Shown here: in pieces, positions 1 through 41,206 of the stretch | Numbering within the stretch: the first letter of the stretch is position 1 | How the letters are laid out: the number at the start of each line of letters is the position of its first letter | Virus record (IMG/VR): IMGVR_UViG_3300027784_000002 | Location: 1 to 41,206 of that record | DNA length: 41,206 nt | Strand: one strand, 5' to 3' | DNA from: a virus | The notes under the pieces: generated by a model | The model's database searches: none | What the model was told of the DNA's origin: nothing | The model's input: the letters and a program-made list of their open reading frames with translations, nothing else | Position numbers and translations under genes: made by a program

Positions 1-99
1 GAAGCAGGCAAAGAATACCAAAAGCACGCCACAGAGAAGTTTGCACTAGACCCAGAGTCATTTTACGCAGGAAAAATAAAAGCGTTAGAGGAATTATTA
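1..99. repeat. Terminal direct repeat copy 1 (exact match to 41108..41206); overlap of a circular or terminally redundant genome
   Basis: Read base by base: the first 99 nt (gaagcaggcaaagaatacc...gaggaattatta) are identical to the last 99 nt of the window. Confidence 0.97.
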
Positions 100-105
100 G
101 AATAA
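1..105 (+). CDS. 3' end of junction-spanning hypothetical protein (continuation of 40922..41206)
   Basis: Frame 1 is open from the window edge: EAGKEYQKHATEKFALDPESFYAGKIKALEELLE, then TAA at 103..105. It lies inside the terminal repeat. Confidence 0.7.
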   Translation, partial: EAGKEYQKHATEKFALDPESFYAGKIKALEELLE

Positions 106-109
106 AATT

Positions 110-376
110 ATGAATAGAGAAATAGAAACATTAGTATCAAAATATACAAAGATTATCCATCCTCAAGACACAGGGAAAGAAACTAATGATTTAGAAAACA
201 CACTTAGAAATCTAATAGAAGAACTTATCCTACAAGAAAGAGAGAGGATAATAGGGGAGATAGAAAAAATGAGAACCGCACCACCAGAAAACGCAAAAAC
301 AGAGGTGAAAGACACATTCCAAACGATAAATAATACTATATCAGGTATTGTTATGAGAATTAAAACCCTTAAATAA
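110..376 (+). CDS. Hypothetical small coiled-coil protein (88 aa)
   Basis: ORF track. Starts 4 nt after the preceding stop. Shares a QERERIIGEIEKM segment, and about 40 nt of DNA, with the next gene. Confidence 0.6.
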   Translation: MNREIETLVSKYTKIIHPQDTGKETNDLENTLRNLIEELILQERERIIGEIEKMRTAPPENAKTEVKDTFQTINNTISGIVMRIKTLK

Positions 377-414
377 CATCTAACCACTAACATTTAATAA
401 CTAATAATAAAACT

Positions 415-837
415 ATGAATAAAGAAATAAAAGACTGGAGAAAAGAGTTTGATAGGATTTTTGTTAGAGATGATGACCAAGTAATGGATAAGTATTCTTG
501 GTATAAGGCAGAAGACCCTATGGGTCCAAACAGAACACAAGATTCTATTAAGATTTTTATTGAAGAATTATTAGAAGAAATAGAGATAGAACACCAGAAG
601 GAACTTAAAGAAGTATATGAAGATGCAATCCAACAAGAAAGAGAGAGGATAAACGATGCCTACGATAAAGGTTCAGCAGAAGCCACTATGGTGTGCAATG
701 AAAAGACAATCCCACACGCAATTAAACAAGAAAGACAGAGGATAATAGGGGAGATAGAGAAGATGAAAATTTGGTCAAAGGGAACAGCAGAAGGAACTCG
801 TAAAGATATTATTTATAGACTAAAAAATAAACTATGA
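415..837 (+). CDS. Hypothetical protein (140 aa), paralogous segment to 110..376
   Basis: ORF track. Has an internal duplicated QERERI/QERQRIIGEIEKM motif and an ATGA stop/start overlap with the next gene. Confidence 0.65.
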   Translation: MNKEIKDWRKEFDRIFVRDDDQVMDKYSWYKAEDPMGPNRTQDSIKIFIEELLEEIEIEHQKELKEVYEDAIQQERERINDAYDKGSAEATMVCNEKTIPHAIKQERQRIIGEIEKMKIWSKGTAEGTRKDIIYRLKNKL

Positions 838-1268
838 AAAAAGGCAAACCACTCAATAAGACAAGAAAAAATAAATCCAAGAAACTGCTCTTGTTTGAGA
901 GGACGTGGAAAGTTTTTAGTAAATATATCCGGAACAGGGATAAGGGAAAATGTTTTACTTGCTCAACTGTAAATGATCCAAAGTATATGAACGCCGGACA
1001 CTTCAAACACGGAAAAGGCACTCCCATATATTTTGATGAGAAAAACGTTCATTGCCAATGCCCTCGTTGTAATATGTATTACAGCGGACAGCGCGACATA
1101 TATTTAAGAAATATACAAAAAAAGTATGGAGTGGAGGAAGGGGATCGTCTTTTAAGAGAGGGCCGGAAATCTCACTACTATACAATTAAGGAGTTGGAGG
1201 AAAAGAAAGAATACTACGAAGAGAAGTTAAAGGAAACGAAAAACCCCCCACCCTTCATCGGGACCTAG
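834..1268 (+). CDS. ninG: NinG/Rap-like protein (lambda NinG family, structure-specific endonuclease)
   Basis: Matches the remembered NinG family pattern: WKVFSKYIRNRDKGKCFTC...AGHFKHGK...FDEKNVHCQCPRCN. Last gene of the rightward arm. Confidence 0.6.
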   Translation: MKKGKPLNKTRKNKSKKLLLFERTWKVFSKYIRNRDKGKCFTCSTVNDPKYMNAGHFKHGKGTPIYFDEKNVHCQCPRCNMYYSGQRDIYLRNIQKKYGVEEGDRLLREGRKSHYYTIKELEEKKEYYEEKLKETKNPPPFIGT

Positions 1269-1500
1269 GGGGGCTAAAACTGTTTTTTTCTTAAAGGAAT
1301 TCCCTCTACAATAGAAGACGTATTTTGTCAACAATTGTTACACCTTAAAAGAGCGCAAAGAGAGGAAAGATTATAAGAAACAGCAGAATAAAAACGACAA
1401 TAAACCAGTAATACTTCTCTAAAAAAGCCATAGTTTTCTTCAAAAAAGTGCACAAAATAGCCATTTTAGGACACTTTTCGGTTAGGAATTAGCGATAAAT

Positions 1501-1884
1501 TTACTCAACGGAGATGTAATCCCGCGCGTTTTTAAGGAGACCTTGAAGCACCTTTTTACTACATTTTAGACAAAGGAATTTTCCGGTTGCATAACCACGA
1601 TAATTCTCAATGTAAACCCCTCTACCCTCCCCCTTTTCTATCCTTTTTCCACACTTCTGGCAATTACTTTTTGACGATGGTGCGACCTCAAAGTATTCAA
1701 TCATAAATTTTGTTAAATAAGTTGACACTCCTCCCTCTATAAAGTTAATTTCCTCGTCAGTTAGATCTATGTTATGTTCTTCGGCATAAATGTCTTTAAT
1801 AATGTCTCGTGCCTCTTCCGCGCTATCTGATATTATAGCAATATCGGAGATAATTTTTACTTCAAATTGATATTCTTTTTTCAT
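1501..1884 (-). CDS. Hypothetical protein with C-terminal CxxC...CxxC zinc module (zf-PARP-like spacing)
   Basis: ORF track. Contains SKSNCQKCGKRIEKGEGRG...FLCLKC. Last gene of the leftward arm. Confidence 0.6.
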   Translation of the reverse strand: MKKEYQFEVKIISDIAIISDSAEEARDIIKDIYAEEHNIDLTDEEINFIEGGVSTYLTKFMIEYFEVAPSSKSNCQKCGKRIEKGEGRGVYIENYRGYATGKFLCLKCSKKVLQGLLKNARDYISVE

Positions 1885-1895
1885 AGTTTAATAAC

Positions 1896-2147
1896 TTAAA
1901 ATGTTTTGTCTTCCTCCTCAACCCCATTTTTTAATCCCTTAATTATCTTCTCAAAAAACTCAATCACCTCTTTATTCTCCTCTTCATTTTCTCCGATAGG
2001 ATAACCCTCAATGCTATCCTTAATCATATCCATAATACCGTCCTCTCCAAGCCACTCAACTGCAAAATCAACAAACTCTTTCGTACTCAAATCTTCTCTC
2101 ACTATCTCTATCAACTCCTCTTTTAATTTGTCTATTTTATTTTCCAT
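1896..2147 (-). CDS. Highly acidic small protein (83 aa)
   Basis: ORF track. Very D/E-rich. Tightly packed in the leftward operon. Confidence 0.6.
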   Translation of the reverse strand: MENKIDKLKEELIEIVREDLSTKEFVDFAVEWLGEDGIMDMIKDSIEGYPIGENEEENKEVIEFFEKIIKGLKNGVEEEDKTF

Positions 2148-2150
2148 AAT

Positions 2151-2312
2151 TTAATAATTTAATTTAATATAAGAGACCAAACCATCTAACTCTTTTGCTA
2201 TATCTTCGCTTAATTCTTCGTGTACAACCTCCTTAAACTCTTTGTTTTTGTATTGTTCATTAAGATGTTTTCTCAACCACCATAAATGAGTAATTATTGT
2301 TTTATCGTTCAT
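2151..2312 (-). CDS. Hypothetical small protein (53 aa; below the ORF-track cutoff)
   Basis: Hand translation of the minus strand gives MNDKTIITHLWWLRKHLNEQYKNKEFKEVVHEELSEDIAKELDGLVSYIKLNY. It fills the gap between neighbours. A variant of the conserved leader motif lies upstream (2335..2350). Confidence 0.45.
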   Translation of the reverse strand: MNDKTIITHLWWLRKHLNEQYKNKEFKEVVHEELSEDIAKELDGLVSYIKLNY

Positions 2313-2334
2313 AACTTAATTACTTAATTAATAA

Positions 2335-2637
2335 TTACGACTTTATAATTCTAAAACAAGTATTTCTGTCTTTTAATTTTAGCTTTAAATACTTGTTGAA
2401 AAAATCTCTTTGCGTTAGGTTCATAAAGACAAAGCTATTTTCATTTTTTCCAAAGCTATCTTTTAAATATAATCTTTTCATATAGTCATCTTTATTCCAT
2501 TTCGGTAAAAACACCTCCGCTTGTAGAATGTCTTTTAATTTGTCTAGTGTTTCCCTTGTTATGTTTATTGTTTGCCTATAACAAGTTCCGTCTTTGTCCC
2601 ATTGTCTTTGATAATTGATAGCAAACTCTTTTTTCAT
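2335..2637 (-). CDS. Hypothetical protein (100 aa)
   Basis: ORF track. The conserved ATAAAGGTCGG leader motif (2658..2676) lies upstream of its ATG. Confidence 0.6.
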   Translation of the reverse strand: MKKEFAINYQRQWDKDGTCYRQTINITRETLDKLKDILQAEVFLPKWNKDDYMKRLYLKDSFGKNENSFVFMNLTQRDFFNKYLKLKLKDRNTCFRIIKS

Positions 2638-2727
2638 AATTTTAATAACTTAATTTATAATCCGACCTTTATAATCCTCTCATTACCACCCACTCCCTCC
2701 CTTTAAGGAATGGGCAGTATCAAAGGA

Positions 2728-3366
2728 CTATACTCTCTTTTCTAGCGGAACGTTGTTCCGGATATATGCTTTTACTTGCTTTATTTTCTTTTCTGTTTTC
2801 TCTTTTATATCACGATCCACCGCACTCTGTGCCTCCTCAATCATATCCTTAAACATATCGTCTCCTACAAACCCTCCACAACTATCAATGACTTCTCCGT
2901 CTTTCTCAACAACGTAAGCGTGTATATTATTAGCAAGAATATCATTCCACTCCTCTACCAACCTCCTAGCAATATCCTTCGCCTTGTCTCTCGTCAATCC
3001 CTTTCTCCTCTTTACAAACACTACTCCCAATTGGGAGACGTCCCAACCCCTATCCGGATAATTACCCTCATAAGAGAGAGATAAATTTATCATTCCGTGA
3101 ATGTATGCCTCTAACCCAAAACAGTGGTATTCTTTCTCAATCTCTTTTCCTCTCTCCTCATCCTCAGTATCCCAGTTATCTCCTCCCATAATATACGCGC
3201 AAACCTCTCTCTCAAACCCCTCTCTCTCAACTGAAAACTCTCTATGAAAACCCACCAGAAAGAGATCCTCATTCTCCTCCTCCTCCGGTGTAAAAGGATA
3301 ATCATAATCTTGGTAGATGTTTATAGAGTACGAACGATATTTTTTTGTCTCAATTATATCTTCCAT
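2728..3366 (-). CDS. Hypothetical early protein (212 aa), acidic N-terminus, AYVVEKDGEVIDSCGGFVGDD motif
   Basis: ORF track. Largest ORF of the early arm. The motif recalls an uncharacterised phage/plasmid family, but no family can be named from memory. Confidence 0.65.
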   Translation of the reverse strand: MEDIIETKKYRSYSINIYQDYDYPFTPEEEENEDLFLVGFHREFSVEREGFEREVCAYIMGGDNWDTEDEERGKEIEKEYHCFGLEAYIHGMINLSLSYEGNYPDRGWDVSQLGVVFVKRRKGLTRDKAKDIARRLVEEWNDILANNIHAYVVEKDGEVIDSCGGFVGDDMFKDMIEEAQSAVDRDIKEKTEKKIKQVKAYIRNNVPLEKRV

Positions 3367-3400
3367 AATTTACGAACTTTAATAATTTATAATACAACCT

Positions 3401-3808
3401 TTATCTTGTCTCAATCTCCTCCTCCAACTCATGGCCTTCTTTACTGTGCGCCCAGTCAAAAGGAACAGAGTAAACCTTTACCTTCTCCGGATAAACGCAA
3501 TAAAGATACTCAATATCTCCGTGAAAGTCCTTACAGATACCAAAACCTAGAACCTCAAAACCCTCACTTCTCCCTCCCCTGTATTCCTGCAAACTCCTAT
3601 CCGTCTCATTTGCAAAATACTGCAACGTCCTTGCGGATAAATACTCAACATCATACCCCCTTGCCAAAAGAAACCTTTGCACAAAAGGAATAAGAAGAGG
3701 CAAAACACCGTCCGGATAACCGTCCGAATGTTTATAGATCAGTGCCTCAAACTCCTCAAAACTTTTCTCCTCATTCTCATAAAAAGCAATGTTACAACGT
3801 GTAGACAT
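3401..3808 (-). CDS. Hypothetical early protein (135 aa), IYKHSDGYPDG motif
   Basis: ORF track. First gene downstream of the promoter at 3856..3884, with the leader motif at 3831..3845. Confidence 0.65.
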   Translation of the reverse strand: MSTRCNIAFYENEEKSFEEFEALIYKHSDGYPDGVLPLLIPFVQRFLLARGYDVEYLSARTLQYFANETDRSLQEYRGGRSEGFEVLGFGICKDFHGDIEYLYCVYPEKVKVYSVPFDWAHSKEGHELEEEIETR

Positions 3809-3855
3809 AATAAATGATAATTAAATGAATAATACGACCTTTAATAACTACCCCA

Positions 3856-3884
3856 ATTATAAGCGATAACAATATAAATGTCAA
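3856..3884 (-). promoter_or_regulatory. Sigma70-type early promoter (leftward)
   Basis: The minus strand reads aatcccTTGACA-17 nt-TATAAT, followed by the AAAGGTCGT leader and an ATG at 3808. Confidence 0.65.
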
Positions 3885-3950
3885 GGGATTATGAAGTGAA
3901 AGGAGTAAGAGATATCCGGTAATTCTCTCATAACTTTCTCATTATCACCA

Positions 3951-4078
3951 CAGAGAAAGAAACAAAAAGAAACACATAAGAGAAAGGGAAAGGATAAAGG
4001 GAAAAAAAAGGAAGGAGAATAGGGGAAAAGAAGGGAAAAGAAAGGAAAATGAAGGGAAATAAAGGAGGGAAATGAGCA
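3951..4078. repeat. Polypurine (A/G) tract with about 10-nt phased GGGAAA units
   Basis: The plus strand is almost all purine. Positions 4021..4070 read aggggaaaag aagggaaaag aaaggaaaat gaagggaaat aaaggaggga. Confidence 0.85.
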
Positions 4079-4226
4079 GAAAAAAATACAGCGCGAAGCA
4101 ATTTTCTCTCAATCCGGCCTTTATAATAGTATTCTTACGCTTAAAATAAAAAGAAAAAACCTTTTTTAGAAGTAGATTTGTTCCTAAAAAGTGCGATTTG
4201 CCACGTAGAGAGAGACAAAACGATAA

Positions 4227-4250
4227 CCTTGTGGAAAACCTTGTGGAAAA
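4227..4250. repeat. Exact tandem 12-mer x2 (ccttgtggaaaa), each containing a DnaA-box-like TGTGGAAAA
   Basis: Read directly. TGTGGAAAA differs at one position from TGTGGATAA, the complement of TTATCCACA. Confidence 0.8.
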
Positions 4251-4312
4251 CTCTCATTCTCTGTTAAAAACCAAAAGACGCCCAGAGCATTCCGGACGCC
4301 TTTTTTCTTCTC

Positions 4313-4531
4313 TTATAGGTACAAAATCGGATCCTCATCTCCGGCCAACTCCATTGCCATATCAACCCTTCCGGCATCAATCTGTTCATACATGTCCGCG
4401 CTTAATCTTCTGCGTGCTTCTTCTCTGCATTTAGGACTATCGCAATAGCCGTACATTGCATTCGTTCCGTAATAGTTTTTGCCGTGAGTTTCCCCCTCCT
4501 TTTCACAAATATCACAATCATAGTAATACAT
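4313..4531 (-). CDS. Cys-rich small protein (72 aa)
   Basis: ORF track 4313..4576, trimmed to the internal ATG (MYYYDCDICEKEG...). The conserved leader motif (4551..4568) lies 25 nt upstream of that ATG and directly follows the upstream stop. Confidence 0.55.
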   Translation of the reverse strand: MYYYDCDICEKEGETHGKNYYGTNAMYGYCDSPKCREEARRRLSADMYEQIDAGRVDMAMELAGDEDPILYL

Positions 4532-4572
4532 AAAAACGAACTTTAATTTTTTAATACGACCTTTTTTATTCC

Positions 4573-4890
4573 TCACAAAAATTTTCTTCTGTATTCTTCG
4601 TATATATTATTAGCCTCCTGTATCCAACTATCAAGGTTTGCCAGTGCTATCTCTGCTTCTGTATCTTCCCTCTCTGCGTCCCTTTCCAGAAAGTCTCTGT
4701 CTTCTTTTGCTTCCAGTATTCTATCCGGCATATCTACCTCAAAACTTGTATATTCTCCAAAATCGTGAGCGTTTTCTTTTTCCCAAACTCTTCCTCCAAT
4801 TTTCCCGAACTCCTCTTGTAAATAAAGAAGTGCTTCCTCTTGTTTTTTTATGGGAGTATCAAAAGTATCCCAAGATCCAATTTTGTTCAT
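4573..4890 (-). CDS. Acidic hypothetical protein (105 aa)
   Basis: ORF track. First gene after the promoter at 4940..4968. Confidence 0.6.
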   Translation of the reverse strand: MNKIGSWDTFDTPIKKQEEALLYLQEEFGKIGGRVWEKENAHDFGEYTSFEVDMPDRILEAKEDRDFLERDAEREDTEAEIALANLDSWIQEANNIYEEYRRKFL

Positions 4891-4939
4891 AATTTTAATA
4901 ACTTAATGCTTTAATAATACGACCTTTTTATATATTATA

Positions 4940-4968
4940 AGTATAAGCGATTGTCTTCTACTTGTCAA
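4940..4968 (-). promoter_or_regulatory. Sigma70-type early promoter (leftward)
   Basis: The minus strand reads aatcccTTGACA-17 nt-TATACT, followed by AAAAAGGTCGTATTA and 29 nt to the ATG at 4890. Confidence 0.65.
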
Positions 4969-4972
4969 GGGA

Positions 4973-5170
4973 TTATAGTCTCCGGAGTGCTTCTTTTATT
5001 CTCTTTATGTTTGTGTCTTTCGTTGTCTGAATAACTATGTTCCGGCCGTCTTTGTATGGCCTGAATTTCAATAGTCCTTTTCTGTATAACCTGCCAATAT
5101 ATTTTATCCGGCCGGCGTTGCTTTCTACAAAAATTCCGTCTCTTGTTGTATGGTTTTTTATGTTCAGCAT
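4973..5170 (-). CDS. Basic small protein (65 aa; alternative start at 5248 gives 91 aa)
   Basis: ORF track 4973..5248. Region 5171..5226 is homologous to the intergenic spacer at 5517..5578. GAGGAG lies 4 nt before the ATG at 5170, which favours the internal start. Confidence 0.5.
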   Translation of the reverse strand: MLNIKNHTTRDGIFVESNAGRIKYIGRLYRKGLLKFRPYKDGRNIVIQTTKDTNIKRIKEALRRL

Positions 5171-5222
5171 TTTACTCCTCTTATCTCCACTCTCTACCGT
5201 AGTAAAGAATGGAGTAAAGGGA

Positions 5223-5441
5223 CTAACTATGATCTCTACCCTCTCCACAATACACGCAATATCCTCCGGGGTTCATAGAGTGCTTACATTCCTCCTCTTC
5301 CTTTTCTGTTTTATCTCCTTCGTGCTCTTCTATCTTCTCTCTTATGTCTCTCACTAATTCCTCTATATCATCTCCATTCAACGGCTCATCAAAGCTTGCT
5401 CTTCTGTTTATGATAATCTGCTCTAATGTTTTCTGTATCAT
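5223..5441 (-). CDS. Acidic small protein (72 aa) with C-terminal CxxC
   Basis: ORF track. First gene after the promoter at 5488..5516. Confidence 0.6.
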   Translation of the reverse strand: MIQKTLEQIIINRRASFDEPLNGDDIEELVRDIREKIEEHEGDKTEKEEEECKHSMNPGGYCVYCGEGRDHS

Positions 5442-5487
5442 ATTATTTAACTATTATTTAATAATCACGACCTTTGTTACTACTATC

Positions 5488-5516
5488 AGTATAATCTATC
5501 TACAAACATATGTCAA
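5488..5516 (-). promoter_or_regulatory. Sigma70-type early promoter (leftward)
   Basis: The minus strand reads aatcccTTGACA-17 nt-TATACT, followed by AAAGGTCGTGATTA and 26 nt to the ATG at 5441. Confidence 0.65.
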
Positions 5517-5575
5517 GGGATTTACTCCATTTATCTCTACTCACTTTCACCATAAAAGCAAGTAGAGTAAAGGGA

Positions 5576-5716
5576 CTATATTCTCCTCACCACTTCTCTT
5601 GCACCCTTCTTATACACGGTAACGCAAACAAGGTTGCCTTCTCTATCATATACGGCCCAATTCCTCCCGTTCCACTTCCTCATGCTTGGTTGTTTCTCTT
5701 TTGTATCTTCTGACAT
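5576..5716 (-). CDS. Hypothetical small basic protein (46 aa)
   Basis: ORF track 5576..5758, trimmed to MSEDTKEKQ.... The leader motif (5735..5750) and the upstream gene's stop (5745..5747) both lie inside the longer version. Confidence 0.5.
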   Translation of the reverse strand: MSEDTKEKQPSMRKWNGRNWAVYDREGNLVCVTVYKKGAREVVRRI

Positions 5717-5744
5717 AATAAATATATTGATTTGTAAACGACCT

Positions 5745-5939
5745 TTATTCTCTTCCAATCTCTTTGTACCAATCCTCTAACTCTGCAATGAAGTCGCAAG
5801 TATAGTACTTCGGATAGTTCTCCACTGCTATATCCCAAAGTCTGTTGATGAAATACTTCACTTCTGTCTCATCAGGTTTGCTCTCTATCATGTCCACAAG
5901 TTCTTCCTTTGATTTGTTTAATAGTTCTCCTCGGTTCAT
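5745..5939 (-). CDS. Hypothetical small acidic protein (64 aa)
   Basis: ORF track. The leader motif at 5958..5975 lies 23 nt upstream of its ATG. Confidence 0.6.
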   Translation of the reverse strand: MNRGELLNKSKEELVDMIESKPDETEVKYFINRLWDIAVENYPKYYTCDFIAELEDWYKEIGRE

Positions 5940-5968
5940 TTTTATGTTACTTGGTTTGTAAACGACCT

Positions 5969-6139
5969 TTATCTAATACCACACTGCTCTTGTTGCCACT
6001 CAGTGTAATAGAAGTTTTCATATTGCTCTTCCATTCTCTCCCATTTATTACACTCATACTCTTCATACTTCCCGATAACAAGCAAAGACATGGCAAAGAA
6101 TAATATAGCAATGAAAGTGGTTATGATTACAACTCTCAT
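5969..6139 (-). CDS. Small membrane protein (56 aa; below the ORF-track cutoff)
   Basis: Hand translation gives MRVVIITTFIAILFFAMSLLVIGKYEEYECNKWERMEEQYENFYYTEWQQEQCGIR, with an N-terminal TM helix. First gene after the promoter at 6180..6207. Confidence 0.5.
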   Translation of the reverse strand: MRVVIITTFIAILFFAMSLLVIGKYEEYECNKWERMEEQYENFYYTEWQQEQCGIR

Positions 6140-6179
6140 GATTTATGTTGATTGATTTGTAAACGACCTTTATACTCTA

Positions 6180-6207
6180 ATTATAATCTACCACAATTAT
6201 TTGTCAA
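6180..6207 (-). promoter_or_regulatory. Sigma70-type early promoter (leftward), divergent from the late promoter
   Basis: The minus strand reads TTGACA-16 nt-TATAAT, followed by tagagTATAAAGGTCGTTTA and 24 nt to the ATG at 6139. Confidence 0.65.
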
Positions 6208-6226
6208 GTGATTTGCCCAGATCTCT

Positions 6227-6261
6227 GGCCGGGAATGTTGCCGGGAAAAGATTGCCGGCAA
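6227..6261. promoter_or_regulatory. Three direct GC-rich repeats (GGCCGGGAA / TGCCGGGAA / TGCCGGCAA) between the divergent promoters
   Basis: Read directly at 6227, 6239 and 6253. A GC-rich island in AT-rich DNA, immediately upstream of terS. Confidence 0.5.
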
Positions 6262-6265
6262 ACAC

Positions 6266-6294
6266 TTGACTTGCTTCTCTTACTCTATTATAAT
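6266..6294 (+). promoter_or_regulatory. Sigma70-type promoter placed for a leaderless terS transcript
   Basis: TTGACT (6266..6271), 17 nt, TATAAT (6289..6294), then 6 nt (aacaca), then ATG at 6301. Confidence 0.6.
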
Positions 6295-6300
6295 AACACA

Positions 6301-6795
6301 ATGCCTAAGAAAGAAGTAAAACTCACACCAAAAGAAGTAAGGGACCGCTTACAAGAGTACTTTGATTACTGCGACCCTCACATTGATGAGGTAGAACTTG
6401 TGATACACGAAACAAAGAAAGGGGGTGGGAAGGAACAGGTTGGTGAGATAAGAAAGGTACCGACCAAGACCAAACAAAAACCCTACACACTATCTGGCAT
6501 AGCAAATTGCCTAGGAATTACTACAAAGCAATATAAGGAGATAGCTAATCCTGACTACAAATCCCGGCACGGCTCGGTCAGGGTCTCCCCCAAAGCTAGG
6601 GACGAAATGATAATGGGGCTCCAAAAGGTGGAGGAGTTCGCCGAAAAGAAGCTATATCAGGGTGCTTCGTCAGGGGCGCAGTTTGCGCTTAAAAATATAG
6701 CGGAGTGGAAGGATAAGATGGAGGTGGAAAGTCCCGGGTTGTCTAATAGTATAGCGCAGCTGGAGGAAAAAATTAGTAAGGCGTTAAAAAAATAA
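6301..6795 (+). CDS. terS: Terminase small subunit
   Basis: The LQEYFDYCDP ... KPYTLSGIANCLGITTKQYKEIAN pattern is typical of the Terminase_2/P27-type TerS HTH. Lies directly upstream of TerL. Start is set at the internal ATG because the promoter lies inside the longer ORF (6208). Confidence 0.7.
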   Translation: MPKKEVKLTPKEVRDRLQEYFDYCDPHIDEVELVIHETKKGGGKEQVGEIRKVPTKTKQKPYTLSGIANCLGITTKQYKEIANPDYKSRHGSVRVSPKARDEMIMGLQKVEEFAEKKLYQGASSGAQFALKNIAEWKDKMEVESPGLSNSIAQLEEKISKALKK

Positions 6796-6796
6796 T

Positions 6797-7006
6797 ATGT
6801 TTCCAAAAGGATTTAAGGTGTTTAAGCCAAGTGATAAAGCTCCCGACTTCGTTAAAGTGAATATCGTTATAGATCACGAATTTTTACAGTGGTTTAACGA
6901 AAATCAGCATGAAGGGGAGGTTCGTGTAGATATTAAGGAATCAAAGAATGGAAAATACTACCCCCAAAGAAATGACTTCAAGTCATCTGGCGGCCAGTCT
7001 GTATAA
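6797..7006 (+). CDS. Hypothetical small protein (69 aa) between terS and terL
   Basis: ORF track. Starts 1 nt after the terS stop and overlaps the annotated TerL start. Confidence 0.4.
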   Translation: MFPKGFKVFKPSDKAPDFVKVNIVIDHEFLQWFNENQHEGEVRVDIKESKNGKYYPQRNDFKSSGGQSV

Positions 7007-8390
7007 GGATGACTTCGGTCAGCCATTGCAGCTCACGCCGACTCAGCAAGAGATTTTTGATATTATAACAAAGCGCAAGTATCCCCGGACACTGGTTATT
7101 ACGCCTACGCAGTATGGGAAGTCAAAGACGGTGGCGACTGCCGTTTTGACTAGGGCGGCGACGTTTCCGGAGAAGTGGGCTATTGTGGCGCCGACGGCGA
7201 AGAAGGCTGGTATTATAATGGGGTATGTGATTGATCATATTTTTGATAATGAGTATACGCAGAGTAAGTTTGCTATAGAGAAGGGGGATAGTTTTGATAA
7301 GATCCGCAGGGAGAGGAGTAAGGAGAGGGTTAACTTTAGGATTAGTAAGGGCAGGCTTGGTGAGGTGTTTACGTTGACTACGGAGGGGAAGAGGACGAAG
7401 AATGTGCTTGATGCCCTTATGGGATTCGGGGCGGCAAATATAGTTTTTGATGAAAGTGCTTTAGTGGAGGATGAACAGTATGCCGGTGTAAAGCGCATGC
7501 TTGGTGGGCATAAGGATAATTTTATATTGGAAATTGGGAACCCTCTAAGGAGGAATCATTTTTTTCAGTCGGCGCATGATGATAACTATAATAAGATTTG
7601 GATAGACCATAACGTGGCGCTCAGAGAAGGAAGGTACTCCCATGATTTTGTGGAGGAGATGCGCAAGGAGAAGTACTTTTCTATTTTGTATGAGTGCAAA
7701 TTCCCTGATGAAGGGATGATAGATGATAGCGGATGGTTGAATCTCTTTTTAACCGATGATGTGCAAAGAAATCTTATAGAGGATGAACCTTATCCCGTAG
7801 GGGCACCAAGATTAGGGGTGGATCCTTCAGGTGGAGGGGGGAACTTTACATCTATGGTTATGAGGTTTGATAACTATGCCAAGGTTGAGTGGAAGGGGAA
7901 GATTAAGGATACGATGAAGATTGTAGAAAGGATTTTTGAAATTTGTGATAAGTATAGGACGTTGCCCGGAGTGTATAAGCATCCGGATGTTTTTATAGAC
8001 GCGATCGGAATAGGTAAGGGTGTTTATGATAGGGCGAAGGAGAAGAGGCCTCAGTATATATATGGGATAATGGCAGGGGAGAAAGTGAATTCAAATGATT
8101 ATTCCAACATGCGGGCGCAATACTATTGGAGGACAAGGAATGAGTTGGTTAAAGGGTTGAAGCTCTTAGACCATCCTGATTGGAAAAAGGAGTTGACAGC
8201 AATAAAATATAAACTAAAATCAGAGAAGAGGATACAAATAATGCCTAAAACGCAGATGCGAGTCCTTGGGATTGAGAGTCCTGATACAGCAGATGCTTTA
8301 GGTTTAACGTTTGCGGTTTACCCCGAAACAATAGAGGACTATGTAGCGGAGGTAAGAAACCCAACACAACTCGATCCCTATGAAGAATAA
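6948..8390 (+). CDS. terL: Terminase large subunit
   Basis: Walker A-like TPTQYGKSKT and Walker B-like IVFDESA. RNaseH-like nuclease motifs LGVDPSGGG, FIDAIGIGKGVYD and DTADAL. The start could instead be the ATG at 6972. Confidence 0.9.
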   Translation: MENTTPKEMTSSHLAASLYKDDFGQPLQLTPTQQEIFDIITKRKYPRTLVITPTQYGKSKTVATAVLTRAATFPEKWAIVAPTAKKAGIIMGYVIDHIFDNEYTQSKFAIEKGDSFDKIRRERSKERVNFRISKGRLGEVFTLTTEGKRTKNVLDALMGFGAANIVFDESALVEDEQYAGVKRMLGGHKDNFILEIGNPLRRNHFFQSAHDDNYNKIWIDHNVALREGRYSHDFVEEMRKEKYFSILYECKFPDEGMIDDSGWLNLFLTDDVQRNLIEDEPYPVGAPRLGVDPSGGGGNFTSMVMRFDNYAKVEWKGKIKDTMKIVERIFEICDKYRTLPGVYKHPDVFIDAIGIGKGVYDRAKEKRPQYIYGIMAGEKVNSNDYSNMRAQYYWRTRNELVKGLKLLDHPDWKKELTAIKYKLKSEKRIQIMPKTQMRVLGIESPDTADALGLTFAVYPETIEDYVAEVRNPTQLDPYEE

Positions 8391-10371
8391 ATACAAAGAA
8401 GATGAAATAGAGGAGAGGATGGCGGCTACAGAGCAAGAGATAGTTGACCAAGTAAAGAAGGAGTATAACTACTGCCATAAATCCTTAAAGCCAAAGATAG
8501 ATGAGTGGCTTTTTCGTCTTAAAGTTTACAACAATCAAAGAAGGCAGAAGGACAAGGTGGGAGATCCTCTGCTTTTTACTATTTTTCAAACAATTCTTGC
8601 TTCGCTCTATGATGATGGGTTAAGTATAGAGTGGCTTCCTCGTGAGGAGGGGGATGTGGATAAGGCGCAGAATTTGAATACCTTGAGTGAGTTTGATAAC
8701 GAGGAGATGAAGAAGGATAGGGTGGATTATGAGTGGATATGGGATACTTTGTTTTTTGGTAGAGGTCTCATATTTTTAATGGAGTTTGATATAGAAAAAA
8801 AGATTCCCATTCCTGAGACATGGAGTCCTTTAGTAACTTTAAGGGATCCGGAGGCGGTATCAGTGAATGGTAATGCAAGCGGAAAAGGAGGTGCCAGATT
8901 TATAGGAAGGGAAACCAACCAACTAAAGTGGGAGCTTGAAAAGCATCCTGCTTACTTTAATTTGGAAAAGATTGGAAAGAGTGATCGTGAAAACCATGAC
9001 AGTTTACATGAAAAAAGTCAGTCCGCTCGTAGGGAAGCTATGGGGCGCTCTGATGCACACAAGCAAGAGGATGTAGGTGAAAATACATTTATACGCACAG
9101 TGCAATGGTTTACCTTTATTGACGGTGAGAGGTACTTTGTAGAGTTGTCGGACAACATGAGTGTTTTGATAAGGATGCAAAAATTGGAAGATCAGGATCG
9201 CTTCCCTTTAATAGACAGACCACTATTCCCCGTTGCCAATGATTGGGATGGAGTATCGGTTCCCGACTTAGTGGAGGATAAGCAAAGAGCGAGAGCGGTA
9301 TTACTTAATGCAGGATTGGATATTGCTAAGGCTGCTTCCAACCCTATGTATCTTTTCGATGTCAACGCTATAAAGCGCAGGGATCAGCTTAATTATGAGT
9401 ACAATAAATTCGTTCCCGTTGATGGAAATCCTGCTGCTGCTGTCCAGCCCATGCAGAAGGATCGCATAAGCCATGACAGTCAGTACATCTTTCAAGTATT
9501 AGATGAAGCCACACAAAGGGCGCTTGCTACACCTGAACTTCAACAAGGTGCTACGCCAAGAAGGGCGAGGACGCTTGGTGAGTTGGAGCTTATGTCAGCT
9601 AAGGTTGATACAAGATACAGTTTAGCAGCTAAGATTTTCGCATGGAGTGAGAAGGACTTTTGGATGCAATGGTACAGACTATACAACAAACACTTTGATG
9701 ATGAGATTAGTGAAAAGATAATGCGCCTAGAAGGTGCTTTCGGGCCCGAGTTCAAGAAGATCGATAAGTCGGATATAATCATGAAAGCGCATCCTGATCT
9801 AAGAGTGAAATCGAAGGCAATAGCAGATGCGGAAAAAGCTCTTAATAAGCGTACAATCCAAGAGTATGTTCAACTAGGTTCACAGATACCCGGATTCAAT
9901 GTGAGATATGCCTTAAAGGAAATGGGAAGACTTTCCGACTTTACTAAAGGGAAGATAGATCAACTAATGCCTCCCGTATACGATGAGATAGTGGCTGAAG
10001 AGGAAAACCAAATGATCAACAATGGAAAGAAACCAAGAGTGCTTTTAACTGATGATCACATGCAACACTTAGCTATGCACGCTAAGGCCAAGGAAAGCAA
10101 GTTGCGTGAAAATCATATTAAATCACACAAGGTCGCAATTCAAATTATTCATAACAATCCCGAAGTGGTCGATCCCGGCCTTATAGGCGAAGGGGCTCCT
10201 AGACCTATGGATGTTTCTGAAGGAGGAGCAAAGCAAGGAAGGCCACAGGAGAGGCCAACTGTACCCGAGGGCGCCGAGGATAGGGCACCTCATGGGCAGG
10301 GTACCGGGAGAAGTCCGTTTAACGCTCCCCAAGCATTCGAAGGTGGTATGCCAATGGGAGAACAACAATGA
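8380..10371 (+). CDS. Portal protein
   Basis: 663 aa, immediately after and overlapping terL. Size and position are typical of a portal. Pro/Gly/Gln-rich disordered C-terminal tail. Confidence 0.7.
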   Translation: MKNKYKEDEIEERMAATEQEIVDQVKKEYNYCHKSLKPKIDEWLFRLKVYNNQRRQKDKVGDPLLFTIFQTILASLYDDGLSIEWLPREEGDVDKAQNLNTLSEFDNEEMKKDRVDYEWIWDTLFFGRGLIFLMEFDIEKKIPIPETWSPLVTLRDPEAVSVNGNASGKGGARFIGRETNQLKWELEKHPAYFNLEKIGKSDRENHDSLHEKSQSARREAMGRSDAHKQEDVGENTFIRTVQWFTFIDGERYFVELSDNMSVLIRMQKLEDQDRFPLIDRPLFPVANDWDGVSVPDLVEDKQRARAVLLNAGLDIAKAASNPMYLFDVNAIKRRDQLNYEYNKFVPVDGNPAAAVQPMQKDRISHDSQYIFQVLDEATQRALATPELQQGATPRRARTLGELELMSAKVDTRYSLAAKIFAWSEKDFWMQWYRLYNKHFDDEISEKIMRLEGAFGPEFKKIDKSDIIMKAHPDLRVKSKAIADAEKALNKRTIQEYVQLGSQIPGFNVRYALKEMGRLSDFTKGKIDQLMPPVYDEIVAEEENQMINNGKKPRVLLTDDHMQHLAMHAKAKESKLRENHIKSHKVAIQIIHNNPEVVDPGLIGEGAPRPMDVSEGGAKQGRPQERPTVPEGAEDRAPHGQGTGRSPFNAPQAFEGGMPMGEQQ

Positions 10372-10703
10372 GATTACCAACAGAGGAATTATTTCCAAGT
10401 GACAAAGAAAAAAACGAAGCTGTAAATTCACTAAGAACTCTTGTTAGAAGTAAGGGGTGGAAGGTGTTGACCAAATTACTTGACTTTGATATAAATAAAA
10501 TAGATAATGAGTTGAGGGTGAAAGAGTTTGAAGACGTGAATGAATTAAAAAGGATGCAGGACAGTCGAGCGACAAGACAGCTCCTTAAAGAATATCCGGA
10601 AGAAATAATCCGAACCCTTAGCAGGGATCAATCGGAAAAGGTCGAATTAGATCCTTATCAGGATCATTACAAACCTTCCATAAATATGGAAGAGGCTAAT
10701 TAG
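10368..10703 (+). CDS. Hypothetical head-module protein (111 aa)
   Basis: ORF track. ATGA overlap with the portal stop. Confidence 0.55.
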   Translation: MRLPTEELFPSDKEKNEAVNSLRTLVRSKGWKVLTKLLDFDINKIDNELRVKEFEDVNELKRMQDSRATRQLLKEYPEEIIRTLSRDQSEKVELDPYQDHYKPSINMEEAN

Positions 10704-10760
10704 CTCCCACTTACAAGGTTTTACGGCATTTCCTTGTGAAGGTGAGACTTAAATCAAAAC

Positions 10761-11432
10761 ATGCTAGATCCAGAAGAGACAAACCCCGAACAAGATTCAC
10801 AAGAAGGCGATCCTCAAGGTGAGCCTCAGGAACCCGAAGGACAAGATCCTCAAGGTTCCCAGAAAAAGGAATCTGAGGGAGATATTCAGGAACCTCCTGA
10901 AAGAAAATCTGAAACCGAGAAATATAAGGAGCAAGTAGAGCAGGATAAGCGACTTAAAAGGATTGAGTATCAAACAAGAAAGCTCAAAGAAGAAAACGAG
11001 AACCTTAAAAAACAACTCGGTGAGGATTATAAGTCGCCTGAATCATCCTTTACACAAGGTGAACCCCAAGGTGATCCTCAAGAAGATGATTTGAAAGTAT
11101 TCGACGAGCTGGATAAAAAAGAGCGTCAAATGGAGGTTAAGGAGTTCATTAAGGATAATCCCGAATACGAAAACCTTAAAACCACACTGGAGAAGTTCAT
11201 AGAGCACCCTGCTTATAAAAAGGTACCTGTGGACTTTATTGCCAAAGCTCTTAGTTCAGATCGTGCGGAGAAAATAGGCGCAGAAAAGGCATCCAAGGCT
11301 CAAAAGCAGTCTCAAATGTCTCAAGTAGGAGGTCACCCTGCAAAACCGCAGCAAAACCAACCCAAAGATTGGCTAAATACTACAAACGAAGAGTTTGAAA
11401 AAGAGTTAGCCAAAGTAAAAAAAGGTCAGTAG
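10761..11432 (+). CDS. Scaffolding protein (putative)
   Basis: Acidic, coiled-coil-rich, with low-complexity GDPQ/GEPQ repeats. Located between the portal and the major capsid gene. Confidence 0.55.
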   Translation: MLDPEETNPEQDSQEGDPQGEPQEPEGQDPQGSQKKESEGDIQEPPERKSETEKYKEQVEQDKRLKRIEYQTRKLKEENENLKKQLGEDYKSPESSFTQGEPQGDPQEDDLKVFDELDKKERQMEVKEFIKDNPEYENLKTTLEKFIEHPAYKKVPVDFIAKALSSDRAEKIGAEKASKAQKQSQMSQVGGHPAKPQQNQPKDWLNTTNEEFEKELAKVKKGQ

Positions 11433-11456
11433 ATTACTAAATTAAAAAACTAAAAA

Positions 11457-12425
11457 ATGGCCGGAAACACAAGTAGACAAACCATATCTCAAGAAGTAAA
11501 CAACTTCTATGATAGGACATTGCTTTCCAGACTTCTTCCACAGCTCCAGTATTTGCAGTTTGCCCAGATTAGAGACATTCCAAGAAACGCAGGAACAAAC
11601 ACGATTAAGTTTAGAAGGTACAACTCCCTATCAGCGAAGACTAGCCCCTTAGTCGAGGGTGTTACACCGCAAGGTTCAAAACTATCAGCCACAGAGCTTA
11701 CGGCAGACGTTAAGCAGTACGGTGATTATATTTCATTGACTGATGTTCTTCAGTATGAAACACCTGATCCTATTCTTGCGGAAACCTACGAGCTTCAAGG
11801 AGAGCAGACAGCTGAAACACTCGATACCCTTATGAGAGACGTCCTCTCTGCAGGGACCAACGTTGAGTATGCTGGTGGAAGTGCTGAAAGGACTGACATT
11901 GATAGCGATGACAAGATTAGCGCTGAAGATATTAGAAAGATTGTCAGAACTCTTTCTGAGAATAAGGCAAAACCTATTACCAGAAGAGTTGCTCCTGATG
12001 CAGGGTATGAAACAAGACCCGTTGACGCTTCCTACATCGGTATCATAGGACCCAAGGGCGAGTATGATCTTAAACAACTGGATGACTTTATCTCTGTTGA
12101 GCAATACTCCAACAAGGCGAATGTACTTGAGGGTGAGATTGGAAAAGTAGATAAAGTTAGGTTTATCCTTTCCCATAATACAAAAGTATGGGAAGACGCA
12201 GGATCAGGCGATGAGGATGTTTATGCCACTCTTATCTTCGGACAAGATGCTTTTGGCATGACCCGTGTTAGTGGTGAAGCAATGAAGACCATCACTAAAC
12301 CGCTTGGTTCCGCAGGTACTGCTGATCCGCTTGAGCAACGCGCCACTGCCGGATGGAAGGCAACATTCGTTGGTAAGATACTTAACGATGATGCGATTGT
12401 TAGATATGAACATGCAGTGTCTTGA
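11457..12425 (+). CDS. Major capsid protein (HK97 fold, N4-gp56-like family)
   Basis: The N-terminus FYDRTLLSRLLPQLQYLQFAQIRDIPRNAGTNTIKFRRYNSL matches the remembered N4-gp56-family capsid signature. 322 aa, following the scaffold gene. Confidence 0.75.
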   Translation: MAGNTSRQTISQEVNNFYDRTLLSRLLPQLQYLQFAQIRDIPRNAGTNTIKFRRYNSLSAKTSPLVEGVTPQGSKLSATELTADVKQYGDYISLTDVLQYETPDPILAETYELQGEQTAETLDTLMRDVLSAGTNVEYAGGSAERTDIDSDDKISAEDIRKIVRTLSENKAKPITRRVAPDAGYETRPVDASYIGIIGPKGEYDLKQLDDFISVEQYSNKANVLEGEIGKVDKVRFILSHNTKVWEDAGSGDEDVYATLIFGQDAFGMTRVSGEAMKTITKPLGSAGTADPLEQRATAGWKATFVGKILNDDAIVRYEHAVS

Positions 12426-12446
12426 GGTTTAATTCTCTAAAGAATT

Positions 12447-12857
12447 ATGTTCGAATGTAATTGCGGAAAAAAATTCAAATCCGAGAAGGGACTCAAAATC
12501 CATGAGAAATCGTGTGAGTTTGAGTCTCAAGACTCGGTGGATGAAAGTCCTGAAGAAAAGACCGAAGAGCAGACTAAAGAGAAAGAGGTGAGGAAGAGAA
12601 AAGAACAGATGACTAAAGAACATTTGGATAGTCAGGAAAAGATTATGTTTCATATACCTTTATCTAGCGGAGAGAGTGATGATTCTTTTGATATTGTCCG
12701 TATAAATGGTTACGGGATACAGATCAAAAAAGGAGTATCACTCAGTCTTCCTAGACAGGTAGCTGAAATGCTTGCCGAAAAGTACAATGTTGAAATGCAG
12801 GCCGGAAAGGAAAAACTTGTTAATCGTTCAGATGATGTGACAGATGCTCTTCAATAA
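12447..12857 (+). CDS. Head-module protein with N-terminal C2H2-like (C2HC) zinc finger
   Basis: MFECNCGKKFKSEKGLKIHEKSC has the classical C-X3-F-X5-L-X2-H-X3-(H/C) spacing. It is followed by a K/E-rich linker and a C-terminal domain (VRINGYGIQIKKGVSLSLPRQVAEML). Confidence 0.6.
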   Translation: MFECNCGKKFKSEKGLKIHEKSCEFESQDSVDESPEEKTEEQTKEKEVRKRKEQMTKEHLDSQEKIMFHIPLSSGESDDSFDIVRINGYGIQIKKGVSLSLPRQVAEMLAEKYNVEMQAGKEKLVNRSDDVTDALQ

Positions 12858-12888
12858 ATGGTCGATTAAAAATTTTAATTTTTAGCTT

Positions 12889-13203
12889 ATGGATTCAAAA
12901 GCAAGAATTTACGACGGAATAAGAGGAGGTCTATTAGAGTTCGGGACGGTTGATATTGAGCCCGGAGGCGTTGCAGCCGACGCTAAGGAAGATACAACCG
13001 TAGAGGTTGATGGAGTTGAAACTGGTGATGTGGTCTTTATGACAGCTCCCAGTGATCTTGAAGACGATCTTGTCTTTATTGGTGCGAAAGTTACCGGTGA
13101 TGATGAGGTCACGGTTAGTATAAAGAATCTTGCCTCTAGCGAAACAACCGGCGCTGAAAAGACGTGGGGAATTGTTGTTCTCAAGACCTCCAATGAGGAT
13201 TAA
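12889..13203 (+). CDS. Small beta-rich virion protein (104 aa; possible decoration/cement protein)
   Basis: ORF track. Position in the head module. Composition is G/V/T/D-rich. Confidence 0.5.
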   Translation: MDSKARIYDGIRGGLLEFGTVDIEPGGVAADAKEDTTVEVDGVETGDVVFMTAPSDLEDDLVFIGAKVTGDDEVTVSIKNLASSETTGAEKTWGIVVLKTSNED

Positions 13204-13251
13204 ACTCCTTATAAACTCCTCCTTTAGAGGGGGAGGAATAAGAAGTGTAAT

Positions 13252-13959
13252 ATGACCGGAAACGAATTAAAAGAATACATACACGAGTTGACCACAACGA
13301 ACGAACAAACGTTTGAGGATTCCCGTGTTCTTCTTTTTGTGAACATAGCCCGTGATGATATTGCTAAAGAGATAGTGAGGGAAAATGAGGATTACTTTGG
13401 AGAACGTTCTTATAGGAATTTGGAAAAAGGAAGGAGGGAGTATAGATTTCCCGGAGACCTCCTCAGCAATATAAAAGCAGTAGAAGCTAAGATAGATGGG
13501 GAAAACTGGGAAAGACTGGATGAGATTGATTTGAATGATGGATATGACGGTAATATGGATGAAGAGTCAATACAGGCAAATTTTAGCGGGAAAAAATCAA
13601 GATTTGATGTTTACAGGTCAGCTTTATGGATACTCTCAGGCGCTCCGATAGAAGATGTTGAAGAAGGACTTGTTCTTTGGCACATGGTATACCCCCCTAA
13701 AATGGAAGAGTTTACAGATGATGATATGGCTGAGTGGAAGGATAAAAAGCAAAGAAGTTTCCCAAGACAGTTTCATGAATTGATAGGAAGAAGGACTTCG
13801 ATACTTTATAAGTCTTCGAGGCCAAGGCCAATTCCTCTAACAGAGCAAGAGCAAATGTTTGAAATGGACTTGCAAAAAGCTCTTAGGTCGATAAGAGGAT
13901 TGAATTTGGACAGGTCGATAATAGCCTCTGTCCCAAAGGATGATGGCTCAAATTATTAG
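13252..13959 (+). CDS. Head-tail connector/adaptor candidate (235 aa)
   Basis: Position after the capsid genes. N-terminal helical region resembling adaptor proteins. The functional call is positional only. Confidence 0.4.
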   Translation: MTGNELKEYIHELTTTNEQTFEDSRVLLFVNIARDDIAKEIVRENEDYFGERSYRNLEKGRREYRFPGDLLSNIKAVEAKIDGENWERLDEIDLNDGYDGNMDEESIQANFSGKKSRFDVYRSALWILSGAPIEDVEEGLVLWHMVYPPKMEEFTDDDMAEWKDKKQRSFPRQFHELIGRRTSILYKSSRPRPIPLTEQEQMFEMDLQKALRSIRGLNLDRSIIASVPKDDGSNY

Positions 13960-13975
13960 TTAAAAAGTTAAAACC

Positions 13976-14452
13976 ATGACTAAAGCAAAAGGAAAAGTTG
14001 GTATAAGTGGTAGAGTAAAATTAACTTGCCACAAAAAAGACGGATCACTGAAGTGGTCCACAGGCTGGATGGAAAACGTAATCACCAATACCGGTCTCGC
14101 TGAATTTATTAAACTTAGCGGACAAAATTTGGGAGGTACTAGATTTCAGTACTTGGCAGTTGGATCCGGCACTACAGCTGAAGACGCAACTCAAACTGCT
14201 CTCGTAACTGAGATTAGTGATGGCGGTCTTGCAAGAGCGGAAGCTACTGTAACATCGGAGACAGATACTGTTGATGATGATACCTTAAAACTTGTACATT
14301 CTTGGACGGCTACCGCTACAAGAACCGTTGAGGAGATAGGTTTCTTCAACGATGCCAGTGCAGGAACGATGGGAGGAAGAAAGCTGACAGGAACCAAGGA
14401 GGTTGATGCGGACGAAGTACTGACCGGGGAATACGAAGTAGTAGCATCTTAA
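13976..14452 (+). CDS. Virion structural protein (158 aa)
   Basis: ORF track. The NVITNTGLAEF...YLAVGSGTTAEDATQTALVTEI pattern is seen in small phage structural/fibre-associated proteins. No family can be named. Confidence 0.5.
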   Translation: MTKAKGKVGISGRVKLTCHKKDGSLKWSTGWMENVITNTGLAEFIKLSGQNLGGTRFQYLAVGSGTTAEDATQTALVTEISDGGLARAEATVTSETDTVDDDTLKLVHSWTATATRTVEEIGFFNDASAGTMGGRKLTGTKEVDADEVLTGEYEVVAS

Positions 14453-14512
14453 GAAAATCCCCTTCTGTATAGTAGTTATCGTCTTACTTATAATGATTTA
14501 TTGTAAACTTTA

Positions 14513-17500
14513 ATGGCAGAACGCAACGAACCACAAGATAATAGCGAACAAAAATGGATACCTGATGCATTTGATTATTCAAATGTTGAGGATATTCTAG
14601 ATGGAACCTATCACTTGGAACTCACAGAAGAAAGTGCTGGTGTTTATAATACTTCAGGATACAGAACATCATCTCCAATATCTTTAGACAGCATTAAAAA
14701 AGTAAAGTCTAGTAATATAAAATGGACAAGCACAGAGCCAACAGATACAGACATCAAAATCTACACTGCTGTAAGTGATAGTGATACGGTAGAGCCGAGT
14801 AAATTAGGAACACACAGAATAAAGATAACTTCTGACAATACAAAAGTAGCTGCGAGTTATCCTTACGCAATGATATTTGATTTAGGAGAGCATTTATCAG
14901 CTGCTGGATATAACGACTTCTGGACAACAGTAAAATCAGATGGTGGAGATATTAGGGTTACTGAATCAGACGGCACAGAACTTCCAAGAGGAGTAAGAGA
15001 AGTAGATACTACTAATAAAAAGGGATTAGTATATTTCAGAGCAGACGATATTTCTACAAGTGCAGATACAGAATACTATATTTACTTTGGTTCAGGACAA
15101 GACGATTATGCAGACGACCACGCATTAGGAATGGAGAATGTGTTTAGTTCTGACCAAGAGTTTTATTTTACAATGGCAGACCTAACCACCTCAACGGTTA
15201 AAGATGAAACAAGTAACAACAGAAATGGAACAAAAACGTCTGCTAACAATCCTTCTCAAACATTAGATGGTATTGTAGGAAAACACCAAGAGTGGGATTA
15301 CAGCCTGATTAGTTTTTCAGGCCCCTCATTAGTCCAAGCTGATTTTACAATGTCTACTTGGTTTAAGTGGACAAGTGATGTAGTGAAGTCGTCTGAAAAC
15401 CAACCTAGCTTCTTATCACATGGTTCGGGTTCTTATACGTCTGCCTTATACTTAGATTTATTGTCAGACCGCAGACGTATAATATCAAGAATTACAAATG
15501 GTGTAACGCTTTCTTATTATGCATCGCCGTATGATGATGATACTTGGCACCATTTTGTTATGAAAAGAGATGGTAACTCTATGGTTACTTATTTAGATGG
15601 TGTTGAAGTTGATTCAGAAACAGACGAGTCTTTAGGGACTTCTTCCGCTTCGGGTTCTTGGTATATGGGCGGTCTGTCTTGGGCTTCCACTCACAGGCAA
15701 TTAGAGGGGCAATTTCAAGACGAAACAGGTGCTTTGAGTACAGCTTTAACAGGCGATGAGATTTTAACCATCTACAACAACCAATCCTCTAACTCTACTT
15801 TCTGGACAGCAGGTAGTATAGAAACAACAACAGAAGGATACCAAGAAGAAGTAAATGACACATCAATAGACAGCATATCAACAGACCAAGACCTTACAGG
15901 AAAATACCTATGGGTAAGACAAGAACTAAGCACAACTGATACAGCGGAAACTCCACGATTAAGTACGCTGGAGTATAGTGTGGAGGACGCAGCGCCAACA
16001 GTAACAACAGATAAAGATAGATACGACCCTGGAGAAACAGTCAATCTGATTACAGAAATAACAAAAGACTATAACACTGATGACTTAACCGTTACCCTAA
16101 CCGACCCAGATGCAGTTGATAGAATATCAAGTGAAAGACCACAAGAGTACAGAGATGACTTTATAAGCGAAACAAGCACTGGCGATGATTGGGATTTAGG
16201 AACTGACTATAGTGTAAATGAGACAAACGAAAGATTGGAGTTTGGATACTCTCCGGCCTATCATCAAACCGCTCTCATAAAATCAACAGTAGTAAGCGAT
16301 AAAGCGGAACTATCAGCCGCCTTAGATTTTTATGTAGCAGAAGCTCCAGAGCATACCACAAGGATTATAATGCGTTATCAGGATAGCAATAACTATGTAG
16401 CATTTTACGCTTCTCACACTTATTCAGTTGTCGGAATTGAAGAAATACACGAGGGAACAAGACATTTTCACGAAACATCACGACCATTTTCAACTGGAGG
16501 ATGGAATGAGTTTAGAGGATCAATTGATGGCAATACCGCTAAATTGGTGTTTGATGGAAGTGAACTTTTAGAATATGAGCTTCAATATATAATGACAGCA
16601 GGAAGAGTGGGAATAATGACTGATGCAAGTGAAACCTATTACAGATTCTTTACAGTAGGATATCCCGGAAGCACAATCGAAGATATTGGAGATATGTGGA
16701 GGATAACAATGCCCTTTGACATTCCTGACGATAAGGATGAAGGAGGAGTATGGACAATGGAATCTGAAATTAGCGGAGTAGGAAGTGATACGCATACATT
16801 CAATGTAGTTGGAGATGCTCCTATTGTTACCAACCTTTCTACAACTCCCGAAGAAGGGGAGGCAGGAAAGGATATAGATATAGAATGTGAGGTTCTTCAC
16901 GATACTCCAACAGATATTGATGAGACAAAACTCACTCTTTGGGACCCGACAGGTGCCGAAGTTCTTCATCAAGTTGTAACTCACGAAACTGAAACCACGA
17001 ATAGCAGAACTTATAAGTATACTTATAGCATTCCCGAAGAATTAGACAGGGAAGGAACTTGGGAATATAAGTGGGAAAGTATCGATACTGGTGCAGACCA
17101 AGATGAAAAGAGTGGAACTTTTGAAGTAAGCGTACCTGCTCCGGATGTGTCTCCAATAGAGTTTGAAAGAGCTGGCTCACCAATAAAGATAGCTGACTTC
17201 GGAGATGTAGTTAAAATCAAATCAACCATAACCCATCCTGAAAATAAGGATATGACGGTTACTCTCAAGATTTGGGATCCAGAACAGAACGAGATAGTGA
17301 ATGAAACTCTTACAAGTGAAACTGATAATTACGAATATAACTATACTTTCTCAAAGAATGATTGGGATAGAGGGGATTATGAGGTACAGATTTCAGCCGA
17401 TGATTTAACTTATAATGTAATAAGGCTTAAACATATTTTCCTTAGATGGATGGATGCCGAGTTTGAATACAGGAGAGACTTTTACACAGTAGACCAATTT

Positions 17501-19963
17501 AATGAGCCCAGAGAAGAACTGGTAGGAGTTACTCTGAACATAGACGAAGAAAATATAGACGGAAACCGTCTCAGAATATACGACGAGGAAGGAGTCCAAG
17601 TAGACTATGAAGAAGCAGAGAGAACTACCGAAGGCGGAACAACTACAGTAAAGATAAGACTCTTAGCTCAAGTAGGAACTAAATATACTGCTTATTATAA
17701 CAACGAAGGAAGTGAATATACTCCAGTAACGGTTGAGAAAGAAGCGATGGCGGTTAAAGAAAAGTCAATGATTCCGATCACATCTGATGACTTCTTTACT
17801 GACCCTGATGAAAGTGAAACGGGAGTACACGGTTCTTCAACAGCAATAGGAACGCTCAATGGAGCAAGAAAGAGAGTAATTGCTGGTAAAGCTAAAGAAG
17901 AAGTAGAGGGAGGTTTTCACAAGTGGCATTCGACCATTGTAGTTATTGATGACAATGATGAGAAAGAATTCCTCGAAAGAACACCTTATGGAGACCAGAG
18001 TGGCTTTTACGGAGTTGAGATAGTAGATATAAATGGAGATGGAAATAATGAGATAGTAGCAGTCGGATATACATTTGAAACTGGAAATGATTATGCTTCA
18101 GGATTTATAGCAATCTATTCTTACGACGGAACTCTTACAGAGCTTAATACTCTTACATGGAACCCCGGAACAGTTAGATCCGAGTTTTTTGCAATGAATA
18201 CTGCGAATATAACAGAGCACAGCGGTCTTGATTTAATAGTTGGTGGAATGAATGGAGAGGGAAGTGATGCTGCCAGCTCAGAGGTGAGGATTTACAATGT
18301 AGATTCAAACAACAACATAAACTTCATAGACAGCGCTGATACTGGATTAGTGGAAGAAATTAACAATAATGACAGAGATAGAATCTTCTCTCTTGGAGTT
18401 GGAGATTTTGGAACAGGAGACAAAATTGTATCCACAGGTACTACTAAATCGGGGCTATACAACGAGCATGACCACTGGATTCTATATGCAACTATCATTG
18501 TTTATGACTACGACTCAGGAACAAGCACACTAAGTAGAGAATTCCAGCACTATTATTACGAAAGTGAAGACCTTACGGAGATATTCGGAATGGATATTGC
18601 TGACGTTACAGGAGACGGAAACGATAACATAATCACAGGTGGTAATTATTACGAGTATGACAACTTATCGGATATTGCAGAGGTAAGACTCTGGGAGTAC
18701 GACACAGGAACTCCAGCAATGACTCTCTTAGATAGAGTTGAATATCCGGCACAGGGGCACTCAACCGTTCTCTCAATACTTTATAGAGACTCCAATAACG
18801 ACTTTGGACATGAAATAGTTGGAGCAGGATTTTTCCACGACGGTGAATATGATAAAGGATTTAATGTAATTCTTGTTTATGATGGAACTAATCTTAATAC
18901 TATTTTCCAAGATACATGGGATCATGACGGAAGACCTATAAGAGATGGTGAAACGGATGCAATGGAGATATACCCAACACAGCTTGGATTGAATGAGATA
19001 TTTACTACAGGTAGAATCGGAATGACAAGCCCTATATGCTCATATTATCGAATACTTCAGGTTGGAGGAGTAAATCTGGATGTAGATAACGAAGAAACCG
19101 ACTTCAAGCCATTAGAGGATATAACCTATAGACTGCAGACAGGGGAGACTCTGGACAGAGTTGATATTACCGTCTCAAATACTGCAGGAACTGAATATAG
19201 TTATTACACATTCTCACGATATGATACTTATCCAGAAAACATCTATCTTCAATGGGTAGAGGAAGTAACCGAGGCCGGTGTTACCGTTAACTACGAAGTT
19301 GATGTGGGCAAGGAAGGATTAGTAAAGATTCTTTACGAGATAATTGATGGACAACGCCAATTTAAGGAAAAGCTGACTGCTGATGTTAATGGAAAGGTTC
19401 AATTCTCAACCACTGATCATAGTGAGAACGAATTAGAGCTTACTGACCCGGTAACAACCAAAGAAGCCACTAATAGAGAAATTGACAAAGCAACTCTAAA
19501 CGGAGAGACTGAAGAAGAGGGAGATGCCTACTTCCACTATAAAAAACCGGGTGATCTAGATTGGACAGAAACCCCTAAATCAACTGAAACAGGAGTGTTC
19601 TCTAAAGAGATTACGGGACTTGAAATGGGACAAGATTACGATTTTAAGGCAATGCTTGATGTGGGAACAGACACCTACGAAGGAGATGTGAAAACATTCA
19701 ACACGAAATATGGTAAAATTGCCGGGAAAGTTATAGATAGTGATGGGAATGTTCAAGACGCTATAGTTGAGATAACCAATCAGAATAAGGAGACTTATGT
19801 TGCAAGCATCATCACAGATGCAAATGGAGAGTTTGAGTATTCTTTCGATGACGAGAATCTCGCAAACGATAAATATCACGTGAAGGTAAGATACACTGAT
19901 ACTGAGGGATATAAATGGAACGCGCCCAGTTTGTGGGATATTGATCCGACTAATTTAGAATAA
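14513..19963 (+). CDS. Giant multidomain tail fibre/adhesin (1816 aa): DUF2341-like x2, LamG/concanavalin-like x2, Ig-like repeats, FG-GAP/VCBS beta-propeller, FN3-like, carboxypeptidase-regulatory-like
   Basis: - DUF2341-like: GGDIRVTESDGTELP...YYIYFGS.
- LamG: FTMSTWFKW...WHHFVMKRDGNSMVTYLDGVEVDS.
- FG-GAP: VDINGDGNNEIV, GVGDFGTGDKIV and DIADVTGDGNDNII.
- CarboxypepD_reg-like: GKIAGKVIDSDGNVQDAIVEITN...TDANGEFEYSF. Confidence 0.8.
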   Translation: MAERNEPQDNSEQKWIPDAFDYSNVEDILDGTYHLELTEESAGVYNTSGYRTSSPISLDSIKKVKSSNIKWTSTEPTDTDIKIYTAVSDSDTVEPSKLGTHRIKITSDNTKVAASYPYAMIFDLGEHLSAAGYNDFWTTVKSDGGDIRVTESDGTELPRGVREVDTTNKKGLVYFRADDISTSADTEYYIYFGSGQDDYADDHALGMENVFSSDQEFYFTMADLTTSTVKDETSNNRNGTKTSANNPSQTLDGIVGKHQEWDYSLISFSGPSLVQADFTMSTWFKWTSDVVKSSENQPSFLSHGSGSYTSALYLDLLSDRRRIISRITNGVTLSYYASPYDDDTWHHFVMKRDGNSMVTYLDGVEVDSETDESLGTSSASGSWYMGGLSWASTHRQLEGQFQDETGALSTALTGDEILTIYNNQSSNSTFWTAGSIETTTEGYQEEVNDTSIDSISTDQDLTGKYLWVRQELSTTDTAETPRLSTLEYSVEDAAPTVTTDKDRYDPGETVNLITEITKDYNTDDLTVTLTDPDAVDRISSERPQEYRDDFISETSTGDDWDLGTDYSVNETNERLEFGYSPAYHQTALIKSTVVSDKAELSAALDFYVAEAPEHTTRIIMRYQDSNNYVAFYASHTYSVVGIEEIHEGTRHFHETSRPFSTGGWNEFRGSIDGNTAKLVFDGSELLEYELQYIMTAGRVGIMTDASETYYRFFTVGYPGSTIEDIGDMWRITMPFDIPDDKDEGGVWTMESEISGVGSDTHTFNVVGDAPIVTNLSTTPEEGEAGKDIDIECEVLHDTPTDIDETKLTLWDPTGAEVLHQVVTHETETTNSRTYKYTYSIPEELDREGTWEYKWESIDTGADQDEKSGTFEVSVPAPDVSPIEFERAGSPIKIADFGDVVKIKSTITHPENKDMTVTLKIWDPEQNEIVNETLTSETDNYEYNYTFSKNDWDRGDYEVQISADDLTYNVIRLKHIFLRWMDAEFEYRRDFYTVDQFNEPREELVGVTLNIDEENIDGNRLRIYDEEGVQVDYEEAERTTEGGTTTVKIRLLAQVGTKYTAYYNNEGSEYTPVTVEKEAMAVKEKSMIPITSDDFFTDPDESETGVHGSSTAIGTLNGARKRVIAGKAKEEVEGGFHKWHSTIVVIDDNDEKEFLERTPYGDQSGFYGVEIVDINGDGNNEIVAVGYTFETGNDYASGFIAIYSYDGTLTELNTLTWNPGTVRSEFFAMNTANITEHSGLDLIVGGMNGEGSDAASSEVRIYNVDSNNNINFIDSADTGLVEEINNNDRDRIFSLGVGDFGTGDKIVSTGTTKSGLYNEHDHWILYATIIVYDYDSGTSTLSREFQHYYYESEDLTEIFGMDIADVTGDGNDNIITGGNYYEYDNLSDIAEVRLWEYDTGTPAMTLLDRVEYPAQGHSTVLSILYRDSNNDFGHEIVGAGFFHDGEYDKGFNVILVYDGTNLNTIFQDTWDHDGRPIRDGETDAMEIYPTQLGLNEIFTTGRIGMTSPICSYYRILQVGGVNLDVDNEETDFKPLEDITYRLQTGETLDRVDITVSNTAGTEYSYYTFSRYDTYPENIYLQWVEEVTEAGVTVNYEVDVGKEGLVKILYEIIDGQRQFKEKLTADVNGKVQFSTTDHSENELELTDPVTTKEATNREIDKATLNGETEEEGDAYFHYKKPGDLDWTETPKSTETGVFSKEITGLEMGQDYDFKAMLDVGTDTYEGDVKTFNTKYGKIAGKVIDSDGNVQDAIVEITNQNKETYVASIITDANGEFEYSFDDENLANDKYHVKVRYTDTEGYKWNAPSLWDIDPTNLE

Positions 19964-19964
19964 T

Positions 19965-20759
19965 ATGGAGTATATTATCCCAAAAGCAAACAATCTAACA
20001 TTTGAGCTAGAGGAATACATGGTTCCTACTGGTGACAGTTTGCTTTTTGATCTTACTCCGGAAATTCTCATAGAGGCAGTAGAAAGTCTCAATTTTACAG
20101 AAAAAGTATCCGTAACTAGACACAGGAAAATAGCAGTATCTGAAAACCTTTCGCTCTCAGAAAAGCTGAATATAATTATACATCACGCTGTCGTTGGTAT
20201 AGATAGTATATCTTTTAGTGACGAAGTTTCTGCTACAAGGCAAAGAATAGCTCAAGTTAAGGATAGCTTGGATTTATCAGAAAAAGTTAAGGCACTAAGA
20301 CAACGTATATCAAAGGTTTCTGATTCTATTGGACTAACTGATTTAGTTTCCACTACAAAGTATATTATTGCAAAGGTTTCCGACTCAATAGGATTTAGTG
20401 ATACTATTCAAGCTCTAAGACAAAGAAAGGCTTCTGTCTCTGACTCATTTTCTTTATCAGATTTTACAAAGAGTATAAGGTCTAGAGTGGCAAAGGCAAA
20501 AGAATTACTATCACTTAAAGAAGGTGTAGCTTTTGCATCAATTGTTATATTTGCAATAGTTAAAGATACAATACAATTCAGTGAAAGAGTTTCAACTTTA
20601 AGACAACGCATAGCGAAAATTAAAGAGAGACTTAACTTAAAAGAGAGTGCGTTTGCTCGCTTTCTTGGATGGAGACAAGATAAACAAGACGATGCTGAAT
20701 GGAGACAAGATAAACAAGATGATGCTGAGTGGAATAAAACTAATCAAAAAGATTTATGA
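19965..20759 (+). CDS. Repeat-containing tail protein (264 aa; about 10 tandem 20-aa units)
   Basis: Units such as AQVKDSLDLSEKVKALRQRI, SKVSDSIGLTDLVSTTKYII and AKVSDSIGFSDTIQALRQRK. Starts 1 nt after the stop of the giant fibre gene. Confidence 0.7.
   Translation: MEYIIPKANNLTFELEEYMVPTGDSLLFDLTPEILIEAVESLNFTEKVSVTRHRKIAVSENLSLSEKLNIIIHHAVVGIDSISFSDEVSATRQRIAQVKDSLDLSEKVKALRQRISKVSDSIGLTDLVSTTKYIIAKVSDSIGFSDTIQALRQRKASVSDSFSLSDFTKSIRSRVAKAKELLSLKEGVAFASIVIFAIVKDTIQFSERVSTLRQRIAKIKERLNLKESAFARFLGWRQDKQDDAEWRQDKQDDAEWNKTNQKDL
20670..20729 (+). repeat. Tandem 30-nt duplication (2 mismatches) encoding WRQDKQDDAE twice
   Basis: tggagacaagataaacaagacgatgctgaa is followed directly by tggagacaagataaacaagatgatgctgag. 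Confidence 0.9.
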
Positions 20760-22156
20760 CAGATCCAATTATATTAAAAAACTTTAATTTAGGAGGAGTA
20801 GCAGACTCTAAGTGGCTTGGAGCTGAGGGTTCTATGGCCCGGATGGTTAATTGTGATATACACTCTACTCCCGGAATTGTTAAACCCAACCAAGCGCTTA
20901 AACAAGAATTTACTCCTGATGATTTCATAAAAACAATTGTAGTTTCTTCAGATGAGAATGTTTATGCTTTTGGCTCGAATAATGGAAAGGTGTGGAAAAG
21001 AGATTCTAGTGGAACTTGGACTCATGTGGGAACAGTAGGTGATGGAGTAATGAACTCTATAGAGTACAATGGATATATTTATTATGCTACTCAGAATAAC
21101 TTAGGAAGGATAGAAGTAAGCAATGCTTCCAGTTGGACATCTCCGAATGATAATTGGCAAACATTTACAGAGCAGGATCCGAAGTTTCATCCGATGAAGG
21201 TTCTCAATTTAATTCTATGGATAGGTGATGGGAGAAGGATTGCCTCAGTAGATGAAAACCATACTTGGTCCGATTCAGCTTTATATAAAGGACTACAAGA
21301 TCCTTATAGGATTAAATCTTTGGGTAAAATAGGAACTGCCCTTCTAATTGGAACCTATGTCGATGATTACATCCATGATACGAAGATTTTTCAATGGAAC
21401 ACTTTTAGTAAGACATTCTCAAGTTATGACGACATTCCCGAGGTAGGAATAAATGCTTTTTTACAAACAGACAACGTGATACTTGCAAGTGCCGGGGTGG
21501 CTGGGAATATATATTTCTATAATGGGCAAGACCTTGAGGATTATAAAAAAATTCCCGGAGAGTATTCTATTGACAAAAAGTCAACTATATTTCCTAATGC
21601 TGTAGCTAATAGGCAGGGACTTCCTTTATTTGCTATTTCCGATCAAGAGGGGAGGGGAGCAGAGGTTGGAGTATATAGTCTAGGTTCTCATAATAGAAAC
21701 TATGATCACGTTTTGAATTTAGAACACAAACTATCCTTTGGAGATACTGAAGAGAAGGTAGAGATAGGTGCCATGGAACTAATAGGGGGAACTCTGATTG
21801 TCTCTTGGAAGAAGGGGAACCAATATGGGATAGATGTAACAGATTGGGAAAACAAGGCAACAGGAGTTTTAGAGACAAGGGTGATAAATCCGGGAAGAAT
21901 GGAGCTTATAAACATTCAAAGAATAATTGCCGCTTATGTGGAGTTGCCGGAAAATACTGAAATAAAACTCTATAGAAATGTTAATTATGAAGGGTTTCAG
22001 GAGTATGATACTATAGTTGATACCATAAGAAAGATAATTGATGCTAGTCTTTCTGAACCAATAGGAGTTTTTCAAATAAAGGTTGAGCTTATTCCAGATG
22101 GGGATAATGCTCCGACTTTAGAAGAGTTGATAATTGAACCCGTACAACATGGCTAA
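20756..22156 (+). CDS. Tail/baseplate-like structural protein (466 aa), beta-rich, possibly propeller-like
   Basis: ORF track. ATGA overlap with the upstream gene. Repeated strand-like segments (VYAFGSNNGKVWKRD, IYYATQNNLGRIEV, IYFYNGQDLE). Confidence 0.6.
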   Translation: MTDPIILKNFNLGGVADSKWLGAEGSMARMVNCDIHSTPGIVKPNQALKQEFTPDDFIKTIVVSSDENVYAFGSNNGKVWKRDSSGTWTHVGTVGDGVMNSIEYNGYIYYATQNNLGRIEVSNASSWTSPNDNWQTFTEQDPKFHPMKVLNLILWIGDGRRIASVDENHTWSDSALYKGLQDPYRIKSLGKIGTALLIGTYVDDYIHDTKIFQWNTFSKTFSSYDDIPEVGINAFLQTDNVILASAGVAGNIYFYNGQDLEDYKKIPGEYSIDKKSTIFPNAVANRQGLPLFAISDQEGRGAEVGVYSLGSHNRNYDHVLNLEHKLSFGDTEEKVEIGAMELIGGTLIVSWKKGNQYGIDVTDWENKATGVLETRVINPGRMELINIQRIIAAYVELPENTEIKLYRNVNYEGFQEYDTIVDTIRKIIDASLSEPIGVFQIKVELIPDGDNAPTLEELIIEPVQHG

Positions 22157-23573
22157 TCCATTTATAAATATATCAATAAAACCACTTAAAGGAAGAGATA
22201 TTGATACTTTCGGGCAACTTCAGTTTGAAAACTTAGAGAGGATTAGTGCCGGAAGGGGAGATAATTCCTTAAACTTTGATTCTGATGGATTGTGGATCGG
22301 TAATCAGTATTTTGATCAAGCTCCTTTCTCTGTAGATTTAGATGGAAACTTAATAGCTTCAAATGCTCTTATAACTGGGCAAATTATAGCAGGAACAGGC
22401 TCTGAGGTAGATTGGAGTTATATTCAGAATATAGTGGTTGAAAATGCTCATATAGAGAGCTTGGACGCAGAAAAGATTACAAGTCAGATAGTAGATGCTC
22501 AGATAGCCAATATAGATTTCGCTAAAATAGACAATGTAAAAATTGGAGACGCACATATTGACGGAAAACTATCGGTAGGTGCTACAGATGCAGACGTTAC
22601 TGCTGATAACCCTCAAAATGTAGCTTGGCTTACAGATTCAGGAGCTATGGCAAAAGAAGATGAAGTAAAAAGAGCGAAACTTGGCGAAACAATAGTCGAG
22701 GGTGGTTATTTAAGGAATGATATGCTGGATACTAAAGTGGCCTATATTTCAGATAAAGCGATGATAGGTAATGCAATAATAGATGAAGCACATATAGATT
22801 CGTTGAGTGCTGATGATATTTTCACTGGAACCCTTAAAGGAATAGATGTAATTTCAACAGATGGAGGAGACGATAGAATTGAACTTAGTTCTGGGGATGA
22901 GTTGAAATTTTATGCTGGTGGCTCGCTCAGGGGAACACTAAGAGGAACTACAGTTGGAACCGGTGTTGCTTTAGATGATGGAGATCTGTCCTTAGACAAT
23001 AATAAAAGTGTTTTAATAAATTCAAGTGGAACCACAAATAGCTATGGAAGCATTTCTATTACATCTCAAGATGAGTTTTGGGTTACGACCGGAACTGATA
23101 ACACGTTTTTTATAAAAAACCATGATCAATCTCAAAATTTGGCTACGGTAAACTCGTATGGTGATTTATTCGCAAGAGGTGATTTTCTAATACAAGATTA
23201 TAATAGTATGAAAATAGATGGACAATCTACTCATCTTAAATTTCTTAATGATGGTCTGAGAACCGCCCAAAACTATGTCCCTTTTAGTGATAACAGCACA
23301 AGGTTGGGAGCCTCAAACGTAAGATGGTCTGATGTTTATGCTGTAGAGGTACACACAGGAGATATAGATTTTGACAATGATTGGGTTTTAACTGAGTCTT
23401 ACAATATGGATATAGAAGAAGATGGGATGGCCTTAGTAGATGAAAGTGGAGAGCTTAAATACTTTTTTGGAAAGGATAAGTTTTATACACCTGAAAATGT
23501 TAATGCTTTAGAATATACCAGGTTGGCAAAAGAAAAAAAGATAAAAAAACAAAAAGATGAAGAACTTACTTAA
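22134..23573 (+). CDS. Tail fibre protein (479 aa; start may be the ATG at 22149)
   Basis: Repetitive AHIESLDAEKITSQIVDAQIANIDFAKIDNVKIGDAHIDG segments. The C-terminal RLGASNVRWSDVYAVEVHTGDIDF motif is common in phage tail fibres. Confidence 0.65.
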   Translation: MNPYNMANPFINISIKPLKGRDIDTFGQLQFENLERISAGRGDNSLNFDSDGLWIGNQYFDQAPFSVDLDGNLIASNALITGQIIAGTGSEVDWSYIQNIVVENAHIESLDAEKITSQIVDAQIANIDFAKIDNVKIGDAHIDGKLSVGATDADVTADNPQNVAWLTDSGAMAKEDEVKRAKLGETIVEGGYLRNDMLDTKVAYISDKAMIGNAIIDEAHIDSLSADDIFTGTLKGIDVISTDGGDDRIELSSGDELKFYAGGSLRGTLRGTTVGTGVALDDGDLSLDNNKSVLINSSGTTNSYGSISITSQDEFWVTTGTDNTFFIKNHDQSQNLATVNSYGDLFARGDFLIQDYNSMKIDGQSTHLKFLNDGLRTAQNYVPFSDNSTRLGASNVRWSDVYAVEVHTGDIDFDNDWVLTESYNMDIEEDGMALVDESGELKYFFGKDKFYTPENVNALEYTRLAKEKKIKKQKDEELT

Positions 23574-23611
23574 AATATCTTTTATCTTTAGCATAATTGA
23601 GGAAAAAAGGG

Positions 23612-23640
23612 TTGATAAAATTATAAATAAGTAATACAAT
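23612..23640 (+). promoter_or_regulatory. Sigma70-type promoter placed for a leaderless transcript
   Basis: TTGATA (23612..23617), 17 nt, TACAAT (23635..23640), then 6 nt (aaaacc), then ATG at 23647. Confidence 0.5.
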
Positions 23641-23646
23641 AAAACC

Positions 23647-23841
23647 ATGGACTTAAAAGATCAAATACAAAAAGATATAAAAGATAAAGAGAGGGAGAAA
23701 GAAAAGTTGGTAGAAAGTTTTCAGCAAGTAAGCAGACAGATTCAAGAATTAAACCAGCAATCTCAAGAACTTGGAAAACAAATAGTCGAAGCCAACGCGG
23801 TGATAAAAAGTCTTAAAGGTCTATTAAACAAAGATAAATGA
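23647..23841 (+). CDS. Small coiled-coil protein (64 aa)
   Basis: ORF track. Heptad-like K/E/Q-rich sequence. Confidence 0.55.
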   Translation: MDLKDQIQKDIKDKEREKEKLVESFQQVSRQIQELNQQSQELGKQIVEANAVIKSLKGLLNKDK

Positions 23842-23842
23842 T

Positions 23843-25294
23843 ATGGCTGTACCAGCAATACTATATGGGGCAGGTGTTAAAGCAGCTAAAGCTGCTCCTT
23901 GGCTAGGTCACACTATTGCGGGACTTTGGGGAGTCGGTCAGCATAAAAGTCAGGAAAGAGAAAAAGAGGCGCAGCATGAAAAGTGGATAGCAGAAGGTAT
24001 GCAGGCTCAGAAGTATGCTAGAGATGCTAGAGACGCATTTCATAGTCTTCTTGACTCAGCTAGAGCTAAAACATATGATGCTCAACACGAAGAACATACA
24101 TTTGCCGGAGGGAGAACTCCGAGAGACGATGAGGAACTACAAAAAGGGCCCGATCTTTCCTATTTACAAGAAGCACTAGATGGTTATCAAGTAGAGGGAG
24201 TAGATCTTCCGGATGTCCCCGATGTAAGAGAAGATATTGATTGGATGAGAGATAAAATAGGAGAAACTCCGGAAGTTCCTGATTTAAGTGGGGAGATGGA
24301 AAGATTAAGGAGCAAATATCAGGTAGAACCTATAGAGCAACAAATAGCAGAGTATGATAGGGAGATAGTGGAGGCTCAACAAAGATGGGAGGAGCAATTT
24401 GCGCGTGAAGAAGGAAGACCTGTTACCTTAGAGCAGATGAGGGGCAGGACTGGAGAAATGTCTAGGGAAATGGAAAGAGAGATAGGATTTTTAGAGCAAA
24501 GAAAAGAAGTTGCTGTTAGTGAGTTGAATCAGAAATACGAGACTATAAATATGATGATGGATCTTGAGGCTCAACAATATGAAATGGCAAGGCAAGATTA
24601 TGAAATGAGATTTAATAAAGCATTCAATCTTACAGGTATGCTTATTGATACTAAGATGCAGGATTTTCAAAATGCTCTTAATTTAGCTAGAACAGAAACA
24701 GAGTTAGAGTCCGTAAGACAACAAACCGCTCTTGCGAATTGGCAAGTAGCTACTGATGCAATGAGCAATGCAATTCAAAGAGGTGCTATGCAGTCTATTA
24801 ACAACTTGTCTTCTGAGCAGAAAGCTAAATTAGCAAAACAAGAAGTTCAGGCAGGATTACCAGCCGGATTTACTGAAACTTTGTTAAATAATATGCGTCC
24901 TCAAGAAGAGCACATACAAAGCATAGTCTCTCAGGATCAAACAGAAATCTCTTCTATATTAAGAAACCCCACTGATGGGACTTTCCGTGTAGAAAAAAAC
25001 CCTACAGGATTATCTGCAGCACGGACAGAAACAGAATTACTTGAGACGGCCAGCGATCTGGACTTGAATACAAAAAGTCAGCAATTAACTCATTTTAGAA
25101 CTGATTGGGTTGAGGGAATGAAAGATGAGTTGAATAAAATGCCAGAACAAGAAAGGGTTGAGTTAATACAGAGATTTTTAGGTGAACTGGATGCGTATTA
25201 TGATAGAGTTGACACACAAGACATTCTTCGGGAAATGAGGCGCACAGGAATAGATGTTCCCATGTCTGTAACACAATTTTATTCCTCACATTAA
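23843..25294 (+). CDS. Putative internal virion/ejection protein (483 aa)
   Basis: Hydrophobic Gly/Ala N-terminus (AVPAILYGAGVKAAKAAPWLGHTIAGLWGVG) followed by a long E/Q/R coiled coil. Precedes the giant protein. The call is positional. Confidence 0.5.
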   Translation: MAVPAILYGAGVKAAKAAPWLGHTIAGLWGVGQHKSQEREKEAQHEKWIAEGMQAQKYARDARDAFHSLLDSARAKTYDAQHEEHTFAGGRTPRDDEELQKGPDLSYLQEALDGYQVEGVDLPDVPDVREDIDWMRDKIGETPEVPDLSGEMERLRSKYQVEPIEQQIAEYDREIVEAQQRWEEQFAREEGRPVTLEQMRGRTGEMSREMEREIGFLEQRKEVAVSELNQKYETINMMMDLEAQQYEMARQDYEMRFNKAFNLTGMLIDTKMQDFQNALNLARTETELESVRQQTALANWQVATDAMSNAIQRGAMQSINNLSSEQKAKLAKQEVQAGLPAGFTETLLNNMRPQEEHIQSIVSQDQTEISSILRNPTDGTFRVEKNPTGLSAARTETELLETASDLDLNTKSQQLTHFRTDWVEGMKDELNKMPEQERVELIQRFLGELDAYYDRVDTQDILREMRRTGIDVPMSVTQFYSSH

Positions 25295-25302
25295 CAGATA
25301 AT

Positions 25303-28300
25303 ATGAGTCTTTTAGATAGACACAAAAAAGAACTTCAGGAAATCAGAAGAGATCCTAGTATTCCTGATGAAACAGGACAAAAGTATCGTGAAGATACTGG
25401 TGTTGGAACTCAAATAAGATCTCCGGCAGAAACTGGAGGTTCTTCTAATTTACTAAAGAGACATCAACAGATGATCCAACAAGATAGTGATCTCCATGAG
25501 GAGGTTAGAAAAGCTACAATTAAAGAAACAAAAGGTATTCCTGATAGAGTGAGAGGTTTTATGGCTGATATTTATGATATGGGAGAAAGATTATTTACTG
25601 AAGAAAAACCAAAAGAAACAGTGGTTGAATTGGACAGGGTGGGAAGAAGGGAAAAGATTGACGTAGAACCCAAAAAAGGTGTATGGGAAACCTTGAGAGA
25701 TTCTTCAAAAAGAACATATCACAATACAGCAGCAGAGATTTTATCTACACGAGCAGTTACCAGAGCTTTCTCGGATAGACTGCCTTTTTTCTCTTTTTCA
25801 GAGGAAGGGACTTATGATTTATTGGATAGAGCGGAGGAAAGGAGAGAGATAGCTAGAGAGTTTCAAAAAGATGTGGAGAAGATAGAGGATATAGATACAT
25901 TTAGTGACTTTGGAAGGTGGGTTGGTTCTACTTCGATAGAAATGGTTCCAATAGTTGGAAGTATAATGATTGGTGGATATATTGGAGGTGCTGCTGGTGG
26001 AGTTGCGGGATCCGCTATTGGTAAATCTAAAATAGGCGCTAGAGTCGCAACTTCAGGAGTAGGAAAGTTGGCCGCAAAAACTCCTAAATTAGGAGGTCTT
26101 ACCTCTCAACAACTTGGAACTATTTCTGGATCTACTATGGGCACATTTTCAGTAGGCTATGCCTCTTATGCAGGAACTATATTTGAGGAAGCTGTTAGAC
26201 AAGGGGCTGAGATAGATGATGCCACATCTGCGGCACTAAGATATGGAGCTCCGGCTGCAGCAGTTAGTATAGTCTTTCCTGCCATGATAGCATCTTATAC
26301 TTTAGGAGCATTTGGTAAAGCAGCAATGAAAAGTAAAATAAGAGTTGCAGCAGAAGGTATTATGGTTGGTGCTCCATCAGAGGGTGTGGCTGAGGGTATA
26401 GCAGAGATATTTACTATAATGGGAGAACAAGTTGCTCAAGGGAAAGATATTTCCGCCTCTGAGATACTTAGAAGTGAAGAGGGGTGGAGCAGGGTTAAAA
26501 ACGCCATGGCTGGAGGTGCTTTGATGGGATTCGGTTTTGGTGCATTGGGTGGTGCTGCAAGATCAAAGAAACAAATAACTCCTAACGATATAATAAGAGC
26601 GACTGATGATTTTTTGGATGCAACAGATCAAGCCATGGAGCTAAATAGAACCACAAGAAGAGGTGAGGTGGAAGATAATCTTCTTGGTAGGTTAAGAGAA
26701 ATAGAGGATCCTTCTGCAGAACAACAGCAATTGATTAACTTCCTTCAGGAAAGAGTAGATGATGCAAGATTGGATGTGAATAAATATGATTCTTTGATGA
26801 TTTATGATGAGCAAATGATGGAGGTTCTTCGTCAAGATGAGGGTTATGTTAGAGAAAGATTGAAAGAATTAGCTCTAAAGAAAGAACCAACTCTGGTAGA
26901 AGCTGCAGAACTTTCTGCTATAATGGTAAACAAACCTAAATTAGCTCATGATGTTGTTACAAAACTAAGACCAGAAGATGTACCAACAAGTCCTGATTAT
27001 TTAGCGGATAGAATAGTTTATGAAATTGCTCAGCCGGGACAATGGACCAATTTGAATGATATACATGAAGCAGTAGAGGGGGAAGGATATAGTCGTACTG
27101 ATGTAGATAAAGCTGTAGATATTTTAGAAAGAAAGAATTTAATTGATAGAGATCAGAGATACGCACCTGCGGATAGTATAAAAACGAAACCTGAAGAATT
27201 AGGATTGCCTCCTGATTCAGACAATATACCTGATGCTATAGATGAGATATATAAAGGAAAAAGAAAAATAAAGGTTCCTACGACCGGATTTGAAACAGAG
27301 GTAAGAGAAGCTATGCGCAAAGGTGATTATATGCGTATATTTTCTAAGGATAAGGGTACTGCAATAGATGAGATTGCCGATGAGTTAGGAATAACACCAA
27401 GTCAGTTGGTTGATGAATTGATTGAAAGAAGTAAGGGCAATAAGAGACTTATTGTTCCAGACAAGGGACCATTAGATACACGACCAAGTGAAATACAAGA
27501 GATGGGAGATGAAATGCCCAGGCATCAATTAGGGCCTCCGGAAGATATTGGAACAAGTGACTTTGATGTTAGAAAAAAACAATCCATAAAAAAGAGGTTT
27601 CCTCACATACATGAATTAAGAAAAAGGAATGTAGATTGGAATAAGTTAGATAAAACGCAAAAAGAAGCTGTTCGTATTTGGTATAATCAAAAAGACAGCT
27701 TAAAGGAGAGAATAGGTGCGGTTGAGAGTAGTTTTGGAAAAGAGGCCAGAGATTCTGTAGAGAGCTACATAAATCAAGGCAAAACAGGTGAACAGTTTGC
27801 TTACGATCTATTTAGAAAAAAAGAAGATGTGGTAGCGCCTAAGGATATTCCCAATGCTTTAGAAAAAGTTAAAACAAATGTAGAATTTTATCAATCAATG
27901 GGAACTAGTTATGAGGGAGATATTCAACCAGAAAATGCAGCTCTCAGAGATTTGAAGGAATTAGCAGAAGATAAAAAAGTTAAACAACGGACTCAAGAGC
28001 AAGTTAAGCAAATTACTGAAAAAGATGGGATGATTACCCTTTATAGGGTAGGGGAAGTTACTGATGTTGATCGTCTAGTTAGTGCTACTTATGATAAAAA
28101 ATTTGCCGATAAGTTTGCTGAGGCAGTGCTATCCCAAAGTAAAACAAAGCCAAAACTTACTGAGTTTAGGGTAAGCCCAGATGAGGTGAAGATATTTATA
28201 GGTGGAGCAGAAAGTGAGGTTTTAGTTCATAGTTTAATTCATAAGAGGGCGGTTGAGGGAGAAGAAGCAAACATCAATGTACAATTAGGAAAACTACACT

Positions 28301-31300
28301 TTAGACACAAAGAAGAAGCAAAGGCGTTTTATAATATGATAGAGGGAGACCCTGAACTACCTTCTTTTCTTAGAGAGCCTGAGTTTCAAATAGATGAAAC
28401 CAGTCAAGATCCAGTAATAGATCCACCAGTAACAAAAGAAAGTGAAGTGGGAATGTTGTCTCGTCAATGGACAACGGATCTTAATATAAAGACAAATAAA
28501 AAGAGATGGTTTACTGTTTTAAGGGATATAGCATTTGACTTGGGAGTAAGTGAGATTTCCTATAAGCCTCACAAAAAAGATTTGCTGGGAACTTTTTGGT
28601 GGGATAAATATAACAAACTTAATTATGGTATAACTCTTAAAGAGACTTGGAGCTTAGCAACGCTAGGACACGAAGTGGGCCATGTTTTTGATTATGTGGT
28701 TATACAAAATCTTGGAGACTTAAAAAAGCCCAGAAGTATGAAGCAAAGGATCTCAAAGAGATATGATAAGATGCGCGAGAATGTGAATAATATGCCTTGG
28801 ACTGATAAGAAAAAGCAGGAGGTTATAGATAGAATAGAGAGCTTTAAGGATGGGGAATTTATAAAAGAGATAGAAAATCTAATTAAATACACAAAAAACT
28901 GGGATAGAAGAACCGAAAGAGAAGAGATGTTTGCTAATTGGTTCTTAGCTTACTTAAATGATTACGATACAACCGTTGCCATAGCTCCCAAATTTACCGA
29001 GGCGATGGAAATGACTTATATGAATGAGCTCCAAAGTGTAAGGAGTAAGTATAAGATTCCAGCTGAAGATACTGAAATACTCAACCTTCCTCCTGCAAAA
29101 AAAGCAAGGAAAGGTATTGATAATTATTTAAGAGGATTACAGCAAGCTAATAAGCTAATGAAACACGATGATACTGTTGAATGGATACAGAATTACAGGA
29201 ATTCTCTCAAAAAACTTCCGGATAAATACTTGAATATATTAGGTATGCCTTACGGAGAATCAATGAGAAATCCGCATTTTAGAGATATGTATAAACCCGT
29301 TCAGGATTATGGAGTAAACGAAGATCACAAAACAAAAGTAGAGTGGCTCGAAAAATCAGGTATACGTAAGATAAGAAAGCTACCGGAAGCCTCAAAAAGA
29401 AAACTTGCTTATGTTTTGTATCAAGGAACTGACATGGAAGAAGTTTATACTGACCAGCAACTTGAAACAGTGTTTGGAATGGATAGTCAGGAGAGGGCTT
29501 ACTACAAGCGAGTGAGAGAAGTTTTGGATGAGGTGAGAGATAAAATGATAGAGACAAGGAAATTTGAGACGGGTTATTATGATATGACAGCGCAGAAAAA
29601 AAAGGATATTGATCGACATATTCAAAATCAAATCAAAGAGCTTACAGGATATTTTCCTAAAACAAGAAGTGGAAAGTGGATTGTTTTTGCAGGAAAGGAT
29701 TATAATGCAAAGACCGGAACTTATGAAACAATTGCTTATGATCACTTTCACTACGCAAAACAACCTCTTATTGCACAAGATGCCCCAAATGCTGCAGATT
29801 TTGCGCAACACTTAAAGGATATGAAAGCGTATGACAGGATAGTTGTAAAAGAGTGGAAAGACTTGCCAAAAGAAATGCAGAGATCAATGACAAAGCAAGC
29901 ATCTTGGTGGGAGCTTCAAAAGATAATAGATAATTCTGGTGTTGATAGAACTGATCCTGAGATACAAAAAATTGTCAAACAGATTGAAAAGAAAACAACG
30001 GAGGGTTGGAAAAAAAGAATTGCAAAAAGAAAAAATGTTCCCGGATTGGATTATACTTTTGAGAACTTTGAACACTCTTTACTTGATATTATAGATGATG
30101 TTTCAAGGGCTCATGCGAGAGCAAAAGCTAAATATCACTGTGAGAAAGCACGTGAGAAGATGTATCAAGCAGAGAAAGATGGAAAAGTTTCCTCAGAGGC
30201 AGTAGCTAGGGCTGAAAAATGGTTTGAGCACTACTTCAATCAAGCAGGGAATGATAGTTGGGTTACCCTAAGAAAAGGTATTTATTGGTGGTATCTCGGA
30301 TGGAAAGTATCATACTTTTTCCAAAACGCTCTACAACCTGTAATGACAACATTAGGAGAGGTTGGTAAGCATGCCAGCATCAGTCAAACCCCCAAACATT
30401 GGGGCAGGGGATACGGATTGTCTATAGATTATTTCTTATCAAGGAAAGCAGGAAACGACTTTATTAAAATAGCTCCTAAGTCCATACAGAATTTCTTACA
30501 AGGAAAAAGGAGGCAGGGAGATCCCCTATTTTATGAGCTTATGGATAGAGCTGTAATGGAGAGAGCGATTTCTGGACAATTTCAAGAACAGATGCTTGGT
30601 GTTAGAAACCCAAAAATGGAAGCACTTCAAAATGTTATAGGAGCTTTTGGTGTAGCTACAGAAACCATAAATAGAAGTCATGCAATGGCAACAGCTTATG
30701 ACATAGCAGTTAATCAGTACAAAATGAAAGATAAGAATAAGATATATGAGTTTATGAAAGAGATGAATTACAATACTCAATTCCCTTATGGTAAGCACAA
30801 TATACCTTTTGGATTAACTAAGGTTGGAGAGATGAAGGGCCCCCTAAGAACTATGTTTGTTTTCAGGTCTTTCTCTCTGAATTACTTAGATTATTTTATG
30901 AGAATGATGACCACCGGAACTAGTGCTCAGAAGTTTTATGGAATTTCCTCAATGATAACAATAGGTGGAATAAGAGGACTTCCTTTTTATGCGATATTAA
31001 ATGCTTTAATTGGTTGGATATGGAAAAGAGATGTTACCGAGAATATCGATGCTTTATTTGATGAAGAAGATGAATGGATAGGAGACTTCCTCATAGGTGG
31101 TGCCTTCTCTTGGGCTAATATGTCTACCTCTCAATTGCTTGGAGTTGGAGATATTGTTTCTCCAACCTATGATCCCATGGGGCAGGCCCTTGGTGCAGGA
31201 TACGGTTTAGCGGGAGATATTAAGTATGGTATGGATCTTTATAAAGAAGGTGATTTGGAAAGAGCGTATGAAAGATTCTCGCCAATAGCACTTAGAAACA

Positions 31301-31692
31301 TACAAACAGCCTTCAGGTGGCAAGAAGAGGGAATTGATTTTGGTAGAGATGTGGTTCATGAACCGGAAGGGTGGGATCTTTATATGAAGGCGCTCAGTTT
31401 TACACCTTATGATGTCTCTCGTCAGTATGATAAAAGGAATATGGCTGACAGATATAGAGATAGTAAAACACGGCTTGGTAAAAGATATACGAATGCTATA
31501 AAAAGGGGTGAAAGCACAGAGTCTATTATTGAATCAATAGAAAAACATAATAGAATAGTTGAAGATGAGTTATATAAGATGTATTACCATTCAAAAATCC
31601 CAATTTCGGTTGACTCTTGGGAAAAAATAGAAAATTCAATCTTAATTGATTTTGACGATATATTTAGGTGGGAAGATAGAGCTTATGAATAA
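25303..31692 (+). CDS. Giant virion protein (2129 aa) with Gly-zipper membrane region, ART-like module, HExxH zincin module and hydrophobic C-terminal region (polyvalent/ejection protein candidate)
   Basis: Uninterrupted 6.4-kb ORF.
- Gly-zipper region: VPIVGSIMIGGYIGGAAGGVAGSAIG.
- ART-like: LYR...SAT...ESEVLV.
- Zincin: LATLGHEVGHVFDY.
- C-terminal hydrophobic segments: FYGISSMITIGGIRGLPFYAILNALIGWIW. Confidence 0.8.
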   Translation: MSLLDRHKKELQEIRRDPSIPDETGQKYREDTGVGTQIRSPAETGGSSNLLKRHQQMIQQDSDLHEEVRKATIKETKGIPDRVRGFMADIYDMGERLFTEEKPKETVVELDRVGRREKIDVEPKKGVWETLRDSSKRTYHNTAAEILSTRAVTRAFSDRLPFFSFSEEGTYDLLDRAEERREIAREFQKDVEKIEDIDTFSDFGRWVGSTSIEMVPIVGSIMIGGYIGGAAGGVAGSAIGKSKIGARVATSGVGKLAAKTPKLGGLTSQQLGTISGSTMGTFSVGYASYAGTIFEEAVRQGAEIDDATSAALRYGAPAAAVSIVFPAMIASYTLGAFGKAAMKSKIRVAAEGIMVGAPSEGVAEGIAEIFTIMGEQVAQGKDISASEILRSEEGWSRVKNAMAGGALMGFGFGALGGAARSKKQITPNDIIRATDDFLDATDQAMELNRTTRRGEVEDNLLGRLREIEDPSAEQQQLINFLQERVDDARLDVNKYDSLMIYDEQMMEVLRQDEGYVRERLKELALKKEPTLVEAAELSAIMVNKPKLAHDVVTKLRPEDVPTSPDYLADRIVYEIAQPGQWTNLNDIHEAVEGEGYSRTDVDKAVDILERKNLIDRDQRYAPADSIKTKPEELGLPPDSDNIPDAIDEIYKGKRKIKVPTTGFETEVREAMRKGDYMRIFSKDKGTAIDEIADELGITPSQLVDELIERSKGNKRLIVPDKGPLDTRPSEIQEMGDEMPRHQLGPPEDIGTSDFDVRKKQSIKKRFPHIHELRKRNVDWNKLDKTQKEAVRIWYNQKDSLKERIGAVESSFGKEARDSVESYINQGKTGEQFAYDLFRKKEDVVAPKDIPNALEKVKTNVEFYQSMGTSYEGDIQPENAALRDLKELAEDKKVKQRTQEQVKQITEKDGMITLYRVGEVTDVDRLVSATYDKKFADKFAEAVLSQSKTKPKLTEFRVSPDEVKIFIGGAESEVLVHSLIHKRAVEGEEANINVQLGKLHFRHKEEAKAFYNMIEGDPELPSFLREPEFQIDETSQDPVIDPPVTKESEVGMLSRQWTTDLNIKTNKKRWFTVLRDIAFDLGVSEISYKPHKKDLLGTFWWDKYNKLNYGITLKETWSLATLGHEVGHVFDYVVIQNLGDLKKPRSMKQRISKRYDKMRENVNNMPWTDKKKQEVIDRIESFKDGEFIKEIENLIKYTKNWDRRTEREEMFANWFLAYLNDYDTTVAIAPKFTEAMEMTYMNELQSVRSKYKIPAEDTEILNLPPAKKARKGIDNYLRGLQQANKLMKHDDTVEWIQNYRNSLKKLPDKYLNILGMPYGESMRNPHFRDMYKPVQDYGVNEDHKTKVEWLEKSGIRKIRKLPEASKRKLAYVLYQGTDMEEVYTDQQLETVFGMDSQERAYYKRVREVLDEVRDKMIETRKFETGYYDMTAQKKKDIDRHIQNQIKELTGYFPKTRSGKWIVFAGKDYNAKTGTYETIAYDHFHYAKQPLIAQDAPNAADFAQHLKDMKAYDRIVVKEWKDLPKEMQRSMTKQASWWELQKIIDNSGVDRTDPEIQKIVKQIEKKTTEGWKKRIAKRKNVPGLDYTFENFEHSLLDIIDDVSRAHARAKAKYHCEKAREKMYQAEKDGKVSSEAVARAEKWFEHYFNQAGNDSWVTLRKGIYWWYLGWKVSYFFQNALQPVMTTLGEVGKHASISQTPKHWGRGYGLSIDYFLSRKAGNDFIKIAPKSIQNFLQGKRRQGDPLFYELMDRAVMERAISGQFQEQMLGVRNPKMEALQNVIGAFGVATETINRSHAMATAYDIAVNQYKMKDKNKIYEFMKEMNYNTQFPYGKHNIPFGLTKVGEMKGPLRTMFVFRSFSLNYLDYFMRMMTTGTSAQKFYGISSMITIGGIRGLPFYAILNALIGWIWKRDVTENIDALFDEEDEWIGDFLIGGAFSWANMSTSQLLGVGDIVSPTYDPMGQALGAGYGLAGDIKYGMDLYKEGDLERAYERFSPIALRNIQTAFRWQEEGIDFGRDVVHEPEGWDLYMKALSFTPYDVSRQYDKRNMADRYRDSKTRLGKRYTNAIKRGESTESIIESIEKHNRIVEDELYKMYYHSKIPISVDSWEKIENSILIDFDDIFRWEDRAYE

Positions 31693-31936
31693 TAACGAGA
31701 TACAAAATATAAGAGACGATATCAAAAGAACAGAGAACAAGCTCTCTACTGATATTAAAGATATGAGACAAGTAGATTTAGTGGAGTTAAAAAACTCTCT
31801 CAATATCCTGAATGGTAGAACAAGAAGACTTGAGGTGTGGAGAGGTTTTATGACAGGAGGTCTTGTTATATTAGGAACGCTTTTTAGTGTACTCCTTTTT
31901 ATCGTGAAAGAGGTGTTGGCAAATTCAACATGTTGA
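31685..31936 (+). CDS. XhlA-like lysis-associated membrane protein (83 aa)
   Basis: N-terminal coiled coil plus a single C-terminal TM helix (WRGFMTGGLVILGTLFSVLLFIV), the architecture of Bacillus XhlA. Start is set at an ATG overlapping the giant gene's stop (ATGAATAA). Confidence 0.4.
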   Translation: MNNNEIQNIRDDIKRTENKLSTDIKDMRQVDLVELKNSLNILNGRTRRLEVWRGFMTGGLVILGTLFSVLLFIVKEVLANSTC

Positions 31937-31960
31937 TTTTTACAAGGGATTTGATACAAT
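31933..31960 (+). promoter_or_regulatory. Sigma70-type promoter placed for a leaderless lysin transcript
   Basis: TTGATT (31933..31938), 16 nt, TACAAT (31955..31960), then 6 nt (aattta), then ATG at 31967. Confidence 0.5.
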
Positions 31961-31966
31961 AATTTA

Positions 31967-33076
31967 ATGAGCAATCTTATCGACAAAAAAAACGTATGGG
32001 CTGTAGGATACGGATTTAAGGATAGCCGAAGTCTTATTAAAAAAATAAAAAACCTTCAAAAAAGAAGAAGGGGTGAGACTGCTATTCGTTGTTGGGTCAC
32101 TAAAAAAGAAAAGGAGGAGGATTTAGATGAAAAGGATCTTATTCCCAAGTATATTGATGGAAAGGAAACTGATGTGAAGGTGGGAGAGATGCCCTCTCAT
32201 TTAGGAGAATATAGGAAAAAACACAGGCCCATGAAGGCAGGTATATCTATGTGCAATGCTTATTTAACCGCTTGTACGGCCGGGATACCTGTTTATAAAG
32301 AAGGTAAGGTCTTTTCTTTAGTAAACAATCATTGCCAGAAAAGACTTGATGGTATTCTCAAGAAGAGAGATCCTATACTACAACCTTCACGATTCGATGG
32401 TGGATCATTGGAAGAGCATGCTGTAGGGGAAACCCATGAGTGGTACGAAAGAAGTATTGATAAGTTAAACGAAATGGATGCAGGGCTTAATTGGGTCAAA
32501 AAGAAATTACTCAGAAGAACACTTAAAAGAGAGTATGTTCCTAAAATTGGAGAAGATGTAAGGCCCGGAGATATAGTTTGGAAAGAAGGAAGAACTACCG
32601 GGTATACAAAAGCTAAGGTGTTAGATGTAGATGTGGAGGCTCGTGTAAATAGTGATGATGGTGTGTTGAAATATAAGGGCATGACTTTTACGGAACCAAG
32701 ATTAGGAGATGCTGGAGATAGCTCATCTGCTGTATTTAATAAGTTGAATAAAGTTGTAGAGCAATTATTTGCGGGAAGTGAGAGTATTATGGTTACTCAG
32801 CCAATAAAAAGACTATTAGATCATTTTAATGTTTCACTTACTCCGGAAAAGGAAGCGCTTTATATGGCTGATGGCTGGTTTAATATAGTTCCCGAAAGCG
32901 TAGAAAAAGATAACTTAGAGGTTATAATAAATACTTACTGGGGAATGAATGTAAGAGATGAGGCCGGACTTCATGGAGATATTATAAGAAAAGCAAAAAA
33001 GGGAGAAGCAGTTAGGTTGCTAGGTTATGCAGGAGAATGTGATGGGTATGATTGGTATAAGATTGAGTTTTTATAA
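31967..33076 (+). CDS. Chymotrypsin-fold (S1E, alpha-lytic-protease/streptogrisin-like) serine peptidase fused to a C-terminal SH3b domain; candidate endolysin
   Basis: - Catalytic-triad contexts: SLVNNHC (His122), EMDAGL (Asp171), GDAGDSSSAVF (Ser252).
- Family hallmark: KEGRTTGYTKAKV.
- SH3b-like C-terminus: GMNVRDEAGLHGDIIRKAKKGEAVRLLGYAGECDGYDWYKIEF. Confidence 0.6.
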   Translation: MSNLIDKKNVWAVGYGFKDSRSLIKKIKNLQKRRRGETAIRCWVTKKEKEEDLDEKDLIPKYIDGKETDVKVGEMPSHLGEYRKKHRPMKAGISMCNAYLTACTAGIPVYKEGKVFSLVNNHCQKRLDGILKKRDPILQPSRFDGGSLEEHAVGETHEWYERSIDKLNEMDAGLNWVKKKLLRRTLKREYVPKIGEDVRPGDIVWKEGRTTGYTKAKVLDVDVEARVNSDDGVLKYKGMTFTEPRLGDAGDSSSAVFNKLNKVVEQLFAGSESIMVTQPIKRLLDHFNVSLTPEKEALYMADGWFNIVPESVEKDNLEVIINTYWGMNVRDEAGLHGDIIRKAKKGEAVRLLGYAGECDGYDWYKIEFL

Positions 33077-33124
33077 AAATTGCGGCAGTCATAAAAAGGT
33101 CTATTACTTTAATAAAACAATAGT

Positions 33125-33316
33125 ATGGTTAAATACATAAAAGAAAACATAGAGATCTTTGTTGAGACACCTCTCATTATAATAGGAGCAGGACTTCTAG
33201 TCGGAGGCCTTAATTATTTAGGAACAGATCCTAGAACAGGAATTGCACTGATTACATTATCAGTGGTTACCATCTTAATAGAAAAGTACGTAGAGAAAAA
33301 GGACAGCGAAAAATAA
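33125..33316 (+). CDS. Holin candidate (63 aa, two TM helices, charged C-terminus)
   Basis: TM helices PLIIIGAGLLVGGLNYL and GIALITLSVVTILI, with a KYVEKKDSEK tail. Located between two lysin genes. Confidence 0.5.
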   Translation: MVKYIKENIEIFVETPLIIIGAGLLVGGLNYLGTDPRTGIALITLSVVTILIEKYVEKKDSEK

Positions 33317-33377
33317 CTACGAGTATTTTTGAAACCGAATGAATATATGACCGAATGGCTAGGGCGAGCCCCTTATT

Positions 33378-33833
33378 ATGCAAAAACTCATAGCGTCACT
33401 TATCATAGGAATTGCCATTTCTGGGGGATATGTCGCAGGTATAGACAAAACCTTTGGAGAAGTTGAATTTGAGCGACAAGAAAGCGAATTATTTAACGAG
33501 CAGGGGTTCCTGAAAGCACCAATTATGGTTACTTATCAGGAGTCTCAGGTATTGGGAACTAAGACAGATAATTACTATCACTTACTTACAGGAAAGACTT
33601 GGAACGCAGATTTGATGTATCGCATTATGAAGTGCGAAAGTTCACTAAACCCAAGAGCGCACAACCCGGAGTGGCACAGGGGGTGTCAGGGAAGCTATGG
33701 ACTTTTTCAGGTAGCTTGTGTTCACGGATATAGTAATCTTTATGATCCGGAATCAAATATAGAAGCAGCATACAGAGTTTGGCAGAAGCAAGGATACTGG
33801 GCGTGGAAGAATTGTTATTTAAGCAATAAATGA
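33378..33833 (+). CDS. SLT-domain lytic transglycosylase with N-terminal signal-anchor (SAR-endolysin-like)
   Basis: The CESSLNPRAHN ... GSYGLFQV ... AAYRVW pattern matches the GH23/SLT motifs ES..nP.A and GLMQ. The N-terminus LIASLIIGIAISGGYVAGI is a Gly/Ala/Ser-rich TM segment. Confidence 0.65.
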   Translation: MQKLIASLIIGIAISGGYVAGIDKTFGEVEFERQESELFNEQGFLKAPIMVTYQESQVLGTKTDNYYHLLTGKTWNADLMYRIMKCESSLNPRAHNPEWHRGCQGSYGLFQVACVHGYSNLYDPESNIEAAYRVWQKQGYWAWKNCYLSNK

Positions 33834-33921
33834 TTTGACACGATTTTTCTCTTATGTATAATTAGAAAAAGTATTAAAAACATGAGGATACACAGACGTA
33901 TAATATCTTTATTTAATTCAG

Positions 33922-33949
33922 AAACCACCTGACTTCGGGTGGTTTTTTG
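33922..33949 (+). terminator. Rho-independent terminator after the lysis cassette
   Basis: aaaccacc-tgacttcg-ggtggttt followed by a T run. Confidence 0.75.
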
Positions 33950-33961
33950 TTTGCCTGCTTC

Positions 33962-33997
33962 TGTGCGGGGGTTTTTTGCAAAATTTTCCCCTGCACA
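33962..33997. promoter_or_regulatory. GC-rich inverted repeat (TGTGCGGGG ... CCCCtGCACA) with an AT palindromic loop, at the left edge of the SD cassette
   Basis: Read directly. A 9-bp stem with one bulge and a 17-nt loop (gttttttgcaaaatttt). No T run follows. Confidence 0.5.
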
Positions 33998-34040
33998 AAA
34001 GGAGGGAAAGCACACTAAACAACGAAAGGAGGTGATGTAA

Positions 34041-34169
34041 ATGTATTGTCATGCAAGGTGTATCCATTGTGGCAAAGATGGTTTTCACAGGATCATTGAT
34101 TCAGGTATGAATCGTCTTGTGGTTCTTTGCAAGCACTGCGGACTTGTTTTCCGTATAATCCTTAAGTAG
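34041..34169 (+). CDS. Zinc-ribbon protein (42 aa; below the ORF-track cutoff)
   Basis: Hand translation gives MYCHARCIHCGKDGFHRIIDSGMNRLVVLCKHCGLVFRIILK. A strong SD (AAGGAGGTGA) ends 8 nt upstream of the ATG. Confidence 0.6.
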   Translation: MYCHARCIHCGKDGFHRIIDSGMNRLVVLCKHCGLVFRIILK

Positions 34170-34179
34170 GAGGTATGCT

Positions 34180-34377
34180 ATGTGGTATTCAGGAGGAGAC
34201 AAGCTGAGCCCTGAACAAGAGTTTATCTTCAAGGTTCAAATGCTTGCCGAAAAGTACGATACCGAGGTGGAAATTGACCAGAAAAATAAGACGGTCAACT
34301 TCCTTGCCAAAGATGAAGCAACTCAAATTGCTCTCGCAAAAGAGCTTGAGGACCTTTTTTCTGACAATCTGGTCTAG
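34180..34377 (+). CDS. Acidic hypothetical protein (65 aa)
   Basis: ORF track. SD GGAGG lies 6 nt upstream. Confidence 0.65.
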   Translation: MWYSGGDKLSPEQEFIFKVQMLAEKYDTEVEIDQKNKTVNFLAKDEATQIALAKELEDLFSDNLV

Positions 34378-34388
34378 GGGGTGATGTC

Positions 34389-34679
34389 ATGAATGAGTTC
34401 GAGGTTTTCTTGTTTGATAGTGAATGGGACTTTGAGTTCTGTTGGACTTCCAAGAAGACCTACGGAACAATAAACCCCAGAAAGTCTCTGGTAAAGATTA
34501 ACATTCGGCTTATGCTGATTGAGACACTTTACCACGAATACTATCACACGAAGTATCCCAGTTTTGACGAATCGGCTATTGAGAGAATGGCTCAAACCAA
34601 GGTTCAATCCTTATCGGTTTCTGAAATCATAAGGATTACCGACAAGTTTGTCGCATACTGGGGAAAGGGGGGTGAATGA
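34389..34679 (+). CDS. Minimal HExxH metallopeptidase-like protein (96 aa; SprT/DUF45-like)
   Basis: LYHEYYH contains an HExxH motif. It is preceded by W.S..YG.I......VKINIRL, as in SprT/WLM/DUF45 zincins. SD GGGGGTGA upstream. Confidence 0.55.
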   Translation: MNEFEVFLFDSEWDFEFCWTSKKTYGTINPRKSLVKINIRLMLIETLYHEYYHTKYPSFDESAIERMAQTKVQSLSVSEIIRITDKFVAYWGKGGE

Positions 34680-34960
34680 ATTACTCTCGACACCATGTAA
34701 CACCTCGTTCTCGGATACGTAAGTCCAAGAACACAGTCTTGTTGCCAGAGAAGTTCCATGATAGTTGGCACTACCTCTTTGGTGACCTAACGCCAATCGA
34801 AACAATCTTCTTCTTAAAGGAACTGAATGCCCGAATGCACAAGAAGAGAATTATCACAAAGGGCGAAATTCAGGAACTAAGGGAAGGGATAAAGGAGGGA
34901 CGAAATGAAACAGAACCTCAGAAAAGGACGAAAGGTAAACATCAACCGACACGATCTTAA
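34676..34960 (+). CDS. HNH/His-Me finger-like small protein (94 aa)
   Basis: SRHHVTPRSR...KNTVLLPEKFHDSWHYLFGDLTP resembles small phage HNH proteins (HH..P.s..N..LLP..H..WH.LFG). ATGA overlap with the upstream gene; SD AAGGGGGG. Confidence 0.55.
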   Translation: MNYSRHHVTPRSRIRKSKNTVLLPEKFHDSWHYLFGDLTPIETIFFLKELNARMHKKRIITKGEIQELREGIKEGRNETEPQKRTKGKHQPTRS

Positions 34961-35693
34961 ACCCCGAAAGGACAGGTATCACGCAGACATCGTTCTCTTC
35001 GGAGATACGCATCTCGGACACCCCAACTTCCTTCGGGAAAAAGCACAGGATTTGCTTAACTACTGCCTCAGAACTAGGACTTACATGGTCTGCATGGGCG
35101 ACATGATTGAGAGTGGCATTACTGGCTCTGTTGGAGATAGTATCTATACCCAGACCCTTAATCCACAAGCACAGATGGAAGAAATGATTGATATGCTTAT
35201 GCCATTGGCGAAAGCTGGACTTCTTCTCGGATTGCACGCGGGTAACCATGAGATGCGTATCTTCAAAACATCTGGCATCAATGTCGCCAAGAACATGGCT
35301 GGTTGGCTCGGAGTACCGTTCCTGCACAGTGCTTGCTGGCATCTGTTTCGTGTAAATGGACACAACTACACAATGTATTCATTACATGGTGCTAGTGGTT
35401 CAAAGTTTATCTACACGAAGATTAAGGCGGCTACCGATATCAGCCACTACTTCGGAGCAGATATTATTGCTCACGCACACGTTCACGATAGGGCATCGGT
35501 TGCCATTGAAAGACAGGAAATCGATATGAGAAACAAGCAAGTTGCCTACCGCAAACAGTATATCCTTCTTACTGGTCATTATCTTGGGTACGATTTAAGT
35601 TATGCTCAAGACAAGGGTATGCCACCATCAAAGGTTGGTAGTCCTCGGATTCGGTTGTATGCCAATGATTGGGATATACATATTCGTGAATAG
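34905..35693 (+). CDS. Calcineurin-like metallophosphoesterase (262 aa)
   Basis: The full motif set is in order: LFGDTHLG, CMGDMIESG, AGNHE, LHGASG, AHAHVHD. SD AAGGAGG lies 6 nt upstream. Confidence 0.8.
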   Translation: MKQNLRKGRKVNINRHDLKPRKDRYHADIVLFGDTHLGHPNFLREKAQDLLNYCLRTRTYMVCMGDMIESGITGSVGDSIYTQTLNPQAQMEEMIDMLMPLAKAGLLLGLHAGNHEMRIFKTSGINVAKNMAGWLGVPFLHSACWHLFRVNGHNYTMYSLHGASGSKFIYTKIKAATDISHYFGADIIAHAHVHDRASVAIERQEIDMRNKQVAYRKQYILLTGHYLGYDLSYAQDKGMPPSKVGSPRIRLYANDWDIHIRE

Positions 35694-35701
35694 GGGGAGC
35701 T

Positions 35702-35800
35702 ATGAAACACTTCATAATTTATGTCTCCCTTATGGCCCTGGGTTATGGACTTAAACTACTTCTATGGATTGCCGAAAGAAGGGAGGAAGATGAAGACTAA
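35702..35800 (+). CDS. Small single-TM peptide (32 aa; below the ORF-track cutoff)
   Basis: Hand translation gives MKHFIIYVSLMALGYGLKLLLWIAERREEDED. SD GGGGGAG lies just upstream. Confidence 0.45.
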   Translation: MKHFIIYVSLMALGYGLKLLLWIAERREEDED

Positions 35801-35975
35801 TAGATACAAGTTCACTGACTGGGAGCTGATACACAACAGGTGCGATGAGTGTGGTGGCAAGGTCTACGCAAAACGGATAATGTCCAGAGACCACCTTATC
35901 AAGTGCGATGGTTGTGAAAGGTCAATGCTCATAAAGGAACCTCATGATACATTTACCACTGACTATGTTATTTAG
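35790..35975 (+). CDS. Zinc-ribbon protein (61 aa)
   Basis: ORF track 35721..35975, trimmed to the ATG preceded by SD AAGGGAGG. Contains CDECGG...CDGC. Confidence 0.55.
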   Translation: MKTNRYKFTDWELIHNRCDECGGKVYAKRIMSRDHLIKCDGCERSMLIKEPHDTFTTDYVI

Positions 35976-35984
35976 AAAGGGCCC

Positions 35985-36011
35985 GCCACCTTGCCCAAAA
36001 AGGTGGCTTTT
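35985..36011 (+). terminator. Rho-independent terminator closing the SD cassette
   Basis: gccacctt-gcccaaa-aaggtggc followed by ttttc. Confidence 0.7.
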
Positions 36012-36019
36012 CATATCAC

Positions 36020-36047
36020 TTGACACTATTTTCACACATGATATAAT
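36020..36047 (+). promoter_or_regulatory. Consensus sigma70 promoter with extended -10
   Basis: TTGACA (36020..36025), 16 nt ending in TGa, TATAAT (36042..36047). A 23-nt leader runs to the ATG at 36071. Confidence 0.7.
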
Positions 36048-36070
36048 AGGGTTACGTTAATAATGAAAAT

Positions 36071-36319
36071 ATGAAACTAAAAGGATTTACAAAAAAAGAA
36101 GTAAAACAAGAAACAAACAAAAAAGTTTATTTGTTTTATACAGACTTCCTTCTTAAAAAAGGAAGACCTCCTTCTTTGCAAGATATTTCAGATAATTTCG
36201 GTTTTACTAGGGAAAGATCAAGGCAGATATTAGAAAGAATGAGTGAAGAGGGTTACCTCTTAAAAGAAGGAAAAGGTAATAAGGTTAAATACAAACCTGA
36301 TTGGATTAACAAAAATTAG
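36071..36319 (+). CDS. Small winged-helix/HTH DNA-binding protein (LexA-N or sigma70 region-4-like)
   Basis: GRPPSLQDISDNFGFTRERSRQILERMSEEGYL resembles both the LexA N-terminal wHTH and sigma region 4 (SrERvRQI). Has its own promoter. Confidence 0.6.
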   Translation: MKLKGFTKKEVKQETNKKVYLFYTDFLLKKGRPPSLQDISDNFGFTRERSRQILERMSEEGYLLKEGKGNKVKYKPDWINKN

Positions 36320-36326
36320 ATAAGAC

Positions 36327-36354
36327 TTGACAAAATTTTTTAATTGAATATAAT
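36327..36354 (+). promoter_or_regulatory. Consensus sigma70 promoter
   Basis: TTGACA (36327..36332), 16 nt, TATAAT (36349..36354). Confidence 0.65.
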
Positions 36355-36374
36355 GAGAGTGTAACAAAAAAGAT

Positions 36375-36500
36375 ATGCCAAATCCTGCGAAAAACTTTAC
36401 AACTCAACAACAGCAATATGCTCCTTTGTTACAAGGCTTGCAGGAGCCTAGGCATGGGGGAGTATATCAACTTTTGTTGAAAAAGAGACCACTTTTATAG
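36375..36500 (+). CDS. Possible micro-ORF (41 aa) in a promoter-to-terminator mini-unit
   Basis: Hand translation gives MPNPAKNFTTQQQQYAPLLQGLQEPRHGGVYQLLLKKRPLL. The stop lies inside the terminator hairpin. The unit could instead be a small RNA. Confidence 0.3.
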   Translation: MPNPAKNFTTQQQQYAPLLQGLQEPRHGGVYQLLLKKRPLL

Positions 36501-36512
36501 GTGGTCTTTTTT
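36486..36512 (+). terminator. Rho-independent terminator
   Basis: agaccac-ttttatag-gtggtct followed by tttttt. Confidence 0.7.
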
Positions 36513-36863
36513 GTATTCTAGATATAATAGTGGCAGGGAATCTAAGTGCTTATTGATCACTATAAATAAAAGCCCAAGCATTCTAGATATGCAGGATAAG
36601 CAACTAAATCACTGGTCTTCCTCGGACTATAAATGAGGGCCTCGTAAGCAGATTTAGGATAAAAAAAGAAGCGGTAGCAGTGGCGCATTTCGCTGTCGTT
36701 TTTTCCAAACTTACCGGATTGGTTTTTTGCGGAAATATGCTTAAACTCTTCCAAGAGAAAATGGATCTAAGAGTTGAACTATAAACCTTCATAGGGGGAA
36801 TACATTCACTCTTACGCCTCGAAGCAGATTATTATTAAAAGAAGAACAACAACCAAAAAAGAC

Positions 36864-36891
36864 TTGACACCAATTTGTGATATGATAAAAT
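36864..36891 (+). promoter_or_regulatory. Sigma70 promoter with extended -10 for the recombination module
   Basis: TTGACA (36864..36869), 16 nt ending in TGa, TAAAAT (36886..36891). Followed by the ATAAAGGTCGA leader and 29 nt to the ATG at 36937. Confidence 0.6.
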
Positions 36892-36936
36892 TAGAACATA
36901 AAGGTCGAAAATTATTAAGCAATTAAAAATTTTATT

Positions 36937-37545
36937 ATGAAGTATTCTGACATCCAAAAAATAGAAAAGCGCAAAGATTACCAAAACTTGGTATCCTTTG
37001 CAGATCAATACTTAGCCAATGCTAAGAATATTGTCGTTAAAAGCGATGAGGAGGAAAAAAAGGCCGTGGGCCTCAAGGGAGAAATAAAAGACACGATGAA
37101 AAAGGGGGAAGAGATGAAGAGATTTTTCGTTGATCCTCATAAGAAGTTTATTAAAATGATTGAAGATAAGTTCTCAGTGTTAAAGACAATGAAAGAGGCG
37201 GATGATATTCTCAAAGAAAAAATGATTAAGTATCAGGCAGAGAAAGATGAAAAAATAAAAAAAGAAAAAGAAAAGATTGTAGAAAAAATGAAGAAAGATA
37301 AGAATGCGGATTTAGGGGAAGCAACTGAAGCACTTGAAAAAGTGGGAGCATCTGAAAAAACAATAGAGGCCGAGGGACATAGGGTTACTTACCGGGTAGA
37401 TAGAAAAGTATTGATCGAGGACGAATCAAAACTTCCAAGAGAGTATCTAATACCCAATGTGTCTCTTATTAAAAAGAAGGCAAAAGAGGGTGAAGATATT
37501 CCCGGAGTAAAGGTTGTTGATGAAAAAACACCAGTTACTTATTAA
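36937..37545 (+). CDS. Siphovirus Gp157-like protein
   Basis: Coiled-coil N-terminal part. The C-terminal VTYRVDRKVLIEDESKLPREYLIPNVSLIKKKAKEGEDIPGVKVVDEKT matches the remembered Sipho_Gp157 pattern (iP.eyl... G..ipGv). Confidence 0.6.
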   Translation: MKYSDIQKIEKRKDYQNLVSFADQYLANAKNIVVKSDEEEKKAVGLKGEIKDTMKKGEEMKRFFVDPHKKFIKMIEDKFSVLKTMKEADDILKEKMIKYQAEKDEKIKKEKEKIVEKMKKDKNADLGEATEALEKVGASEKTIEAEGHRVTYRVDRKVLIEDESKLPREYLIPNVSLIKKKAKEGEDIPGVKVVDEKTPVTY

Positions 37546-37566
37546 AAGTCGTAAATATGAAAAATT

Positions 37567-38313
37567 ATGCCTAAAAAGAAAAATGATCAACAAATAACAG
37601 GGGTTACTAAAGAGAAGCTGGAGTTATGGGGCAGTGTATTTAATTCTAAGGATCTTGAGGAGCAAACAAAAAAGTATTGCCAGATGGTAGCGGAGATGTA
37701 TGAGGTTCCTCCTACCGGAGTGGTTTCTATGGCAAATCAGCCGTACTTAAACAAGGACGCAAGGATTTTTCTTCTCAATAGTTTTATTGCAGAGAAGAAG
37801 GTCTCTCGCGTAAAAGAAATGAGAACTATATTCTTGCAAATGAGTAAAACTCCGGAAGAAACTGCTATCTGTAAGGCCGTCGCTATTTTAGAGAACGGAG
37901 ATTATTATGAGGCGGTAGGAGAAGCAAATAGATCAAGTGTTAAACTAGATGCCGTCAAGAACACTCTCAATATGATGGCTGAGACAAGGGGGCTCAATAG
38001 AGTTATATGGAAAATAGTTGGAGGACACACGCTCAATAGAGTAATGGATAATATAAAGAAAGCCAATGTAAGCGATGAAGAGAAGGAAACGATCGTTGAG
38101 GCCGGAAGAACAAGCGCGGAAGAGGTAAATTACGAAGATGTCTCAAAAAAGACAAGTGATAAAGGGTTTGAGAAAGCAAAGAAAGGAATAGTAAAGAACA
38201 TAAACTATATGAGTGAGGAAGAAAAAGATGATCTAGACAAAAAGATACAAGGGTCTGATCTGTATACGAAAAAGCAGAAGGAAGAATTACAAGGGTTAAT
38301 CTACCAAGGATAA
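37567..38313 (+). CDS. Putative single-strand annealing protein (Rad52/Sak-like)
   Basis: NQPYLNKDARIFLLNSF and MAETRGLNRVIWKIVG resemble the Rad52/Sak motifs (Yi....vi..LN..F and AeTDAlKRa...G). Adjacent to an exonuclease gene. Confidence 0.45.
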   Translation: MPKKKNDQQITGVTKEKLELWGSVFNSKDLEEQTKKYCQMVAEMYEVPPTGVVSMANQPYLNKDARIFLLNSFIAEKKVSRVKEMRTIFLQMSKTPEETAICKAVAILENGDYYEAVGEANRSSVKLDAVKNTLNMMAETRGLNRVIWKIVGGHTLNRVMDNIKKANVSDEEKETIVEAGRTSAEEVNYEDVSKKTSDKGFEKAKKGIVKNINYMSEEEKDDLDKKIQGSDLYTKKQKEELQGLIYQG

Positions 38314-38945
38314 TGCACATTCACGCTGAAAACAAAGTGACGCCAAAGCCCTATCTTTCGTGGAGTCAGTATAACCTGTTCCGGAACAGTCAGATGAGAT
38401 ATGTTTCTACATACATCTACGGAGAGAGGTTTCAAAATGAGGAAATGGATAAGGGGAGGGAGCTTGCGGAAATACTTGAAAAAGATGAGAAGGTTGATGA
38501 TTCTGATATAGAAAGTGTAAGGATAATGCTTCCCACTCTAAAGGAAAGAGAATATGAGATAGAGACTTCTCTCGGTGATGTTCCTTTATACGGAAAGTTT
38601 GACGGTTTTGACGAAAAAAACTTTGTCCTTGACGAGATTAAGAGTGGAAAGAATGGCTGGGATCAGAGAAAGGTTGATAATTGTGAACAGATAACATTCT
38701 ACTCTTTAATGATTTATCAAAAATTTAAGAAGCTCCCAAAAAAGATAAGATTACACTACGCGCCCACGGAAAGGGTGGCTGGAACTATAAGATTTACTGG
38801 AGAGGTGGAAAGTTTCGTAACAGAAAGAAGTCTAAACGATGTATTGGGATTACTGGTGCCCATTAAAAGAACATGGGAGGGAATTCAAAAGGTCTCATTA
38901 AAAGAGTATAAGAGTTTAGGAAAATATGATCATCAAAGCGCTTAA
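38313..38945 (+). CDS. PD-(D/E)XK exonuclease (Cas4/RecB-like)
   Basis: GKFDGFD ... VLDEIKSGK (D...ExK) followed by QITFYSLMIYQ. Paired with the annealase candidate. Confidence 0.6.
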   Translation: MHIHAENKVTPKPYLSWSQYNLFRNSQMRYVSTYIYGERFQNEEMDKGRELAEILEKDEKVDDSDIESVRIMLPTLKEREYEIETSLGDVPLYGKFDGFDEKNFVLDEIKSGKNGWDQRKVDNCEQITFYSLMIYQKFKKLPKKIRLHYAPTERVAGTIRFTGEVESFVTERSLNDVLGLLVPIKRTWEGIQKVSLKEYKSLGKYDHQSA

Positions 38946-39135
38946 CTATATTCCGGCCGTTATTATAGTGGGAGGTATATTTGTAATATCATTTCATACA
39001 AATATATGGGTTGGATTGTCTATACTTGCGATTATATTGTTCAATAATATATCACTTTATGCACAGATACATGAAGATTTATTAGAAGAAATAATTAAAA
39101 AAATAAATTATGCCAGAAGAAATAAAAGTATTTGA
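38926..39135 (+). CDS. Small two-TM membrane protein (69 aa)
   Basis: ORF track. TM helices IPAVIIVGGIFVISF and WVGLSILAIILFNNI. Confidence 0.5.
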   Translation: MIIKALNYIPAVIIVGGIFVISFHTNIWVGLSILAIILFNNISLYAQIHEDLLEEIIKKINYARRNKSI

Positions 39136-39487
39136 AACAAGAGATCTTGGATTGGCCTCTGCTTTGTCGGCAAAAGGTTTCCAAATTATAAGAACGGAAA
39201 AGAAGAAAGATAACGTGGTTTATTTTCTCTTCCAAAGTGATCCGGATATAGAAAGAAACGCGCAAAATTACTTCTTGGGAAATTATCCAGTAGATGCTAT
39301 AAAGTTATCAACTGAAATGAAGAGATTAAGAAAAATAATAGGGGCCCACTTTAACGTAGATGCCGGAGAGAAAAGAATGAAGGAGAGGAAGATTCAACAT
39401 AAATACGACGATGAAATTGCGGAAGAAGAAAAGGGGAATGGAAAAAAGAGAAAAAAGGTCAACAATGACGGATTCACCTCAATATAA
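39110..39487 (+). CDS. DUF5659-like protein (125 aa)
   Basis: The FETRDLGLASALSAKGFQIIRTEKKKDNVVYFLFQ pattern resembles DUF5659 (recalled from memory). K/E-rich tail. Confidence 0.5.
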   Translation: MPEEIKVFETRDLGLASALSAKGFQIIRTEKKKDNVVYFLFQSDPDIERNAQNYFLGNYPVDAIKLSTEMKRLRKIIGAHFNVDAGEKRMKERKIQHKYDDEIAEEEKGNGKKRKKVNNDGFTSI

Positions 39488-39872
39488 ATGTTTAACTTGC
39501 GGAGAAACTCTTGTTAGAAGAGAGACAAGAAAGACGATCCTTTATGCTTGCCCTAATTGGAAGAGTGGATATTGTCCGGGTTTTCTCTATAATCCCAGTA
39601 TACCTTCTTGGAGAGTGGCAAGTGAGAGCTCAATGGGAATGATGTATGATATATCAAAGAAGGACGGAAAGTATTACTGCACGTGTCCGGCCGGAGGGTT
39701 TCAAAAAAAAGAGTGTAAGCATAGGAGGTGGGTTAGAGAGAGTTACGAAAACCTACCTCCTACCAAAGAGGAAAAAGAAGAAAACGAGATAGAAAAAACA
39801 TTCTATTATCTCAAAGAAAAAGGTTTTTTTGAAAATTATAAAAATTACGAAGAATATAAAAAAGGTATATGA
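39465..39872 (+). CDS. SWIM zinc-finger protein with N-terminal Zn ribbon
   Basis: YYCTCPAGGFQKKECKHRRW has the CxC-x(n)-CxH SWIM signature, and the N-terminus has CLTCG...ACPNW. The start is uncertain (39411, 39438 or 39465). Confidence 0.55.
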   Translation: MTDSPQYKCLTCGETLVRRETRKTILYACPNWKSGYCPGFLYNPSIPSWRVASESSMGMMYDISKKDGKYYCTCPAGGFQKKECKHRRWVRESYENLPPTKEEKEENEIEKTFYYLKEKGFFENYKNYEEYKKGI

Positions 39873-40042
39873 ACAAAAAATACAACTGCAAAATATGCAA
39901 AGACGAGAGGTGGATAGAGGTGGATCCAATCCGTCCAGAACAAGTAATTGTACCGAAGTACGAACCTTGCGAGTGTTTAATCAAAGAAACAGAAGACGGG
40001 GAGATAGATGATACGATAGATCCTGATATAAATTATGTATAA
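39869..40042 (+). CDS. Small Cys-rich protein (57 aa; below the ORF-track cutoff)
   Basis: Hand translation gives MNKKYNCKICKDERWIEVDPIRPEQVIVPKYEPCECLIKETEDGEIDDTIDPDINYV. ATGA overlap with the upstream stop. Its own stop lies inside a TAAAGGTCG motif. Confidence 0.5.
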   Translation: MNKKYNCKICKDERWIEVDPIRPEQVIVPKYEPCECLIKETEDGEIDDTIDPDINYV

Positions 40043-40076
40043 AGGTCGACTTATTAAACTTTAATTAAACAAAATT

Positions 40077-40430
40077 ATGAAAGAAGTAACAAACAAGTGG
40101 TGGTTCTGGGTACTGATGACGCTTTTAGCAATCTTTGTAATAACAGTAGCATTTACTCCAACCCCACCAGTATTAGAGGAAGAAACAGAAGTAGACTTTT
40201 CAGAGCACATAAAGGAAGAACCAAAGAGAGATTATTTCAAGGAAGAATATATGAAGGGGTGTGACCCTTGGGGAGACCTTACTGCTTATTGCGAATGCAG
40301 TTATGCTTATCTGGAAACAAGACTAGGAAAAGATGGATTACTTGAGATGGGGATTGAAATGGATAGAACTGGAGGAACTCCACAAGAGGTATTTGATGCA
40401 ACGGAGGCTTGCTCTGAATATCTTTACTAG
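40077..40430 (+). CDS. Membrane-anchored protein (117 aa)
   Basis: ORF track. N-terminal TM helix WWFWVLMTLLAIFVITVAF and a Cys-containing ectodomain. Confidence 0.55.
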   Translation: MKEVTNKWWFWVLMTLLAIFVITVAFTPTPPVLEEETEVDFSEHIKEEPKRDYFKEEYMKGCDPWGDLTAYCECSYAYLETRLGKDGLLEMGIEMDRTGGTPQEVFDATEACSEYLY

Positions 40431-40470
40431 CCCCTGACTGCACATCTCTCGCAGGTGTGCAGGATCGGGG
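40431..40470 (+). other. GC-rich two-stem hairpin (CCCC/GGGG plus CTGCACA/TGTGCAG)
   Basis: Read directly after the stop at 40430. No T run follows. Its arms resemble the inverted repeat at 33962..33997. Confidence 0.5.
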
Positions 40471-40491
40471 AATTAAACGAAAACAAATACT

Positions 40492-40740
40492 ATGAAAGAA
40501 ATAATAAGAACATTTTTAAGAGATATTGGCCACGAAGATCGCACAGATATGTTAGTTTCTATGTTAAGAAGCCACTTCCGGCCATACCAGTACAAGAGGT
40601 ATCTCAATAAAGAAGTAGAATACAGAGATATGGAAAAGGAAGAGTTGATAGAGATTATAGAGAAAAGAGATTACACGATCAATGAGCAGGCCAAGATAAT
40701 ACATCAATGGGGTAATAAAATTAAGCAATTAGAAAAATGA
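40492..40740 (+). CDS. Hypothetical protein (82 aa)
   Basis: ORF track. ATGA overlap with the next gene. Confidence 0.55.
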   Translation: MKEIIRTFLRDIGHEDRTDMLVSMLRSHFRPYQYKRYLNKEVEYRDMEKEELIEIIEKRDYTINEQAKIIHQWGNKIKQLEK

Positions 40741-40925
40741 AAAAAGCAACAGAACTTTATAGAAAAATAAAAGAATACCCACAAGACACTTGGGCAGACA
40801 GTCCAGAGTTTTCAGAACTAATGAAAACACTTGAAGAAAACGATATAGAAACACTTAGAGAAAATGGATATGTTATTCCTAGTTGGAAGAATCAAAAAAG
40901 TTTTAATAAACCTACTAAAAAATGA
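40737..40925 (+). CDS. Hypothetical protein (62 aa)
   Basis: ORF track. Overlapping stop/start junctions on both sides. Confidence 0.55.
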   Translation: MKKATELYRKIKEYPQDTWADSPEFSELMKTLEENDIETLRENGYVIPSWKNQKSFNKPTKK

Positions 40926-41206
40926 ATTGGATAAATAGATACAAAAAGAAACTAGGGCAAGACACAGAAGTAAGAGAATTTTCAAAATGGCTATGGGAAG
41001 AAGACCGCCAGAACTGGGAAATAGAAAGATATACAGAGGATATAGTAAGAGAAGAGTACGAAAGAGGATACAGAGATTATGCAATGCGTTGCAAAGAAGC
41101 ACTAGAAGAAGCAGGCAAAGAATACCAAAAGCACGCCACAGAGAAGTTTGCACTAGACCCAGAGTCATTTTACGCAGGAAAAATAAAAGCGTTAGAGGAA
41201 TTATTA
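40922..41206 (+). CDS. 5' part of junction-spanning hypothetical protein (96 aa once circularised; continues at 100..105)
   Basis: An ATG at 40922 overlaps the upstream TGA. The frame stays open to the window end: MNWINRYKKKLGQDTEVREFSKWLWEEDRQNWEIERYTEDIVREEYERGYRDYAMRCKEALEEAGKEYQK.... The codon phase matches frame 1 at the left end. Confidence 0.65.
   Translation, partial: MNWINRYKKKLGQDTEVREFSKWLWEEDRQNWEIERYTEDIVREEYERGYRDYAMRCKEALEEAGKEYQKHATEKFALDPESFYAGKIKALEELL
41108..41206. repeat. Terminal direct repeat copy 2 (exact match to 1..99)
   Basis: Same 99-nt string as 1..99; the identity is bounded by the window edges. Confidence 0.97.

Follow-up and report, generated by a model that had tools for sequence, protein, structure and literature searches.

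In E. coli, loading of the RfaH type at ops elements also brings ribosomes to genes that lack a Shine-Dalgarno (SD) sequence. In chloroplasts, PPR10 serves as a 'protein cap' that blocks 5'-to-3' decay, and in phage T4 RegA is a translational repressor and RegB a nuclease specific for early mRNAs. Within the CPR, loss of the anti-SD together with a shortened bS1 has been described (PMC9297842), and Roizmanbacteria are reported to possess non-SD 'TAA' ribosome-binding sites (PMC6509639). The box analysed here, a short conserved element upstream of phage genes, is comparable to the ops elements of E. coli in its leader position, its strand specificity and its link to SD-less genes.

The window is the full stretch of 41,206 nt of IMGVR_UViG_3300027784_000002. 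Since relatives of its large terminase (TerL) were found in seven Patescibacteria (CPR) bins, one of them a single-cell genome, the host of this phage is probably a Patescibacteria/CPR bacterium. The other box-bearing phages probably infect Patescibacteria as well. The distant TerL relatives in the CPR bins carry zero to three box copies. All motif coordinates of the sequence-only reading (minus-strand CGACC cores, variants and plus-strand copies) were verified by a recheck of the sequence, and the variant before the major capsid gene is a copy beyond that list. The promoters and boxes of the window are:

6180..6207, minus strand: consensus sigma-70-type promoter TTGACA-16-TATAAT, drives the first motif-led operon
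6164..6171, minus strand: AAAGGTCG box, starts 8 nt past the -10 of promoter 6207-6180, ends 24 nt before ATG 6139
5963..5970, minus strand: internal AAAGGTCG box, preceding T completes the TAA stop of gene 5969..6139, ends 23 nt before ATG 5939
5739..5746, minus strand: internal AAAGGTCG box, overlaps the TAA stop of gene 5745..5939, ends 22 nt before ATG 5716
5488..5516, minus strand: promoter (CCC)TTGACA-17-TATACT, upstream of box 5468-5475
5468..5475, minus strand: AAAGGTCG box, starts 12 nt past the -10 of promoter 5516-5488, ends 26 nt before ATG 5441
4940..4968, minus strand: promoter (CCC)TTGACA-17-TATACT, upstream of box 4920-4927
4920..4927, minus strand: AAAGGTCG box, starts 12 nt past the -10 of promoter 4968-4940, ends 29 nt before ATG 4890
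4557..4564, minus strand: internal AAAGGTCG box, ends 25 nt before ATG 4531; degenerate second copy AAAGTTCGT at 4536-4544
4115..4122, minus strand: variant AAAGGCCG, heads an ORF-poor CU-rich tract (3900-4112); status doubtful, since no gene follows
3856..3884, minus strand: promoter (CCC)TTGACA-17-TATAAT, upstream of box 3835-3842
3835..3842, minus strand: AAAGGTCG box, starts 13 nt past the -10 of promoter 3884-3856, ends 26 nt before ATG 3808
3395..3402, minus strand: variant AAAGGTTG, overlaps the TAA stop of gene 3401..3808, ends 28 nt before ATG 3366; degenerate AAAGTTCGT at 3372-3380
2663..2670, minus strand: AAAGGTCG box, adjoins a long hairpin (2735-2672, hairpin first), ends 25 nt before ATG 2637
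2337..2344, minus strand: variant AAAGTCGT (one G missing), within the 3' end of gene 2335..2637, ends 24 nt before ATG 2312
11421..11428, plus strand: variant AAAGGTCA, in the last codons of gene 10761..11432, ends 28 nt before the major capsid ATG 11457
12857..12864, plus strand: variant AATGGTCG, ends 24 nt before ATG 12889
23815..23822, plus strand: variant AAAGGTCT, ends 20 nt before ATG 23843
33095..33102, plus strand: variant AAAGGTCT, ends 22 nt before ATG 33125
36864..36891, plus strand: promoter TTGACA-16-TAAAAT, upstream of box 36900-36907
36900..36907, plus strand: AAAGGTCG box, starts 8 nt past the -10 of promoter 36864-36891, ends 29 nt before ATG 36937
37545..37552, plus strand: variant AAAGTCGT, ends just 14 nt before ATG 37567; weakest candidate
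38888..38895, plus strand: variant AAAGGTCT, ends 30 nt before ATG 38926
40041..40048, plus strand: AAAGGTCG box, overlaps the TAA stop of gene 39869..40042, ends 28 nt before ATG 40077

Internal and promoter-proximal boxes are alike strand-specific (gene-sense).

The information is carried by the 8-mer AAAGGTCR, i.e. AAAGGTCG or the same sequence with A at position 8, where T is accepted less often. The sequence on either side holds little information, so that of the long consensus proposed before only this core stands; the remainder is a lineage-specific flank. Of the 11 exact AAAGGTCG copies in the window, ten are in sense orientation and precede a start codon by 20-50 nt (Fisher p = 1.5e-16 for the leader windows, defined as sense-strand -50..-20 of 55 start codons and making up 2% of positions). 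With up to one mismatch allowed, 18 of 41 AAAGGTCG matches fall inside these leader windows (p = 6e-20), and TAAAGGTCGT yields 15 matches, all on the gene-sense strand, compared to 2.3 +/- 1.5 in shuffled sequences (maximum 5). The enrichment over shuffled controls is therefore far above chance and the box is confirmed as a real element. Its variants exhibit no wobble pattern, and their base-change profile suggests strict, protein-like recognition.

The distance from the end of the 8-mer to the ATG was described as near-constant (22-29 nt); it is indeed constrained, but ranges from 20 to 30 nt in the window, with a single outlier at 14 nt. Among about 190 distinct copies from IMG/VR contigs it peaks at 25-29 nt, the bulk being found at 15-39 nt, and a second, promoter-independent contig set agrees with this. 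The spacing is broad (standard deviation about 6 nt) and much looser than that between SD and AUG; compaction of the genome and a minimum leader length could produce such a spacing for any upstream element. The box follows consensus promoters in five cases rather than the four counted earlier. It starts 4-13 nt after the promoter end in the window and in the soda-lake relative L009, whereas the promoters of L254 and L265 end 32-36 nt upstream of a box that is still about 30-36 nt away from the ATG. Hence the distance to the promoter varies overall from 4 to 36 nt, and the position of the box follows the ATG and not the promoter. The evidence speaks for an element linked to the start codon that has its effect in or on the transcript. 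This part of the roles suggested from the letters holds, and the data fit an enhancer and a processing site alike.

The leader that follows the box comprises 20-35 nt, is A/U-rich and G-poor and possesses no Shine-Dalgarno sequence. An SD-like tetramer is wholly missing in 43 of the 55 window genes, and the start codons are found in the A-rich context TAAAAWT-ATG. The exclusion of a normal SD is upheld, as is the claim that the motif has no hairpin partner; the leaders are unstructured, with folding z-scores near 0. The shorter relative AAAGTTCGT does precede the ATGs of genes 2728..3366 and 4313..4531, at 4-5 nt instead of 5-6 nt. The box is used cistron by cistron, but not by all of them: it precedes about 40% of the well-spaced genes of motif-rich contigs. 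Its use is highest in genes with an upstream gap of 25-80 nt (34 of 80) and rare in front of coupled genes that overlap (14 of 120). At 5745, 5969 and 40040 the motif's TAA serves as the upstream stop codon, as stated previously, and so it does at 3401. However, an exact overlap was found in just 11 of 61 copies and promoter-proximal copies have no upstream ORF. The proposed re-initiation role is therefore unlikely; the overlap is a saving of space and lies outside the mechanism.

The box is not restricted to this phage. Two IMG/VR scans revealed the box, in 3-15 co-oriented copies per contig, on at least 45 low-GC viral contigs that are unrelated and differ in their terminases, capsids and early genes, compared to two contigs for a scrambled 8-mer. 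In L009 (71% TerL identity) the box is kept at orthologous sites in another reading frame. The ortholog of the pre-capsid copy is situated at 6593-6600, where the frame of the upstream gene differs from that in the window, which points to selection at the nucleotide level; the ortholog of copy 12857..12864 is an exact AAAGGTCG at 8094, after a terminator. Boxes head structural operons, too: in L103 one precedes the protease/capsid operon, and in the window one precedes the capsid gene. An RNA polymerase, sigma factor or small protein common to the motif-rich phages was not found by all-ORF versus all-ORF BLAST and Pfam. Since the box is common to many unrelated phages that share no such regulator, a host factor is likelier than a phage factor, which narrows the earlier proposal of either one.

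It is possible, although rather unlikely, that RNA is processed at the box or that the box defines 5' ends. Either a sequence-specific host endonuclease would cut polycistronic transcripts at the box or, modelled on the chloroplast PPR10, a box-bound protein would stop 5'-to-3' decay; in both forms each cistron would gain a uniform leader of ~30-35 nt and its own stability. Some copies separate cistrons and others are situated at, or close to, the +1 predicted for a consensus promoter, so that a processed 5' end would match the primary one. Three very stable, RNase III-site-like intergenic hairpins make processing plausible in the same early region, and the protein-like recognition hinted at by the variants and the rarity of boxes before coupled genes agree with it. 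However, no nuclease or binding protein was found and the sequence bears no mark of a cleavage point; the boxes of L254 and L265, which are off the primary 5' end and keep their ATG distance, fit processing without requiring it. An action in transcription, as a one-element promoter used by a middle or alternative RNA polymerase form or as an ops-like non-template-strand signal loading a NusG/RfaH-type factor onto the elongating polymerase, is unlikely. The strict co-orientation upstream of genes, the copies directly after intrinsic terminators (L009 8094, L079 2091, L267 8510), the bases immediately 3' of the box, which in the window are often TATTAT- or TATAAT-like, and the likeness to ops would all suit it. 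Nevertheless, the large contig set revealed no -10- or -35-like signal at fixed spacing from box or ATG, and a transcription unit's first gene always comes with a sigma-70 promoter separate from the box; such a promoter serves seven of eight box-led genes whose upstream gene is on the other strand, the eighth being a gene-calling artefact. Of 103 distinct copies on motif-rich strands, 76 lack both a sigma-70-like promoter and an intrinsic terminator immediately upstream, and only two follow a terminator. Three boxes in series, 200 nt apart, stand behind a single perfect promoter, the position tracks the ATG, and no gene for a sigma factor, gp55-like protein or RNA polymerase was found in the window phage or the other motif-rich phages. 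The box is probably not a promoter on its own.

T4 RegA and RegB are the models for an operator, bound as RNA or DNA by a regulatory protein that times or shuts off a gene set. Sequence-specific recognition suits a protein, small wHTH/HTH genes (36071..36319; L030 2919..3086) are expressed from box-less or leaderless promoters, and the exact window copies cluster in the early arms (2300-6200 and 36900-40100), late genes having imperfect copies only. Still, an operator is quite improbable, since a phage regulator would be expected in all box phages and neither all-ORF BLAST nor Pfam revealed one, exact boxes head structural operons in other phages, and a lone asymmetric 8-mer that is always co-oriented with transcription would be an unusual DNA operator. 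That the box is a functionless by-product of composition or of duplicated leader cassettes is hardly credible. Copies 6171, 5970 and 5746 share a 23-nt leader and copies 4564 and 3402 a second type, families that an independent repeat finder found again, and therefore some local leader duplication has occurred. However, the shuffle and positional tests, the sites kept in L009 and the scrambled control argue against it, and the 8-mer alone is conserved between divergent flanks and before unrelated genes.

We tentatively favour a host-read mRNA leader element for SD-independent translation, i.e. a ribosome loading or standby site. We infer that the box acts as RNA, that its putative reader belongs to the host and that translation initiation is the step affected. 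AAAGGUCR would be a cis-acting element that marks the 5' edge of the 20-35-nt unstructured leader and is read by a host component. A reader associated with the 30S would keep the small subunit immediately 5' of the mRNA stretch filling the ribosome channel, and the first downstream AUG, in the context TAAAAWU-AUG, would then be used. As a loading or standby site the box would be a translational enhancer, and the bound reader could protect the 5' side of the transcript, too. Pairing with the canonical 16S tail is possible for AAAGG only, yet UCG is invariant; this and the lack of wobble among the variants count against ribosome loading. The suggested 16S complementarity was not found, either with E. 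coli 16S or in a search for a 16S gene with a CGACCTTT tail, each of whose six metagenome matches has a normal CCTCC, the 8-mer being a chance occurrence in the spacer.

If the loading-site reading is true, mutated AAAGGUCG should result in altered protein yield per mRNA or altered 30S toeprints. The box seems to be an undescribed gene-expression signal that is read by the host and is most likely linked to translation.

The box noticed in the sequence-only reading occurs in the window far more often than composition would allow, and all coordinates listed there proved to be correct. TAAAGGTCGT with at most one mismatch was found 15 times, compared to 2.3 +/- 1.5 times in dinucleotide shuffles, and 15 of 15 copies are located on the gene-sense strand. 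Exact copies of AAAGGTCG number 11 on both strands, of which ten begin 20-50 nt 5' of a start codon in sense orientation; for the 55 start codons this target comprises 2% of all positions (Fisher p = 1.5e-16). If one mismatch is allowed, 18 of 41 copies fall into these leader windows (p = 6e-20). The eleventh exact copy (10637) is part of a coding region and is conserved as protein sequence in L009, the relative from a soda lake.

The longer consensus proposed before, (W)ATAAAGGTCGTWTTA, fits this phage, but beyond the 8-mer it describes only the phage's own flanks. In an alignment of 21 copies, the information is confined to the eight positions of AAAGGTCG and the flanks are merely A/T-rich. 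Position 8 alone is tolerant in the larger set, with G to A in 13 of 22 leader-context cases and G to T in 4 of 9. The near-constant distance of 22-29 nt to the ATG becomes 20-30 nt when counted from the end of the 8-mer, and a weak variant at 14 nt departs from it. Boxes at the expected starts of consensus promoters were indeed present, at five promoters and not four; there the box lies 8-13 nt after the -10 hexamer, and therefore the transcript is predicted to start just before it. The remaining boxes of the window are situated within operons and have no promoter, and in four operon-internal copies the T preceding the box is the first base of the upstream TAA, so that the reported coincidence with the upstream stop codon is real. 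Equally, the box has no hairpin partner (twelve leaders fold with -1 to -5 kcal/mol and z-scores of -1.9 to +1.3), and at 20-30 nt from the ATG it is too distant for a normal SD, which needs about 5-10 nt.

The 41.2-kb window represents an essentially complete tailed-phage genome with the following features:

6139 to 1501, leftward: early-type genes
about 36000 across the window end to 1268, rightward: second arm
6301 to 33833: structural genes
Encoded proteins: small and large terminase, SU10-type portal, major capsid protein and lysozyme
Giant proteins: two, of 1816 aa and 2129 aa
Recombination module: Gp157-like protein, PD-(D/E)XK nuclease and NinG

An SD-like tetramer within 20 nt of the start is absent in 43 of the 55 genes, and five of the other 12 belong to one foreign-looking island. 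The start codons are embedded in the context TAAAAWT-ATG, with A at -3 to -6 and about -12 to -14, and nine near-perfect TTGACA-N16-18-TATAAT promoters are present. The island itself (34000-35975, plus strand) has a G+C content of 44%, compared to about 37%, and its five or six small genes all possess strong canonical SDs (AAAGGAGGTGATGTAA-ATG, TAGGAGG, GGGGGTGA and AAGGAGGG; for 34000-35700 also AAAGGAGGTGAT); a weak metallophosphatase match is located inside it at 34905-35693. It has the appearance of a segment acquired recently from an SD-using source, which raises the question whether its SDs function in the host.

Some other parts of the genome deserve mention in their own right. Two plus-strand genes show a leaderless architecture, namely terS (start at 6301; TATAAT-aacaca-ATG, 6266-6303) and gene 23647..23841 (TACAAT-aaaacc-ATG, 23612-23649). 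Their mRNAs are predicted to be leaderless, because the ATG follows exactly 6 nt after the promoter. The same layout is found before a small HTH gene of L030, an unrelated motif-rich contig (2885-2921). On the minus strand of the early region there are three long and very stable hairpins (5228-5165, 5580-5512 and 2735-2672; -24 to -33 kcal/mol, z about -6), and each of them starts at an early gene's stop codon, inside the common sequence TAGTCC(C)TTT. None of them has a U-tract and one sequesters the GGAG before gene 4973..5170; possible functions are processing of the RNase III type or an unusual form of termination. The same strand also contains about 200 nt of CU-rich sequence (3900-4112; TCCCTCCTTTATTTCCC..., degenerate 10-11-nt tandem units) that has no convincing ORF and resembles a repeated anti-SD. 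This tract follows the terminator at 4304-4273, lies behind the variant box AAAGGCCG and may represent a non-coding RNA or a region similar to an origin. The region 33835-33975 (plus strand) is a candidate for a small RNA: downstream of a perfect TTGACA-16-TATAAT promoter it has about 110 nt that contain two hairpins resembling terminators and no ORF. It has no Rfam match. Finally, the non-coding gap of about 360 nt at 36500-36860, between the terminator 36470-36510 and the promoter at 36864, could hold an origin or a regulatory region. Rfam gave no matches in the entire window.

The box is not restricted to this phage. A scan of IMG/VR for TTGACA-N16-18-TAWAAT-N4-13-AAAGGTCG resulted in 98 loci (70 distinct sequences), compared to 28 loci (15 distinct) for a scrambled 8-mer of the same composition, and 3-8 co-oriented boxes within 5-15 kb were present at 17 of the 98 loci and at a single control locus. 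A second scan without a required promoter (box, 15-35 nt, TAAAAWTATG) gave at least 120 loci, a raw count that is not comparable with that of the control (109), and only its multi-copy statistic is usable: among the matches listed, 28 of 117 new loci carry 3-15 co-oriented boxes, compared to 1 of 109 in the control. The richest example, contig L267, has 15 boxes in 11 kb, each 5' of a gene. These motif-rich contigs, that is, those with at least three co-oriented boxes, are SD-less, have with few exceptions a G+C content of 29-39% and encode unrelated terminases, HK97-type and other capsids, Mu-F-like proteins, methylases, SSB, Rad52 and HTH proteins.

Neither an RNA polymerase nor a sigma factor or small protein common to the motif-rich contigs was detected by all-against-all BLAST and Pfam/PHROGs searches. 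As only sporadic shared genes were obtained, a shared phage-encoded reader was rejected. Pfam and PHROGs also gave no sigma factor, gp55-like protein or RNA polymerase in this phage or among the 148 ORFs of ten motif-rich contigs, many of which are unannotated. Two phages of other SD-poor hosts that served as controls, Flavobacterium phage 11b and pelagiphage HTVC010P, are without leader boxes. No description of the box was found in the searchable literature: full-text queries with AAAGGTCG and AAAGGUCG led only to primers and the eukaryotic NBRE half-site, and no mention of such a box was found in the literature on CPR phages and CPR ribosomes. Two observations on individual contigs may be added. 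In the unrelated contig L079 (1330-1420), the box behind the promoter is contained in a hairpin with 15 perfect base pairs and a T-run after it (ACTCCCATTAAAAGGT...ACCTTTTAGTGGGAGT), possibly an attenuator or a small RNA that hides the box. The motif-rich contig L030 (1465-2844), like L059, encodes an RtcB-type RNA ligase directly followed by tRNA-Pro(UGG), which is likely a tRNA-repair counter-defence module.

Across the many copies from IMG/VR, the spacing between the box end and the first ATG that starts an ORF of 40 codons or more is most often 25-29 nt and mainly 15-39 nt (both sets; more than 200 copies). Consensus promoters are found at variable distances from the box, with 4-13 nt in many cases and 32 and 36 nt in the contigs L265 and L254, in which the box nevertheless remains about 30-36 nt from the ATG. 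Judged by promoter geometry, many boxes are located within about 1-14 nt of the predicted 5' end, others 25-30 nt into the transcript or internally. A sigma-70-like promoter precedes 25 of 103 distinct copies on the motif-rich strands, an intrinsic terminator two, and neither of them 76. A box-led gene must begin a transcription unit if its upstream gene lies on the opposite strand, and seven of eight such genes have a separate promoter, the eighth being a gene-calling artefact. Boxes are used by 34 of 80 genes with an upstream gap of 25-80 nt, by 21 of 82 with a longer gap and by 14 of 120 that touch or overlap the adjacent gene. The box shares bases with the upstream stop codon in the exact form TAAAGG in 11 of 61 cases; elsewhere this stop is found from -80 to +24 nt of the box start. 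Structural operons elsewhere can also be box-led, for instance the protease-capsid operon of contig L103. No tRNA genes, which would oppose a role in translation, were found behind a box; the only tRNAs found (L030/L059 and L016) are uninformative.

The closest contig with an early region is L009 from the soda-lake sediment bin GCA_003562935.1 (TerL identity 71%). Kulunda soda-lake sediments are the source environment of this clade. The boxes of L009 follow two consensus promoters (5 nt past the -10) and a terminator, and others separate early genes or precede the capsid gene. Both in the window and in L009, the capsid-gene box lies inside the last codons of the upstream gene, but the frames differ (AAA GGT CAG TAG in the window versus GAA AGG TCG CAA TAA in L009), which therefore indicates selection on the nucleotides.

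Close cultured relatives naming a host were not found (best TerL match 26%, best capsid match 38-40%), no close relative was found among GenBank phages, and the proteins of other motif-rich contigs gave no matches to cultured relatives. A 17-mer search for close copies yielded five single matches due to chance. Among species-representative genomes, all eight TerL relatives (43-47% identity) are contained in bins of tiny-celled lineages, seven of them Patescibacteria (Saccharibacteria, Woesebacteria and unclassified bins, including one single-cell genome) and one labelled Nanoarchaeota; phage contigs can be misbinned, but all eight assignments point the same way. The distant TerL relatives are equally SD-less and have only 0-3 leader boxes. 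The bins agree with the published host biology of the CPR, where non-SD 'TAA/AAT' ribosome-binding sites have been reported for Roizmanbacteria (PMC6509639), the anti-SD has been lost in about half of the Parcubacteria, and bS21 is frequently lost and bS1 shortened (PMC9297842).

The box does not match several of the known classes of signals that we considered. Apart from its spacing, an SD is rejected because only AAAGG can pair with ...CCUUU, and U, C and C of the 16S tail stand opposite the invariant UCG. Complementarity to the host 16S rRNA, suggested as a check in the sequence-only reading, was sought in metagenome 16S tails and in E. coli 16S and was not found. A 16S 3' end with CGACCUUU was not detected, in a scan in which CPR 16S genes are possibly under-sampled; the metagenome scan for an altered tail (GTCGTAACAAGGTA-N15-45-CGACCTTT) gave six matches, all with a normal CCTCC and the 8-mer in the spacer by chance, so that an altered tail was dismissed. 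E. coli 16S, 23S and 5S contain no convincing complement of the box (the best one, 23S 2161-2168, is irrelevant to initiation), and the box variants show no wobble pattern. A Bacteroidetes-like 16S (L122/L127, about 560-581) contains ACGACCTTT, an exact 9-nt complement of AAAGGTCGT, in the spacer 9 nt downstream of CCTCC; this concerns one organism only and is most likely chance.

A sigma-70-type promoter (-35/-10, 16-18 nt) is not compatible with the lack of a second conserved element at a fixed distance, and box-led first genes bear a separate TTGACA-N16-18-TATAAT promoter. The spacing would fit the -35 element of leaderless promoters, yet neither ATG-anchored nor box-anchored frequency tables and logos revealed a -10 or a -35-like partner; the true leaderless starts of this phage consist of TATAAT, 6 nt and ATG without a box. 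A single-element late or middle promoter (T4 TATAAATA type) is disfavored, as no phage-encoded sigma-like or activator protein was found by Pfam and PHROGs. The folding of twelve leaders argues against an RNase III site (no stable stem-loop at the box), and a hairpin-bridged split ribosome-binding site as in T4 gene 38 is rejected for lack of significant structure between box and ATG. A lambda-type nut/boxA is opposed by the absence of a boxA-like sequence and of a hairpin and by several copies per operon. Re-initiation, one of the roles proposed from the sequence alone, was not borne out, and the same applies to TURBS-type termination-reinitiation: promoter-proximal boxes have no upstream ORF and the position of the stop is scattered. 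The upstream stop lies about 27 nt before the restart ATG. Chi, KOPS and primase sites (T7 GGGTC/TGGTC) are strand-biased and spread along the replicon regardless of gene starts, and are ruled out by the placement of ten of 11 exact copies in 2% of the positions.

The box is strand-specific, lies downstream of promoters and precedes independently translated cistrons. It is also tied to the ATG and not to the transcription start, has no partner or structure and is present in otherwise unrelated phages. Both sets of properties argue for an element that acts in the transcript and is read by the host, and we class it as a leader element of SD-less mRNAs. It may serve for docking or standby of the 30S subunit, at the 5' border of the mRNA stretch that this subunit covers, a reading that we favor tentatively and to which we give somewhat less than an even chance. 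Our confidence is low because no rRNA complement was found and the variants show no wobble, the spacing is loose and the box is optional; the loose spacing could result from a minimum leader length together with genome compaction. In a more specific version of this idea, the small subunit would bind the box about 30 nt before the start codon, perhaps through a divergent rRNA segment such as helix 26 or a shortened bS1, and would then pick the first AUG in an A-rich context. The phages would have copied this host signal for genes that need independent expression. This version, in which the box is the translation-initiation signal of a CPR lineage that abandoned SD pairing, appears rather doubtful to us.

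A site for processing or for the definition of 5' ends would explain the same anatomy almost as well as docking and would fit a region with three RNase III-like hairpins; we regard it as rather unlikely. An element at the level of transcription and an operator for a regulator are both less well supported than a processing site. The former seems improbable and the latter more improbable still.

Among known systems, the box appears to work most like a STAB-SD or 5' stabilizer, or like an SD-independent enhancer or standby site. STAB-SDs are complete SDs (GAAAGGAGG) pairing with the 16S tail; they bind 30S subunits and slow the decay of the mRNA. Such elements were reportedly described in the cryIIIA leader of B. 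thuringiensis and as a polypurine sequence in early RNA of phage SP82 by Agaisse and Lereclus in 1996 and Hue et al. in 1995. Like them, the box is short, contains purines, lies in many copies near the predicted transcript 5' end and is too far from the start to be a ribosome-binding site; STAB-SDs bind 30S, as the box would in the docking reading, and they also occur in phage early RNA. In contrast, the complementarity of the box to 16S is weak, with AAAGG able to pair and the invariant UCG not, and it recurs in front of single cistrons, preferentially about 27 nt from the start, in genomes without SD use. With the T7 gene 10 epsilon, A/U-rich S1-binding leaders and TMV omega-like CAA-rich leaders, the box leaders share that they are unstructured, A/U- or CA-rich, G-poor and without a canonical SD; those of genes 5969..6139 and 5745..5939 are omega-like (UUUACAAAUCAAUCAACA). 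Enhancers of this kind act through their composition or pair with a particular 16S segment, whereas the box is an exact 8-mer that borders the leader on its 5' side, and no rRNA complement of it was found.

Baez et al. reportedly described Kozak-like, SD-independent initiation in Bacteroidetes in 2019. To our knowledge, no upstream box at -30 has been described for initiation in Bacteroidetes or Roizmanbacteria. The genome-wide lack of SDs and A at -3, -6 and -12/-13 of the start are common to these bacteria and the present phage. Unlike in Bacteroidetes, the promoters here are of the TTGACA/TATAAT type, and the Flavobacterium phage lacks leader boxes. T4 RegB and RegA sites are also short motifs repeated in the initiation regions of many, mostly early, phage genes. 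They act on RNA (RegB cuts GGAG in SDs and RegA binds across the start codon) and require a phage-encoded protein; the box differs from them in its position 20-35 nt upstream and in that no shared phage protein was found. The RfaH ops element is a 12-mer (GGCGGTAGnnTG) in the non-template strand that is read by a NusG paralogue, usually occurs once per operon far from the ATG and recruits a factor that brings the ribosome to SD-less genes. The box resembles it in being strand-specific, in the transcribed leader and at SD-less genes, but is an unrelated 8-mer that precedes single cistrons and keeps to a set distance from the ATG. The intergenic use is shared with chloroplast PPR10 'protein cap' sites. 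These are sequence-specific, define processed 5' ends and aid translation of the downstream cistron; they comprise about 17-20 nt, are specific for single genes and are read by PPR proteins, a family of which we know no member type in the presumed hosts.

CPR ribosomes are devoid of several proteins, and the anti-SD is missing in some lineages. How start codons are found without an SD is, as far as we know, partly understood for Bacteroidetes and not at all for the CPR. Dozens of unrelated phages of presumed CPR hosts carry a sharply defined 8-mer with a preference for a certain distance from the start, which offers a concrete and mutable handle on SD-less initiation. Should the box be a processing or regulatory site instead, it would still be a widespread and previously undescribed phage signal. 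It could be used as a marker for such phages, perhaps also for their host lineage, would aid the prediction of gene starts in these genomes and is a candidate expression element for the emerging genetic systems of Saccharibacteria.

Follow-up and report, generated by a model that had tools for sequence, protein, structure and literature searches.

A giant, probably ejected protein of an uncultured short-tailed phage as a divergent member of the polyvalent/ejection giants

The window, a stretch of 41,206 nucleotides from an uncultured short-tailed phage (IMG/VR record IMGVR_UViG_3300027784_000002), encodes a 2129-aa protein that belongs, as a divergent member, to the known polyvalent/ejection giants and does not represent a new kind of system. 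It is probably an internal virion (ejection) protein, giant and cargo-carrying, in one class with H66 gp60 and F116 p60. The same class comprises the "DarB-like"/PLxRFG proteins of ~60-kb podoviruses and, judged by layout, N4 gp50. Giants of this family probably reside inside the virus head and are injected into the host along with the DNA. A sequence-only reading had already proposed a polyvalent giant fused to an ejection scaffold. This outline is supported by the ART-PolyVal domains of relatives, by structure matches and by homology to H66 gp60; its ART assignment and its several C-terminal hydrophobic helices are weaker points.

The reading frame is uninterrupted from its ATG start. A second, independent contig (Logan SRR490134) encodes a 100% identical protein, and therefore the single 6.4-kb ORF, as first described, is no assembly artefact. 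Upstream of the gene are those for terminase, portal, capsid and fibre; downstream of it, a peptidase/SH3 protein and an SLT transglycosylase are encoded. It is thus the final gene of the virion module, directly followed by lysis-type genes, in agreement with the earlier placement. The peptidase-like/SH3_3 protein is a probable endolysin that marks the end of the module. Two further genes deserve mention. The 483-aa upstream protein, a candidate partner ejection protein, begins with a hydrophobic Gly/Ala stretch, continues with E/Q/R-rich sequence and has no homologue at the other loci examined; the 264-aa protein, a candidate small ejection or membrane protein, contains one strong transmembrane helix (aa 181–199). 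The same genome also holds a giant fibre gene. Shine-Dalgarno sites are largely absent from it, resembling Bacteroidota, and hence the host is probably other than the hosts of the H66-type giants.

Table 1. Features of the 2129-aa protein and its neighbours, in window coordinates.
Feature	Position	Strand	Basis
Whole ORF, 2129 aa + stop codon	25303..31692	+	ORF reading; identical protein on independent Logan contig
Charged N-terminal leader, aa 1–170	25303..25812	+	no homologue; covered by no match in the homologue search
Gly/Ala-rich hydrophobic region, aa 172–420	25816..26562	+	composition, GxxxG enrichment, P0002 similarity, PHROG 6958
Small conserved middle region, aa 606–797	27118..27693	+	common to P0004, P0005, P0009
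Compact ART-like domain, aa 847–992	27841..28278	+	R915, S927-A-T929, E970-S-E972; homologues; model
Zincin-like metallopeptidase domain, aa 1045–1262	28435..29088	+	H1123-E-x-x-H1127 + E1208; model; weak zincin matches
Conserved C-terminal module, aa ~1310–2090, nearly all-alpha	29230..31572	+	512 matches; NF032893; hhalign to H66 gp60
Degenerate PLxRFG motif G-Y-F-P-K-T-R-S-G, aa 1449–1457	29647..29673	+	family alignment; H66 gp60 alignment
Sole strongly hydrophobic helix within the C-terminal module, aa 1881–1911 (...GGIRGLPFYAIL...)	30943..31035	+	Kyte-Doolittle 1.45
264-aa gene, candidate small ejection/membrane protein	19965..20759	+	Kyte-Doolittle 2.06; PHROG 12240 (function unknown)
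483-aa gene, candidate partner ejection protein	23843..25294	+	sequence; weak PHROG 241 match, E=4.7e-4
369-aa peptidase-like protein, C-terminal SH3_3	31967..33076	+	PHROG 20754, E=9e-32; SH3_3, E=2e-4
151-aa SLT-type lytic transglycosylase	33378..33833	+	Pfam SLT, E=1.8e-5; PHROG 3874

By sequence comparison the C-terminal module is identified as the known PLxRFG or "tail-700" domain, in front of which lies a helical part. It matches 512 proteins at E≤1e-3, always at their own C-terminus and with lengths of 770–4850 aa. NCBIfam NF032893 matches aa 1511–2084 (E=8.2e-28) with 97.2 bits, just below its curated cut-off of 100, and by hhalign the module is homologous to the C-terminus of H66 gp60 (probability 99.9%, E=2.5e-33, 649 columns). 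Hence, the statement that no single known family explains the protein holds for its full length, but not for the C-terminal third. Homologous all-alpha C-terminal modules of ~700–780 aa occur in H66 gp60, F116 p60, Atu_ph08 gp21 (Agrobacterium), Klebsiella LASTA, Erwinia PEp14, douglas 12A4 and PBC5 (Sinorhizobium); the PLxRFG domain was found by tblastn in H66, F116, douglas 12A4 and PBC5. Like our protein, PLxRFG giants are very large, and their N-terminal and middle parts vary in the manner of cargo. However, the named ones comprise 3700–4900 aa with methylase and SNF2-helicase ("DarB-like") cargo, whereas here ART-like and zincin domains directly precede the module, and identity to them is only about 20–27%. 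The PLxRFG motif is degenerate (PKTRSG) and aligns with GYAPLSRFG of H66 gp60, G1449 and R1455 being invariant in the family alignment.

The module was modelled with a pLDDT of about 75–90. Foldseek found no fold match for it in the PDB, the best, non-significant ones being helical membrane transporters. Among predicted viral structures, 65 matches were obtained, including C-terminal pieces of proteins whose annotation is large polyvalent protein-associated-domain, methylase or helicase, and also proteins annotated "internal virion protein D", e.g. from Roseobacter phage CRP-5 (E=3.5e-8). Where several hydrophobic helices had been expected in the last ~450 aa, there is one clear helix (aa 1881–1911) and one weak stretch (aa 1930–1952, Kyte-Doolittle 0.85). 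At the position of the former, 12 relatives carry an equally or more hydrophobic segment with a G-[LT]-P-F signature. A C-terminal transmembrane-helix bundle was rejected, given the predicted globular all-alpha known domain with one clearly hydrophobic helix. This prediction also makes it improbable that the module is a membrane channel, equivalent to the T7 gp16 inner-membrane complex, with the N-terminal Gly-rich part docking to capsid or portal, although the strongly hydrophobic helix conserved in every family member, the non-significant transporter-type fold matches and the grouping of the family with T7 IVP-D (internal virion protein D; Hardies et al. 2016, PMC4819975) would be in line with such an arrangement. 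Moreover, N4 gp50 enters membranes by its N-terminal domain, and its C-terminal domain folds again once in the cytoplasm (Bellis et al. 2026, PMC13434306).

Packaging of the 2129-aa protein may be deduced by analogy, since H66 gp60 carries the GenBank note "verified by mass spectrometry as part of the virion". The gene of H66 gp60 is likewise the last of its virion module with lysis genes next, and P0004 in L009 and P0055 in L010 hold the same slot. Hardies et al. 2016 (PMC4819975) extended the T7 gp16 (IVP-D) family to H66 gp60, linked to T7 gp16 by HMM-HMM comparison (E=8e-19), and to the giants of F116, Vibrio phage douglas 12A4 and PBC5, and described such giants as hosting cytoplasm-destined domains. 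For the 2129-aa protein, the sequence link to T7 gp16 was not reproduced (hhalign E=0.24), and Foldseek gave no match to solved ejectosome structures, those of the T7 core among them. The likeness to T7 gp16 lies in the proposed role, namely that of the largest internal core protein, which is ejected and acts at the cytoplasmic membrane. T7 gp16 contains a transglycosylase domain, whereas this genome has a separate SLT gene downstream.

With virion presence of our protein itself only inferred, its hydrophobic N-terminal segments could also belong to a late membrane-anchored intracellular protein, e.g. for superinfection exclusion or host takeover, and the giant fibre gene in the genome might bring to mind a fibre- or tape-measure-like structural protein. 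Both are very improbable. The homologue H66 gp60 is recorded in the virion, and the virion-module location recurs in several unrelated phages. The model is mostly alpha-helical with enzyme-type motifs and not a beta-rich fibre. Genes for a tail tube, sheath or chaperone, whose presence would make a tape measure necessary, were not found.

The N-terminal Gly-zipper region (aa ~205–420) was borne out by its composition. Gly (17.6% vs 5.7% in the remainder of the protein) and Ala (17.1% vs 5.9%) are enriched and charged residues depleted (15% vs 33%), and 13 GxxxG motifs occur where shuffled sequences give 6.3 ± 2.1 (p about 0.004). Three hydrophobic peaks (aa 217–235, 319–337 and 401–419) reach a maximum hydrophobicity of 1.69, barely at the classical transmembrane level. 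The Gly/Ala-rich region shows 27% identity over 215 aa to the corresponding region of the relative P0002, PHROG 6958 ("virion structural protein") matches aa 176–256 (E=0.0027), and many relatives have comparable hydrophobic segments at aa 100–500. Judged from these sequence features, aa 172–420 are a candidate membrane-inserting part. Further downstream, the core of the middle region (aa ~640–720) is possibly HTH-like, with weak HTH_7/HTH_10 matches (E about 0.2) and sigma-factor fold matches at E about 1.

In the ART-like domain, R915, S927-x-T929 and E970-x-E972 are invariant in 5/5 available homologues. The domain is 42–60% identical to one at aa ~430–590 of P0055, P0102, P0104 and P0112 and shifts as a cassette among otherwise dissimilar giants. 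The model shows a beta-beta-alpha-beta-beta-beta order (pLDDT 60–78) at low overall confidence (mean pLDDT 55). The top Foldseek matches in the PDB are the ARTs ExoS, OspC3, ParT and pertussis S1, all non-significant (E=0.31–4.6), and a Pfam profile search of aa 847–992 gave no ART match. R and S are separated by 12 residues; in classical ARTs this spacing is much longer. Consequently, the module stands as first noted, but its assignment to ADP-ribosyltransferases, based on motifs and sub-threshold fold matches, is plausible but not proven. The closest relative, P0003, as well as P0055 carry ART-PolyVal and P0002 carries LPD39, while no LPD model matches the 2129-aa protein itself. The ART-PolyVal active site is H-Y-D, whereas the residues of the domain in our protein are of the R-S-E type, and the ART-PolyVal model of Pfam gives no match to it.

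The HExxH zincin-like module could be substantiated further. The protein contains exactly one HExxH, at aa 1123, and H1123, E1124, H1127 and E1208 are invariant in 14 sequences of only 19–31% identity. The model, of low confidence (pLDDT 50–66), has one helix and three strands besides the HExxH helix. The top weak matches of the domain in PDB and Pfam are zincin peptidases, and all are sub-threshold; they include M3B (E=0.039) and lethal factor (E=0.17), with Tox-MPTase4 also among them and ATLF matched in 4/14 members. In polyvalent proteins, zincin-like metallopeptidases are the commonest domain and serve as a hub, and ART domains are common cargo (Iyer et al. 2017, PMC5512222). Our protein resembles them in this respect and in combining numerous unrelated domains within a single polypeptide of the virion module.

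The sub-threshold zincin matches, the unmatched ART family profiles and the non-significant ART folds would also suit a purely structural, T7 gp16-like ejection or core protein, which is packaged and ejected and assists in forming the conduit or pulling in the DNA. Its modules would not be effectors; the HExxH would serve self-processing or folding only, and the R-S-E domain would be small, of alpha/beta type and without catalytic function. What the family conserves at its core is indeed a non-enzymatic all-alpha module, and in N4 gp50 the C-terminal domain that contains HExxH is called autoinhibitory, protease activity not being described in the available text (PMC13434306). Nevertheless, we consider this reading rather doubtful, because invariance of H-E-x-x-H + E and of R, S-x-T and E-x-E at 19–60% identity is unusual for decayed enzymes, and because the ART-like domain moves between different giants like effector cargo.

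For the preferred cargo-carrying ejection protein, N4 gp50 offers a parallel layout. According to Bellis et al. 2026 (PMC13434306), its N-terminal domain has membrane-spanning helices near aa 220–280, followed by flexible linkers and cargo, the HExxH domain C1 and a large alpha-helical C2 without structural homologue. The order of membrane helices, cargo, HExxH domain and large all-alpha domain is the same here, and each is the largest protein of a podovirus virion module. N4 gp50 carries an RNA polymerase, which our protein lacks; N4 has two more defined ejection proteins, gp51 and gp52, whose counterparts in this genome are conjectural. Neither sequence comparison nor profile-versus-profile comparison (probability 0.4%, E=0.14) gave a significant link to N4-type gp50 C-terminal domains. 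Presumably, the capsid takes up a small number of copies by way of the conserved C-terminal module, made up of the HExxH domain and the ~780-aa PLxRFG domain. At infection, the protein would exit via portal and tail with its domains only loosely connected, before or with the DNA. The Gly-zipper helices may then enter the cytoplasmic membrane, as known for the comparable domain of N4 gp50, and anchor or complete a trans-envelope conduit. The HTH-like and ART-like cargo and the C-terminal part would arrive in the cytoplasm, where the ART-like domain may modify a host protein. The zincin domain may cleave its own polypeptide or a host target, following the proposal for polyvalent proteins by Iyer et al. 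2017.

P1 DarB and the "DarB-like" Bcep22 gp75 and JC1 gp69 are giants as well, and Bcep22-type giants are also the last virion-module gene; JC1 gp69, a close homologue of Bcep22 gp75, was detected in virions by proteomics. In contrast to the P1 DarB and Bcep22 types, our protein has no methylase or helicase domains. Neither Bcep22 gp75, including its C-terminus, nor Bacillus phage Page gp20, encoded in the same genomic slot, is detectably related to it. Therefore, this slot can hold unrelated giants.

By its C-terminal part, the 2129-aa protein (the giant protein in the following) is related to the PLxRFG or tail-700 family (NCBIfam NF032893). This is a domain of unknown function in hundreds of the largest phage proteins, whose GenBank labels vary between methylase, DarB-like, helicase, polymerase and hypothetical. 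Papers naming the domain likewise describe its function as unknown and say no more. In an exhaustive HMMER search, aa 900–2099 returned 512 proteins at E<=1e-3. Mapped on the giant protein, these matches define a conserved core at aa ~1310–2090, which is always C-terminal in proteins of 770 to 4850 aa; a smaller subset also shares the zincin region. The NF032893 profile matches aa 1511–2084 (profile positions 47–643 of 681) with E=8.2e-28 and 97.2 bits, just under the curated cut-off of 100 bits, so that the giant protein would miss the naming cut-off. For annotation, the lesson is that a score below this threshold can still mark a true member. An hhalign comparison of the family alignment of the C-terminal module with the C-terminus of H66 gp60 gave a probability of 99.9% and E=2.5e-33 over 649 columns. 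The homology covers a C-terminal region of ~700 aa, and the domain is located at the C-terminus of a very large protein, as in the other members. The PLxRFG motif itself is degenerate (GYFPKTRSG; P-K-T-R-S-G are aa 1452–1457, with L and F replaced), with G1449 and R1455 invariant in the subfamily, and it aligns to PLSRFG of H66 gp60.

Searches with the whole giant protein against Pfam, PHROGs, PDB sequences and, by tblastn, 50,697 phage records yielded nothing useful. A word-indexed protein search recovered only the protein itself and P0002, a metagenomic relative, and the profile version added only three proteins. With the conserved core, the only match in GTDB (one genome per species) was a 4.8-kb contig of a metagenome bin that bears the label archaeon, and IMG/VR gave one contig; the subfamily is therefore rare in these collections.

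The predicted structure of aa 1005–2129 (15 sequences; pLDDT 70, pTM 0.62) shows a C-terminal module that is nearly all alpha-helical, with a small alpha/beta insert near aa 1459–1545. Foldseek found no match to this model in the PDB (best E=0.7); predicted viral structures gave 65 at E<=1e-3. Among them are C-terminal pieces of "large polyvalent protein-associated domain-containing" proteins and of methylase/helicase giants, ~1400–1500-aa proteins named "internal virion protein D" from marine podoviruses (Roseobacter CRP-5, E=3.5e-8, and CRP-4), large proteins of Celeribacter P12053L, Vibrio ICP2 and Salinivibrio CW02, and a structural protein of a Flavobacterium phage. The sequence-only reading had placed several hydrophobic helices in the last ~450 aa, which is overstated. 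Only aa 1881–1911 form a clear one, with a G-[LT]-P-F signature conserved in relatives, and aa 1930–1952 are a weak stretch.

The reading frame is unbroken, and an independent assembly (Logan SRR490134) contains exactly the same protein with the same neighbours. Hence, the long frame is not an assembly artefact. Upstream lie the genes for the small and large terminase, an SU10-type portal, the major capsid protein, an 1816-aa fibre, two fibre-like proteins and a 483-aa protein; downstream follow a gene for a peptidase-like protein with SH3_3 and one for an SLT transglycosylase. The nearest capsid proteins are those of the Bacillus podovirus genus Pagevirus (38% identity), and no gene for a tail tube, sheath or tape measure was detected in the window. 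Because of this gene order, the Pagevirus-like capsid and the lack of long-tail genes, the giant gene may fairly be described as the last virion-module gene of a short-tailed phage. A fibre or tape-measure protein was rejected as an explanation, since the fold is mostly alpha-helical and long-tail genes are absent. Coordinates are collected in the table.

Coordinates of the giant gene and of further features discussed in the text (positions in the window unless a locus is named)
Feature	Position	Strand	Characteristics
Giant gene	25303-31692	+	ATG start, 2129 aa
Small middle domain of the giant protein (aa ~640-720)	27220-27462		Common to P0004, P0005, P0009
1816-aa second giant gene	14513-19963	+	DUF2341, Laminin_G_3, MG2-like and CarboxypepD_reg domains
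264-aa protein	19965-20759	+	One strong transmembrane helix, aa 181-199, Kyte-Doolittle 2.06
483-aa protein	23843-25294	+	Gly/Ala hydrophobic N-terminus, remainder E/Q/R-rich
Non-coding gap after the giant gene	31693-31966		274 nt
Small ORF overlapping the gap	31646-31936	+
Small ORF overlapping the gap	31642-31986	-
Region of raised GC	~34000-36000		GC up to 0.44, against 0.35-0.39 on either side
DNA-repair exonuclease gene	34905-35693		PHROG 7339, inside the region of raised GC
Block of small genes	1501-5248	-	Sharp GC-skew reversal (-0.39 to -0.25)
P0055 (a giant protein with the ART-like cassette)	L010, 3733-9666		In the slot of the giant gene, before an SH3_3 gene; also carries ART-PolyVal

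The 1816-aa protein is probably the receptor-binding fibre; in locus L009, a gene with the same domain set is located upstream of the giant protein P0004. The 483-aa protein encoded upstream of the giant gene and the 264-aa protein are, judging from their sequences, candidate small partner ejection proteins. No homologues of these two were found in related loci, and BLASTP of the neighbouring genes revealed none in common between the window and loci L002, L009, L010, L012 and L013. A terminator or promoter might lie in the gap behind the giant gene, where the virion module borders on the lysis module.

Even a loosely defined Shine-Dalgarno 4-mer precedes only 9 of the 40 ORFs in the whole window, and the leaders are A/T-rich; the one before the capsid gene, for example, reads TAAAAAACTAAAAA. 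Such leaders suggest SD-independent initiation, as in Bacteroidota. Together with the DUF2341/Laminin_G_3/CarboxypepD_reg fibre, they lead us to guess at a Bacteroidota-like, Gram-negative host. In a Gram-negative host a trans-envelope conduit would be needed.

By tblastn with P0002 and P0011, the C-terminal module was found in giant proteins of ~60-kb podoviruses. The carriers include the Pseudomonas F116/H66/LKA5/phiC725A group, Skulduggery, Vibrio douglas 12A4, Erwinia PEp14 and Pavtok, Agrobacterium Atu_ph08, Klebsiella LASTA, Sinorhizobium PBC5 and Ochrobactrum POI1126, with annotations as DNA methylase, DarB-like antirestriction protein, Snf2 helicase, internal virion polymerase, structural protein and PLxRFG protein. 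A DarB homologue was rejected for the giant protein itself, as Pfam, PHROG and NCBIfam scans found no DNA methyltransferase or helicase domain in it. Like the giant gene, the gene of H66 gp60 (3787 aa) is the last one of the virion module; it is followed by holin, endolysin and spanin genes, and its record notes that the protein was "verified by mass spectrometry as part of the virion". H66 gp60 was placed by Hardies et al. 2016 (PMC4819975) in an "extended T7 IVP-D family" (internal virion protein D, T7 gp16; HMM-HMM E=8e-19), together with F116 p60, Vibrio douglas 12A4 00062, PBC5 p23, phiRIO-1 gp37, epsilon15 gp17 and the C-terminal domain of N4 gp50. The same authors concluded that domains bound for the cytoplasm are carried by internal virion proteins.

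The giant protein shares with this family the homology to H66 gp60, a large size, an extensively alpha-helical model and a position in the tail/ejection gene block. Our own comparisons with T7 and N4 found no link: the family alignment against T7 gp16 gave E=0.24 in hhalign (a single target sequence and thus of low sensitivity), a profile built from 124 PLxRFG sequences, compared with one built from 7 C-terminal domains of N4-like phages, gave a probability of 0.4% and E=0.14, and the family profile showed no relation to the single sequence of the N4 gp50 C-terminal domain in hhalign. Therefore, membership in the extended IVP-D family rests on the homology to H66 gp60 and on the published analysis. 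Two giant proteins in the same genomic slot of other podoviruses were also compared. Gp20 of Bacillus phage Page, the phage with the nearest capsid protein, showed no similarity in BLASTP and hhalign, and the family profile showed no relation to the C-terminus of Bcep22 gp75 in hhalign. NCBIfam scans found no PLxRFG domain in these two proteins, nor in LKD16 gp37.

P0002 (2140 aa) is collinear with the giant protein, with an N-terminal Gly-rich region, HExxH (about aa 1022) and the C-terminal module (NF032893, 487 bits). It carries Pfam LPD39, a large polyvalent protein associated domain; in the giant protein no Pfam LPD match (LPD1–40) was found. In the loci of P0002 (L002 and L003), the 3' neighbours are a divergent 945-aa DUF927 gene and an HTH_7 gene. 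Consequently, the architecture also occurs in a quite different element backbone.

Polyvalent proteins were defined by Iyer et al. 2017 (PMC5512222), with the zincin metallopeptidase as a hub domain and proposed polypeptide processor, and ADP-ribosyltransferases (ARTs) as the commonest protein-modifying cargo. According to its gene order, the giant gene is a late (virion) gene of a portal-terminase phage, and its product contains a zincin-like domain in which HExxH is followed further on by a Glu. HExxH occurs once, at aa 1123; in 14 aligned relatives (19–31% identity), H1123, E1124, H1127 and E1208 never vary. In the model this part consists of a helix, three strands and the HExxH helix (pLDDT 50–66). 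No match of the zincin domain passed a curated threshold, and the weak list from a profile search against the PDB is headed only by zincins (M3B oligoendopeptidase F, E=0.039; anthrax lethal factor, 0.17; ACE; IrrE). Per-member Pfam searches gave ATLF in 4 and Tox-MPTase4 in 2 of the 14 relatives. The invariant residues and the exclusively zincin top matches bear out the zincin-like module proposed from the sequence. These matches agree with the grouping of Iyer et al. 2017, in which these metallopeptidases are unified with lethal factor (PMC5512222). The HExxH region of P0002 (aa 1015–1166) also matches gp37 of phiKMV-type phages (locus L005, LKD16 gp37; about 100 Pseudomonas phages, 30% identity, E about 7e-8), annotated as "internal virion protein / DNA ejectosome component". 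No such match to LKD16 gp37 arose with the subfamily profile of the giant protein. The match of P0002 directly connects a zincin domain of the polyvalent type with a classical ejectosome protein.

Upstream of the zincin, aa 847–992 form a discrete cassette, with copies of 42–60% identity at aa ~430–590 of four other giant proteins, P0055, P0102, P0104 and P0112. R915 (in TLYR), S927-A-T929 and E970-S-E972-V-L-V are invariant in the five sequences. An AlphaFold model has the order beta-beta-alpha-beta-beta-beta (pLDDT 60–78) with the motifs on successive strands: R915 follows Y914 at a strand end, S927-A-T929 is on the next strand and E970-S-E972-V-L-V on the last one. This corresponds to the Arg, Ser-Thr-Ser-type and Glu-x-Glu motifs on strands 1, 2 and 5 of the R-S-E clade. 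Y-R, S-x-T and E-x-E-[VI]-L-[LIV] are classical R-S-E (C2/C3/VIP2-type) signatures; the spacing of 12 residues from R to S is far shorter than in classical R-S-E ARTs. Foldseek with this low-confidence model gave no PDB match at E<=0.001. ARTs head the list nevertheless (ExoS, E=0.31; OspC3, 0.42; ParT, 1.0–2.0, rmsd 3.3–3.7 Å over 70–76 columns; pertussis S1, 4.6). Pfam ART families were found neither in any of the five cassette members at E<=5 nor with the whole giant protein. We rate the chances of an ART fold as about even or slightly better. Two unrelated enzymatic domains in the giant protein are thus plausible, the zincin being supported and the ART-like one plausible as the second. In contrast to the ART-PolyVal family with its H-Y-D active site (PMC5512222), the domain would be of the R-S-E type.

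P0055, P0102 and P0104 represent a second family of giant proteins (1500–2100 aa) with the cassette and without the PLxRFG C-terminus; P0112 has 922 aa. P0055 and P0104 have a related N-terminus in common, and P0104 also contains the zincin domain. The small domain at aa ~640–720 of the giant protein has weak matches to HTH_7/HTH_10 (E about 0.2) and to sigma-factor folds (E about 1). MAFFT repeatedly placed this domain of P0004, P0005 and P0009 on the ART-like domain, which could reflect chance or a distant duplication.

In the N-terminal region (aa 205–420), Gly accounts for 17.6% (5.7% elsewhere), Ala for 17.1% (5.9%) and charged residues for 15% (33%). GxxxG occurs 13 times, compared with 6.3 ± 2.1 in shuffled sequences (p about 0.004), and hydrophobic peaks are located at aa 217–235, 319–337 and 401–419 (maximum Kyte-Doolittle 1.69). 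The Gly-zipper hydrophobic region suspected at this position is confirmed by these properties. An iterated HMM search with the N-terminal region among 154 relatives recovered P0002 alone. Many relatives show a Gly/Ala-rich hydrophobic feature at aa 100–500 that could not be aligned. A kinship with the N-termini of P0055, P0104 and P0102 was not accepted (hhalign probability 38%, E=3e-4).

On balance we favor the giant protein as a packaged and ejected internal virion protein, which we consider somewhat probable; for its packaging, the mass-spectrometry note on H66 gp60 serves as a proxy. The conserved C-terminal block would serve incorporation and ejection, the N-terminal Gly-zipper helices would anchor the protein in the cytoplasmic membrane, and the middle part would be swappable cargo. 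In this cargo, the compact R-S-E domain would likely be an ADP-ribosyltransferase with a role analogous to that of T4 Alt, and the zincin domain is likely a processing protease.

A comparable layout is found in N4 gp50. According to Bellis et al. 2026 (PMC13434306), its N-terminal domain has predicted membrane-spanning helices (aa 224–278) and can be incorporated into nanodiscs in isolation. This domain is followed by a long linker and the RNA polymerase, then by C1, which contains HExxH, and by C2, a ~110-kDa alpha-helical domain described there as having no structural homologue; ejection of the protein as "beads on a string" is proposed. The order of parts is alike, but the giant protein has the ART-like cassette and the small HTH-like domain in place of the polymerase. 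The comparison concerns layout, not demonstrated homology.

PLxRFG giants, polyvalent proteins and cargo-carrying IVP-D-class ejection proteins are already known. New is a divergent, unusually compact PLxRFG member whose ART-like cassette is undescribed; it can help to dissect a widespread domain but is no surprise to the specialist. Since it is short and cargo-poor, its zincin abuts the module and its layout parallels that of N4 gp50, which was solved recently, it makes a convenient construct for questions on capsid incorporation, ejection and membrane anchoring, on polypeptide processing by the zincin, and on whether the R-S-E domain is a real ADP-ribosyltransferase. A wider generalization, rather doubtful in our judgement, is that short-tailed phages have a general chassis for protein delivery, made of the N-terminal Gly-zipper and the C-terminal HExxH-plus-PLxRFG block, into which cargo is swapped, the giant protein being a near-minimal version with a new compact R-S-E ADP-ribosyltransferase. 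If so, N4 would carry an RNA polymerase as cargo, F116- and PEp14-type phages a methylase and a helicase, and the present phage ART domains, and the compact cassette would also move into giants lacking PLxRFG (P0055, P0102 and P0104).

Two further regions of the window differ in composition. The region of raised GC, in which leaders are G-rich, may be a module of different origin. In the minus-strand block of small genes, almost every leader ends with ...TTATTAAA(C/A)TT; this block is a divergent early-type module.

What the first reader, a model, noticed from the sequence alone, without database searches (positions are those of the whole stretch)
33922..36011. Terminator-bounded seven-gene cassette with strong Shine-Dalgarno sites in an otherwise SD-less genome
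All seven tightly packed ORFs between the terminators at 33922..33949 and 35985..36011 have a purine-rich SD 3-8 nt before the ATG:
- AAGGAGGTGA before 34041
- GGAGG before 34180
- GGGGGTGA before 34389
- AAGGGGGG before 34676
- AAGGAGG before 34905
- GGGGGAG before 35702
- AAGGGAGG before 35790

Nearly every other start codon in the window follows an A/T-only leader with no GGAGG. The cassette also looks more GC-rich by eye and uses different codons.

It encodes two Zn ribbons, an acidic 65-aa protein and a minimal HExxH (SprT/DUF45-like) protein. It also encodes an HNH-like protein, a complete calcineurin-type metallophosphoesterase and a 32-aa TM peptide.

It occupies the classical moron position, between the lysis genes and the early promoters. 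It has no recognisable promoter of its own, only a GC-rich palindrome upstream.

Inference: this is a horizontally acquired accessory module. Possible roles are counter-defence, exclusion, or hydrolysis of signalling nucleotides or phosphoproteins. I do not recognise this gene combination as a described system.
Basis: partly seen in the sequence, partly recalled or inferred. Interest (0 to 1): 0.8.

Follow-up and report, generated by a model that had tools for sequence, protein, structure and literature searches.

The report
Shine-Dalgarno-led nuclease moron in phage
A small self-contained accessory operon in an uncultivated phage, built around a putative nuclease pair, is the only part of the genome that uses classical ribosome-binding sites, and this oddity is kept in distant relatives, so it looks selected rather than a leftover of recent gene transfer.

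Summary
All seven ORFs between the terminators at 33921-33949 and 35985-36011 have strong Shine-Dalgarno (SD) sites (-9.3 to -15.9 kcal/mol). Only 1 of 41 backbone genes reaches -8 (median -0.4). Cassette GC3 is 0.475 against 0.329.

It lies upstream of the first terminator, so the layout is promoter, leader, terminator, genes, terminator.

The unit behaves as a moron-type accessory module:
- One relative (L058) has an empty site between lysin and early genes.
- A near-identical copy (L086) loses homology exactly at the right-hand terminator.

The SD signature is not simply a foreign relic. Two distant relatives (L057, L056) have SD-less backbones and carry SD-led cassettes at the same site. 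The shared core is a small HNH-type protein plus a metallophosphoesterase (MPE). The MPE family occurs mostly in low-GC, SD-poor phage contigs and is enriched for strong SDs.

The MPE has all catalytic motifs and most resembles Mre11 and the PolD small subunit in fold. Its function is untested. My best guess is an early-expressed nuclease module. The host is unknown.

Verdict: new variant of a known kind, interest 0.6.

The parts
33835..33862 (+). Sigma-70 consensus promoter of the cassette (TTGACA-16-TATAAT, 12/12), starting 2 nt after the SLT lysin stop codon
   Evidence: It belongs to the same class as the early promoters at 36020 and 36327 and the minus-strand promoters at 6207 and 3884. 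L057 has TTGACA-17-TAGTAT at the equivalent place.
33869..33920 (+). Leader RNA with a 5' hairpin (33882-33912). It holds a 16-codon ORF (33882-33932) with an SD-less A-rich leader, whose UGA stop lies in the apex of the terminator.
   Evidence: Analogous short ORFs ending in the terminator loop occur in L057 (8992-9042) and L056 (12213-12278). Function is inferred only.
33921..33949 (+). Strong intrinsic terminator T1, between the promoter and the genes. It also ends the late (lysis) operon and is a presumed attenuator.
   Evidence: (-15.4 kcal/mol, followed by a T-run). L057 has the same arrangement (9031-9056).
33950..34009 (+). It pairs a pyrimidine stretch with a pseudo-SD (AAAGGAGGG) that is not followed by a start codon.
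   Evidence: The whole leader folds with z = -4.5 against shuffles.
34041..34169 (+). g1: 42-aa zinc ribbon (two CxxC pairs), pI 9.3. SD is AAAGGAGGTGAT, -15.9 kcal/mol.
   Evidence: Only weak Pfam hits; the best is Zn_ribbon_SprT at E = 0.0034, below cutoff.
34180..34377 (+). g2: 65-aa acidic protein (14 D+E against 7 K+R, pI 4.3). SD is GGAGG, -11.6 kcal/mol.
   Evidence: No family match.
34389..34679 (+). g3: 96-aa mini-zincin-like protein with HExxH plus a downstream Glu. SD is GGGGGTGA, -13.6 kcal/mol.
   Evidence: The family has 91 representatives, with H49, E50, H53 and E61 invariant. AF2 pLDDT is 95.6. PDB fold matches are weak only (IrrE/PprI, minigluzincins; E >= 0.075). SprT-like Pfam hits are weak, in 3 of 36 members.
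34676..34960 (+). g4: 94-aa HNH_5-type nuclease-like protein (H6, H7, N19, H28, H32; no Cys zinc site). ATGA overlap with g3. SD is -14.7 kcal/mol.
   Evidence: Homologues sit next to MPE genes in L057, L056, L019, L020/22, L009/10, L039, L077, L066/87 and L068. Six of 10 family members hit Pfam HNH_5 (best 1.9e-9); g4 itself has no hit.
34905..35693 (+). g5: 262-aa calcineurin-like metallophosphoesterase with all catalytic motifs. SD is AAGGAGG, -12.1 kcal/mol.
   Evidence: PHROG 7339 at 1.1e-29. Invariant D34, H36, G65-D66, G113-N114-H115, H161, H192, H194. AF2 pLDDT 90. Best PDB folds are Mre11, PolD DP1 and YydB, TM 0.45-0.6. Viral MPEs of unknown function reach TM up to 0.8. 9 synonymous to 1 non-synonymous change against L086.
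35702..35800 (+). g6: 32-aa putative transmembrane peptide. SD is GGGGGAG, -9.3 kcal/mol.
   Evidence: Present in L086, with no informative substitutions there. Coding status is unproven.
35790..35975 (+). g7: 61-aa zinc ribbon (CxxC...CxxC). SD is AAGGGAGG, -11.3 kcal/mol.
   Evidence: 97% identical in L086. L057 ends its cassette with a comparable Zn ribbon (11163-11312).
35985..36011 (+). Terminator T2, the right boundary of the module and a mosaic recombination junction
   Evidence: Homology with L086 ends at about 36010.

Best explanation
The cassette is an autonomous, moron-type accessory transcription unit of a complete 41.1-kb uncultivated tailed phage. No integrase was recognised, so the phage is probably virulent. 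The unit sits between the lysis genes and the early region.

Shown:
- It has its own consensus sigma-70 promoter of the same class as the phage's early promoters.
- The leader contains a strong intrinsic terminator, and a second terminator closes the unit.
- All seven genes have extended SD sequences complementary to the canonical 16S 3' tail. The rest of the genome uses A/T-rich, SD-less leaders.
- The unit is present or absent between homologous flanks in relatives.
- Its conserved core is a small HNH_5-type protein plus an MPE with an intact active site.
- SD-led initiation is retained with this gene set in distantly related SD-poor phages.

Inferred:
- The host ribosome can use SD pairing, and selection keeps it for these genes. 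The cassette therefore runs on a different translation-initiation regime from the backbone.
- Transcription into the genes requires read-through of T1. This may work by attenuation coupled to translation of the 16-codon leader ORF that stops inside the terminator.
- The products act as a DNA-directed nuclease module early in infection. The MPE would be an Mre11/PolD-DP1-like nuclease with the HNH partner, and the Zn ribbons would act as nucleic-acid binders. The mini-zincin and the acidic protein would act as accessory or inhibitory factors. The target would be host or competitor DNA.
- This is functionally analogous to the T5 pre-early metallophosphatase A1, not homologous to it.
For: SD and composition contrast.

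Promoter and terminators.

Conserved site, architecture and SD status in relatives:
- L057: promoter, terminator, then SD-led HNH-like, Zn ribbon, MPE, Zn ribbon, then terminator.
- L056: leader and terminator, then SD-led HNH-like and C2H2-MPE, then terminator.

Empty site and mosaic junction: L058 and L086.

L093 has a single SD-led MPE between terminators, after amidase and holin, in an SD-less context.

Family-level SD enrichment:
- MPE: 18-32 of 64, against a background of 11-16%. Fisher p = 1.3e-4 to 1.3e-9.
- HNH-like: 5 of 7.
- Terminase and other recurrent backbone-type families: 0.

SD-led genes have higher GC3 than SD-less genes in 23 of 29 SD-poor loci (p = 4e-5).

MPE motifs and fold.

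HNH membership of the g4 family.

Precedent: T5 A1 is a putative metallophosphatase that is necessary and sufficient for host DNA degradation. It is described as resembling DSB-repair and polymerase-proofreading nucleases (bioRxiv 10.64898/2026.04.02.716235). It lies in the T5 pre-early region, which also encodes the HNH endonuclease HegG.
Against: - No expression or activity data exist. The host is unknown, so 'SD-less host' is inferred from phage backbones only.
- T1 is a strong terminator, and nothing shows that it is read through. The promoter-T1 unit could simply make an RNA of about 80 nt.
- PDB fold matches of the MPE are modest (TM 0.45-0.6). The superfamily also contains nucleotide phosphodiesterases and protein phosphatases.
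- No Rad50/SbcC partner gene is present.
- No similarity to T5 A1 was found (hhalign probability 0.7%).
- The HNH partner is absent from most MPE loci. Only 28-50% of MPE genes carry a strong SD.
- g4 lacks the Cys zinc site and has no Pfam hit of its own.
- The leader-ORF pattern (three of three relatives) is statistically weak.
Confidence: 0.55

Rival explanations
1. Recent horizontal import: the cassette came recently from a phage or genome of an SD-using host (for example Bacillota). Its SDs, higher GC3 and different codon usage would be un-ameliorated foreign signals with no function of their own.
For: - GC3 is 0.475 against 0.329, and codon preferences differ.
- There is a mosaic junction at T2, and one relative has an empty site.
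- The only cultured-phage homologues of the MPE are in phages of SD-using hosts (Bacillus, Brevibacillus, Moorella, Marinitoga). They are distant, at 22-32% identity.
Against: - L057 and L056 share 41-51% backbone identity with the window and carry SD-led cassettes at the same site in SD-less backbones.
- The MPE of L057 is 49% identical to g5, about as diverged as the backbone, which fits long co-residence.
- Homologues at 40-73% identity all lie in SD-poor, low-GC contigs and often keep extended SDs.
- Neutral SDs would have decayed at these distances.
- No close homologue was found in an SD-rich context.
Confidence: 0.15
2. Counter-defence phosphoesterase: g5 hydrolyses immune signalling nucleotides (cyclic mono-, di- or oligonucleotides) or dephosphorylates proteins, and the small proteins are unrelated passengers.
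For: - The calcineurin-like superfamily includes cyclic-nucleotide phosphodiesterases and protein phosphatases.
- GpdQ and PP1 appear among the lower-ranked fold hits.
- BFVD labels the best viral matches as 'ApaH type' phosphoesterases.
- The promoter is of the early class.
Against: - The top structural matches are nucleases (Mre11, PolD DP1).
- The recurrent partner is an HNH-type protein, and the neighbours are Zn ribbons, which points to nucleic-acid substrates.
- There is no match to PADLOC models. That library covers defence systems, not anti-defence proteins, so this is weak evidence.
Confidence: 0.15
3. Core replication/recombination/repair module (SbcCD/Mre11-Rad50 type) with no accessory behaviour.
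For: - PHROG 7339 is annotated 'DNA repair exonuclease'.
- The MPE has an Mre11-like fold.
- The neighbouring early region has recombination genes: a Gp157-like protein and a weak, below-cutoff PD-(D/E)XK nuclease hit.
Against: - There is no Rad50/SbcC ATPase gene in the cassette, and none was recognised among the window proteins scanned.
- The MPE is a bare 262-aa core with no room for a separate capping domain.
- The cassette is missing from L058, and its content varies among relatives.
- In other phages the MPE often sits just after the lysis genes as a terminator-flanked single gene.
Confidence: 0.07
4. The promoter-T1 unit is a small-RNA gene, and the downstream ORFs are expressed only by read-through of late transcription. 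The cassette would then be the tail end of the late operon, not an independent unit.
For: - T1 is strong and lies only about 55-80 nt from the transcription start.
- There is no terminator between the lysin and the promoter.
- In the empty-site relative L058 a terminator directly follows the lysin.
Against: - No Rfam family matches, and no meaningful complementarity to other phage transcripts was found.
- The leader sequence is not conserved between the window and L057, although the arrangement is.
- L093 has its promoter downstream of the terminator.
- Late read-through would also have to pass T1.
Confidence: 0.08

Closest known systems
Morons of tailed phages (Juhala/Hendrix concept; from my own knowledge of the literature)
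   Same: - Extra DNA lies between genes that are adjacent in a relative.
- It has its own promoter and terminator.
- Its nucleotide composition is distinct.
- The site is at the end of the late operon.
   Different: - It holds seven genes rather than one or two.
- The promoter is upstream of a strong terminator, an attenuator-like layout.
- The phage appears non-temperate, so expression from a prophage is not the rationale.
- The unit also differs from the backbone in its translation-initiation signals. That difference is conserved across diverged relatives, which is not part of the moron concept.
Phage T5 pre-early metallophosphatase A1, with the HNH endonuclease HegG in the same pre-early region
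   Same: - A phage MPE described as resembling DSB-repair and polymerase-proofreading nucleases. g5's best fold hits are Mre11 and PolD DP1.
- It is driven by host-type promoters at the start of infection.
- An HNH gene lies in the same region.
   Different: - There is no detectable sequence or profile similarity.
- A1 is 556 aa and g5 is 262 aa.
- The DNase role is shown genetically for A1 only. Nothing has been tested for g5.
Mre11/SbcD nucleases
   Same: MPE core with all metal-binding motifs, and the best PDB structural matches.
   Different: - TM scores are only 0.45-0.5.
- A 262-aa core leaves no room for a separate capping domain.
- There is no Rad50/SbcC partner.
- There is no PDB sequence match.
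rpsU/bS21 autoregulation in SD-less Bacteroidia (McNutt et al. 2023, PMC9976891)
   Same: Rare, exceptionally strong SDs (below -13 kcal/mol) occur in a setting that is otherwise depleted of SDs. There, they mark mRNAs read by a specialised ribosome sub-population. Three of the seven cassette SDs are at or below -13.6.
   Different: - The host is unknown.
- The phage's promoters are canonical TTGACA/TATAAT, not the Bacteroidia type, so the host is probably not Bacteroidia.
- No phage bS21 gene was found among the small ORFs scanned.
- This is a resemblance of pattern only.
Minimal zincins / SprT-like proteases (for g3 with g1)
   Same: - HExxH plus a downstream Glu, invariant in 36 aligned homologues.
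- The weak best hits are to SprT-like, IrrE/PprI and minigluzincins.
- g1's best weak hit is the SprT zinc ribbon.
   Different: No hit reaches significance, so the family is effectively undescribed. A split-SprT reading is speculation.

Membership tests
Moron (accessory transcription unit in tailed phages) | Present or absent between genes that are adjacent in related phages | tested here: met
   L058 runs lysin, terminator, early promoter, SSB/Rad52-like genes, with no cassette. L086 has cassette genes g5-g7 plus the right-hand terminator upstream of homologous SSB (63%) and Rad52-like (74%) genes. The window lysin is homologous to the L058 lysin.
Moron (accessory transcription unit in tailed phages) | Own promoter and own terminator | tested here: met
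   A 12/12 sigma-70 consensus at 33835-33862 and a terminator at 35985-36007. This is sequence evidence only; activity was not measured. There is an additional terminator between the promoter and the genes.
Moron (accessory transcription unit in tailed phages) | Nucleotide composition distinct from the surrounding genome | tested here: met
   GC3 is 0.475 against 0.329, and codon use is shifted. The head-gene region is similarly GC-rich.
Moron (accessory transcription unit in tailed phages) | Expressed independently of the flanking operons and dispensable for lytic growth | not testable with these tools
   Needs transcriptomics and genetics in a cultured host.
Calcineurin-like metallophosphoesterase (PF00149) | Motifs DxH, GDxx(D/E), GNH(D/E), H, GHxH-type | tested here: met
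   D34, H36, G65-D66 (E69), G113-N114-H115, H161, H192 and H194 are invariant in 32 homologues. The AF2 model shows the beta-sandwich MPE core.
Calcineurin-like metallophosphoesterase (PF00149) | Score above the Pfam gathering threshold | tested here: inconclusive
   g5 scores 18.2 bits against a cutoff of 21.5. Homologues in L057 (27.0) and L056 (25.4) pass. PHROG 7339 matches at 1.1e-29.
Mre11/SbcD nuclease | Adjacent Rad50/SbcC-type ATPase partner | tested here: not met
   No such gene is in the cassette, nor among the called genes next to the MPE in the loci looked up.
Mre11/SbcD nuclease | Nuclease capping domain C-terminal to the MPE core | tested here: not met
   The 262-aa protein is a single compact domain. 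Alignment to Mre11 covers only the core, TMq 0.46-0.51.
HNH endonuclease (PF14279 / PF01844), for g4 | beta-beta-alpha-Me catalytic residues (His ... Asn ... His) | tested here: met
   H6, H7, H28 and H32 are invariant in 10 homologues, and N19 is present in g4. Six of 10 homologues hit HNH_5 (best 1.9e-9) and 5 of 10 hit HNH. g4 itself has no Pfam hit.
HNH endonuclease (PF14279 / PF01844), for g4 | Cys4-type structural zinc site flanking the motif | tested here: not met
   g4 and its L057 and L056 homologues have no Cys pairs. L020 and L066 keep them.
SprT-like / zincin metalloprotease, for g3 | HExxH zinc-binding motif with a third ligand | tested here: met
   H49, E50, H53 and E61 are invariant in 36 sequences.
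SprT-like / zincin metalloprotease, for g3 | Significant sequence or fold match to a described zincin family | tested here: inconclusive
   SprT-like hits occur in only 3 of 36 members, best E = 0.0026. The best Foldseek hit is PprI/IrrE at E = 0.075, TM 0.29.
T5 A1-type host-DNA-degrading metallophosphatase | Homology to A1 | tested here: not met
   hhalign of the MPE profile against T5 A1 gives probability 0.7%. tblastn of g5 against 50,697 phage records returns no T5-like phage.
Specialised SD-dependent translation in an SD-averse lineage (Bacteroidia rpsU type) | Host genome-wide depletion of SDs with a sequestered anti-SD | not testable with these tools
   The host is not identified. The scan of genome collections found no prophage relative. 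Only the phage backbones show SD depletion.
Specialised SD-dependent translation in an SD-averse lineage (Bacteroidia rpsU type) | Bacteroidia-type host (promoters of the TAnnTTTG class; from my own knowledge) | tested here: not met
   The phage uses at least five perfect TTGACA/TATAAT promoters.

The most novel reading that the evidence does not exclude
These phages may run two translation-initiation regimes in one genome. The backbone would use SD-independent, A/U-rich leaders, as expected for an SD-averse host. A mobile set of accessory genes (the MPE, its HNH partner and their neighbours) would be kept on extended SDs. Those genes would then be read only, or preferentially, by a distinct ribosome state. 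That state could be ribosomes with an exposed anti-SD, as with bS21-lacking ribosomes in Flavobacteria, or ribosomes altered during infection or stress. SD islands would then be a translational timing or dosage switch for potentially toxic nucleases. The leader ORF and terminator would couple transcription of the cassette to the SD-independent regime.
Probability: 0.15. Interest if true: 0.85.

Novelty: new variant of a known kind. Interest (0 to 1): 0.6.

Why it matters
**Translation biology.** If the SD contrast is functional, phage genomes from SD-poor lineages hold a natural, heritable marker of a second translation regime. That would give a handle on how ribosomes in such lineages treat SD-led mRNAs. 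So far this is shown only for rpsU in Flavobacteria.

**Annotation.** It also shows that 'foreign-looking' translation signals need not mean recent transfer.

**Gene families.** The work defines three things:
- a widespread, uncharacterised phage MPE family (PHROG 7339) that often sits as a terminator-flanked unit after the lysis genes;
- a recurrent small HNH-type partner of that MPE;
- an undescribed family of about 95-aa HExxH proteins.

These are candidates for host-takeover or inter-phage conflict nucleases.

**Limits.** The host is unknown and nothing has been expressed, so the functional claims remain inference.

Tried and rejected
**Close relatives**
- No DNA similarity to 50,697 GenBank phages.
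- Single-protein scans of IMG/VR found nothing close.

**Host identification failed**
- The run accession is not in the literature library.
- Two related IMG/VR contigs come from Ace Lake metagenomes, but those papers give no virus-host links.
- One near-identical JGI contig is named SL_3KL_010_SED. My reading of it as a soda-lake sediment sample rests on the name only.
- No tRNAs in the window.

**Other searches**
- No Rfam family in the window or in L056-L058.
- The word-index homology search for g4 returned only g4 itself. Its relatives had to be found with an HMM built from the loci.
- No PDB sequence match for the MPE profile or for g3.
- PADLOC and NCBIfam gave nothing for any cassette protein.
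- No bS21 or other ribosomal protein among ten small phage ORFs.
- No antisense target for the leader RNA.

**Readings rejected**
- Assembly chimera: the same junctions occur in an independent Logan contig (L001), and the same architecture occurs in L057 from another sample.
- Bacteroidia host: the promoter type does not fit.
- Seeing g1 plus g3 as a split SprT is kept only as an idea.

Full report
**1. What the window is**

The first and last 99 bases are identical. The window is therefore a circularly closed assembly of 41,107 bp.

It encodes terminase small and large subunits, a portal, a major capsid protein and large tail proteins (PHROGs). A protease-like 369-aa protein with an SH3 domain, a small holin-like protein and an SLT lysin (33378-33833) follow. 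Early and recombination genes include a Gp157-like protein and a NinG-like protein, plus a weak, below-cutoff PD-(D/E)XK nuclease hit. No integrase was recognised.

There is no nucleotide similarity to any GenBank phage. The capsid protein is at most 40% identical to those of human-faecal 'Bacteriophage sp.' records and Bacillus megaterium phages.

The same sequence occurs in a Logan assembly of SRR490134 (L001). A 95.7%-identical fragment occurs in a JGI contig named SL_3KL_010_SED (L086).

The genome carries at least five perfect TTGACA-N16/17-TATAAT promoters. The host RNA polymerase is therefore of the canonical sigma-70 type.

**2.

- All seven SD strings are present at the stated places.
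- Duplex energies with the 16S 3' tail are -9.3 to -15.9 kcal/mol for the seven cassette starts.
- The median for 41 backbone genes is -0.4. Only one reaches -8 or below, and its SD-like stretch has an implausible spacing (Mann-Whitney p = 1.5e-5).
- Only 3.6% of random 20-mers of this genome reach -9.3.
- Backbone starts follow A/T-only leaders, often close to ATTAAGTTATTAAAATT-ATG.
- Cassette GC3 is 0.475 against 0.329, with GC1 and GC2 equal. AGA, ATA, TTA and AAA are avoided.
- The packaging and head region is about as GC-rich as the cassette.
- Both terminators are strong hairpins with T-runs.

**3.

A 12/12 consensus promoter (33835-33862) starts two bases after the lysin stop codon. It lies upstream of terminator T1 (33921-33949).

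The predicted leader contains, in order:
- a 5' hairpin;
- a 16-codon ORF with a backbone-type SD-less leader, whose UGA stop sits in the apex of T1;
- T1 itself;
It pairs a pyrimidine tract with a pseudo-SD that has no start codon after it.

The layout is promoter, leader, terminator, seven SD-led genes, terminator T2 (35985-36011), then the early promoters.

**4. Relatives**

The 369-aa protein upstream of the cassette gave backbone relatives.

*L057 (41% identity)*
- It has the same order: giant tail protein, 97-aa protein, 366-aa protein, holin, SLT lysin.
- Then come TTGACA-17-TAGTAT, a short leader, a strong terminator, and SD-led genes. These are HNH-like, Zn ribbon, 72 aa, HAD-like, 61 aa, MPE (49% identical to g5) and Zn ribbon. 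A terminator closes the unit.
- Its backbone starts have no SD.

*L056 (51% identity)*
- After the lysin it has a structured leader of about 310 nt ending in a terminator.
- Three SD-led genes follow: a 52-aa protein, an HNH-like protein, and a C2H2-finger-MPE fusion of another subfamily. Then come a terminator and a TTGACA.

*L058 (52% identity)*
- It has lysin, terminator, early promoter, then SSB and Rad52-like genes, with no cassette and no SD-led gene.

*L086*
- It carries g5-g6-g7 and T2 almost unchanged. g5 shows 9 synonymous changes to 1 non-synonymous change.
- Homology to the window ends at about 36010. The early region that follows is homologous to that of L058, with SSB at 63% and the Rad52-like protein at 74%.

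The cassette is therefore an exchangeable module with a junction at its terminator. It is present or absent between homologous flanks. Where a cassette is present, it is SD-led in an SD-less backbone.

**5. The gene set elsewhere**

*The MPE family*
- The MPE has 54 homologues at E <= 1e-3.
- About 80 further loci were fetched from IMG/VR and JGI metagenomes. Nearly all are low-GC (0.28-0.45) and SD-poor, with a median start energy near -1.
- In many of them the MPE and its immediate neighbours form SD islands. Examples are L005, L007, L009, L011, L026, L030 and L033.
- L093 has a single MPE gene with TAGGAGGTG, flanked by terminators. It sits right after amidase and holin, among SD-less genes.

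*SD status after clustering all ORFs*

| Family | Strong SD | Comparison |
|---|---|---|
| MPE (64 non-redundant) | 18 (longest-ORF start) to 32 (any start in the first 30 codons) | other genes 10.6% / 16.2%; Fisher p = 1.3e-4 / 1.3e-9 |
| HNH-like | 5-6 of 7 | Fisher p = 2.5e-4 |
| Terminase and other recurrent backbone-type families | 0 | one M23-peptidase family has 1 of 9 |

*Other associations*
- In 29 SD-poor loci, SD-led genes have higher GC3 than SD-less genes in 23 (mean +0.06, p = 4e-5).
- HNH-like genes lie within about 1.5 kb of the MPE in the window, L057, L056, L019, L020/22, L009/10, L039, L077, L066/87 and L068.
- A g3 homologue plus a weak HNH-like hit precede the MPE in L027/28.

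**6. The proteins**

*g5 (MPE)*
- All MPE metal-binding motifs are invariant.
- It matches PHROG 7339 'DNA repair exonuclease' at 1e-29.
- The AF2 model is confident (pLDDT 90).
- Best PDB matches are Mre11, the PolD small subunit and YydB, at TM 0.45-0.6.
- Uncharacterised phage MPEs match at TM up to 0.8.
- There is no PDB sequence match.

*g4 (HNH-like)*
- It belongs to a family in which 6 of 10 members hit Pfam HNH_5. The catalytic histidines are invariant. g4 lacks the Cys zinc site.

*g3 (mini-zincin-like)*
- Its family has 91 representatives of about 95 aa, with invariant HExxH plus Glu.
- The AF2 model is very confident (pLDDT 95.6). Its only fold matches are weak, to IrrE/PprI and minigluzincins.

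*Others*
- g1 and g7 are Zn ribbons, g2 is acidic (pI 4.3), and g6 is a possible TM peptide.
- Nothing matches PADLOC or NCBIfam.

**7. Interpretation**

*Shown*
- The cassette is an autonomous, exchangeable accessory unit with its own transcription signals.
- Its translation-initiation signals differ from the rest of the genome.
- This difference travels with the gene set across phages diverged to 40-50% protein identity.
- Neutral SDs would not survive that divergence. SD pairing is therefore most likely functional and selected in the unknown host.

*Inferred*
- Expression needs read-through of T1. Leader ORFs end in the terminator loop in all three relatives, which suggests translation-coupled attenuation. 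The statistics for this are weak.
- The most likely biochemical role is a DNA nuclease module made early in infection. The T5 pre-early metallophosphatase A1 is a functional precedent. It is necessary and sufficient for host DNA degradation and is described as resembling DSB-repair and proofreading nucleases. It lies in the pre-early region that also encodes the HNH endonuclease HegG.
- There is no homology between g5 and A1.
- Nucleotide or phosphoprotein hydrolysis cannot be excluded.

**8. The SD contrast in context**

In Bacteroidia, SDs are depleted genome-wide. Exceptionally strong SDs (below -13 kcal/mol) are essentially confined to rpsU, whose mRNA is read by ribosomes lacking bS21 (PMC9976891).

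The pattern here is similar: rare, extended SDs in an SD-poor setting. However, the phage's canonical promoters argue against a Bacteroidia host, and no phage bS21 was found among the small ORFs scanned.

Which lineage the host belongs to could not be determined. A monoderm, low-GC, SD-poor lineage from anoxic sediments is my guess only. That guess rests on the lysis module having no recognisable spanin and on the sample types.

**9. Verdict**

It is a new variant of a known kind: a moron-type unit carrying an MPE/HNH nuclease-like core. Its unusual and conserved property is that it uses a different translation-initiation mode from its genome.

Interest is 0.6. The conserved contrast in translation signals is unusual, but the host is unknown and nothing has been tested functionally.

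Noticed in passing
window 1-99 and 41108-41206: An identical 99-nt terminal direct repeat. The window is a circularly closed assembly with a true length of 41,107 bp.
   Followed up: yes
window 2138-2163, 2629-2654, 4882-4907 (minus-strand gene starts): A conserved SD-less initiation leader, ATTAAGTTATTAAAATT-ATG, is repeated before several minus-strand early genes. It could be a shared translational operator or simply the preferred SD-independent initiation region.
   Followed up: no
window 5717-5748, 5941-5972, 6142-6173: Three copies of TTGnTTTGTAAACGACCTTTAT lie in the divergent control region between the minus-strand block and terS, next to perfect promoters at 6207(-) and 6266(+). They are candidate operator sites.
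   Followed up: no
window 34000-34008 within hairpin 33950-34009: A pseudo-SD (AAAGGAGGG) with no start codon after it is base-paired to a pyrimidine tract (CCUGCUUCU) in the cassette leader. It may be a decoy, a standby site or a regulatory element.
   Followed up: partly
window 33890-33904 and 15472-15486: A 15-nt exact identity (CAGACGTATAATATC) links the cassette leader and the interior of the 1816-aa gene. It is unexpected by chance, and its meaning is unknown.
   Followed up: no
window 110-376 and 415-837; window 20666-20725: Two adjacent early genes share repeated segments, suggesting paralogous duplication. A separate 30-nt tandem duplicate lies inside gene 19965-20759.
   Followed up: no
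L056 12746-13711: In this relative the cassette's MPE belongs to a different subfamily and carries an N-terminal C2H2 zinc finger fused to it. This echoes the separate Zn-ribbon genes of the window and L057.
   Followed up: partly
L010 and L018 (IMGVR_UViG_3300033145_002224, 101 kb): One large viral contig carries two MPE paralogues about 34 kb apart (61% and 50% identical to g5). One of them has an HNH-like gene just downstream.
   Followed up: no
L013 8220-8585 and eight homologues in other loci: A second protein family (about 121 aa, begins MGNKKLVYIAYPY...) is SD-led in 4 of 9 members within SD-poor phage contigs. It may belong to the same SD-island gene pool.
   Followed up: no
L002 12978-15089: An 87.5-kb phage-like contig carries an MPE homologue directly after an M23 peptidase. 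It also encodes an RtcB RNA ligase interrupted by an intein, close to a radical-SAM gene.
   Followed up: no
L057 9825-10121: The L057 cassette holds a small HAD-like protein with weak similarity to the PNKP phosphatase domain (E = 0.098). This would fit nucleic-acid end processing, but the match is not significant.
   Followed up: no
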